A DNA stretch of 33,362 nt, taken from the IMG/VR virus record IMGVR_UViG_3300010345_001206. One strand, given 5' to 3'. The position numbers and the translations under genes were made by a program. The notes beneath the pieces are model-generated. The model made no database searches, had not been told where the DNA came from, and saw only the letters and a list, made by a program, of their open reading frames with translations. Shown here piece after piece: positions 1 to 33,362 of the stretch; the first letter of the stretch is position 1; each line of letters opens with the position of its first letter. The DNA is from a virus.

Positions 1-398
1 ATCGTAGGATTTAAACTTGCGGAATAGTGTCCCCCAACATATTCAGGGCCTCCGATAAGATTTTTGAGATTATTTCTAGCACAACTAAAATACCCTTTTA
101 CTTTTCTGGGGCATCCTCTTAAGGTGGTTAAACCCATACTATCAACCTGAAAATCCCCGTGAGATTCATTAAATTGAATAAAATCTGGAAAATTTCCTTT
201 CCATGTAGTTGCAAAGAAATTCCCGACATTAATAGTAAAATCTTCTAGGATTTCATAATGGCTTTTATGAGTAGCGTTCGAAGTTTTTATAAAATACTTT
301 TCTAACCATTCTTCTATTTTGGATCTCAGACCAATTCCCATAGAAGATTTAGGATTTATTCCTCTTTCAAAATTTATACTCTCCCGAACAATGCCCAT
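1..398 (-). CDS. FERGxxPK-leader protein with C-terminal leucine-rich-like repeats (3' end runs off the window; not in the ORF track)
   Basis: ATG at 398 overlaps the TAA of the upstream gene (TAATG). Hand translation is open to base 1: MGIVRESINFERGINPKSSMGIG...GLTTLRGCPRKVKGYFSCARNNLKNLIGGPEYVGGHYSAS. The last part follows the ~22-aa L-x-x-L-x-G-x-P-x-x-V-x-G-x-F-x-C-x-x-N repeat pattern. Confidence 0.8.
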   Translation of the reverse strand, partial: MGIVRESINFERGINPKSSMGIGLRSKIEEWLEKYFIKTSNATHKSHYEILEDFTINVGNFFATTWKGNFPDFIQFNESHGDFQVDSMGLTTLRGCPRKVKGYFSCARNNLKNLIGGPEYVGGHYSASLNPT

Positions 399-1723
399 TA
401 TACGATCCTGATATTAACTACCCCAGAAGAACCATCGAGGTCATTGCTATTTAGTAGATGAATATCTATATCGTTATAATCTATTGTTCCCGGAAAATAA
501 AGACAAGGATCTGTTACAATAAAGGGGGCAGAAGGATCCAATTCATTCCATTTAATATTAGCGTAAATGGCTCCATCAGGACTATAATGTATTTGTCCAG
601 CATCATCTTTCATTTCAAGCTGAATATTTATGGACGAATCGTTATTAGATCCTGTAGAAAAATATCCAGATGAGAAAACAATGAAAGAACTTGCATCTAT
701 TTGTTTAGTATTAAGATCCGGAATAATTTTAACTACAGGTTCTCTAAATACGGAGACTGCTGGCGTATTTTCCCATATCATAGTAGGAGGAGCATATTGG
801 GTAAAGTCCTCTGGGATATTCCAAATAAAATATTCATGATTCGGCTGCATCCTAGCTATTTCTTGTCTTTCATTAGTATTAGTATAAACCCAGTAAAGAT
901 CTACTTTAGGAGCAACATAATTTTCTCGAGTATAAGACCATTCAATCCATAGGGGAATTCCTTTAGGAATAACCGCACCCTCTTTAGGAGTAGTTATAGA
1001 GAAATCTATTTGATTATTCTTAGTTCCAATAGGATGAATATCGTAGGAAAACCCCCTGATCTTTGTTGTAGCTTTCATCTCAGTTGTTTTGTCAAATACA
1101 GGCTGATATGATTCTATTTCCAAAGAGAAGGTAAGCTTTATAGGATTATCGCTTTCAAAGGAATATTGAATATTTTTTTCAATGGCAATGTCTTCGGGAA
1201 ATCCAACGGTGCATCCTACACGCATTCCCTTATAATAAACGTAATAAGTAACAGTTTTATAAAAAGTTTCTCTTAATTCCTGTTCTATTTTTAAGGCTGT
1301 AATTTGGCGATCTACTCTTATTTCACAATCAATACGAATTTGAAGGGGAATAGAATACAAAAATGAAACATAACTTTCAAGTTTTCCATCAACTTCTTTT
1401 ACATATCTCCCTTGAACATAACGAGAGGTAATTCTTTGAGCATTTATTGTAGATCCTGTATAATTAATAATTCCTCTGGGGATCATATCAAAATTACCAT
1501 CTACAGGTCTTGGGGGTAAGCATTCAGCATAATGAGTATAAAAATCTTGCATAAAACGTTCGTCCCCAGATTCATTAAAAAACCAGGGAACTTTTATCGT
1601 TTCTACATCGTCATTTCCCCATACCTGTTTATATTCGATGTGGTTATTTAAGACATCGAGAAGTCCTGCGATGACCGCTCTTACAAGTATATCTTCATTA
1701 TTATAGCGAGAATATAAGGCCAT
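398..1723 (-). CDS. T4 gp15-like tail terminator/sheath stabilizer with C-terminal beta-rich (Ig-like) extension
   Basis: N-terminal ~215 aa follow the gp15 pattern (IKVP, IPRG, IPLQI-x-I, ALKIEQ, LEIESY). The C-terminal half (ITTPKEGAVI..LWIEW..VDLYW..FIWNIP) is beta-sandwich-like. Confidence 0.6.
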   Translation of the reverse strand: MALYSRYNNEDILVRAVIAGLLDVLNNHIEYKQVWGNDDVETIKVPWFFNESGDERFMQDFYTHYAECLPPRPVDGNFDMIPRGIINYTGSTINAQRITSRYVQGRYVKEVDGKLESYVSFLYSIPLQIRIDCEIRVDRQITALKIEQELRETFYKTVTYYVYYKGMRVGCTVGFPEDIAIEKNIQYSFESDNPIKLTFSLEIESYQPVFDKTTEMKATTKIRGFSYDIHPIGTKNNQIDFSITTPKEGAVIPKGIPLWIEWSYTRENYVAPKVDLYWVYTNTNERQEIARMQPNHEYFIWNIPEDFTQYAPPTMIWENTPAVSVFREPVVKIIPDLNTKQIDASSFIVFSSGYFSTGSNNDSSINIQLEMKDDAGQIHYSPDGAIYANIKWNELDPSAPFIVTDPCLYFPGTIDYNDIDIHLLNSNDLDGSSGVVNIRIV

Positions 1724-1825
1724 TTTCTAAATTTTCATAATTTTTATCAATTATTATAATATATTTATACCCCATTTTTTCTACAGCTTTTTCTTTCTCC
1801 TTAATCATCTTTTTATCTCGATTAT
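1701..1825 (-). pseudogene. Remnant C-terminus of a PD-(D/E)xK homing endonuclease of the same family as 8068-9114
   Basis: 1825-1811 encodes IIEIK. After a 2-nt offset, 1808-1701 encodes MIKEKEKAVEKMGYKYIIIIDKNYENLE. Compare IIEIKS...EKKKATISSGFKYLMILDKNY in the 8068-9114 product. Confidence 0.65.
1762..1769 (-). promoter_or_regulatory. T4-type late promoter consensus TATAAATA upstream of the gp15-like gene
   Basis: Exact TATAAATA on the minus strand, 38 nt upstream of the ATG at 1723. It also coincides with the GYKY codons of the endonuclease remnant, so it may be coincidental. Confidence 0.45.
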
Positions 1826-1827
1826 AC

Positions 1828-3561
1828 CTATTTATCAGAAATAACTCTAATACGATTCAAAAATTCTTTAGGAAAAGACCTTCGATGATTATGTATGAGA
1901 TCGCTTAAACATCCATCTAAAATGTAAGTTATTGCCCAATCCTTTTCGCTTCGGATACTTCTTCCTACCCCTTGCAATAAGCCAATAATACATTTCCACT
2001 GATACCACGTGGGATTTATTGCTAATTTAGCTTTTACAAATCGGTCTCCGAGACTAAGATAAGGCACCTTAGCAAATATCTGAAATCTTGACCACTCATC
2101 TTTAAGATCTAATCCTTCAAGTAAAGAAGGACCAATAAGAACTTTATCCTTAGAAAATTTTAGGATCTCTAATGTTTTTCTTTTTTCCTCAGTTCCATTA
2201 TAAACCAAAACTCTTTTTCTATTTTTTGGAGTTAAATTCTGAAATATTTTCATGGAAAGATCATACGAAGCTGAATGAATTATTCCACTTTCCCCTTTAT
2301 GCTTATCCAATATTTCATTTATTTTTTCATATAACCAAGGCAAATTATCGCTAATATGATTATAGGACATTTTCTTCTGATTGTAATAATAAATAGGGCT
2401 TTTTGTAAAATCAAAAGAACTATCTACTTTAATATATTTAGCTCCTTTCAATGACATGCTTAGAAGATAATCAGCGGGGTCAGCAAAAGTAGCACTCATA
2501 AAAACCCTAAATCCTGTCCATCTATGGAAATATTTGTGCATTAAATAAGATTCTTTCAGGCAATTAAAGATCAAAGTATCCTCTCCTTGGGGATTTTTTA
2601 CTAAATTCCTGGTTGAAGTATTTTCAATGATATTAACATAGTCATCTACTTTATATTCCAGGTCAGTAAGCCATTCAGAAATCCATAAAGCCTCTCTCCA
2701 TTCTTTTGGCGGGTTATCTTTTGGGTAATCTTGCTGAACACGATCCTTTAATAGTGTGATAGATCTAAGATAAACTTTAAGATTTATGCTAATTCTTTGA
2801 AGTATCTCATGTAAACGATCTTGATTTTCTTCAATCCATAATTGCTGTATTGCAGATTTTATTTCTACAAATTCATTATAATGATTTGAAACTTTATAAA
2901 CACTAAAAAAGTCTGTTATTTTTTGAAGTTTTTCTATTGTTTTATCATCAAATCTCGGAGAATAATTATTTTGAACAATATCCAAAATTTTGTGACCTTC
3001 GTCGCATATTGTAAAATCCCTTGGTTTGAACAGCTGTTTTTCTTCTGGGCGGATCATATTAACATAGTTCATGTGAACTAACCAATAAGCATAGTTTAAT
3101 AGAGATGTAGAAGAAGATGAAGCATGATCACGAGCATTATAATAGGGACAATCCGCATAGCAATCCATTGTATAGGGATTCAAGTTTTTTATACGGCAAG
3201 TTCCTAAGCTATTTTTATCCAGATTATCTATACAAATATAGTTATCTAAACCTTTAACACTGCCCCATGAAAGATTAAATCTTTTGAAGTCCTTTTCATA
3301 TTGATCCTGGAGAGCAATATCCGAAGCCAACAAATATCCTTTCTTTCCCTCCTGGGTTAGAATCCAAGCACTACACATAGCTATAAGGCTCTTGCCTGAT
3401 CCTACCGGGGCGTCAAGAATTACTGTATCATATCTTTGATCAAAATATGCTTCAACTATTCCTTCTATGGCTTCTCGCTGTCCTTTTCTCCACTCGAATT
3501 CTTTAGGCAGGAAAGTATTCTTAAAGTCGTTAAAATATGCTTCAAGTTTATTTTTATCCAT
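1828..3561 (-). CDS. DinG/XPD-family SF2 helicase with probable Fe-S cluster
   Basis: Q motif WRKGQREAI; Walker A DAPVGSGKS; four Cys in NYIC..GTC..DC..DCPYY; motif II DEGH; motif VI QGVGRSIRS. Start moved to the ATG at 3561 because the ORF-track start at 3585 lies inside a terminator hairpin. Confidence 0.9.
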   Translation of the reverse strand: MDKNKLEAYFNDFKNTFLPKEFEWRKGQREAIEGIVEAYFDQRYDTVILDAPVGSGKSLIAMCSAWILTQEGKKGYLLASDIALQDQYEKDFKRFNLSWGSVKGLDNYICIDNLDKNSLGTCRIKNLNPYTMDCYADCPYYNARDHASSSSTSLLNYAYWLVHMNYVNMIRPEEKQLFKPRDFTICDEGHKILDIVQNNYSPRFDDKTIEKLQKITDFFSVYKVSNHYNEFVEIKSAIQQLWIEENQDRLHEILQRISINLKVYLRSITLLKDRVQQDYPKDNPPKEWREALWISEWLTDLEYKVDDYVNIIENTSTRNLVKNPQGEDTLIFNCLKESYLMHKYFHRWTGFRVFMSATFADPADYLLSMSLKGAKYIKVDSSFDFTKSPIYYYNQKKMSYNHISDNLPWLYEKINEILDKHKGESGIIHSASYDLSMKIFQNLTPKNRKRVLVYNGTEEKRKTLEILKFSKDKVLIGPSLLEGLDLKDEWSRFQIFAKVPYLSLGDRFVKAKLAINPTWYQWKCIIGLLQGVGRSIRSEKDWAITYILDGCLSDLIHNHRRSFPKEFLNRIRVISDK

Positions 3562-3575
3562 ACCTATTTTACAAC

Positions 3576-3602
3576 AAAAAAGCACTAAGTTTTCTTAGTG
3601 CT
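3576..3602 (-). terminator. Rho-independent terminator ending the 6232-3622 operon
   Basis: Perfect 9-bp stem AGCACTAAG/CTTAGTGCT, 4-nt loop, followed by a T run on the minus strand. Confidence 0.85.
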
Positions 3603-3621
3603 ATATAAAGATAGGTTAAAT

Positions 3622-4602
3622 TTAGAATCCTAATTTCTTTAATTTATTAGAAGCTTCAGCAGCATCCTTTTTGGCCGGATTAGGTTCTATAGCATCGTAT
3701 GCTTCAACAAACTTTCGAAGTTCCTTCATATCTATTCCTTTTAGTAAATTTTCTCCGATTGTTTTAAGATCAAAACTCCAGCTATATCCTTTTCTAATAT
3801 CTGAAATGGTTTTTTCCATTGATTTATCAAAATTATCAATAATCTGTTGTTTAAAATTATCAAGAACTCGATCAAATTTTTTATCCAGTTCAGCCCTTTT
3901 CTTTTCTGCAAAAATATCGTATCTTTCTTTTTGAGATCTAGAACTAGAAGGATCATAATGACTAGACTGAGGATTAAGAGGATCCTCAAGACTTTTTGCA
4001 GAGGATCTATCACTTATTTTTTTCCTTCGTTCTAAATCAGCATAAATTATAAAAAGTTGAATATTGTCTTCAGAATTTTTGGTTTTGAGATCCTTTAACC
4101 ATCCCTGGAGTTCGGGAACAGATTTTTCACCTAAATCCGCAGGATCGTAATGCTGATGACGACCCCTTGCTTCATTTAATTCATAATATTTAGGGGGATT
4201 GAGATTCTCATTTTTCTGGGATGCTACTCTTTCCTCTTCTCTTCTTTTAATTTCTTCTTCTCTCCTTTTATCCTCTTCTTCCCTTTTTTTCTTGCGAACC
4301 GAATATTCCTGATCTGCATCCTTTATTTTAAATTTGTTTGTACTAAAAGATGCAATTAAATATTTGGATTTTCCATTAACTTTAACAATAGCTACCAAAA
4401 AATCGCTATCTTTAAATTTTTTGAGAAAAGTTTTATAATCAGAATCTATGGAAAGTTCTTCAACCTTGGATTTCATTCCTCCTCTTCCACCTTGCTGAGT
4501 TCGAAGAATCTCATTCTTCCACTCAGAAGGAATATCGGAAAAAGGCTTTAAAGAACCTAAATCTTCATTAAGAAAATCTGAAAGGGATTCGTATACAAAC
4601 AT
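3622..4602 (-). CDS. Hypothetical protein, candidate internal virion protein
   Basis: 326-aa ORF. N-terminus MFVYESLSDFLNE and internal YELNE resemble prohead-protease sites. Central E/K/R-rich coiled coil. Confidence 0.8.
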   Translation of the reverse strand: MFVYESLSDFLNEDLGSLKPFSDIPSEWKNEILRTQQGGRGGMKSKVEELSIDSDYKTFLKKFKDSDFLVAIVKVNGKSKYLIASFSTNKFKIKDADQEYSVRKKKREEEDKRREEEIKRREEERVASQKNENLNPPKYYELNEARGRHQHYDPADLGEKSVPELQGWLKDLKTKNSEDNIQLFIIYADLERRKKISDRSSAKSLEDPLNPQSSHYDPSSSRSQKERYDIFAEKKRAELDKKFDRVLDNFKQQIIDNFDKSMEKTISDIRKGYSWSFDLKTIGENLLKGIDMKELRKFVEAYDAIEPNPAKKDAAEASNKLKKLGF

Positions 4603-4616
4603 TAAAATGAATTATT

Positions 4617-5285
4617 TTATTCTTCGTCGTATTCGTCTTCGGTGTTATAATTATCTGCAAGACTTTCTACGTAATCCATAGCTTCCTGTAATGATCTAAA
4701 GGATTGTTCGTTTCCGCTTGGAACTTCTGGATCCTGGCAAGTAACAAAATATGGATCCTCATCTTCAGGTTCATATTGAACATTTACAAAGGTTTCTCCA
4801 ATTTCAAATCCTATTTCATTATCTGCGATAACTAATTCAGCCTGATATGCCCCAGCTAAATCTTGCATAGCAGCCTTAAGCTCTTCAAAAGGACCACCAG
4901 AAAAATCTTCATTTACAATTTCTTCCTCTTCTATAGCAGAAAAAGTATAAATATTTTCTAATTTAATCTTTTTGATTTGGCCATTGACTTTAAAAAGAAA
5001 TGCGTCCCCTGCAGGTAATTCAGCCATGGGGACTCCTTCTATTTTAGAACCATCTTTTAATTTTAAAAGGTAAGTTAATCTTGAATATTCTGGTGTTTTT
5101 AATTCATTACCAAAAATCTTTCGCATTTTATCCATAGTACTTTCTATTTCAATATATTCTTCTCCATCTTCTTCTTCGGAAAAGTCAACATCTTCTATGG
5201 GTTCAACATCAGAAAGTTCTGCATCAAATTCATATTCCTGTTCGTGAAGGAAATCATTAATGTTTTCTGAAACGGCTTTTTTCAT
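4617..5285 (-). CDS. Acidic hypothetical protein with possible Sm/Hfq-like central domain, candidate internal virion protein
   Basis: Probable start MKKAVSENINDFLHE at 5285, which removes the overlap with the upstream ORF. Internal IVNE site. Confidence 0.75.
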   Translation of the reverse strand: MKKAVSENINDFLHEQEYEFDAELSDVEPIEDVDFSEEEDGEEYIEIESTMDKMRKIFGNELKTPEYSRLTYLLKLKDGSKIEGVPMAELPAGDAFLFKVNGQIKKIKLENIYTFSAIEEEEIVNEDFSGGPFEELKAAMQDLAGAYQAELVIADNEIGFEIGETFVNVQYEPEDEDPYFVTCQDPEVPSGNEQSFRSLQEAMDYVESLADNYNTEDEYDEE

Positions 5286-5295
5286 CTTATTCCTT

Positions 5296-5544
5296 TTAAT
5301 ATTTTTTTCCTTCGGGATCCGGTCCACCATGAAGCCATTGTCTTATGTCTTCATAATAAGGTCTTCCCCTGTGCTCACCTATATGGTAAGGCCAAGCAGC
5401 TCCAAATTCAAAAGCTTCTTCATTATTTGCCATATAAAAATGAGTCGAATCTATCTTTTTTATATACCAAGGATAGCCTTCGAAGAATATTTGAGTTATT
5501 CCCTTATCATTAACCAGGGATTCATTAACCTTTTTCGCCCTCAT
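5296..5544 (-). CDS. Small hypothetical protein with MRAKKVNES leader
   Basis: 82-aa ORF within the late operon. Leader resembles MRAKKILEN of 14447-14866. Confidence 0.75.
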   Translation of the reverse strand: MRAKKVNESLVNDKGITQIFFEGYPWYIKKIDSTHFYMANNEEAFEFGAAWPYHIGEHRGRPYYEDIRQWLHGGPDPEGKKY

Positions 5545-6232
5545 CTTCTACTTCGTCAAAGTCATCTTCTAAATCTACTTCTTCCTCAGGTTCAGCAAAT
5601 TCTTCGGAATTGAAAAAATCTAAGTCATCAAAACTTAATTCATCTTCTTCTTCACGTCTTGGCATGGGTTCTTCTCCAAAGCGAGCTTCACCCCCCTGAA
5701 TTTGGAAATTATCTAAAGAAGGCATTTCAATATCATCCCATTCTTCTCCTTCCTCCGGTTCTGGAAGTTCATCTTCCTCGGGTTCTGGAAGTTCATCTTC
5801 CTCGGGTTCCGGAAGTTCGTCTTCAACTTCTTCAGGTTCAGGAAGTTCATCTTCTCCGGGAACTCCTGGGGTTAGATCCATTGGTTCAGGTTCGGCATCG
5901 GGATCATAATCATCAATAGGAGGCATAATTGGCTCAGGTTCTGGGCTTCCTGTCATGGGGGCTGGTTCTTCGACCTCTGGCTCTTCAACAGGAATCGGCT
6001 GAATTATTTCAGAATCTTCTTCTCCAAAGACAACGTATTTTTTAACAGAATCGAGATAATCATCTGCTTTAGTAAGATAGCTCTGGACCCAGGCATCAAT
6101 TTCTCCGCAAGATTCTATTTTAGCTAATAGTTCCTCGACGTTAGATTGGATGCTCTTTAACTGAATTTTAGCCATCTTGGCTTCATCATTACATTGTTTC
6201 CAGTCCTCTTCAAAAAGACGGTTCTTTTTCAT
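5525..6232 (-). CDS. Very acidic protein: helical N-terminal domain plus E/D/P-rich repeat tail
   Basis: N-terminal EAKMAKIQL..AWVQSYLTKADDYLDSV helical domain, a pattern I recall from environmental T4-like phage proteins. Repeated EDELPEPE. TATAAATA just upstream. Confidence 0.8.
   Translation of the reverse strand: MKKNRLFEEDWKQCNDEAKMAKIQLKSIQSNVEELLAKIESCGEIDAWVQSYLTKADDYLDSVKKYVVFGEEDSEIIQPIPVEEPEVEEPAPMTGSPEPEPIMPPIDDYDPDAEPEPMDLTPGVPGEDELPEPEEVEDELPEPEEDELPEPEEDELPEPEEGEEWDDIEMPSLDNFQIQGGEARFGEEPMPRREEEDELSFDDLDFFNSEEFAEPEEEVDLEDDFDEVEDEGEKG
5757..5854. repeat. 24-bp in-frame tandem repeat (EEDELPEP)
   Basis: GGTTCTGGAAGTTCATCTTCCTCG occurs as two perfect copies (5757-5804), then two degenerate partial copies (5805-5824, 5835-5854). 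Confidence 0.9.
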
Positions 6233-6245
6233 AATTAGATATTTT

Positions 6246-6253
6246 TATTTATA
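6246..6253 (-). promoter_or_regulatory. T4-type late promoter TATAAATA
   Basis: Exact consensus 13 nt upstream of the ATG at 6232, directly after the gp46 terminator. Confidence 0.7.
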
Positions 6254-6261
6254 TATTAAAG

Positions 6262-6294
6262 CAAAATAAAAGGGGAATGTTTAATATTCCCCTT
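6262..6294 (-). terminator. Terminator overlapping the gp46 stop codon
   Basis: 9-bp stem AAGGGGAAT/ATTCCCCTT, 7-nt loop, followed by TTATTTTG on the minus strand. Confidence 0.7.
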
Positions 6295-7984
6295 CGTCTA
6301 ATTTTTCTACTGTCATATCTGAAAAACCAGCATTTTTTTGTATTTCCACTCGATAGGAAAAATATTCTACAGGCAATGGAGAGTGGTTTATAATAAAAAT
6401 ATTCATCATAAGTTCCTTTGCTGTATTCCTAAGAAGCCCGATAATATCATAAATACCATCACCATCTATTGAGGAAAGGACCTCATCAAGCATAAAAATA
6501 TTTAGGGATGGATACTTGCGTTTAAGCATACGTATAATCGATATAAGTACCGCCAGATCAACTCTTTTCTTCTCGCCAGTGGATAATGTCTCTACGTTAA
6601 CTTCGATGCCTAAATGGTTTAATTTTGGCTCAAAATCAGAATTAAATTTAAGTTCATAGGGGAAATGGAGTTCTTGAAGAGTAAATTCAATTTCTTTATT
6701 TAATGTAGGAAGATAGGATTCAAGGATTCTTTTCTTTACGCCATTATCGCTATAGAGATCGCTAAGGATAGCCATATACTTATACTTATCATCTAAAACA
6801 GTTTTTTCCGTTTCCTTTTTCTGAATAGTCTCAGAGTTCTTCGATATAATATTTTCGATGCTTTGAAATTCTTGAGGTTTATCTCCTTTTAATTGGTTAA
6901 ACTCCTTCTGAAGAGTAGAAAAAGCAGTTCTAACCTGAACAATATACTCATTTATTTTAGATAGGGTTTCCTGTATCTTTTTTAAAGCTTCATCATATTT
7001 GCTTTCCCCCGATAATAAAACATTAAGATCAGCCTGTTTCTTTTTAATTGTTTCATCTAATTCCCCTCTAACCAATTCAAATCTTTTATCATTAAATGGG
7101 GTTTCACATGTTGGACACTTATCCTGCTGATAAAGACCTATTTTTTTGTTTATCTCCTTTATAGAAGATTGAAGCTTGCTCTTTTGTTCTAAAAATTGTT
7201 TTTGAGCGACCCTAATCTCATCCTGCTTATCCTGATAAGATTTTTGTTTCTTATAAGCGTCTTCTAATTTCGGTTTATATTCCAGCATTTTTTCCCTTAT
7301 TGCTTCCAATCTTTTTGTATTATCTTCAGCAACAGTTTTCTTTAGCTTTTCAAGTTCTTTTTGAGCTCCCTTTATAGCATTCTGAAGAGATACAATTTCT
7401 CGATCATATAAATCTATATTGATTTTAGCTTCTCTTAGATCTTTTTTAACGAGGTCGTTCATTCTATTAATAATTTCCATAGCAAAAAGCTTATCAATAA
7501 TGATACGCTTATCACTTGGGGTCATTGAAATAAAAGACTTAAAATCATTAACTGAAAGAGAAATTATATTGCTAAAAATATGGTATGGGAGCCCTGTAAC
7601 TTCAAGGTCTATATAATCTTGATAGTTCTTTATTCCTGCTTTTCCAATATCGTTATCTTCATTAGGTTCTTCCCCTTGCATGTATTTGTAAACTTTTAGA
7701 TCTGCAGGTGATATATTCCTTTCAATTGTAACGAAGGTTCCAGGGCTTGTCTCAATTTCTCCTTTTACCCAACCATGTTTGTTTATTCTATTTGCTATAT
7801 CTTCTTTTTTGAATTTGTCAAGCTTACCATAATAAAGAATCTTCGGAAGATTAACTACAAAGGATTTTCCATGACCGTTTTTTCCAAGAACCATCCATAG
7901 ACCTCCTTCATCTGAAAGTTCAAATGTTTGGAGTTTGTTACCATAGGGTCCCACATTCCTCCAGGAAATTCGTTTCAAGCGCAT
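6281..7984 (-). CDS. gp46: Recombination endonuclease ATPase subunit (gp46/SbcC/Rad50-like)
   Basis: Walker A GKNGHGKS; coiled coils with CPTC zinc hook; signature LSTGEK; Walker B/D-loop FMLDEVLSSID; H-loop INHS. Confidence 0.95.
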   Translation of the reverse strand: MRLKRISWRNVGPYGNKLQTFELSDEGGLWMVLGKNGHGKSFVVNLPKILYYGKLDKFKKEDIANRINKHGWVKGEIETSPGTFVTIERNISPADLKVYKYMQGEEPNEDNDIGKAGIKNYQDYIDLEVTGLPYHIFSNIISLSVNDFKSFISMTPSDKRIIIDKLFAMEIINRMNDLVKKDLREAKINIDLYDREIVSLQNAIKGAQKELEKLKKTVAEDNTKRLEAIREKMLEYKPKLEDAYKKQKSYQDKQDEIRVAQKQFLEQKSKLQSSIKEINKKIGLYQQDKCPTCETPFNDKRFELVRGELDETIKKKQADLNVLLSGESKYDEALKKIQETLSKINEYIVQVRTAFSTLQKEFNQLKGDKPQEFQSIENIISKNSETIQKKETEKTVLDDKYKYMAILSDLYSDNGVKKRILESYLPTLNKEIEFTLQELHFPYELKFNSDFEPKLNHLGIEVNVETLSTGEKKRVDLAVLISIIRMLKRKYPSLNIFMLDEVLSSIDGDGIYDIIGLLRNTAKELMMNIFIINHSPLPVEYFSYRVEIQKNAGFSDMTVEKLDEGEY

Positions 7985-8067
7985 ATATTACGTAGATTAA
8001 AAATATGAAATTTCATTTAGAATTTATTTGATATATATTATACACACATTATAATAAAAGTTTAATT

Positions 8068-9114
8068 ATGGAAGACAAATTTATTTGTAAAGAATGCGGG
8101 GAAAAGTTTAATTGTCCCGAAAATTTAGGAAAACATGTAATATCTCATGGATTATCTAATAAAGAATATTATGATAGATGGTTAAAAAAAGAGGGGGAGG
8201 GGGTTTGTTCTATCTGCGGAACAAATACTCCGTTTGTTCATATGGGGAAAGGATATAGAAGATATTGCTCTAAAAAATGTTCAGCTATTGGTGTGGGTAT
8301 TAAAAATAAAAAAGGATTTAAAATAAAAAGAGAAAAAATTAAAGAATCTTATGAATTTGAATGTCAAGAATGTCATGAAAAATTCAAAACATCCACAAAA
8401 TTAAATAATCATATTACTAAGATTCATGGGTTAAAATATTATTATGATAAGTGGTTAAAAAAAGAAGATGAAGAAATTTGTAAAATCTGTGGAAAACTAA
8501 CAGAATTTTATAATAGAATAGATTTAGGCTATAGAAAATGTTGTTCCAAGGAATGTGCTAAAAAATATCAATTAAATCAGAGATCCAAGACTAATTTAAT
8601 AAAATACGGGGTTGAAAATGTTTTTCAATCAAAAGAAATTCAACAAAAAATTAAGGATAGCTGTTTAGAAAAATATGGTGTTGAAAATAATATGCAATCC
8701 GAATTAGGAAGATCCGAGTTTAAATCTTCCATGAATAAAAAATATGGTGTAGATTGGCCTACACAAAATAAGGAATCCCTAGAAAAAGGTCAAAAATCTG
8801 CAAGGAAAATGAAAAGGTTTAGAAATACGGATTTATGGTATCAGGGAACTTATGAATTAGATTTTTTGGAAAGATATTATGATAAATATCGAGATATTCA
8901 GAGAGGGCCTTCAATTAAATATGAACATAAAGGAAATAGTAAAATTTATCATCCGGATTTTTATATCCCTTCTTTAAATCTAATCATTGAGATAAAAAGC
9001 AGTTGGATATTAAAAAGGGATATAGAATATAGCGAAAAGAAAAAAGCCACTATTTCTAGTGGCTTTAAGTATCTTATGATACTGGATAAGAATTATCCAT
9101 TAGCTATACCATAA
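8068..9114 (+). mobile_element. Free-standing homing-endonuclease-like gene: duplicated zinc-finger module, KYGVEN repeats, C-terminal PD-(D/E)xK nuclease
   Basis: Two copies of C2H2 + CxxC..CSxxC module; KYGVENVFQS/KYGVENNMQS/KYGVDW repeats; QGTYE..YHPDFYIP..IIEIKS nuclease motif. The only credible plus-strand gene. Confidence 0.75.
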
Positions 9115-9815
9115 TTTATTAAAATATTATACGATAATACAAAATTTTCTATTTCCTCCATTGTTATATTTTTCTTTGGCTTGTGCTTAATCTTATTTAA
9201 AAATTGTCGGGATTTATTTAGCTTGTTTTTTTCTTCCGCGGTCATTTGTTTAAAATTCATTAATTCACTTAAGACTGTTTCAAATTCAATATTATGACCT
9301 TTATTTTTAATCAAATTATAATTATTGGCTATCATTCTAATGGACCCCTCAAAAGCTGCTAAGTGACAATATATGTTAAACATATATAAATCCCCCAACT
9401 TTAAATTTTTTTCGTCCTTATCTATAATACTACCGTATTCATTATAACATTCTTTTAAAAATTTTTTCACTGCGGGGGTAATTGCAGTTCTTACTGCAAA
9501 ATCGCAATCATTGTTTTTTTGGAGAAATGGAGTATCCAAAGAATTTTTTATTTCTAGAGAATCTAAATCTATCGAAAGTAAAGGACTTTGAGAAATATTC
9601 CCCATTAATTTGTAAAATTCATCATAATCTCCATGTCTAATTGCAGCAAATTCTTTAGAAAATTTTCTAATGGGTTTATTTCTCATTACCATTAGCATAT
9701 ATCCTATAGTATAATTTACCCAATAGCATCTATCGTCATAAGGAAGATCCCAATACCCTCTAGCAAAAGACCCGTTTGGCCCGATTTTTCCTAATATTTC
9801 GTTTAAGTTTGTCAT
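9093..9815 (-). CDS. Hypothetical protein, possibly with a degenerate HEPN-like C-terminal domain
   Basis: 240-aa ORF. C-terminal helical region AAFEGSIR...LNKSRQFLNKIKH. Confidence 0.6.
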   Translation of the reverse strand: MTNLNEILGKIGPNGSFARGYWDLPYDDRCYWVNYTIGYMLMVMRNKPIRKFSKEFAAIRHGDYDEFYKLMGNISQSPLLSIDLDSLEIKNSLDTPFLQKNNDCDFAVRTAITPAVKKFLKECYNEYGSIIDKDEKNLKLGDLYMFNIYCHLAAFEGSIRMIANNYNLIKNKGHNIEFETVLSELMNFKQMTAEEKNKLNKSRQFLNKIKHKPKKNITMEEIENFVLSYNILINYGIANG

Positions 9816-9851
9816 AGTAACTTATACTATTTAAATTTGTAAAGTTTTGTT

Positions 9852-9875
9852 AAAAAATAAGGGGCCGAAACCCCC
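9852..9875 (-). terminator. Rho-independent terminator with UUCG loop
   Basis: Minus strand GGGGGT-TTCG-GCCCC followed by TTATTTTTT. Confidence 0.85.
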
Positions 9876-9876
9876 T

Positions 9877-9890
9877 AATATAACCTTGTG
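9877..9890. repeat. Left arm of a perfect 14-bp inverted repeat (AATATAACCTTGTG)
   Basis: Exact reverse complement of 10828-10841. Confidence 0.9.
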
Positions 9891-9902
9891 TTTAAAAATT
9901 AA

Positions 9903-10742
9903 TTATTCATATTTGGTGCCGCAGATTGGGCAAAATTTATGTGTGTTTCTTTTTTGTTTAGCTCCACATTTTGTGCAAAAGACCTTAACATCTTTACTCA
10001 TAAGGGGCTTTTGAGATTCAGGAAGAATCTGCCAGCTTGTTCTCCATGTATACCAAGTATTAAAATTGGTATTATCATAGACGAATGATTGATTAGAATC
10101 CGATCCCCTTTCAATCCTGCCTGTTTCCTTAAACTCCTTAGGTGGTTCAGGGGCTTTAAATTCCCCTGCATTGTCAGCACAGCAATAACTTAAATTTTGT
10201 AAATCAGCATTATGAGAGCCGATTTTTAAATCTGCATTAACCCCAGAAGTTAAAGTGTGAGCTACCCCCTTTGTATTGGAGGTTGATGTGTAAAAAATAT
10301 GAGGCTGTTGCCATACATTTGGATTTTGATACCAATCCGAACTACCATAAGTTACAGTCCATCCACTTACGTTTTTGAATTCTTCATGGAATTCTACTGA
10401 TACAAGTCCATTTTGGCGAATAGCAGCTTCTACGTTGGGATTTCCCGTTTCAACCTCATAAGTTTCGAATTTGAATCTTTTAGCTTCATCAAGGTATCTT
10501 TCCAGAAAAACTCTTTCGCCTGGTCTCAAAATGATACCGGAGCCTAGATTCTTTCCATTAAGACTGATTTTTGCTAAAACTTTTTCGGAAGTTGGATTAA
10601 AGAGTTCTATTTCAAACTCGTCTCCATTTTTTAGATAAACAGAGCCATTTCCATGACCGCTGAACTGTTTTACTCGTTGTCTACCTTTGGTGACAAATGC
10701 TGTGGGAACAGTAACCCTTTGGGTGTAGTAATTTACTGTCAT
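9903..10742 (-). CDS. Conserved-looking hypothetical protein: beta-rich N-terminal domain and C-terminal double zinc ribbon
   Basis: FEIELFNPT..ISLNGK..LRPGERVFLER..NGLVSVEFHEE; C-terminal FCTKCG..FCPICG. Confidence 0.85.
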   Translation of the reverse strand: MTVNYYTQRVTVPTAFVTKGRQRVKQFSGHGNGSVYLKNGDEFEIELFNPTSEKVLAKISLNGKNLGSGIILRPGERVFLERYLDEAKRFKFETYEVETGNPNVEAAIRQNGLVSVEFHEEFKNVSGWTVTYGSSDWYQNPNVWQQPHIFYTSTSNTKGVAHTLTSGVNADLKIGSHNADLQNLSYCCADNAGEFKAPEPPKEFKETGRIERGSDSNQSFVYDNTNFNTWYTWRTSWQILPESQKPLMSKDVKVFCTKCGAKQKRNTHKFCPICGTKYE

Positions 10743-10763
10743 ACCTTACGTTATTTTAGTATA

Positions 10764-10825
10764 TGAGTGTTTATTTGTTGGCCTTTCCTCCAACTCTAAT
10801 GTCCAAAATAGACACTAAACCCTCA
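10764..10825 (-). ncRNA. Predicted structured 5' leader (three-way junction)
   Basis: P1 TGAGGGTTTA/TAAACACTCA (9 of 10 pairs), P2 GTGTCTA-TTT-TGGACAT, P3 GTTGG-AGGAAAGG-CCAAC. Folded by hand only. Confidence 0.5.
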
Positions 10826-10827
10826 AT

Positions 10828-10841
10828 CACAAGGTTATATT
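10828..10841. repeat. Right arm of a perfect 14-bp inverted repeat (CACAAGGTTATATT)
   Basis: Exact reverse complement of 9877-9890. Confidence 0.9.
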
Positions 10842-10843
10842 TT

Positions 10844-10851
10844 TATATATC
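10844..10851 (-). promoter_or_regulatory. Late-promoter-like GATATATA just outside the right inverted repeat
   Basis: Variant of the NATAAATA motif. GATATATA also occurs on the plus strand at 8030-8037, upstream of the endonuclease. Confidence 0.4.
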
Positions 10852-10871
10852 TCCAAAGTAAAAAAGTTTTG

Positions 10872-11156
10872 CTATTTTATCATATCTTTTTTGAAATTGA
10901 TAAAGAAAAAGTTTTTTGTAATAAAACCATTTTCTACTTTTACTAGGAAAACAATTTCATAATTTGGAGTTAATTTTTTTTCGCAAAAATGGGTATAAAG
11001 AATATTATGAAGTCTCTGAAGTTCTGAGTCAATAACAATATCTCCTTCAATATACATTTCATGGCCGCATGAACATGTAGTATTGAACCCATTATCCCTA
11101 AGAAGCTTTACAATATCCCGAATGGGTTCCTCTATATTTTCTTCATACCAATTCAT
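10872..11156 (-). CDS. Hypothetical protein (NGFNTTCSCGH motif)
   Basis: ATG at 11156 preferred over the TTG at 11174; closely packed with neighbours. Confidence 0.7.
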   Translation of the reverse strand: MNWYEENIEEPIRDIVKLLRDNGFNTTCSCGHEMYIEGDIVIDSELQRLHNILYTHFCEKKLTPNYEIVFLVKVENGFITKNFFFINFKKDMIK

Positions 11157-11427
11157 CCAGATTCCTTCTAACAAAGTTTTCAGCTATCCTGGGTCCAAGA
11201 GTATTATGGCACATATCTTTTGCTTCTATATAAGGAAGGAAGCATCGTTTACCATTTATCTCTAAAACAATACCCTGATTTGCCATAGGATCAAATCCCA
11301 TTGAAGGAAACATTGATGGGGGAGGAGGCAAAATTATTCTTTCAGCTTTTTGTACTCCCTCAACGTCTCTTATTTTATAAAGAGCTATTGCAACGACGTT
11401 TTCGTCTATTTCTTCAAAACTAAACAT
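11143..11427 (-). CDS. Hypothetical protein
   Basis: 94-aa ORF in operon-like packing. Confidence 0.65.
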   Translation of the reverse strand: MFSFEEIDENVVAIALYKIRDVEGVQKAERIILPPPPSMFPSMGFDPMANQGIVLEINGKRCFLPYIEAKDMCHNTLGPRIAENFVRRNLDELV

Positions 11428-11430
11428 TTA

Positions 11431-11754
11431 TTATTCTTTATTTTTTTGGAGATCCTTAAACATTGTTCCGCAATCTTGGCAAGTATAATAAGCATCCTCT
11501 ATCCAGGATCTATATCCTGGGCCTATAATTCCATTACTATCTCGTCTTTCGAAATATTTTTTATTTTTGGATTTACAGGAAGGGCATTTTAAATCGGCAA
11601 TTCTTCTTTCCTCTTTTTCCCGAGCTTTTTGTTCCTCTTCCCTTTTCCTTTTTTCAGCTTCCTTCATGCTTCGATGAATTTCCTCCCAATCAACATTTTT
11701 AGTGATTATTCCTCGTTCTCGGAGTTGTTCTTCGGCGGATTTGATTTTTCCCAT
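11431..11754 (-). CDS. Zinc-ribbon protein with N-terminal charged helix
   Basis: CPSC...YTCQDCG. Confidence 0.7.
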   Translation of the reverse strand: MGKIKSAEEQLRERGIITKNVDWEEIHRSMKEAEKRKREEEQKAREKEERRIADLKCPSCKSKNKKYFERRDSNGIIGPGYRSWIEDAYYTCQDCGTMFKDLQKNKE

Positions 11755-11861
11755 TCTTCTTTTCTTTTAGATTCTTCTTCAGGATCAAAATAGAGCCAAC
11801 CCCCAAATTGATCTAATTCTTCATCTCTGAATTCCGGTTTTTTTGCAATTGCTTTTCTCAT
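11706..11861 (-). CDS. Possible 51-aa hypothetical protein
   Basis: ATGA overlap with the stop of 11858-12316; reads MRKAIAKKPEFRDEELDQFGGWLYFDPEEE; fills the gap. Confidence 0.4.
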   Translation of the reverse strand: MRKAIAKKPEFRDEELDQFGGWLYFDPEEESKRKEEWEKSNPPKNNSENEE

Positions 11862-12316
11862 TTTAAACTATTTAAAATTTGAACTGATAAATCTTCCAAT
11901 GAATAAGCTATTTCTATTTCAGGTCTAGCTAATTTAGTTTGGATAAGAACATCCTGCTGTCTTTCATATTTTTCATCCATGCCAACAAATAAAGCTCGGT
12001 GGCTTGAGTTTCCCCACATTCCAAGTTCATAAAGAACTATGGGATTTAATGAACCACGAGAAAACCAGAAGACAAGAATATCAACATCCTTAAGATTATT
12101 ATATTCCCAAGTTATCTGTTCTTCAGCCGCATTTGGATCGTGGATAGGAAAGTTTGCTCTCCTCGGATTATACATAACTAAATCTGGGGTATCCTTCAAT
12201 AGTTCAATTAGTTCTTTCTGCCAATCTGGACAATTGGTTATACCGCCACCAAGAAAAAGAGACATTTCATTTTCTTTAGGGGTATAGAGTTTTGGTGCTT
12301 CTATTATTTTTGCCAT
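11858..12316 (-). CDS. Nucleoside 2-deoxyribosyltransferase-like protein (Nuc_deoxyri_tr2 type)
   Basis: LFLGGGI..DWQ..NPRR..QITWE..L..VDILVFWF..PIVLYELG. Confidence 0.85.
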   Translation of the reverse strand: MAKIIEAPKLYTPKENEMSLFLGGGITNCPDWQKELIELLKDTPDLVMYNPRRANFPIHDPNAAEEQITWEYNNLKDVDILVFWFSRGSLNPIVLYELGMWGNSSHRALFVGMDEKYERQQDVLIQTKLARPEIEIAYSLEDLSVQILNSLK

Positions 12317-12317
12317 A

Positions 12318-12512
12318 TTATAAAGATATTCCGGTATCTGAATTAGACAGACAAATATTTATCCAACGGGGAAATAATAAACCATGGGATAAAAATATTT
12401 GTCTAATTGTTATTTTTTCCATCCAAACCCAATATCCATTGAATCTCATTGGATACCATGCAAACGTTGAATGATAGCGATAATCTCCGTCTTTCGGAGT
12501 TTCTTTTTTCAT
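12318..12512 (-). CDS. Small aromatic-rich hypothetical protein
   Basis: 64-aa ORF, FAWYPMRFNGYWVWME. Confidence 0.6.
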   Translation of the reverse strand: MKKETPKDGDYRYHSTFAWYPMRFNGYWVWMEKITIRQIFLSHGLLFPRWINICLSNSDTGISL

Positions 12513-12515
12513 AAT

Positions 12516-12782
12516 TTACCAATCTAAGGTTTTCGAATCAATGCAAGCCATTCCAAAATTGCATGCAACTGATATATCTAATAATTCTTGTTTAATTTTT
12601 TCTTTATCCCCTTCTTTTATAGCTTCAATAAGTTCCTGATACTCTTCAGCTACTACTCCAAGAATTTCATGAGTTGAAGATAAGGAATGCCATCCCTTTT
12701 GATTTAACCTATAAATAATTTTATTATAAGTTTCTTCAGTGCTTTTTTTAATAGCCGGTTCTGTGATATTATTTCTTTTCAT
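12516..12782 (-). CDS. MazG-like all-alpha NTP pyrophosphohydrolase
   Basis: VAEEYQEL..IKQELLDISVAC gives the ExxE..ExxD metal-binding pattern. Confidence 0.7.
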   Translation of the reverse strand: MKRNNITEPAIKKSTEETYNKIIYRLNQKGWHSLSSTHEILGVVAEEYQELIEAIKEGDKEKIKQELLDISVACNFGMACIDSKTLDW

Positions 12783-12869
12783 TATTTTTCTTTTTTCGAA
12801 TATTTCTTATCGCCTCCCTTGCCTTAGCAAATTGTTCAGGGGAAATCTTTGGAAAATTTTTACTGCCTT

Positions 12870-13256
12870 TCATTTTTTATTCCTTATCATTTTATCTTCA
12901 TAAATAACAGCCCATGCACGATTCTTATAGAATTCAAATGGCTGATCCTCATTTTCGAATCTAGCATCCATTTCATAAAGGATATACAGGGGTTCTTTCA
13001 GAGATTTTGCAACATCCATCAAATTAAAAGTATCCAAATCCAGATCCAAATCCCCAAACCACACTTTTCCCCGGGATTCGGTAACTATATTTGCATTGAA
13101 TATAACAAAATGATCCGGAAATCTGTCTCTATATCCACTTTTAGATCCAGAAATCATCCTCCCCATTACAAATCCATGGGATGCAAATAATTTGTAAATA
13201 TCCCCATCAGATCTAAATTCCGTAGGAAACTGATAATAAGAATTTTGAACGTCCAT
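12870..13256 (-). CDS. Hypothetical protein
   Basis: 128-aa ORF whose start overlaps the gp47 stop. Confidence 0.75.
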   Translation of the reverse strand: MDVQNSYYQFPTEFRSDGDIYKLFASHGFVMGRMISGSKSGYRDRFPDHFVIFNANIVTESRGKVWFGDLDLDLDTFNLMDVAKSLKEPLYILYEMDARFENEDQPFEFYKNRAWAVIYEDKMIRNKK

Positions 13257-14380
13257 TATATTATATCAATTAATTCTTCATCCTTAGACGCCTTGTCATA
13301 ATACTCTTTATTTAAGAGTTTTAATTTAACTAAGAATTCCATTTGATGACCTAAATCATCGATAGCATTTTCCAGAAGAGATATTATATCTTTTATCTCT
13401 TCGCCATCCATTAATTCCCCGAATGTATCTTCGAGTTTCTTCTTTTCGCCAACTGTCTCAACCTTCTTATACGCACAGCCCTCTAAAAGTTCTGTAAAAC
13501 GCGTTAAATTAAATAAATGAATGTATTTATCGGGAACAATTATATCAGTGTAATTATTTTCAAGTATCTTATGAGCTCTTTCTAAGGTCCATTCCATAAG
13601 ATCTTCTAACATGATTCTTTGGAATATTGGGGAGAATTTATTTTGGATAAAGTCTATTTTATTCTTTTCTGGAAAGAAAATATAATATCCTTTCTTATTC
13701 CCAATGTCACTTCTTTTAGTTGAATATGGGGATCCTAAATAAATAGCATCTTTAAGTTCCTGTCTTTTATGAACGTGCCCGGAAATAACCTTTTTAATTC
13801 CTTTTACGCCTCTTAATTTTGCCCCTCTAACAATTTGTCGTCCATTATCATATTTTAATCCCATAATATCGGCATGGGCAAATACATAATCGCATGGATT
13901 AGCTTTTGCGTACATTTCTTCTTTTTCAGGGTTTCCAACCCATGGAAGAACAAGGATTTTGCTTTTTCCGTTAGTAATTATTTGAGGGGTTTCATAAATA
14001 GTTACATTTGGGATAAAACGAAATGCAGCTAATGAGTTTACGTCAGTATCGTGTTTCTTATAGATGTCGTGATTTCCAGTAAGAAAATAAGTAGGAATAA
14101 TATCCGCAAGATCAAAAATAAGATCTATGGATTTATTCATAACATTAATATCCAATAATTGCCTATTATCAAACCAATCACCCAGGATGAAAAGAATGTC
14201 CCCTTTTTTCTTATTTTCTTTAAGATAAGGAATATAGATCTTATAGAAAAAATCTAATTGATTTTGTAGCCACTCAAGAGAATTCGCCCTAACGCCAAAG
14301 TGAAGGTCTGAGATAAGAAAAATATTGTTGTAGTTTATGTGTTCTGTTTGAACTTCGTATTCAAATAATTCAACATCCAT
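13256..14380 (-). CDS. gp47: Recombination endonuclease nuclease subunit (gp47/SbcD/Mre11-like)
   Basis: Calcineurin-like motifs SDLHFG, LGDWFD, GNHD, FAHAD, SGHVH, GSP. Confidence 0.92.
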   Translation of the reverse strand: MDVELFEYEVQTEHINYNNIFLISDLHFGVRANSLEWLQNQLDFFYKIYIPYLKENKKKGDILFILGDWFDNRQLLDINVMNKSIDLIFDLADIIPTYFLTGNHDIYKKHDTDVNSLAAFRFIPNVTIYETPQIITNGKSKILVLPWVGNPEKEEMYAKANPCDYVFAHADIMGLKYDNGRQIVRGAKLRGVKGIKKVISGHVHKRQELKDAIYLGSPYSTKRSDIGNKKGYYIFFPEKNKIDFIQNKFSPIFQRIMLEDLMEWTLERAHKILENNYTDIIVPDKYIHLFNLTRFTELLEGCAYKKVETVGEKKKLEDTFGELMDGEEIKDIISLLENAIDDLGHQMEFLVKLKLLNKEYYDKASKDEELIDII

Positions 14381-14420
14381 AATATCTTCTTAAACATTTT
14401 TTTGTAAACATTATAGAATG

Positions 14421-14446
14421 AAAAAGGCCAAGAGTTTTTCTCGGCC
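14421..14446 (-). terminator. Rho-independent terminator
   Basis: Minus strand GGCCGAGA-AAAAC-TCTTGGCC followed by TTTTT, immediately after the stop at 14447. Confidence 0.8.
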
Positions 14447-14866
14447 TTATTTTCCTAGAGCAAATTTTTTACGCCATTCAGTATATCTTTTTCGACCTTT
14501 TTCATAAAGATCGTAAAGTTCCTGATATGTTACTTCAACAGTTTCGGCATCCTGTAAATTGAGCAAATATTTATTCCCCTGTTTTTCAACGGATTCAATT
14601 TCAAAGGAATCCCCCTCATCCTGTAATTTATTGAAATCTATCCCTAACTTAAAAGAGATTAATTCATCCATATCGCAAGGATCAATCTCTAATTCCTCAA
14701 TAGTTTCCCAGTCATCTTCCCCTGTCATTATACGGGTTACAAGCTTGTAACCCCCGGTCATTATTTCCAGGTCTGTTTCTTCTGGCATGGATTCTTCATT
14801 CCAAGGAGCTCGATGGTCATATTCTGCTCCCGGAGGATAATTTTCAAGGATTTTCTTAGCTCTCAT
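14447..14866 (-). CDS. Acidic hypothetical protein with MRAKKILEN leader, candidate internal virion protein
   Basis: MRAKKILENYPPGAEYDHRAPWNE; AATAAATA at 14871-14878; has its own terminator. Confidence 0.75.
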   Translation of the reverse strand: MRAKKILENYPPGAEYDHRAPWNEESMPEETDLEIMTGGYKLVTRIMTGEDDWETIEELEIDPCDMDELISFKLGIDFNKLQDEGDSFEIESVEKQGNKYLLNLQDAETVEVTYQELYDLYEKGRKRYTEWRKKFALGK

Positions 14867-14878
14867 ACTTTATTTATT

Positions 14879-15364
14879 TTAGAAGAGCTTTCTGGTTTTA
14901 ATCCTGTTTTTAACCTTTCCCTTTTCGGATAATTCTTTAAGAAGACTTTCCTTATCCAATACACCTATCTCTGCATATAATTGATCGTAATTTATTTGAA
15001 AGAATTCTGCAAAGCTAACAAATATTTGCATTCCAGAATAACTTTTCTTTTTAGCCAATTCCTCTTTGAAATAATAATACATCTTAGACATATCTCCTTT
15101 ATCAACTCTTTTCGGGTTCTTATATTTTTGATAGAACGGGGATTTTTGAAAGAGCTCATAAAGATCTTCATCTAAAGCTTTTTCTGTTCTAAAATCAATA
15201 ATATTATCCGAAAGCTGATCATCATACAAAGAGGCAACCCGGTCATCAATTTTCATCGGAGCAGTAAATGCCTCATAGTCAATCTCCCCTGTATTATAAG
15301 AGTTGTTGACAATTTTATCTTCTTTCATAGGTGTAAAATCTTCGTCTTCGTGAAACATATTCAA
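14879..15364 (-). CDS. Probable gp33-like late-transcription co-activator
   Basis: C-terminal half aligns by eye with T4 gp33 as recalled (SF-AE..QI..QL..EI..ESL..E). Ends in KTRKLF, similar to the polymerase end AKSLF (clamp-binding-like). Confidence 0.4.
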   Translation of the reverse strand: MNMFHEDEDFTPMKEDKIVNNSYNTGEIDYEAFTAPMKIDDRVASLYDDQLSDNIIDFRTEKALDEDLYELFQKSPFYQKYKNPKRVDKGDMSKMYYYFKEELAKKKSYSGMQIFVSFAEFFQINYDQLYAEIGVLDKESLLKELSEKGKVKNRIKTRKLF

Positions 15365-15395
15365 AATTAAATTACTAGGGGAGAATGATTATTAT

Positions 15396-16880
15396 TTATC
15401 CTCCATCTCCTCCGAGTAAATTCAAATTATGCTCTCCGGGCTTTGGAGGCTCAATTACAATTCCTTGTTCGTTAGCCTGACTACTAATTTTAGCATCAAT
15501 TTGAGATTGCGTAGCTTTATTTCCTCTGTGCTCTGTTTTTCGAGATCCTCTCATTAAAGTATTGAACATATATTCAAGATCCTCTATTTGTGCTTCCATA
15601 TCCTCTTCAATACGGGAATATTTACGGTCAAAAGTAAATCGTTTCCTTGTATTTTCCATCCCGGATACTCGGTCTGCAAGATACTTAATATAACATTCTC
15701 CTTTAGCCTTCATTTCCGGGTTAACTACGATACCAAATAATGCGTCTACCGTATGCAAAAGAGCTCCGGATTCAGAAACATTTGATATAGTAAGATCTGA
15801 TGTATCCCACCCGGTTCTATTTGTTTGAGTTACAGTAATTATTGCCCATTGTTCTTCCATAGCAATAGCTCTCAAGTCTTCGCTGATTTGTTTGATCTTC
15901 ATATAAAGATTTTCGGAATTTGGATTCCTCCAATTTTTCATAATATTAAGATAATCAACGAAAACGTTTTCAAACTTATATCCTAAAATCTCCTCAGCTT
16001 TTTTTAGATATGTTCTAAGGTCATTTGTACTAAATGTAGATGAAGGGAATTCCTGGACATGCAAATTTCCATAAGGCTTAAAAGAAGATTCACGAACTTC
16101 AGAAAGCCTTTTCTTCATGTAATCTTGATCCTTTGCTTTTTCCCTATATTCATCCATGTGAATAGAAAGCATATTAGATCCAATTCTCATGTTAACGATT
16201 TCTCTTTGAAGCTCAAGGGTAATATAAGCTGTGTTATATCCATTCTCAACAGATTTCAAAGCTAAATTACCGAGCCATGTGGATTTACCAGATTTAGGGC
16301 CAGCTAATAAACAAATAAGGGATCCTTTCCACCATCCTCCATCAAGGCATTTATCAAAGAATGAATATCCGGTCGAAGTTCGGGCTAAACGATCTTGAAT
16401 ATGACTTGCTGCATCAAAGAAATCAACACCAAGATTAAATCCAAAATCAATAGCAGTTTCTGTAGAAAGCATGTGACGAACTTTCTCTATAACTTCCGTA
16501 GTATTTTCAACAGTAAGAGGAGTTGTCTTCAAATAAGCAACGGATTTTCTCATTACATATTCCAAATTCTTCATTCGGATCCAAGGTCCTACATTTTCCT
16601 CGAGCCATTCCGGAGTATAATGAGCTAATTCAGCTTTAGAATTATAAATAGCACCAACAACATCTTCACTTATTCTATCGGATATTCCTTTAATCCTAAC
16701 GAGTTCAAATAATTGTTCTTTTGCGGGGGCTTCTTTGTATTTTATTGCATGATCCTTAGCTAAATCAAATAATTCCCTAACGTTTGGATTTGTAAAGAAT
16801 TCTGGTTTAGTAGTATTTAGGAAAATTTGATTTCCTAAAATATAATGGAAAAATACGGTTTCTTGATATGCTCCAATCAT
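15396..16880 (-). CDS. gp41: DnaB-like replicative helicase (gp41-like)
   Basis: STGYSFFDKCLDGG; Walker A AGPKSGKST; YITLE; FVDYLN; TQTNR; VSESGAL..TVD. Confidence 0.92.
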   Translation of the reverse strand: MIGAYQETVFFHYILGNQIFLNTTKPEFFTNPNVRELFDLAKDHAIKYKEAPAKEQLFELVRIKGISDRISEDVVGAIYNSKAELAHYTPEWLEENVGPWIRMKNLEYVMRKSVAYLKTTPLTVENTTEVIEKVRHMLSTETAIDFGFNLGVDFFDAASHIQDRLARTSTGYSFFDKCLDGGWWKGSLICLLAGPKSGKSTWLGNLALKSVENGYNTAYITLELQREIVNMRIGSNMLSIHMDEYREKAKDQDYMKKRLSEVRESSFKPYGNLHVQEFPSSTFSTNDLRTYLKKAEEILGYKFENVFVDYLNIMKNWRNPNSENLYMKIKQISEDLRAIAMEEQWAIITVTQTNRTGWDTSDLTISNVSESGALLHTVDALFGIVVNPEMKAKGECYIKYLADRVSGMENTRKRFTFDRKYSRIEEDMEAQIEDLEYMFNTLMRGSRKTEHRGNKATQSQIDAKISSQANEQGIVIEPPKPGEHNLNLLGGDGG

Positions 16881-16892
16881 AAAATTTTAATT

Positions 16893-17165
16893 TTATTGCC
16901 AAGGATGTTTTAAAAGGTGATACTTGGTCCATCCTTTATGTTCTATGTAGCCTAAATCCTGTAGTTTTGAGAGATCATCTTCAAGATTTTCCCCTATTCT
17001 ACAACGGGTCTTTAGGTTCACTTCATATTTGATAAAATCTTCGTCTAATCGTGATTCTTTTTCTAAGAAGTTAACTATTTCAAAAAGGAGATCTTCATAG
17101 GTAGGTTCATCAACAATTCCGAGGAGATTTTTTATCTTAATCTTCTTTTTGTTGATTCCTTTCAT
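16893..17165 (-). CDS. Small hypothetical protein (possibly winged helix)
   Basis: 90 aa; helices followed by LQDLGYIEH..KYHLL. Confidence 0.65.
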   Translation of the reverse strand: MKGINKKKIKIKNLLGIVDEPTYEDLLFEIVNFLEKESRLDEDFIKYEVNLKTRCRIGENLEDDLSKLQDLGYIEHKGWTKYHLLKHPWQ

Positions 17166-18451
17166 TCTTCGTCTTCTTCGTCAATGACCCCGGATAATTC
17201 TTCGAGATCTTCAAGTGAATTTATATCAGGTAGCTGGAAGGTAGGTTTTATAACCTTCTCATCAAGTTCCATAAGAACTTCCGGAGTAAATACCTTATCT
17301 GTAAAAAGATTGATCAACGGTGTTTCCCCTCCGAGATGCTTGCAAACCAATTTCTTTCCTGATGGCTTTGGATGAGCCCAAACTTGCTTGGTTTCTTTTT
17401 TCTCCATTACTCCAAGTTCATTCTGAACCATTTCCCATCCTTGGAAAGGAACACAAATAGCTTTTTCCTTTTCATCAAGTTTATTATATTCTTTTTCGGT
17501 AAGCATCTCTCCTCTCATAATTCCGCAAACATCCCAGCTTACAAATGGTTCGAGACCAACATAGGGATTTGGGGATTTATAAAAAGGAATATGGAGTTTT
17601 ACTTTAATAGGACGAGCAAATCTCTGTTTAACAGGGGTAACATAAATTGTAACACCAACTCGAACTGCATCTACATTTTGTGCTTCTGCTTTCTTTTCAC
17701 CTTCTGCATCATCAAGTTTTCCTTTTCCAAGTACAAGAATAATTGAAGCGTTGTATTTTACTCCGCCACCTCCAGAAATTTCTTTGGGGGTAAACATACT
17801 CATTGCATCATAAACATGGTTATTAATGATGAAAGGAATACCGAGTTTTGCAAATTTAAGACCATTTACGCGGAACATTTTACGAATAGCTTGTTGCTTT
17901 GTCATGTCCCTTTTATTATCTCCCTTAACACTGTCTTCGGATTCTTTTTCGGAAGATAGGTTTCCGAGAGAGTCGAGTACAACTATAATCTTAGGAGGCT
18001 GTTCGCCTTTTTCAAGCATAGCTTCAAAAGAGGTAGTAATCTGAGCTGCTATGTGGTTAAATTCCTCAATAGTATTAACTGGCTGAAGACGAAGATGAGA
18101 AGTATCTACGCCAAGACGGGCAACAAAGTCCCTATCGATGGATCCTTCAGAATCAAAGTAAACAATATCATACCCATTCTCCTTTATACCATGACGACAA
18201 ATAGATAATGCTATATAAGTTTTACCGGTTCCTTCTTCGCCGGCTAAAACCAGAGATCTCCTATTAGGAAGGCCGCCAAATACTGATCCCGAGAGGCAGG
18301 CGTTTAGAATATAAGAGCCTGTGTTTATCCATTCATCAATTTTTGCAATGGGGTTAATATCAATCATTTCCCCATCCGGAGCAATCTTATTCAACATATC
18401 ATTCAAGACTGAGAATGAAGCTTGCCCAATAATTTTTTTCGCTTTAGCCAT
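17162..18451 (-). CDS. uvsX: RecA-like recombinase (UvsX)
   Basis: INTGSYILNACLSG; Walker A GEEGTGKT; YFDSEG; VLDSLG; INNHVY; SGGGGVKYNAS. Confidence 0.93.
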   Translation of the reverse strand: MAKAKKIIGQASFSVLNDMLNKIAPDGEMIDINPIAKIDEWINTGSYILNACLSGSVFGGLPNRRSLVLAGEEGTGKTYIALSICRHGIKENGYDIVYFDSEGSIDRDFVARLGVDTSHLRLQPVNTIEEFNHIAAQITTSFEAMLEKGEQPPKIIVVLDSLGNLSSEKESEDSVKGDNKRDMTKQQAIRKMFRVNGLKFAKLGIPFIINNHVYDAMSMFTPKEISGGGGVKYNASIILVLGKGKLDDAEGEKKAEAQNVDAVRVGVTIYVTPVKQRFARPIKVKLHIPFYKSPNPYVGLEPFVSWDVCGIMRGEMLTEKEYNKLDEKEKAICVPFQGWEMVQNELGVMEKKETKQVWAHPKPSGKKLVCKHLGGETPLINLFTDKVFTPEVLMELDEKVIKPTFQLPDINSLEDLEELSGVIDEEDEE

Positions 18452-18460
18452 AAAATTAAT

Positions 18461-18694
18461 TTATCTTATTTTGTTAATTTTATGGTCTTTTTTATCGAAA
18501 GTTTTACATTTATGACAAGAAAAGAGAGAATAAATTAAGAGAGATAAAGAGATGATTGCTGCTATAAGTTTAATAAATCCAATATGTTGAGTTCCAAAGA
18601 TAAGCTCACCAAAATGGTTAAGCAGTATATAAAATTCAACTACTAAGAAAAAAATAAATGATAAACAAAAAATTTTAATTAATATTTCTTTCAT
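18461..18694 (-). CDS. Small two-TM membrane protein
   Basis: Two hydrophobic stretches and a C-terminal CHKC. Confidence 0.6.
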   Translation of the reverse strand: MKEILIKIFCLSFIFFLVVEFYILLNHFGELIFGTQHIGFIKLIAAIISLSLLIYSLFSCHKCKTFDKKDHKINKIR

Positions 18695-18709
18695 AAAGAA
18701 AGAATAATT

Positions 18710-19243
18710 TTATAACCCGAGTTCTCCGCCTCCTTCCTCGGGCTGTTCTTCGGCTGGCTTCTCTGTCTTTTCCTCTTTTTCTTCCCCTATTTCGTCAAGG
18801 ATAGGTTTTAGCCTCCAAAATATTCTCTGAGCTGCTTTGTCTTTCAAAATAAAACCAGCCCAGTCGATCTCTTTTTTATCTGGTTCTATTGCATCCTGAG
18901 CAATCTCGGTTGAAGGTTTAACGATAAAATAATATACTCGCTTATACACTTTTCCGGATTTATCCTCATAATCAATATAATGAGGCTCTGTATCTTTTAT
19001 ATCTTTAGGATCGATATTTATACCAATTTCTTCGCGGGTTTCTCTTATAGCTGCTTCTAAAAGGTCTTCTCCTTTTTCAACTTGTCCTTTTGGAATACTA
19101 AATGTTCCCCACCATTTTTGACCTGTTGGGTGTCCAAGAAGAATACTGCCATTTTGAATAATGGCTAATCCAGCGGATAATTCGATAGGATCATCCAATT
19201 CTTGCTCAAACAGTTTTTCTCGAACTAATTTCATCTTTAGCAA
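18710..19243 (-). CDS. Nudix hydrolase with LVRE/LFE leader
   Basis: Nudix box GQVEKGEDLLEAAIRETREEIG; N-terminus MKLVREKLFE; acidic tail. Confidence 0.9.
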   Translation of the reverse strand: MLKMKLVREKLFEQELDDPIELSAGLAIIQNGSILLGHPTGQKWWGTFSIPKGQVEKGEDLLEAAIRETREEIGINIDPKDIKDTEPHYIDYEDKSGKVYKRVYYFIVKPSTEIAQDAIEPDKKEIDWAGFILKDKAAQRIFWRLKPILDEIGEEKEEKTEKPAEEQPEEGGGELGL

Positions 19244-19613
19244 ATTCTTTTATTCTTTTAATATTTATCAAATTTTCTTCGAGGTTCTTTATCACTCCAT
19301 CAATATCTTCGTATTCTCCTAATAGAATTTGTTTTATAGAACGTTCTACAGATTTAGTTCTTGGAAAATTCCAATTATCAAATTCCTGCGTTTGCGGATC
19401 ATAAATTGAATAAACTGTCACATGGTTTGGCGTATTTCTGACATAAAGCTCTATTTCTCCATTACTTGTCTTTTTCCATTCAAGATCTATTCCAAATTCT
19501 TTGCATTTCTGACAAACATAATCCATCTTTCTTTCAGTAGTCATACCAATATCCATGGATTTTTTAGGATCCTGACCTCGTTCAAAATTGATATTTTCCC
19601 TTACCAAATTCAT
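19206..19613 (-). CDS. FERGxDPK-leader protein
   Basis: MNLVRENINFERGQDPKKSMDIG followed by a unique C-terminal domain. Confidence 0.8.
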   Translation of the reverse strand: MNLVRENINFERGQDPKKSMDIGMTTERKMDYVCQKCKEFGIDLEWKKTSNGEIELYVRNTPNHVTVYSIYDPQTQEFDNWNFPRTKSVERSIKQILLGEYEDIDGVIKNLEENLINIKRIKEFAKDEISSRKTV

Positions 19614-20049
19614 TTTGATTAAAAATTTTTATCCAATATTTCACTTTTGCCAAAGCATCTTTGCAATTATCAAAGGATATTACATCTATCTCTTCATCTG
19701 GGGCATTTGGATTTTGAGGCCCTCTAAATTTTCTTTGTATATGATACCCCGCCGCAAATTTGTCTGAGAATTCCCGAGAATATTCTATATATGTATAATA
19801 AAGACTTCCTCTTGGGCCTTCAGGGGTGTATTCTATTCCAATTTTCGTAGAATTTTCATCCCACTCCTCTTTTATGCTAATATAAGGATTATCTTCTAAT
19901 TCCCAAACTTCTTTGCCCCAATATTCTATGACAATTTTTTTAATACCCTCATAAATTTGTATACGGGCATTTTTTATTTTTCTTTCCTTTACCCGACCAA
20001 TATCCATTGCATCTTTTGGATCCTGTCCTCTTATGAATTGTGCTCTCAT
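19582..20049 (-). CDS. FERGxDPK-leader protein
   Basis: Probable start ATG 20049 (TAATG coupling with the upstream stop): MRAQFIRGQDPKDAMDIG. Confidence 0.8.
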   Translation of the reverse strand: MRAQFIRGQDPKDAMDIGRVKERKIKNARIQIYEGIKKIVIEYWGKEVWELEDNPYISIKEEWDENSTKIGIEYTPEGPRGSLYYTYIEYSREFSDKFAAGYHIQRKFRGPQNPNAPDEEIDVISFDNCKDALAKVKYWIKIFNQNEFGKGKYQF

Positions 20050-20459
20050 TAATCTATTGCGGATGTAATCCATTTTTTTAATTGCTCAGTGGCTAATTCC
20101 AAACTATTGAAATTTCTTTCATCGGACGGTCCTCTGTTTTTTTGTGCCCATATTGCCGAATATAATTCAAATTGTTTAGATAAAAAATATCCCCTGTAAT
20201 CTAGAGTAAACCAATAATTTTTATATTCTGCTCTCGCCTGAACTTGAAAATCGTAACCAGCTCCAGGAGTTTCCTGAGCTTGAGTCATTATTTCGGGTTT
20301 AAAAAATTGTTTAGAAGAAAAAATGGAAGCTAAAGCACTTGATAATTCTTCCCTCTTTTTATCAATAGCCCTTTCTTTATAATGACCTAACTGCATAGAA
20401 TCTTTAGGATCTATTCCTCTTTCAAAATGAATATTTTCTAAAACAAGACGGGCTCTCAC
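20049..20459 (-). CDS. FERGxDPK-leader protein
   Basis: GTG start; MRARLVLENIHFERGIDPKDSMQLG. Confidence 0.8.
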   Translation of the reverse strand: MRARLVLENIHFERGIDPKDSMQLGHYKERAIDKKREELSSALASIFSSKQFFKPEIMTQAQETPGAGYDFQVQARAEYKNYWFTLDYRGYFLSKQFELYSAIWAQKNRGPSDERNFNSLELATEQLKKWITSAID

Positions 20460-20469
20460 AACGATTTTT

Positions 20470-20482
20470 TATTTATTTATTC
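20470..20482 (-). promoter_or_regulatory. Late-type promoter motif GAATAAATAAATA
   Basis: AATAAATA occurs twice (overlapping) between a terminator and the FERG cluster. Confidence 0.5.
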
Positions 20483-20484
20483 AT

Positions 20485-20508
20485 AAAAAAAGGAGATATA
20501 ATCTCCTT
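20485..20508 (-). terminator. Terminator after the phosphoesterase gene
   Basis: 8-bp stem AAGGAGAT/ATCTCCTT, 3-nt loop, followed by a T run. Confidence 0.7.
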
Positions 20509-21223
20509 ATCTCGCTTTTGTGTAATCTATTTCTTCTTCTATGCCTTCCTGGGCTTTTTTGCTCATAATCTGAGCAACTTCATAGAGATTTATAGGACGC
20601 CAGCCGCCACCAGGAAACTGGTGTATTTCTGAGTTATCGATACCCACATCAAAAGTTAATCCAGGCATTTTAAATCTACCATGAACATGGCCATAAAGAT
20701 GCCAAGACCCATGGGGTTTCCTATCCCATGAAGCCATAGGAAAGTGATCTAAAACGATGTGAATATTTAATCCAAATTGAGAAAAAGAGAAATTCTTTCT
20801 CTGAGTTATTTGAGAAAATCTCGTAGATTTTTCTATATTTCTGTCGTGATTTCCAAGGATAAGAAATTTATTACCATTTAATCGATCCAAGAATTTATCA
20901 CAATCGCCGCTTCGGGCAAATGTAACATCTCCAAGAAGATAAACAGTATCTCTTTTTCCTACCCATTTATTAAAAACATCCTTGATAAGCCACTCTGTAT
21001 GAGCTTTATCAATCATTTCTTTATACCACTTGTTATTCATATTCCTTTGATCATCTGGAATTCCTTCAAGATCTTTAGGATCTAAATAAACAGGCCTGTT
21101 ACAAATATCCACAATTTTTGGATGCGCATGATGTAAATCTGCGGTAAACCAAATATGTTCCATTACGGATTTTGCTTCTGGGGTAATTAAGTTTAGAATT
21201 TCTGCTGTTTTATGTTCTGCCAT
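20507..21223 (-). CDS. Calcineurin-like metallophosphoesterase
   Basis: FTADLHHAH, LLGD, GNHD, HFP, LYGHVHG. Confidence 0.9.
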   Translation of the reverse strand: MAEHKTAEILNLITPEAKSVMEHIWFTADLHHAHPKIVDICNRPVYLDPKDLEGIPDDQRNMNNKWYKEMIDKAHTEWLIKDVFNKWVGKRDTVYLLGDVTFARSGDCDKFLDRLNGNKFLILGNHDRNIEKSTRFSQITQRKNFSFSQFGLNIHIVLDHFPMASWDRKPHGSWHLYGHVHGRFKMPGLTFDVGIDNSEIHQFPGGGWRPINLYEVAQIMSKKAQEGIEEEIDYTKAR

Positions 21224-21227
21224 ATTT

Positions 21228-22136
21228 TTATGTTAATCGAGGATAAAAAGATTCATTTGCATAATCCTCTTGTGAATAATCTTGTTCTGGTCTATAAGGT
21301 ATTTTATCTTCTGGTTCTTGTAAAGTTTCGGGTTCTTCCTTTTTAGGTGTTAAATCTTTCATTCTTGTAATGATAGTTTGCTTTTCCCCCTTAAATTCAT
21401 TATAATTTTTAATTGTAAATACACAATCATGAAAATTTTCTTTATCGTCTTTAAATGGGGGATAAGGACCCTTTAGCATAAAGGTATTTTCGTCTTCATC
21501 AATAAATTTTGTAATCCAGATAGAACCCCATTGAGACTCCCCGCCATGAATCGTAAATACCCATTTAAGAGCTCTTCTGATCTTATCTCCTTTATTTCCA
21601 ACAAAATCACTCTTCTCTGCTGCTTTAGCTCTTTCCTCTTCCCAATTTTCCCTTTTCTTCTTCCACTCATAATCTTTCTTAGTCATGAGTTCGCCCTTAT
21701 AATCAATAATAAGGCCTTTTTCTAATAGGATTGGCTGTAAATTTTGAAAAAATGCTTCATCTTTTTCTTTTCTTCCAGCTTTATTAGCATTCCAAAACCA
21801 AACGGAATAACTTTGAACTCTTTCATTATCCCAATCCATATATCTAATATCCTGTCCTTTATATTGACCAAACTGCCATTTAAAGTTTTTATCGGGATCT
21901 TTTTGCCCTCTTTTAATAGGGTTTAAAGGAGCTTCATTAACTTCAAAGTTTTTATGTCCAAGAATTTCTTCTGCCTTCTTTTTAGCTTCTTCAAGATCTG
22001 TTCCTAAAACTTGAACAAGACGATCAAATGGATAATTACCTGAAAAATATCCTCGAACTCCGGAATGTCTTAAAACATACATTTTTCCGCCTGTTCCTGG
22101 AGCTATATAATATTTTTCTTTAATAATTCTAGACAT
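21228..22136 (-). CDS. Hypothetical protein with FGQYKG motif and C-terminal OB-fold-like domain
   Basis: WQFGQYKGQDI; FVGNKGDK..SQWG..KFIDEDEN..TIKNYNEFKGEKQTIITR. Confidence 0.7.
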   Translation of the reverse strand: MSRIIKEKYYIAPGTGGKMYVLRHSGVRGYFSGNYPFDRLVQVLGTDLEEAKKKAEEILGHKNFEVNEAPLNPIKRGQKDPDKNFKWQFGQYKGQDIRYMDWDNERVQSYSVWFWNANKAGRKEKDEAFFQNLQPILLEKGLIIDYKGELMTKKDYEWKKKRENWEEERAKAAEKSDFVGNKGDKIRRALKWVFTIHGGESQWGSIWITKFIDEDENTFMLKGPYPPFKDDKENFHDCVFTIKNYNEFKGEKQTIITRMKDLTPKKEEPETLQEPEDKIPYRPEQDYSQEDYANESFYPRLT

Positions 22137-22166
22137 AACAATAGATTATTTTATCTATTTATTTCA

Positions 22167-22198
22167 CAAATATACAAATAAAAACCCGAACATAAAAA
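22167..22198 (-). promoter_or_regulatory. Bacteroidota-type housekeeping promoter (-7 TAnnTTTG)
   Basis: Minus strand TTTTTATGTTCGGGTTTTTATTTGTATATTTG. The upstream part may double as a terminator hairpin (CCCGAA/TTCGGG). Confidence 0.6.
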
Positions 22199-23050
22199 TT
22201 ATTCGGGGTTTTTTGATAAGGCAATTGAATCCTGGACTGGAAATTTCTCCAGCCCTGATTCTAATCTATCATAATAAATTTGAGGAGTTAGGATTTCTTT
22301 ATAAGATGGAGGTTTATTTCTAATTATAACTGCCATTCCATATTTAATACCATATCTTTGAATAATAGGTTCCACGAAGCTTAAAGCATATTCATATTTT
22401 ACTTTTGAAATATTATTAGGATCTTTTATTTCTTCTATTGATTTAGGCTTAAATTCTCTTTTATCCCTAATACATTCTCCCATATTAAAAGTCATATACT
22501 CGCAGAATCCTTCTTCCATAAATTCAGCTCCGAATCCATATTCATGGCTGGGGACATAAACAATATTATTATATTCCGATGATACTATAAAACCCATCAT
22601 CTTCATTTCTCGAAGTACCTGGTTAAAATAGCAATGATAAATTTCATGAATAAGAACTCCTTTTACAAATTTATCATCATAAGTTAGGTTTTTCTTCTTG
22701 AAATTAGGAGTACTTTTTAATTCATATCCTACATATCTTTCTTCTGTAGTTAAAATAATTTCTCCTGGGATATAAGTTCTCCCCAGTTCTAAAGAATCAT
22801 GAGACATATATTCTCTTAAATCGTCCGAATAAATTTCTATATCATAGATAGGTTCATTAATAAAAAGCTGAACTTCATCAATGATATGATACTTGTTTTC
22901 AGTAATATAATTTGAAATGCCTACACTAGTTGGTTTGCCCTCTTTATTTCTGGGATAATCTTGAGAGCATTGAGTAAAAGAAACGACAATTAAAAAAACT
23001 AATAGAAGTATCTTTTTCAAGATTACCATGTATCTTTTTGATTCTTCCAA
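22199..23050 (-). CDS. Putative lipoprotein/secreted zinc metallopeptidase (gluzincin-like)
   Basis: Basic N-terminus, hydrophobic segment, then FTQC lipobox-like Cys; HEIYH (HExxH) and downstream EEGFCEY. Confidence 0.7.
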   Translation of the reverse strand: MEESKRYMVILKKILLLVFLIVVSFTQCSQDYPRNKEGKPTSVGISNYITENKYHIIDEVQLFINEPIYDIEIYSDDLREYMSHDSLELGRTYIPGEIILTTEERYVGYELKSTPNFKKKNLTYDDKFVKGVLIHEIYHCYFNQVLREMKMMGFIVSSEYNNIVYVPSHEYGFGAEFMEEGFCEYMTFNMGECIRDKREFKPKSIEEIKDPNNISKVKYEYALSFVEPIIQRYGIKYGMAVIIRNKPPSYKEILTPQIYYDRLESGLEKFPVQDSIALSKNPE

Positions 23051-23466
23051 TCACTAAATTCTTCTTTTCCCCCTCTGACTGACCAATCAGAATCGATAGT
23101 TAATTTGGAGGAAAATCCGCCACGTACATTAAATTCCATTGTAATTCTTAATCTTGATGGCTGATAAACTTCCATAAGGTGGGAATAAACAGTGTTAATT
23201 AATCTCTCATAAGAAATAATCATATCCCTATATTGATAAAAGTATTTTTTAAGGGATTTTAATTCAATAACTTTTTCTTTAGCATAAAAATCAATATAAA
23301 CGACACCAAAATCTGGTTGTTCATCTACTCCAAGAAAAGTTATCTCAGTTCCTTTTATTCTGTTTTCGTAGGCACTCTGGTCCGGATTGGGTAAGCTTCT
23401 AAGGACGCTTTTATCCGCAGATTGCCAGAATTTTTTTGTTTTTTTATCGGTTGTCGCCTGATCCAT
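23023..23466 (-). CDS. queF: QueF-like T-fold protein lacking the catalytic cysteine
   Basis: QPDFG, QueF motif ELKSLKKYF, YER, RGG. The position of the catalytic Cys is Gly (TFLGVDEQPDF). Confidence 0.8.
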   Translation of the reverse strand: MDQATTDKKTKKFWQSADKSVLRSLPNPDQSAYENRIKGTEITFLGVDEQPDFGVVYIDFYAKEKVIELKSLKKYFYQYRDMIISYERLINTVYSHLMEVYQPSRLRITMEFNVRGGFSSKLTIDSDWSVRGGKEEFSDWKNQKDTW

Positions 23467-23767
23467 GTTGTACGTTTCTTTTAAGTCTGTCTTTTATTTT
23501 TTCTAAATTAGCCTCTGCAATATCGTCTAATGTATATCCTAATTTGCCAGCCATACGAGCAATATACCATAGAACATCACCAAGTTCTTTTTTAAGGGAT
23601 TGTTTTCTTTCCTCTGTAAGTTTCCCCTCGTCATCCCTTAGCATTTTTTTAACGTGATCAGCTATTTCCCCGCCCTCTCCTGTGATACCAAGAGCACAAT
23701 AAGCTACATCGTCATGCTCATAAAATGCAGTTTTAGCTGCTTCTTCTTGATACTTATTTAGCTCCAT
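23444..23767 (-). CDS. mazG: MazG-family nucleotide pyrophosphohydrolase
   Basis: YQEEA..LGITGEGGEIADHVKK..ELGDVLWYIA. Confidence 0.9.
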   Translation of the reverse strand: MELNKYQEEAAKTAFYEHDDVAYCALGITGEGGEIADHVKKMLRDDEGKLTEERKQSLKKELGDVLWYIARMAGKLGYTLDDIAEANLEKIKDRLKRNVQHGSGDNR

Positions 23768-24939
23768 TAAAATAAAGATTTAGCATAAATAAGGTTTCCT
23801 GGGACTGGACTATATCCAAGGGCTTCAATAAATCTATTAAATGGTTCCACAATAACCTTTTCAAACTGTTCATCATGATTTACTTCTGGTGCAAATTCGT
23901 GGGGATAACTCCCAGGCAAAAAACCAAATATTTGATCTTCGGATTTGCAATAATAAAATTTTATCTTATCCCCAGTTTTGATAAGGCTATATTTGCTTCT
24001 CCATTTAGAATTCTGAAGTTTGTGATTATAAACAGCTGCCGCTCTAACATTAATAGGACATTTTTCAGCCAATACAATCTTCTTTTTATCTTCCAAACAA
24101 TATTTTTCATATTCTCCAATTGACATAGATTTTGAAATATCATCGGGATTTTGAAGGATAAACTGCTGTTTATATTCTTTCAATTTCTTAACAGCATCGC
24201 TATAATTTAACGCTTTTCCATTTTGGAAAATATACTTGGTTAACTCTTTAAGAACTTTTCTTGCAAATTTTGGAGTTGAACTTTGAACAATTTCTACACC
24301 TGTTGAAGCAATCTTTTCCTGAGCTTTATATTCTACGCCAGGATCCTTCCATGCTAAATCCAATACATATTTCTTTTTAGCCATCATTAAAGCCGAGTAA
24401 GAAATCTTTTCCAGATCCAAATTTTGAAGATCCGTAGTATTAAATTTCTTAGCATATTCTTCAAATCTTTGTTTAAAATATGAGTTTAAGCGAAGTTTTT
24501 TAAGATTAAGAATAAATTCAACCGGATTGCCTTGATAATCGCAGGATTTTAAAACCGGATCAAAAGTAACATAAGTTGAGTCCGTATCATTATAAATGAC
24601 TAAACTTTTTATCGTAATCGGACGAACTTGTTTTAATCCTAAAGCCTCATGAAGTTTCGTATCTTTATGCCACATATTGATGAAATAATCATCAATGATA
24701 TTATTAGCAAAGTGAATAATATCTTGACCTTGTAAAGTTACTGCTTCAGCAATATAAATATTATACCCGACAAAGAATGGAGATGCACAAGCACCATAAA
24801 TAGAGTTAATAAAAATTTTAATTGAGTGCTGAAGACCATTATATTCATCCACAATCGATTTAAGACGATCTATTTCATGTTTAAGATCTTCAAGAGAACA
24901 ATTATAAGGATCAATTTTGGATACTTTTAGTTCCACCAT
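23767..24939 (-). CDS. gp43: Family-B DNA polymerase, C-terminal part only (fingers, palm motif C, thumb)
   Basis: Motif B KIFINSIYG, motif C YNDTDS, KKKY, TGVEIVQSSTP. No exonuclease domain and no motif A. Confidence 0.9.
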   Translation of the reverse strand: MVELKVSKIDPYNCSLEDLKHEIDRLKSIVDEYNGLQHSIKIFINSIYGACASPFFVGYNIYIAEAVTLQGQDIIHFANNIIDDYFINMWHKDTKLHEALGLKQVRPITIKSLVIYNDTDSTYVTFDPVLKSCDYQGNPVEFILNLKKLRLNSYFKQRFEEYAKKFNTTDLQNLDLEKISYSALMMAKKKYVLDLAWKDPGVEYKAQEKIASTGVEIVQSSTPKFARKVLKELTKYIFQNGKALNYSDAVKKLKEYKQQFILQNPDDISKSMSIGEYEKYCLEDKKKIVLAEKCPINVRAAAVYNHKLQNSKWRSKYSLIKTGDKIKFYYCKSEDQIFGFLPGSYPHEFAPEVNHDEQFEKVIVEPFNRFIEALGYSPVPGNLIYAKSLF

Positions 24940-24979
24940 ATAACTTTTTATTGTTATATGCTGGGGGGATCTAATGGTT

Positions 24980-25186
24980 TTAATTTTTACAAACCATTAA
25001 CGGGCCTAAAGAAGAAGGTAATGCTTTAAATATTTTCCATTTAGCTAGAATAGCAGCTAATATTGCTACATGTTCTAGATAGAGAATTTCATCAAAGCAG
25101 GTAGAATGCTTATCATAGTAAATTCTAAAGACCTCAGTCATGCCCTCTAATTTTGAAGCTCTCGTATATTCTGATGGATCTTCCAT
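24980..25186 (-). CDS. Small hypothetical protein
   Basis: 68-aa ORF preceded by a TATATTAG promoter-like motif (25192-25199). Confidence 0.4.
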   Translation of the reverse strand: MEDPSEYTRASKLEGMTEVFRIYYDKHSTCFDEILYLEHVAILAAILAKWKIFKALPSSLGPLMVCKN

Positions 25187-25216
25187 AGGGGCTAATATAC
25201 AAAAAATTTCTTTACG

Positions 25217-25687
25217 TTATGTCTTTTTTCTTAAAATAATTCTCTTATCAAGGGGGCTCCAGATTTTTTTCCATTCGGGGAACTCCGGCAAGAGTTTATT
25301 AAGATAAGCCATATAAATTTTGTAACGTCTATCATCGCCTTTGAAATTGGCGGACGGATACATGTTTAATCCGTCCACCTCATTCTCTGATATAAATTCT
25401 TTAATTATTTCTATTACTGTTGAAAGTATCTTGAAAATCCTTCCTTTGTTTACTACTTTTGTATCTCCTTCTTCACCAGAAGTACTAAATTCCGTTTGAT
25501 AAATGTTCTTTTTTCTCCCGTGTATTTCCCCTAGATTAATAAACTTTACAGCATATTGATCTCCATCCTCAGTTTCGAAATAATAAAAGCAAGCTAATTT
25601 CTCGCATTTACCCTTTCTATAACTATAAGGCTGAACTAAAAAGGATCCAACTTCGTTTAGGGGATTTAGAGATTCTCGAACAATCAT
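25217..25687 (-). CDS. Hypothetical protein with MIVRESLNPLNE leader, candidate internal virion protein
   Basis: VRE and LNE sites; GAATAAATA at 25701-25709. Confidence 0.75.
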   Translation of the reverse strand: MIVRESLNPLNEVGSFLVQPYSYRKGKCEKLACFYYFETEDGDQYAVKFINLGEIHGRKKNIYQTEFSTSGEEGDTKVVNKGRIFKILSTVIEIIKEFISENEVDGLNMYPSANFKGDDRRYKIYMAYLNKLLPEFPEWKKIWSPLDKRIILRKKT

Positions 25688-25700
25688 TTTTTGTTTGTTT

Positions 25701-25709
25701 TATTTATTC
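25701..25709 (-). promoter_or_regulatory. Late-type promoter motif GAATAAATA
   Basis: 13 nt upstream of the ATG at 25687. Confidence 0.5.
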
Positions 25710-25718
25710 TCTTCTTCT

Positions 25719-26144
25719 TTAAGTAATTCTAGTAATTTGGGAAATCTTATCCAGATTACCTGTAAATGAAAACATATAGGGTTCCATTTTTTCCCATAAA
25801 GATCCTGGTAGATAACCTAAAGATTCTCCATTTATTGTCTGGAGTGATTTCACAAGAACCAATTTTTTAAATCTTGGTTCCGTTTTCATTAAGTGGAGAG
25901 CGGTTAACAAGCTCATATAGGTTTTTCCGGTTCCCGCCGGACCTGTTGAAATAACAACGTCCTTTTCCTCTATAGCTTGTTTTAAGTCTTTTTGCTTTTT
26001 GTTTTTACATTTAACTTCAATTTTTAAATCGTTTAGCCTAATTTTATCTGATTCGTAGAAGGATGCTTTTCTTTGTGATGAGATCTCTTCATATATGCTT
26101 ACATCCTCGATCTCCTCCGGGGTTAAATTCTTTTTCCTCGCCAA
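25719..26144 (-). pseudogene. phoH: Truncated PhoH-like ATPase (N-terminal half only)
   Basis: KCKNKKQ, Walker A GPAGTGKT, LGYLPG..EKMEPY. Stops at 141 aa with no RGR or DEAQN motifs. Confidence 0.75.
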
Positions 26145-26202
26145 AATACTTATTTTATTTTAAGGTTAAGGATCCTTTAGCTATATATTTCTTCTAGGAA
26201 CC

Positions 26203-26230
26203 AAAAAAACAGGGGCTAGAAAAGCCCCTG
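26203..26230 (-). terminator. Rho-independent terminator after the clamp gene
   Basis: 8-bp stem CAGGGGCT/AGCCCCTG, 5-nt loop, then seven T on the minus strand. Confidence 0.85.
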
Positions 26231-26247
26231 CAAAAATAATTCATCTA

Positions 26248-27042
26248 TCAAAAATCCGTGGAAGACTCATCATACTTTTCGTCCTTCTCAACCATAGAGG
26301 TCACGGTTATCGTTCGACTTTCCTTTGATTTAAAAACAATTCTATCGTCAGAAAGATCTACATCATAATTTTCCATATCCACCTTTTCAAATTGTTCTTT
26401 ATAGATAGATATTCCTGTATTTTTTGCTGCATCAGCTAATTTGAATTCAAAGGTCTTTCCCCTGGCCGTTAGTTTCCCTTCTTTGGTTTTAAAATCGATA
26501 AACTTGTATTCATTATCAAGATTACAAAGGGAGTTGATCTTTTCTATTTTAAGACTTGGTAATTCAAATGAAACTGCAGGAGTAATGCTGGCAATATTCG
26601 TTATAAACAGATTATCTGAAATGTATTTAAAAATATGGAGAGGAGTACAGTTTAAACTCATTTTAAGATTAGAATTCTTTATGAGAATATTTGTCCCCGC
26701 AAATCCTGCATTTTCTCCAACTATTTCTTCATATTTGAACCCGAAGTAGAATTCTTCAGAAACAAAATGTTCAAGGGATTTAATTAATCTTGGAATATGA
26801 TAAATACCAACTTTAACTCTTTCCTTAAGGGAAGGTTTACTTGTTAACTCTAATCCAGCATCTTCAAAAGATATTCTGGAGAATTTTACCACACTTTTTT
26901 CCGGATTATAGGTCTTTGCTAAGAATTCCTGAGCATTCTCATCGACTTCAAGAAGAAGAGAATTGTCAATCAAGGAAAATCTTTTTAGCCAAGAAGTAAA
27001 AGGCCTAATATTTTTAGCCTGAAACTCTAATACTTTTGCCAT
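26248..27042 (-). CDS. gp45: Sliding clamp (gp45-like)
   Basis: WLKRFSLIDNSLLLE and GIYHIPRLIKSL match gp45 patterns (LKNFS-IN-SI; -IYDL--FL); 264 aa; DYDV-L-SDDRI-F near the C-terminus. Confidence 0.7.
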   Translation of the reverse strand: MAKVLEFQAKNIRPFTSWLKRFSLIDNSLLLEVDENAQEFLAKTYNPEKSVVKFSRISFEDAGLELTSKPSLKERVKVGIYHIPRLIKSLEHFVSEEFYFGFKYEEIVGENAGFAGTNILIKNSNLKMSLNCTPLHIFKYISDNLFITNIASITPAVSFELPSLKIEKINSLCNLDNEYKFIDFKTKEGKLTARGKTFEFKLADAAKNTGISIYKEQFEKVDMENYDVDLSDDRIVFKSKESRTITVTSMVEKDEKYDESSTDF

Positions 27043-27103
27043 AGATATTTTTTTTTGTAACTATAATATTTTGTATGTTTTATGTAATAAAAGACAAGAA
27101 GTT

Positions 27104-27799
27104 TTAATCTTTTAAAAATTCTTCTAATGTTTCTGGTGCATAGTTTTCTTTAACTGGCTTTGGACTTAGGAATTCTCCTACTAGATCTGAATAAATAGAA
27201 TTTTCTAAAGCAGGATCCCAAATTTCATAATGTTCTTGCTCCATATATTTAGAGAAATCAGCTAGAATTTGTTCTTCGGCATTAGAATCATTTAAATCTA
27301 TTGTAGAATCTACATAATGTGAAAAGAATCCATTCTCTGGTAAATATTCATTAAAGAAAATATCTCTTATTTCATCTATATCCACATCAACTTCTGCGGA
27401 TTCATTTATTTCACTCTCGTTTTCTGTTTTAAGTTCCCTAGCTGCTAATATAGGATTTATGCCATGAGCTTCAGCGCTTTGAATAGTTTCCATGTTTTGA
27501 GGGTCATTTAAGATTAGATCGATTTCTTCTTCGCTATAACCCTCCTTAGAAAACCATCTCCATATAATATCTAAATAGAGATCTAATTTTTGACCCCAGG
27601 CTTCATTCACTTTTCTTTTTTTGTGCTTTCTTTTTGGGAGACCTTTATGCTTTGTTTTAGCAAATTTTTCAAGGTCTTCCATACTCATTTTAGCCATCTG
27701 CTTGGAAGCACCCCATAATTCTGATTTGGGCTTATTGCCTTTCTTTACTTGTAAGGCAATTGCAGCTGCTTGTTGCTGGGATTTACTTTTTGAAGGCAT
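27104..27799 (-). CDS. DUF3008-like N-terminal domain fused to an acidic region with VNE/INE sites
   Basis: MPSKSKSQQQAAAIALQVKKG..SEL-GAS-QM..MS-EDLEKFA-TKHKGLP matches DUF3008 as recalled; start ATG at 27799. Confidence 0.7.
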   Translation of the reverse strand: MPSKSKSQQQAAAIALQVKKGNKPKSELWGASKQMAKMSMEDLEKFAKTKHKGLPKRKHKKRKVNEAWGQKLDLYLDIIWRWFSKEGYSEEEIDLILNDPQNMETIQSAEAHGINPILAARELKTENESEINESAEVDVDIDEIRDIFFNEYLPENGFFSHYVDSTIDLNDSNAEEQILADFSKYMEQEHYEIWDPALENSIYSDLVGEFLSPKPVKENYAPETLEEFLKD

Positions 27800-27814
27800 A
27801 GCGAACAATAATTT

Positions 27815-27827
27815 TATTTATTTATTC
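27815..27827 (-). promoter_or_regulatory. Late-type promoter motif GAATAAATAAATA
   Basis: Overlaps the gp52 stop, upstream of the DUF3008-like gene. Confidence 0.45.
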
Positions 27828-29228
27828 GTCTTCGCCCTCCATTTTTTCGTCTTTATTATCAAATGGATCTTCCCCATTCCAAACCATGATACCATTGATT
27901 TCTTCAAGGTCCTCGGTATCGAATAGATTTACATCTGTTTTTTTAGAGCCAACTCCTCTTGCAATGGTAGGATCTATAGTTTTATCGAATAGGGCCTTTG
28001 CTTTAATAAGTTCTTTCTCCCTAAGTTTTAGTTCCTTCTCAAGTTCTTTTATCTTTTCCTTGGTTGCCACTAATTCATCCTTAGTAAACTTTTTAGAGGT
28101 AAGAAATTCCAGACGAGATTTAATATCAGAGGTAAATGGCTTAAGGAATTCGTCTATTTCCGTAACTGCTCTCTTCTTTAGTAAAATAAAATTAATGAAT
28201 TGTTCCTTAGCTTTATTAAATATAAGTTCTGCGGAAGTCCAATTTCTTTCCCATTCCTTATTTTTCCAGTCTAACCTTTTTAGTTGCCATTTATAATCAT
28301 CCAAATATTGTTCAACAGATTCATAAACTAAGACTTGGCCATCTTTTATAAATACAGGATTTTCGGTTACGATGATAGAAAAGGATTTCTCAACATAAGC
28401 TTGAATATCTTCCCATTCTTTCTGATTTTTACCAGTATAGATAATATCAATGTTTACCTTTGTGTTGGAATTATTAAGTACTTTAACAAGGCCTTCATAT
28501 CGGTTAAAAAGATAATCCAATCTTTTAAGAACACTAGTATAATTAAGAATTGGGGGAAGCTCCCTTATTTCCATCCGTTTTTCATTTACAGATATTTTTG
28601 AAGAGAGAATCCAAGCTCGATCTAAACCGCGATGTTTATGTATAGATCCCTTAAAATCCTTAAAATGCGGGGGAACTTTATCTCTTTTCCCCTCGAGATA
28701 TTCTTTTATATCAGAAAGTTTTCTTGGAAGAATAGTTGTTTTATATCCAACAGCTATACCTACAATAGAAGTTGTTAATCCCAGGGGAACTTCTAGCCAA
28801 AATGGATCATAAGGACCATCAGTTTCCCGAGTAGTAAGATGCTTATATTTCTTAAGTATCTCTGAAACTTCCTTCGATAATTTTATGGATGTATACCTTG
28901 CTGCTGCTGGTTCCGGACAAACTTCGCTTCCAAAGAATCCATATCCTTCCAATATTTGAAGAGAGGAGCCGAATGGCCTGGCGAGTTTTGAAATAGCTTT
29001 CCCTAAACTCATATCCCCATGATGGTATCCGTCTTTAATGCTATCCCCCACAACAGACAAAGTCTTTGTAAAATTCTGAGGAGAATTCATAAGAATATAC
29101 CTCTGAACTGGAGTTAAAGCATCATAGAAGGATGGGATTCCTCTGCTTGTTAGAACATACAACGAATATTCCCTGAATTTCTGATCGATAAATTTAGAAA
29201 TAGGGAGTTTAACTGTTTTAGACTTCAT
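27822..29228 (-). CDS. gp52: Type IIA topoisomerase breakage-reunion subunit (gp52/GyrA/ParC-like)
   Basis: RGIP..DALTPVQR; YHHGD; GYGFFG; AAARYT with the catalytic Tyr; GIAVGYKT. Confidence 0.93.
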   Translation of the reverse strand: MKSKTVKLPISKFIDQKFREYSLYVLTSRGIPSFYDALTPVQRYILMNSPQNFTKTLSVVGDSIKDGYHHGDMSLGKAISKLARPFGSSLQILEGYGFFGSEVCPEPAAARYTSIKLSKEVSEILKKYKHLTTRETDGPYDPFWLEVPLGLTTSIVGIAVGYKTTILPRKLSDIKEYLEGKRDKVPPHFKDFKGSIHKHRGLDRAWILSSKISVNEKRMEIRELPPILNYTSVLKRLDYLFNRYEGLVKVLNNSNTKVNIDIIYTGKNQKEWEDIQAYVEKSFSIIVTENPVFIKDGQVLVYESVEQYLDDYKWQLKRLDWKNKEWERNWTSAELIFNKAKEQFINFILLKKRAVTEIDEFLKPFTSDIKSRLEFLTSKKFTKDELVATKEKIKELEKELKLREKELIKAKALFDKTIDPTIARGVGSKKTDVNLFDTEDLEEINGIMVWNGEDPFDNKDEKMEGEDE

Positions 29229-29252
29229 TTAATATGTCTTTGATCTCTTTTA

Positions 29253-29393
29253 CTAATTTGTAAATTTCCCTTTTTCAGCAGCCATTTTATCTGCTGAGAG
29301 TTGAATAAAGACCAATTTATTACTTATTTGTCTCTTTTGTTCAGCTGAGAGAATGGAATTTTTCTCTTCTAACTGTGTTTTTATTTCTTCCAT
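29253..29393 (-). CDS. Possible 46-aa hypothetical protein
   Basis: MEEIKTQLEEKNS..., first ATG downstream of the TATATTTG promoter. Confidence 0.4.
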   Translation of the reverse strand: MEEIKTQLEEKNSILSAEQKRQISNKLVFIQLSADKMAAEKGKFTN

Positions 29394-29410
29394 ACTACTA
29401 TATTATTATA

Positions 29411-29442
29411 CAAATATACAAAAAAATCCCCAGATAAAAAAA
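29411..29442 (-). promoter_or_regulatory. Bacteroidota-type housekeeping promoter (-7 TAnnTTTG)
   Basis: Minus strand TTTTTTATCTGGGGATTTTTTTGTATATTTG, closely similar to the 22167-22198 motif. Confidence 0.65.
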
Positions 29443-29444
29443 TT

Positions 29445-30005
29445 TTATTGTTTAGATTTGTAAAGGACTTCATAATTTGGATCAAAAAGTAATTGAAAAA
29501 TATCAGTTTGATCTACATTTCCATAAAGATCTGGATTTAAATTCTTTCTCGCTTCCATTTCACTTTCATAGCAATATTCGAATTTATCTTGATCTTCTTT
29601 TCTTTTATTAAAGGTATTAATTCCGACATAAACTAAAAGAAGCCACTGGATAAAATTCCAAAACTGATACCCCAAACTAATAGTGTCCAAATGTAAACAA
29701 AAATTTGTTGTTTGTTTTACTTCTTTAGGTGTTAGGGGTTCTTTCCTTCTCATAATTGCAAAGTCAGCATAATTCCAAGGATAATGTGTTCTAAATAATC
29801 TAGGGTTATATCCATTATCGACGCTTTCGAATACATAAAGTTCTCCTGCAATCCAAACGCATCTGCCTGCATGACTATAAATAACACTGGTGTCATATCC
29901 TTTCTTTTTTCCCCAATGCTTCATTACTTTTTGAATAGTCCTGCTTAAAAAAGAATCATTATTTACCAATAAGGTATCTCCAGTTTTTACATCTTTAAGT
30001 TCCAT
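29445..30005 (-). CDS. Permuted papain-like (NlpC/P60, YiiX/YaeF-type) enzyme
   Basis: TGDTLLV, YSHAG (His before Cys), VFES, YQF, late Cys in EYCYE. Confidence 0.75.
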   Translation of the reverse strand: MELKDVKTGDTLLVNNDSFLSRTIQKVMKHWGKKKGYDTSVIYSHAGRCVWIAGELYVFESVDNGYNPRLFRTHYPWNYADFAIMRRKEPLTPKEVKQTTNFCLHLDTISLGYQFWNFIQWLLLVYVGINTFNKRKEDQDKFEYCYESEMEARKNLNPDLYGNVDQTDIFQLLFDPNYEVLYKSKQ

Positions 30006-30020
30006 ACCAAGTTTTTATTT

Positions 30021-30029
30021 TATTTATTC
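30021..30029 (-). promoter_or_regulatory. Late-type promoter motif GAATAAATA
   Basis: 15 nt upstream of the ATG at 30005. Confidence 0.45.
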
Positions 30030-30043
30030 TTGGCAATGAATTG

Positions 30044-30514
30044 TTAAAGTTGAGCTCCAGAGTAATTTTTTAGCCAATCAGGAATAGTATCTAAGAATTT
30101 TTCCATATCCTGATTAATTTCGTTTTGAAGTTTTTCTTCTTCAGCAAGCATGCTACCTGCACAAAGTTCGGAACCATAAATATCCCAAGCACTTTTATTA
30201 GTCTCTTTCATTTCTTGAAGAGCTTTTTTCTTTCGATCAATCTCCTGAAGAAGTTTTTCGGATTCCTTAAATTTATTGAAATCACTCCTTAAAGCAGTAA
30301 AATATCCGTCTGCCCAATGAACCCGAGCTCTCAAATCCTTGTGGGTAAACTCCTTGATAATTTTACCATTCTCGTCTGTTATGACACTTTCGTATCCTTT
30401 AAACCCTTCAACTTTATCTTCATAATCCTGAGTTTCAATGAATAGAGTGCAGGGAAATCCGTTTTCTTTTAAAAATGCTACCATATTATGATTCTTTGAG
30501 TTCCTCGTTTTCAA
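30044..30514 (-). CDS. Hypothetical protein
   Basis: 156-aa ORF in operon-like packing. Confidence 0.7.
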   Translation of the reverse strand: MKTRNSKNHNMVAFLKENGFPCTLFIETQDYEDKVEGFKGYESVITDENGKIIKEFTHKDLRARVHWADGYFTALRSDFNKFKESEKLLQEIDRKKKALQEMKETNKSAWDIYGSELCAGSMLAEEEKLQNEINQDMEKFLDTIPDWLKNYSGAQL

Positions 30515-30851
30515 GCATCATTGTTCCATTTGGGTGAACTGGATAAAATGTTATCGATACCCTATATTGCTTAAATTTTTTCATAAGTCTTTCAGCTAAA
30601 TCCTTAGCTTTATTCCTAATCTCCGATTGGCTTGCAGGGTATCTTGGATAATTTATAAAACCTATTACTAATCCCGGTTCTTCTCCATTTACATAAACGA
30701 AATGAGTTGGGGAAACAGAAACGCATTGTCCAACTTCAGTACAATAATGTTTAATCTCCTCAAGGACTTCTTTAGAAGTAAATAAATTTTCTGAATACCC
30801 TTCCCGAAGGCCTAACCAGATTTTAGCTTCGTAATTATCTACAATCCTCAT
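30486..30851 (-). CDS. Conserved-looking phage hypothetical protein
   Basis: GLREGY..CVSVSPTHFVY..EPG..GFINYPRYP..Q-RVSI pattern. Confidence 0.75.
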   Translation of the reverse strand: MRIVDNYEAKIWLGLREGYSENLFTSKEVLEEIKHYCTEVGQCVSVSPTHFVYVNGEEPGLVIGFINYPRYPASQSEIRNKAKDLAERLMKKFKQYRVSITFYPVHPNGTMMLENEELKES

Positions 30852-31216
30852 GGTTTTGAAATCTGCGGATCAAAAATTGAAGCCCATTCATCAAGCATCC
30901 TCGGATAACTTTTTCCGGGGCCGTATTCAACATTCTCTACAACGACAATTTTTCGTCCGTATGCAAAAGCTACACCCATATCAAAATGGGTTCCCTGAGA
31001 ATCCGGATTATAGAATATATGTACTTCGTGACACATTGCAATAGCCCTTGCATTCTGAGAACATATTTCATATCCTGAAGCCTGCTGATTAGTATCACGA
31101 TGGGGGAGATGAACTTGATTACCTTCGCTTTCCAGCTTAGCAACATAGTCTTCAAGCTTCTTCTTATATTCATCAGAAGCTCCTCTCACTGTGCAAATAA
31201 TAAAAATTCTTTTCAT
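30848..31216 (-). CDS. Atypical nucleoside 2-deoxyribosyltransferase-like protein
   Basis: VHLPHRD..AIAMCHEVHIFY..SQGTHFDMG..GRKIVVV; Asp where the family normally has the catalytic Glu. Confidence 0.7.
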   Translation of the reverse strand: MKRIFIICTVRGASDEYKKKLEDYVAKLESEGNQVHLPHRDTNQQASGYEICSQNARAIAMCHEVHIFYNPDSQGTHFDMGVAFAYGRKIVVVENVEYGPGKSYPRMLDEWASIFDPQISKP

Positions 31217-31632
31217 ATTGTGGATAATTGAAATGCGTTTATAAAGAAGGGTATTTCTTTTCTATCGCAAAAAAGAAAAAGATAATAATTTTTTTGATCT
31301 TCGGATTCAGAAAAACCAATTTCAAGAATATATTCTCCTTCTTGTGGTTTCCCGTCGGATTTTTTAAATCCTCTTCTATCAATAAAAACAAAATGAGAAT
31401 TATCTTTTAATTTCTCTAAAATAGTATCAAAAGACATATTGATTGGTTTTCTCGAAAAAGAAACCGCGGCATCTAATATATCTACGTGAAATCCTATTTT
31501 TCGTTCATAAGCCATTTTTAGTAGTCTTTTCTTTTGTTCAAGAGATAAATTTTGAACATTAAAAAAGACATCCGGCTCATATTCCGGAAGATCATTTACT
31601 AATCCTATCATTCCTGGTTTTGGATGGCTCAT
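31213..31632 (-). CDS. Hypothetical protein
   Basis: 139-aa ORF with ATGA coupling. Confidence 0.7.
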   Translation of the reverse strand: MSHPKPGMIGLVNDLPEYEPDVFFNVQNLSLEQKKRLLKMAYERKIGFHVDILDAAVSFSRKPINMSFDTILEKLKDNSHFVFIDRRGFKKSDGKPQEGEYILEIGFSESEDQKNYYLFLFCDRKEIPFFINAFQLSTI

Positions 31633-32284
31633 TTTTTCCCTTTTTATGCTCTTCGATTTTTTCTTTTATTTCTTCTTGCTGCTTCTGATTTTCATGCTCT
31701 TTTCTCTTTACCTCATCGTGTTTTTTCCTTTTCTCCTCTTTTTCTTTACGCTTAATTTCAATTTCTTTAAGTTTTCGAGGATTGACCATATAATGATTTT
31801 TAGCTTGAAGTTCTGTTCTAACTTTCATTAAAACCTTGCCGAGGAGATTTTGGCCTTTCCAATTACTTTCATCAAGGATAGCATCATCTTTTTCGTGTAT
31901 ACCAACCCCCCAAATAATATCCACGGGGCTTGCTTCAACAAGAGTTTTAGTATCAGTTTCCATTAATTGTTTGGTTAAAACCCGATCGCTTTCAAATTTA
32001 GCTTTAACAGCTGCATACATAGCATCAAATCTTGACGATGACCAAGCTTCTTCATTATACCCAGAAACCTCTCTTCCTAATTTTTTAGCTATGGCCGGAT
32101 TAGATCCTAATTTAACTATTTCTTTGGCCTTATCTTCATCACCAAAGAACTTAGCCTTAATATACATGAAAATTTGTTCGGAATTAGTAAATAATTCACC
32201 ATCATAATAAATTTTCAAGTTGCTTGGCGTCCAATTAGACATCCAATTGGTCCAAAAATAGATATGGGTTTCAGTTTCTCTCAT
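31592..32284 (-). CDS. NADAR (YbiA-like) N-glycosidase family protein with charged tail
   Basis: FW..SNW, SEQIFM..KA..FGD, KKLGREV, AKF, LVEASP-D-IWGVG, GQNLLGKVLMKVR. Start set at ATG 32284 (ATGA coupling). Confidence 0.92.
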   Translation of the reverse strand: MRETETHIYFWTNWMSNWTPSNLKIYYDGELFTNSEQIFMYIKAKFFGDEDKAKEIVKLGSNPAIAKKLGREVSGYNEEAWSSSRFDAMYAAVKAKFESDRVLTKQLMETDTKTLVEASPVDIIWGVGIHEKDDAILDESNWKGQNLLGKVLMKVRTELQAKNHYMVNPRKLKEIEIKRKEKEEKRKKHDEVKRKEHENQKQQEEIKEKIEEHKKGKNEPSKTRNDRISK

Positions 32285-32571
32285 CCTAATTCTAATTTTT
32301 TTATTAAATCTATGGGACAAAGAACTTTTGTATTTTCCCCCTTGTTTCCAAAGGACCCAATCATTTCTGCAGAAACCACTATTTTTTTAATGGCTTCATC
32401 CTGACAATTATCCGATAGAATGCTAATAATTCCCACAACCCCTAATTCATTATTTTCCTCATAATGATCAAATATTCCAGCACCCTCAGAGCTTATAACA
32501 TTATCTCCATGTACAAACCCATATTTCGAGAAATATTTTTCTTCTAACTCCTTATTCTTATTTGTGAACAT
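32281..32571 (-). CDS. Hypothetical protein
   Basis: 96-aa ORF. Confidence 0.65.
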   Translation of the reverse strand: MFTNKNKELEEKYFSKYGFVHGDNVISSEGAGIFDHYEENNELGVVGIISILSDNCQDEAIKKIVVSAEMIGSFGNKGENTKVLCPIDLIKKLELG

Positions 32572-32740
32572 TTTTTAATATATTAAATTTACATTTTCGT
32601 CTATGACTTCTTCTAAATTGTCTTGCATTTATTTCTTTATGGCAAAAAGGACAAATAGTTTTATTTTCAATACTCTTTTGATAATTTGAAATATTCTTTT
32701 TATGTTCTGGGGATAAATAACGACCTGTTAAAGATTTTTG

Positions 32741-33115
32741 TCAAAATAACGGATGTATGTTTATCTTTTCATCATCATCACCTGGTTTCCATTCAGGAAC
32801 TTCAATGCCAAGATTTTCTTCAAGCCATGAAGCTACGATTCTCCTATGACAAAATTCCCCCGGAGCTTCCCAACATAAAAGAACCTGGCCTCTTAGAGTT
32901 TCATAAACCTCCCGAGGATTGAGTTTTTTAAGAACCTGTTCTCGATACTGCCTCTCATATTCTTTGTCGTCAATTTGATCTGCTTTTCTTGCAAAGAATA
33001 AAGGGCGAGGAGGTTCTAAAGCAGGGAACTGAGCCCCGAACCAATCCAAAGGAGGATATAAACAAATAGCAACTCCTTGATCCCCTTTATATATTTTGAA
33101 ATTACTCGTTTTCAT
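32741..33115 (-). CDS. DUF488-like protein
   Basis: MKTSNF, LEPP, YERQYREQVL, LLCWEAPGEFCHRRIVASWL. Confidence 0.75.
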   Translation of the reverse strand: MKTSNFKIYKGDQGVAICLYPPLDWFGAQFPALEPPRPLFFARKADQIDDKEYERQYREQVLKKLNPREVYETLRGQVLLCWEAPGEFCHRRIVASWLEENLGIEVPEWKPGDDDEKINIHPLF

Positions 33116-33362
33116 TTTCTACTTCGTTCTCTTCGATTTCATCATAGAGCTGGATAATCTTTCTATATTCTGCTACTAAATCTTCCGGAGCTTCAAGTAT
33201 TTCTACTTTGTCCCATATTTCCTGCAGACCAAATTCGGGATCCTCTTTTAGTTCTTGCCTCAATGAGTCAATATCTCTCTCATCTGGTTTATTTTCATAT
33301 CCACAAAAATGCAAAATACTCTTGTCTCCTTCTCGGGGATCGACAACAATAAGGCCGAAGTT
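33102..33362 (-). CDS. Acidic hypothetical protein, 5' end probably outside the window
   Basis: The frame of the 33102-33314 ORF stays open to base 33362 (NFGLIVVDPREGDKSILHFCGY...). Confidence 0.65.
   Translation of the reverse strand, partial: NFGLIVVDPREGDKSILHFCGYENKPDERDIDSLRQELKEDPEFGLQEIWDKVEILEAPEDLVAEYRKIIQLYDEIEENEVENENE

Follow-up and report, generated by a model that had tools for sequence, protein, structure and literature searches.

The 279-aa open reading frame (ORF) described here is enclosed by a perfect 14-bp inverted repeat, and the two arms of this repeat are very probably the strands of a long-range RNA helix between the 5′ UTR and the 3′ UTR of its message, a helix that appears to be both real and selected. 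The ORF lies in a 33,362-nt stretch of viral DNA (IMG/VR record IMGVR_UViG_3300010345_001206), the whole of which is called the window below. The explanation that we favor, a single-gene mRNA with paired ends that probably serve its protection, is moderately probable when taken as a whole. Within it, the view that stabilization or end protection is the main role of the helix is drawn by analogy with a known bacterial message, and we give it about an even chance.

A perfect inverted repeat encloses one gene between a promoter-like box and a terminator

The window has a GC content of ~33% and carries a phage replication and recombination module, in which nearly all genes are on the minus strand. 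Its products include SbcC-like and SbcD-like nucleases, a UvsX-like recombinase, a DnaB-like helicase, a DNA polymerase and a topoisomerase II. The locus under study, likewise entirely on the minus strand, has the order promoter-like box, arm, leader, ORF, arm and terminator, with the following elements:

10851–10844, minus strand: promoter-like box GATATATA, followed by AA (2 nt) and abutting the 5′ arm, with TATATAAA listed at 10842..10849 (from the sequence)
10841–10828, minus strand: 5′ arm AATATAACCTTGTG (sequence, repeat search and homologue comparison)
Between the 5′ arm and the ATG at 10742, minus strand: leader of 85 nt (sequence)
10764..10825, minus strand: three-way-junction part of the leader (pair counts on 50 leaders)
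10743..10763, minus strand: A-rich linker with GUAAGGU immediately 5′ of the ATG; UAAGG is conserved in the main family (sequence)
10742–9903, minus strand: ORF of 279 aa, with the TAA at 9905–9903 (open reading frame)
9890–9877, minus strand: 3′ arm CACAAGGTTATATT, 12 nt past the stop codon, with the terminator stem directly adjoining
9848..9877, minus strand: intrinsic terminator, a hairpin at 9877–9858 with a UUCG-type loop and then a T-run (sequence and terminator scan)

Each element named in the initial annotation (box, arms, leader, ORF and terminator) was recovered on the minus strand at the coordinates given there. Its central claim, that a perfect 14-bp inverted repeat brackets the whole ORF between box and terminator, was borne out; the repeat extends to 17 bp if one mismatch is allowed. 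No terminator was seen between the upstream gene and the box.

The annotation had proposed a shuffle test for the chance of such a match, and when it was run, 3 of 5000 dinucleotide shuffles gave a perfect match of ≥14 bp between the flanking intergenic stretches (129 + 87 nt). Two further perfect inverted repeats of 14 bp, with a span of ≤3 kb, are present elsewhere in the window, and ~45 of its genes were open to inspection for such a repeat. Because of this shuffle frequency, the two other repeats and the number of genes inspectable, the single 14-bp match taken alone is only marginally significant. The arm motif itself is confined to two copies, with no further copy at fewer than three mismatches anywhere in the window. 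No other exact repeat of ≥12 bp in the window has both arms within the intergenic flanks of one gene, and to this threshold the earlier remark that no other window gene has a comparable flanking repeat holds good. What establishes the repeat as real is, on comparative grounds, its conservation across homologous loci, presented below.

The encoded protein belongs to a phage-only family

The 279-aa protein has at least 2531 relatives, none of them named, and the family is restricted to phages; among the relatives are proteins from Lak megaphages and from the LR7565xx huge phages. Its structure model (mean pLDDT 71.5) suggests an Ig-like β-sandwich (residues 14–121 plus 204–241) with a disordered insert (131–191) and a C-terminal zinc ribbon. 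Searches of Pfam and PHROGs returned the zinc ribbon only, Foldseek against the PDB gave no match at E < 0.001, and a wide search with VIA returned generic Ig-like sandwiches (Z ≤ 6.8). BFVD matched unnamed proteins, encoded by phages and by large DNA viruses, and the matches in the ESM Atlas were phage hypotheticals only. None of these searches provided an informative structural or family match for the protein.

The position of the gene is conserved in a relative. In locus L001 it lies between the SbcD-side block and SbcC, and there the products of the neighboring genes are 82–87% identical to those of the window, compared with only 60% for the product of the gene itself. The window has two additions between the unit and SbcC, namely a 240-aa ORF and a gene resembling a homing endonuclease.

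The two arms covary as the strands of an RNA helix

Homologous loci were collected from IMG/VR, 17 in an initial set and then 80, from which a distinct set (n = 72) was used for the helix count. RNAduplex applied to whole flanks produced over-long, uninformative duplexes, and position-anchored ungapped helices were used instead: for each locus, the best ungapped helix was taken between two regions, one lying 70–135 nt ahead of the ATG and the other covering the 90 nt that follow the stop codon. A helix of 9–20 bp, mostly 12–15 bp, was present at the same two positions in 65 of the 72 distinct loci, whose proteins are only 40–60% identical. Its 5′ strand lies at –92 to –109 from the ATG in these 65 loci, and its 3′ strand starts 5–20 nt past the stop codon in all but two (L030, 40 nt; L026, 47 nt). 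Flanking complementarity is therefore kept in these loci while the sequence varies, which is the outcome that the annotation had associated with RNA pairing. Measured to the core of the helix, the distance past the stop codon is 8–19 nt in 69 of 70 loci.

We then anchored the arms on the core A-CCTTGT, paired with ACAAGG-T, and tabulated pair types for each position. This core (10835–10829) is invariant in the main family. Pairing is conserved from –4 to +10 relative to its first C and is at background level beyond. The pair types at the variable positions were as follows:

Position –4: G-C in 18 loci, A-U in 13, U-A in 9
Position –3: A-U in 33 loci, U-A in 14
Position –2: A-U in 31 loci, G-C in 27
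Position +6: G-C in 36 loci, U-A in 17
Position +7: G·U in 31 loci, A-U in 12, G-C in 5

Compensatory changes, A-U to G-C and to U-A among them, were found at no fewer than six positions. In the 38 distinct arm pairs, 88% of cells were paired, compared with 30–45% when the partner strand was slid by 1–3 columns, and the covariation score was 0.237, compared with 0.105 in column shuffles, none of which reached the observed value (0/1000). The 43 distinct helices contain 38 G·U wobbles; over the fixed range –2 to +7, 35 cells were G·U or U·G and 7 were A·C or C·A. Since the opposite strand would hold C·A mismatches at these places, the wobbles favor pairing in the sense-strand RNA.

Outside the main family the arms have been replaced together. 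In LR756502 (locus L024) they read TTTATAGCTGTTCG with CGAACAGCTATAAA, at –98 and +9, and in LR756500 (locus L021) they read TCTCACTTTGTT with AACAAAGTGAGA, at –87 and +20. A scan seeded with the L024 protein uncovered a second subfamily with the core AGCTGTT. It has compensatory variants of its own (..GTTCGCT with AGTGAAC.., ..GTTAT with ATAAC.. and ..GTTCAA with TTGAAC..), a paired fraction of 0.886 and a covariation score that none of 1000 shuffles reached. In L021 and in the second subfamily the arm sequences are wholly different from those of the main family and the positions are kept. Because complementarity is kept while the sequence is replaced, what is conserved at these positions is a helix rather than a fixed site for a protein or recombinase. 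The core ACCUUGU, for its part, never varies in the main family, which is more than pairing alone explains.

The end helix is not universal. Relatives represented by L122, which are probably Lak phages, retain the leader and lack the end helix. A convincing end helix was not seen in the Lak phages, LR756504, LR756508 or LR756501, where flanks are AT-rich and, in the Lak phages, the ORF ends depend on the genetic code, so that this negative result does not speak for a true absence. A blastn search of the locus against GenBank phages gave no match.

The folded message and its Y-shaped leader

When the 988-nt RNA of the window was folded, the end helix was present in both the minimum-energy and the centroid structures (z-score –5.2), with the terminator hairpin stacked beside it. 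Among 13 diverse full-length relatives, the helix core had a probability of ≥0.75 in 12 and of ≥0.98 in 11. The leader starts 0–2 nt past the 5′ arm and forms a Y-shaped three-way junction, with these stems:

10825–10816 with 10773–10764, minus strand: outer stem
10815–10811 with 10803–10799, minus strand: hairpin 1
10794–10790 with 10781–10777, minus strand: hairpin 2

Pairs were counted on this structure as defined from the window sequence; RNAalifold on an alignment of mixed subfamilies, in which the MAFFT registers differ, returned no structure. Across 50 leaders from both subfamilies, changes on both sides were found in 15 of the 18 pairs. The fraction of paired cells was 82.5%, compared with 36–48% in slid registers, and none of 500 shuffles reached the score. 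Bases at the junction are conserved as well, namely UUGA between the hairpins and, in the main family, a linker of the GAAU/AAAU type past the second hairpin. No Rfam family matched the leader (cmscan of 9700–11000, E up to 10; all hits were sub-threshold chance matches away from the leader, the best reaching 25 bits where the gathering score is 55), and by eye a hammerhead-like core does not fit the junction. As L122 keeps the leader without the helix, the two are separable modules. On this comparative evidence, both the end helix and the fold of the leader are real and are kept by selection. A further sequence-specific partner, for example a protein, is suggested by the invariance of the core and by the conserved bases at the junction.

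Motifs resembling a Shine-Dalgarno (SD) sequence precede only 6 of 43 window genes. In seven of eight closed full-length folds the modelled ribosome site (–15 to +5) was 0.6–0.8 unpaired, compared with 0.40–0.45 for the ORF. In modelled nascent RNAs, which lack the tail, the site was 0.44–0.83 unpaired, mostly ≥0.6, and with the tail it was 0.41–0.80. The ribosome site is accordingly open in these models, and is predicted to be so whether the tail is present or not. With a distance of 8–19 nt between stop codon and helix, both short and constant, there is room for coupling to translation termination.

Predicted ends of the transcript and its presence in RNA libraries

Of 70 loci, 59 have a box of the form TATA[TCA][ATC][AT][AT] no more than 28 nt ahead of the helix core, its end mostly 7–9 nt before the first C of the core. 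The same box stands ahead of only a few other window genes, and for this reason its assignment as a promoter is tentative. By T4-late-like or –10-like geometry, transcription would start at –2 to –4, near 10836 ± 2. A purine occupies position –2 in 58 of 59 loci, and this position takes part in a pair in 98%. If the start is near 10836, the first nucleotide of the RNA would itself be base-paired, and only ~9–11 of the 14 bp would lie within the RNA. At the other end, a terminator (hairpin plus T-run) follows the 3′ core by 3–17 nt in 69 of 70 loci. The message is putatively monocistronic.

Six metatranscriptome runs contained 53–69% of the sampled words of 9700–11000. In four of these libraries, each from a different study, contigs contained the gene; being assembled contigs, they indicate presence in RNA libraries only and do not bear on transcript ends, levels, circles or a lack of inversion. 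In three of the libraries the contigs lie mainly over the ORF (9889–10706, 9961–10706 and 10010–10695), with a common break at 10706 that, like any stretch left uncovered, carries no meaning. One RNA-library contig, at 10547–10861, covers the box and reaches 20 nt upstream of the arm; because it extends beyond the arm, either read-through or carried-over DNA exists. Joints or back-splices were not seen in the RNA contigs of the four libraries, contigs being a weak test of these.

A proposed message closed by its end helix

The initial annotation had offered two readings of the repeat, the second of which was a long-range pairing that closes the mRNA into a loop, for stabilization, processing or circularization. 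The pairing itself stood: covariation, sense-strand G·U wobbles, arm replacement and the folds of 12 of 13 relatives all argue for it. Of the functions listed with it, stabilization is only the most economical reading. We propose that transcription probably starts just past the TATATAAA box, near 10836, and that the first bases of the RNA (..AACCUUGUG..) would pair with CACAAGGUU.., 12 nt past the stop codon and directly before the terminator hairpin. The Y-shaped leader would follow the 5′ arm, bringing both ends of the message into one stacked rod, and the coding region would form a loop of ~0.9 kb in which the ribosome site stays open. Such an arrangement would most likely protect the 5′ end and the 3′ UTR from end-dependent and endonucleolytic RNases, and the outcome, by analogy with hbs of B. 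subtilis, would be a long-lived, translatable message. End protection or stabilization is the most economical role because the ribosome site is predicted to be open with or without the tail. A caveat for the explanation as a whole is that pairing beyond position –4 is not conserved across the family.

Alternative explanations

The other of the two readings was a DNA inversion switch that flips the ORF between a fixed promoter and terminator. More generally, the repeat could mark a DNA-level element, either an invertible segment or a mobile cassette with terminal inverted repeats, as a whole gene flanked by a perfect 14-bp inverted repeat and a homing-endonuclease-like gene 0.8 kb away might suggest. 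Invertons need a nearby site-specific recombinase and occur in both orientations. The locus resembles Bacteroidota invertons in that a segment beside a promoter has short inverted repeats on either side, but here neither a recombinase nor both orientations are seen, and the arms change over evolution in the manner of an RNA helix. Among the 38 window ORFs scanned, no family of serine or tyrosine recombinases or of transposases was detected, in line with the annotation, which had seen no recombinase either. All 70 distinct loci show one orientation, with the terminator downstream in 69, the box upstream in 59 and the flipped layout in none, and all 14 DNA runs listed with the stretch contain 93–100% of the sampled words, spanning both arm junctions. 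Covariation and strand-specific wobbles, moreover, misfit a fixed protein site. The locus also differs from MITE/IS-like cassettes: the arm motif occurs at two places in the window only, the gene keeps its place beside SbcC and SbcD in the relative whose neighboring products are 82–87% identical, and the bases outside the arms (AAAA and AGGG) form no direct repeat, as a target-site duplication would. A DNA-level element is close to refuted, and we give it next to no credence; the inversion switch in particular fails on the single orientation, the missing recombinase and the covarying arms.

Among functions at the RNA level, one would make the helix a switch unlocked by the tail, the 5′ arm (ACCUUGUG) masking the UAAGG by the start codon until the stronger 3′ arm displaces it; if this were true, only complete mRNAs would be translated. 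In the main family the arm does pair with the pre-ATG region better than with shuffled windows (–6.6 kcal/mol, compared with –2.6 ± 1.45), UAAGG is conserved there though SD-like motifs are so rare in the window, and such a switch could account for the invariant core. The second subfamily gives no such signal (–3.4, compared with –3.0), the probability of pairing between arm and ribosome-binding site is 0–0.33 in modelled nascent transcripts, and the site is as open without the tail as with it, all of which makes the switch rather unlikely. The end helix and Y-shaped leader may also act as a protein-binding platform, for instance in autoregulation by the encoded zinc-ribbon protein, a function compatible with stabilization. 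Junction bases and core are conserved beyond the needs of pairing, the product carries a zinc ribbon, and L122 keeps the leader after losing the end helix, but RNA binding by the encoded protein lacks support, and its fold, a generic Ig-like sandwich, matched nothing informative; we consider a platform quite unlikely. Nor do we expect, though the chance is a little more than slight, that helix and leader together form a dedicated closed-loop device rather than a passive stabilizer, either for hand-back of terminating ribosomes, with the stop codon beside the open, SD-less start, or as a platform for the zinc-ribbon protein. Were ribosome hand-back or a protein platform to prove true, the unit would be the first of its kind in a bacterial virus, a conserved closed loop for translation or feedback. 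Processing is a further candidate, in which RNase III or a phage nuclease would cleave the helix stacked on the leader stem and so trim longer transcripts, possibly with ligation into a circle. The processing stems of rRNA operons, which exceed 20 bp and are cut, have a similar geometry in that long-range pairing flanks a long functional RNA, and read-through precursors are possible since transcription from the upstream gene would meet no terminator before the box. The helices here, however, are 9–20 bp and mostly 12–15 bp, which is short for RNase III even if stacking on the leader could lengthen the stem; the RNA contigs show no joint or back-splice (a weak test), and nearly all loci have their own promoter-like box and terminator. 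A processing stem is thus very unlikely. Finally, the end-paired full-length mRNA could be an inert form that awaits 3′ trimming, as 11-bp end-pairing ensures in aapA1 and a similar pairing in hok (PMC5416894). Here the ORF is no small toxin, having 279 aa and a conserved SbcC/SbcD synteny, the ribosome site is predicted to be open in the closed form, and an antisense RNA gene is not evident; a promoter scan of 8000–13000 found 24 sites, compared with 23.3 ± 4.9 in shuffles, and so gave no support for an antisense transcription unit. We regard a lock of this type as highly improbable.

Significance and comparison with known systems

The end-paired message that we favor would be a 0.9-kb mRNA closed by a helix that co-evolves across dozens of very large environmental phages. 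With at least 2531 members in the family, natural covariation provides unusually strong evidence for selection of closed mRNAs. Box, 5′ arm, Y-shaped leader, ORF, 3′ arm and terminator make up a compact unit that lends itself to testing as a model. It could show how burial of the 5′ end, leader structure and termination-proximal pairing set the life and yield of an mRNA in hosts that make no use of Shine-Dalgarno sequences, and it is a candidate stabilizing cassette for expression work. The analysis also flags an abundant, unnamed phage protein beside the genes of the SbcCD recombination nuclease.

To our knowledge, very few cases of end-to-end pairing of bacterial-type mRNAs have been described (hbs, icaR-like UTR contacts and the hok/aapA toxins), mostly through single-species genetics. 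In the literature on huge or jumbo phages we found nothing relevant on such a feature. The earlier statement that no system is described goes too far, since pairing of message ends has been described in hbs (PMC5737220) and in hok/aapA1 (PMC5416894); for this gene family, or in phages, we came across no description.

In hok of plasmid R1 and in aapA1 of H. pylori, the full-length message is closed by pairing between its extreme 5′ end and its 3′ end, with support from covariation (PMC5416894; PMC6733600), and in aapA1 the 11-bp end-pairing serves an inert storage form (PMC5416894). The phage message shares the pairing of the 5′ end with the 3′ end. It differs in that those messages are 150–400 nt long, encode small toxic peptides and have an antisense partner, whereas the phage ORF has 279 aa and shows no sign of an antisense RNA; in those messages the ribosome site is masked in the closed form and freed by trimming of the 3′ end, whereas the phage site is modelled as open.

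The closest likeness in layout is to hbs of B. subtilis, where 14 nt of a structured leader pair with a stretch immediately before the terminator, the interaction restrains the action of RNase Y and RNase J1, and compensatory mutants restore wild-type behavior, which places the pairing in vivo (Braun, Durand and Condon 2017; PMC5737220). In both, a helix of ~14 bp joins a structured 5′ UTR to the pre-terminator segment of a short single-gene message. The hbs-type layout, with a complementary 5′ UTR and pre-terminator 3′ UTR, is found in the window and again in 69 of 70 loci, and natural covariation and arm replacement take the place of the compensatory mutants. The two systems differ in that the 5′ strand of hbs lies behind two leader hairpins, whereas that of the phage message is predicted at the very first bases of the RNA; in that the evidence is genetic for hbs and comparative here (covariation over ~65 loci); and in that the sequences are unrelated and the window genes are almost without SD motifs. 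With strong evidence for its structure and a putative function, the closed phage mRNA appears to be a variant of known mRNA end-pairing that carries an unclassified structured leader.

Leader retention without the end helix

At L122, a homologous locus, the three-way-junction leader is retained (1380–1500), but the 3' arm is absent from the 3' flank of the ORF and the stop codon is followed directly by the terminator. The leader can thus, as far as this locus indicates, work without the end helix, the long-range pairing of the 5' and 3' arms.

Gene content and divergence around the unit

Two genes lie between the end-paired unit (promoter-like box, arms, leader, 279-aa ORF and terminator) and SbcC in the window:

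8068–9114, plus strand, homing-endonuclease-like gene (two C2H2 fingers and DUF7487; PHROG homing endonuclease)
9093–9815, minus strand, 240-aa ORF of no known family

When gene order was compared with the homologous locus L001, SbcC was found directly after the unit there, so that the pair looks like an insertion in the window. The homing-endonuclease-like gene is oriented opposite to the unit's strand.

The focal protein (9903–10742) and its L001 counterpart are 60% identical, compared with 82% for SbcC and 87% for SbcD, which adjoin the focal gene. The focal protein changes much faster than these neighbours, and its divergence falls mostly within the disordered insert. Other features of the window include a palindrome and auxiliary genes of the replication module:

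14734–14753, perfect 20-nt palindrome GGGTTACAAGCTTGTAACCC, within ORF 14447..14866
18710–19243, NUDIX
23023–23466, QueF-like (7-deazaguanine pathway)
25719–26144, short PhoH-like protein
31592–32320, NADAR domain
32741–33115, DUF488-N3a

Transcription and translation initiation

In the second subfamily (L106–L121), a TATATATA box lies just past the unit's terminator, 5–8 nt before the next ATG. Given this spacing, transcription of downstream genes may start from a box of the unit's type and give messages that are leaderless or nearly so. Across the whole window, 43 minus-strand ORFs were checked for SD-like motifs in the 22 nt preceding each; a motif of any kind was present in only six. UAAGG ahead of the focal ATG is thus an exception among the window's genes. 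The leaders of these 43 ORFs are A/T-rich, which, together with the scarcity of SD-like motifs, is consistent with SD-independent initiation as in Bacteroidota.

Follow-up and report, generated by a model that had tools for sequence, protein, structure and literature searches.

A leader peptide of ~20 residues that heads four genes of the viral DNA stretch analysed here (33,362 nucleotides, hereafter the window) is a portable module-start marker of one clade of T4-like phages, which have genomes of ~400 kb and are related to Lak megaphages. Each cargo domain of ~100-130 aa begins with this peptide, and the domains are encoded singly or joined to as many as 11 others in one long protein. The tag probably serves to label a large collection of interchangeable phage proteins and to keep them apart, and it may also direct them to a destination. 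Whatever the mechanism, the proteins that bear it form a family, so far undescribed, of at least 1,800 protein clusters.

A six-frame scan of the window with the pattern F[EI]RGx[DN]PKxxMx[IL]G found exactly the four copies listed in the initial annotation, at 20426-20385, 20037-19996, 19586-19545 and 371-330, all in frame on the minus strand and beginning 5-13 residues from the start of their ORF. Three of them form an array. ORF1 (20049..20459, minus strand, 136 aa; 48.2 bits against the junction profile) starts with GTG at 20459, and GTG and MRAK-type starts are used by homologues too; its leader VRARLVLENIHFERGIDPKDSMQLG (20459-20385) is followed by a unique body with a single homologue, in L050. 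ORF2 (19582..20049, minus strand, 155 aa; 36.1 bits) most likely starts at ATG 20049, which overlaps the stop of ORF1 as TAATG and yields a protein beginning MRAQFIRG with the short leader MRAQFIRGQDPKDAMDIG (20049-19996). A longer alternative start exists at 20073; the gene calls of sister contigs, which likewise give 155 aa, and the homologous starts concur in predicting the shorter form. ORF3 (19206..19613, minus strand, 135 aa; 53.6 bits) carries the leader MNLVRENINFERGQDPKKSMDIG at 19613-19545 in front of an alpha/beta body and has homologues at 50-97% identity. The array is closed by a NUDIX hydrolase gene (18710..19243, minus strand) with the start MKLVREKLFEQELDDP. This start resembles a decayed leader, yet it was not detected by the junction profile and was discarded as a copy.

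The fourth copy (3..398, minus strand, at least 132 aa; 46.5 bits) runs off the window. Its leader MGIVRESINFERGINPKSSMGIG (398-330) precedes a leucine-rich-repeat-like body with many homologues, both stand-alone and within long multi-module proteins. Pfam LRR_4 did not match the truncated copy; it matched 4 of the 150 carriers scanned, and these matches were not linked to homologues of this body. The start of the fourth copy overlaps the stop of a 441-aa ORF (398-1723), for which we rejected the label 'gp15-like tail gene': Pfam, PHROGs and the PDB sequences gave no match, and all of its relatives are Lak megaphage ORFs that lack annotation. It is unlikely that recoded stop codons produced spurious ORF fusions or interruptions, given a coding density of 86% under table 11 and the stop usage observed (TAA 28, TGA 11, TAG 1).

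The full unit reads [VILM]-x-E-[SN]-[ILVM]-[ND]-F-E-R-G-x-D-P-K-x-[SA]-M-x-I-G and consists of two parts, a prefix [VILM]-x-E-[SN] and a core F-E-R-G-x-D-P-K-x-[SA]-M-x-I-G. In the window the prefix is found, as initially described, in three of the four copies (LVLENI, LVRENI and IVRESI). Glu occupied position -4 in 110 of 116 junctions (95%) and V, I, L or M position -6 in 97 of them (~84%), neither residue being required by the search pattern. Residues F, R, G, P and G of the core were invariant over hundreds of diverged copies. At the DNA level, every Gly, Ser and Arg codon family was used at conserved residues, mean pairwise nucleotide identity was 63% and third-position identity 0.47. Synonymous sites are thus free to vary, and selection therefore acts at the protein level. 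Genes start in the forms MIVRESINFERG, MKAQFVNENIxFERG, MNFERG and MRAQFIRG. In those that lack the Glu site, the protein starts precisely at the point to which cleavage would trim the rest, and the would-be propeptide would comprise 5-8 residues only.

In the AlphaFold model of ORF3, residues 1-19 had a pLDDT below 50 and residues 24-135 were confident. A charged helix had been proposed to follow every copy; it was seen in this model only, at residues 26-38. Leader and junctions scored below 50 while the bodies folded, and the leader was unpacked in both models, which points to a flexible segment. A Foldseek search of the PDB with the ORF3 model gave no fold match (best E = 0.087), and the ESM Atlas held no usable neighbour for ORF3 or for a 4-module protein.

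The leader is almost confined to viruses. In IMG/VR, 69 loci matched the motif pattern, many of them with several copies. The 596-Gb prokaryote collection held one match, on a 2.9-kb contig of an anaerobic-digester MAG; by our own estimate the back-translated pattern amounts to ~45 bits, and ~0.03 chance matches are expected in this collection. The junction profile retrieved 1,804 cluster representatives at E <= 1e-3 among 1.84 billion proteins. Leader instances, 208 in number, were N-terminal in 99 cases and internal in 109, junctions were spaced by 75-394 aa (median 122), and a 1,511-aa protein had the most junctions, 12. That the leader belongs to no named domain was borne out: neither Pfam-A nor PHROGs v4 contained a family matching it in the 4 window proteins, 150 type-1 and 10 type-2 carriers. 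When ORF3 and a 1,191-aa carrier were compared by tblastn with GenBank phages, T4 included, neither gave a match, and literature searches with motif strings found nothing relevant. A type-2 carrier matched a 'virion structural protein' of Synechococcus phage S-SM1 weakly (E = 0.02) through its body; its remaining GenBank phage matches, to terminases, were at chance level.

Constant leaders on variable cargo, as first proposed, were confirmed on a larger set. The four window bodies share no detectable similarity by BLASTP (best pair E = 0.13). In all, 254 bodies fell into 117 BLASTP clusters, and hhalign related just 1 of 231 cluster pairs, which speaks against the carriers being simply full-length paralogues. 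The same cargo family was found both as a stand-alone gene and within long multi-module proteins. The sole recurring Pfam matches among cargos were Ank, LRR and GNAT, with one GNAT among 150 carriers and only weak Ank and LRR matches in the ten longest multi-module carriers. Cargos were mostly acidic or neutral (median pI 5.8).

A sister clade uses a different tag. The complete 405-kb genome G005 contains 51 copies of the variant EKFxEESDPIxDMGIG, which are spread over no fewer than 38 of its 448 crudely called ORFs, whereas FERG-type copies are absent; each genome has one leader variant only. Such a genome-wide shift between sister clades fits one shared reader of the tag. In some carriers of both variants the sequence right after the tag looks alike by eye, which may reflect a shared leucine-rich-type cargo.

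The reading we favour, giving it somewhat less than an even chance, is that of a cleavage and packaging tag comparable to that of the T4 internal proteins. The prefix would be the cleavage site of a T4-type (S77) prohead protease, cutting after Glu in hydrophobic-x-Glu contexts. Cleavage would split the long proteins into units of ~12-18 kDa with an N-terminus 1-3 residues before FERG, as genes of the MNFERG type already encode. The core would serve as a docking element that a single phage partner, common to all units, reads; the scaffold or the capsid interior is the most plausible candidate. The units would thereby enter the prohead and leave it along with the DNA at delivery, like the T4 internal proteins. 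The cargos would then be fast-evolving host-directed proteins, the recognisable few being ankyrin and leucine-rich repeats and a GNAT acetyltransferase.

The putative cleavage site, already suggested in the initial annotation, is backed by the conservation of positions -4 and -6 and by its likeness to substrates of gp21, whose cleavage role in T4 has been described (PMC5694885). Substrates in the T4 record include gp24 (MAKINELLRE-S), gp68 (..ELVLEN..), gp22 (..LIAE-A), ipIII (MKTYQEFIAE-A) and gp23 (..FLTE-AEIGG); the [VIL]-x-E-[SN] prefix resembles such prohead-protease sites, in particular those of gp24 (LLRE|S) and gp68. The corresponding head genes lie outside the window but are present in tag-carrying relatives. 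Gp23 was found in G003 and in G001, a 132-kb motif-carrying contig, and in the latter Peptidase_S77 is fused to a scaffold. The gp23-like capsid protein of the relatives has ..HALNE-AEMGG aligned to the T4 site, and the prohead protease alignment shows an invariant Glu in a consensus V-N-E-S stretch near the C-terminal end. Tagged genes beside the G005 protease gene were considered as head genes and rejected as a variable insertion that is absent from G001; at a density of 51 copies per 405 kb, chance alone would place tagged genes this close in about 1 of 5 cases.

The closest known system is that of the T4 and T-even internal proteins IPI, IPII, IPIII and Alt with their capsid targeting sequence (Repoila 1994 and Mullaney & Black 1996, as cited in PMC3012670 and PMC5694885). 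In both systems, small proteins that change fast and are otherwise unrelated share a brief, conserved N-terminal leader, the loci differ in gene content among close strains, and there is a hydrophobic-x-Glu site, which in the tag resembles those that the T4-type prohead protease cuts; the relatives of the window belong to a T4-like lineage with an S77 protease. However, the N-termini of ipI and ipIII (MKTYQEFIAE in the latter) can be aligned with the leader only at M-K and the terminal x-E. The T4 targeting sequence also precedes the cut and is removed, whereas the 14 most conserved residues of the tag follow the putative cut and would remain on the product. Unlike the T4 proteins, tagged modules are also concatenated, up to 12 units, occur in tens of copies per genome, have cargos that are not basic and are no more than candidates for packaging.

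Other systems share single traits. In the phiKZ-like phage SPN3US, gp53 and gp54 have identical 15-residue N-termini with AXE/SXE sites (PMC5694885). Diverged paralogues among the processed inner-body and ejection proteins of these giant phages, which have many head-internal proteins, thus keep a conserved N-terminus with prohead-protease motifs, a trait that the tag would parallel. These phages, however, are of another lineage with an S80 protease and propeptides often longer than 100 residues, their cargo is paralogous and not unrelated, and PMC5694885 describes no counterpart of the multi-module proteins with their recurring junctions. Polyvalent proteins, which occur in phages and conjugative elements (Iyer et al. 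2017, cited in PMC7824862), are long as well, contain many conflict-related domains and were proposed to be co-injected with DNA and processed into pieces. Enzymatic domains, ART and GNAT among them, can be recognised in these proteins (PMC7824862), whereas Pfam recognises almost nothing in tagged carriers. The tagged unit, in contrast to polyvalent proteins, also exists as single small genes. We know of no repeated 20-residue junction in polyvalent proteins. In bacterial polymorphic toxins, demarcation motifs such as VENN in CdiA and DPxGL in Rhs are short conserved peptides between a constant part and swappable cargo; they double as a recombination point, and in Rhs also as a cleavage site. 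These motifs, however, delimit a single C-terminal toxin paired with an immunity gene, are not repeated in tandem and show no sequence similarity to the tag.

A more elaborate version of the packaging reading, possible in our view although doubtful, would make the 20-residue junction a processing signal and address label at once, serving capsid loading, cutting and injection, with one co-evolving reader and a role as cassette exchange point. Dozens of unrelated small domains would be loaded like beads on a string, cut apart and injected, and co-evolution of the label with its single reader would have led to the FERG type in one subclade and to EKFxEESDPI in its sister. If the tag is a processing and packaging label, it would allow the injected proteins of an entire clade of uncultured ~400 kb phages to be recognised by a general rule from sequence alone, and would be a natural case of a tailed phage delivering many small proteins by way of multi-module proteins. 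The T4 capsid targeting sequence is in use now to load foreign proteins into capsids, and the tag might offer a second, unrelated peptide for this purpose.

The packaging reading is weakened by the genomic context. The array lies among replication and nucleotide-metabolism genes, between a phosphoesterase and the NUDIX gene and adjoining UvsX, in a window that carries T4-type UvsX, gp41-like, gp46/47-like and topoisomerase II genes. The terminator and the box announced upstream of the array are both present: a terminator-like hairpin with a T-run (20490..20508, minus strand; 8-bp stem, 3-nt loop) follows the phosphoesterase gene, and a promoter-like AATAAATAAATA box (20470..20481, minus strand) lies 10-20 nt upstream of the ORF1 start. 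The designation of this box as a late-type mark of the tagged genes did not stand. Boxes like AATAAATAAATA also precede the genes at 30028, 27826, 25708, 22163, 14878 and 6253, some of them of replication type, and upstream ATAAATA was not enriched at motif genes in G001 (2/12 vs 19/162). We therefore dropped the late-promoter argument, and the lack of specificity of the upstream AATAAATA box to tagged genes counts against packaging. Further points against it are that ~50 tagged modules per genome are many for capsid contents, that the cargos are not basic as T4 IPII and IPIII are, that [VIL]-x-E-[SN], whose depletion was looked for as a sign of protease exposure, is undepleted within cargos (z = -0.6), that the strongest conservation lies after the putative cut and that the tagged genes near the G005 head genes are a variable insertion.

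Several of these points would suit a leader that is a recognition tag for a partner outside the capsid, such as a chaperone or hub of phage or host, a factor that localises the proteins or a protease that times their removal, an explanation we consider unlikely and still take seriously. Tagged proteins would then be cytoplasmic early host-takeover or anti-defence proteins, and the long ones would either remain whole or be processed by a different enzyme. The early-type replication region, the non-basic cargos and the ~50 copies per genome are in line with this, as are the Ank, LRR and GNAT cargos, which suit host manipulation, the consistent difference in tag between sister clades and the low-confidence, unpacked tag models expected for an exposed linear motif. 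A partner outside the capsid, however, leaves the conserved hydrophobic-x-Glu prefix without a reason and does not explain why prefix-less genes start exactly after it. No candidate partner emerged, and the T4 internal-protein precedent suits the lineage better (PMC3012670, PMC5694885).

Near-identical strains differ at the array locus by whole leader-headed genes that were gained, lost or swapped. The arrays consist of 136-155-135 aa in the window and L164, of 136-127-128-155-135 aa in L163 and L165 and of 267-246-155-135 aa in L162, between flanks that are 96-99.9% identical. The leader DNA of ORF2 is a recombinant of two L163 leaders with the crossover within leader codons; leader-coding DNA is also where, at this locus, a cassette came to be present in some strains and absent from others. 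The tag marks loci of gene-content turnover between nearly identical strains, where arms-race genes are expected. These exchanges, together with the single leader variant per genome, could also indicate that the segment is mainly a recombination handle, a portable 5' start and linker for cassette swapping and gene conversion that has no biochemical reader. We hold this to be improbable: the nucleotide and third-position identities given above make most copies poor recombination substrates, and the invariant F, R, G, P and G with the nearly constant Glu at -4 indicate selection on the peptide.

Acid- or calcium-triggered Asp-Pro self-processing modules exist in other proteins, and self-cleavage of the motif at its Asp-Pro bond would free the modules without a protease. 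Pro is invariant, and both leader variants have Asp, rarely Glu or Asn, before it. This option is very improbable, however: 20 low-confidence, unpacked residues are far shorter than the modules of this kind known to us, Asp is replaced by Asn or Glu in some copies (INPK in the fourth copy of the window) and the conserved prefix would go unexplained. That the carriers are diverged paralogues of one domain with the leader as best-conserved N-terminal cap is hardly credible, since, despite a fairly uniform module size and the same secondary-structure order in modules 1 and 2 of the L047 protein, the hhalign result, the modelled bodies (alpha/beta vs all-helical), the Ank, LRR and GNAT folds and a leader unpacked on the body in either model all speak against it.

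One further observation concerned the cargos themselves: one family contains a copy of a conserved stretch of gp23 (G001 capsid protein, E = 3.4e-5; Pfam Gp23, E = 1.9e-4), a hint toward the capsid.

The four FERG motif copies described in the initial annotation are the only ones in the window, and each sits at the beginning of an ORF on the minus strand: ORF1 (136 aa), ORF2 (155 aa) and ORF3 (135 aa) form the array, and a fourth carrier ORF lies at 398-3. The most probable start codon of ORF2 is ATG 20049, in a TAATG overlap with the ORF1 stop. Once the leaders were removed, no similarity was found among the four bodies, and neither Pfam nor PHROG matched any of the four proteins, in agreement with the initial remark that no named domain is known for the motif. 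The fourth-copy body has many homologues, stand-alone and within long multi-module proteins. All window genes except one are on the minus strand, with a GC content of 33% and a coding density of 86% under table 11. By its Pfam and PHROG matches the window holds a T4-type replication module, with UvsX (17162-18451), a gp41/DnaB-like helicase (15396-16880), SbcC- and SbcD-like genes (6281-7984 and 13256-14380), a split family-B polymerase (23767-24939) and a topoisomerase II subunit (27822-29228). No close DNA-level relative was found among GenBank phages. The fourth leader gene is joined through TAATG to a 441-aa ORF at 398-1723 (minus strand), for which searches of Pfam, PHROGs and PDB sequences gave nothing. 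Relatives of this ORF, at 32% identity, were found only in Prevotella Lak megaphages, where they are unannotated; they tie the window's phage to that group.

The motif is not confined to gene starts. A scan of IMG/VR with a degenerate DNA pattern returned 69 loci with 99 N-terminal and 109 internal copies, in ORFs of up to 1,191 aa with 8 copies. V/I/L/M at −6 (97/116 junctions) and Glu at −4 (110/116) were not forced by the search pattern; this Glu is followed by S/N, a hydrophobic residue, N/D and F-E-R-G-x-D-P-K-x-S/A-M-x-I-G. Genes start with MIVRESINFERG, MKAQFVNENIxFERG, MNFERG or MRAQFIRG. The spacing between copies in the same protein ranges from 75 to 394 aa (median 122), which matches the length of the single-module genes in the window. 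Synonymous positions of the tag codons vary freely, so selection acts on the peptide. The profile search of the leader proposed in the initial annotation, performed with a 32-position junction profile against 1.84 billion cluster representatives, matched 1,804 at E ≤ 1e-3, 476 of them at E ≤ 1e-10, with 12 junctions in one 1,511-aa protein. Among 185,579 prokaryote species genomes the DNA pattern matched once, in a 2.9-kb MAG contig.

A constant leader on variable cargo, as previously proposed, was indeed observed: 254 bodies fell into 117 BLASTP clusters (67 singletons), and when 22 body clusters were compared by profile, a single pair out of 231 reached a probability of 90% or more. One body cluster can occur stand-alone, internally or last in a chain, and in these comparisons the cargo is truly diverse and shuffled. 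Among 150 carriers, Pfam recognized ankyrin repeats (4), LRR (4), GNAT (1) and weak tail-fibre-like repeats and nothing else; PHROGs named nothing further except an acetyltransferase. In a 690-aa two-module carrier (L033:4183-6252; homologues in L001 and L043), the second module gave weak matches to endosialidase beta-barrel and DUF5649 repeats (E ~1e-5, below Pfam cut-offs), which resemble tail-fibre domains. One module headed by the leader, about 150 aa long (L068:13441-13899; homologues in L022 and L012), has at its end 34 residues that copy the conserved N-terminal segment of the mature capsid protein of the gp23 type (..ARTIGIDLVPVIPMSAPSG..YLDYKY), and it may mimic the capsid lattice.

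AlphaFold, given a 6-sequence alignment, modelled ORF3 with pLDDT < 50 at residues 1-19 and a confident alpha/beta domain at residues 24-135. For a 4-module protein the overall quality of the model was low (mean pLDDT 57), with two alpha/beta and two helical bodies, a drop in confidence at every junction and a one-turn helix at D-P-K-x. Since the tag did not pack on the downstream domain in either model, it is apparently a linear motif that is exposed and flexible.

The 132-kb relative contig G001, 33% complete by CheckV and thus about 400 kb in full, has 38 junction hits (E ≤ 0.01) in three clusters distant from its head genes. Two fragments (G010, G011) with proteases 88-92% identical to that of G001 have 5 junction hits each; three others (G012, G013, G014; 77-82%) and the complete 405-kb genome G005 with terminal repeats (82%) have none. 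G005 (IMGVR_UViG_3300027899_000001, loci L166-L185) has no FERG copy and 51 copies of a variant, M-K-L-V-R-E-H-I-N-E-K-F-x-E-E-S-D-P-I-x-D-M-G-I-G (for example L182:18103-18441). Like the FERG tag, this variant is both N-terminal and internal, follows a hydrophobic-N-E element and heads cargos that include Ank. Its pattern matched 106 stretches of IMG/VR in at least 80 loci, with 14 copies within 13.7 kb in L221. Each genome uniformly uses one variant. Post-tag sequences are alike by eye in some carriers of both types, which may share a leucine-rich-type cargo.

The tag prefix fits the T4 gp21 rule, a cut after Glu in a hydrophobic-x-Glu context. The processed T4 proteins (PMC5694885) have the record sites ..ELLRE-S (gp24), ..ELVLEN.. 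(gp68), ..LIAE-A (gp22), ..FIAE-A (ipIII) and ..FLTE-AEIGG (gp23); where the gp23 site aligns, the capsid protein of the tag-carrying clade reads ..HALNE-AEMGG. Aligned prohead proteases share an invariant Glu in a consensus V-N-E-S stretch near the C-terminal end, likely a self-cleavage site. From this Glu and the capsid site, T4-type specificity is plausibly retained in the clade. The protease forms one protein with an extended scaffold-like region (849 aa in G001, L073:1456-3369 with L071:3-1157; 781 aa in G005, L181:6658-9003). Genes without the prefix begin exactly after its position, as expected if it serves to free an N-terminus near FERG. T-even internal proteins are described as highly diverse, with only a capsid targeting sequence in common (PMC3012670), and the gp23 segment copied by one cargo family is a weak capsid hint. 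Taken together, these points tentatively suggest, at somewhat less than even confidence, that the prohead protease would cleave at the prefix and that the FERG core would dock to a shared head-internal partner.

Caveats to cleavage and docking are serious. Unlike in the T4 capsid targeting sequence, the conserved core here follows the putative cut. The array's genomic context is a replication module, its upstream box is not specific to leader genes, and neither site depletion inside the cargos nor basic charge of the cargos was found, all of which counts against this reading. The box, (G)AATAAATAAA, described initially as late-type, occurs on the minus strand at window positions 30028, 27826, 25708, 22163, 20481, 14878 and 6253. 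It stands 10-30 nt ahead of many start codons, among them those of replication genes, and is probably a general promoter element of the clade rather than a late-only signal. Similar boxes precede G001 head genes. A partner outside the capsid may read the tag instead; the replication context speaks for this and the conserved hydrophobic-x-Glu prefix against it, and we consider it somewhat less likely than the head-internal reading.

A mainly recombinational role of the tag would have to be weighed between selection on the peptide and the turnover at the array, and we consider it improbable. The index of the assembly collection has the exact ORF3 protein in 138 blocks, and array content differs among contigs with flanks 96-99.9% identical. 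From phosphoesterase (20507-21223) to NUDIX hydrolase (18710-19243), genes measure 136-155-135 aa in the window and L164, 136-127-128-155-135 in L163 and L165, with two additional leader-headed genes, and 267-246-155-135 in L162, with similar leaders and different bodies. The leader of the window's ORF2 is chimeric: the 5' half matches the leader of the L163 127-aa gene and the 3' half matches L163 ORF2, which places a crossover inside the leader codons. Self-cleavage of the tag at its Asp-Pro, present in both variants, is very improbable, and so is a single domain in all carriers.

T-even phages already provide the precedent for variable cargo behind a constant leader. The libraries and literature consulted, including a string search for the motif, gave no description of the FERG peptide, of its role as a junction that recurs along long multi-module proteins, of its scale (38 hits at E ≤ 0.01 on the 132-kb contig G001, 51 copies in the 405-kb genome G005) or of its two clade-specific variants.

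Two further observations concern the window. Within 18710-20459 the array abuts the NUDIX gene, and in the T4 record (NC_000866, 65.8-67.5 kb; L293) ipIII is two genes away from the NUDIX gene nudE, which may be a coincidence. Four other minus-strand ORFs have the prefix without the FERG core at or near their starts: 25217-25687 (MIVRESLNPLNE..), 3622-4602 (MFVYESLSDFLNE..), 4617-5330 (..AVSENINDFLHE.., about 19 residues in) and 14447-14866 (MRAKKILENYPP..). They could represent decayed copies or another leader class related to the first; the same ES-L-x-x-F-L-N-E type was seen in related contigs.
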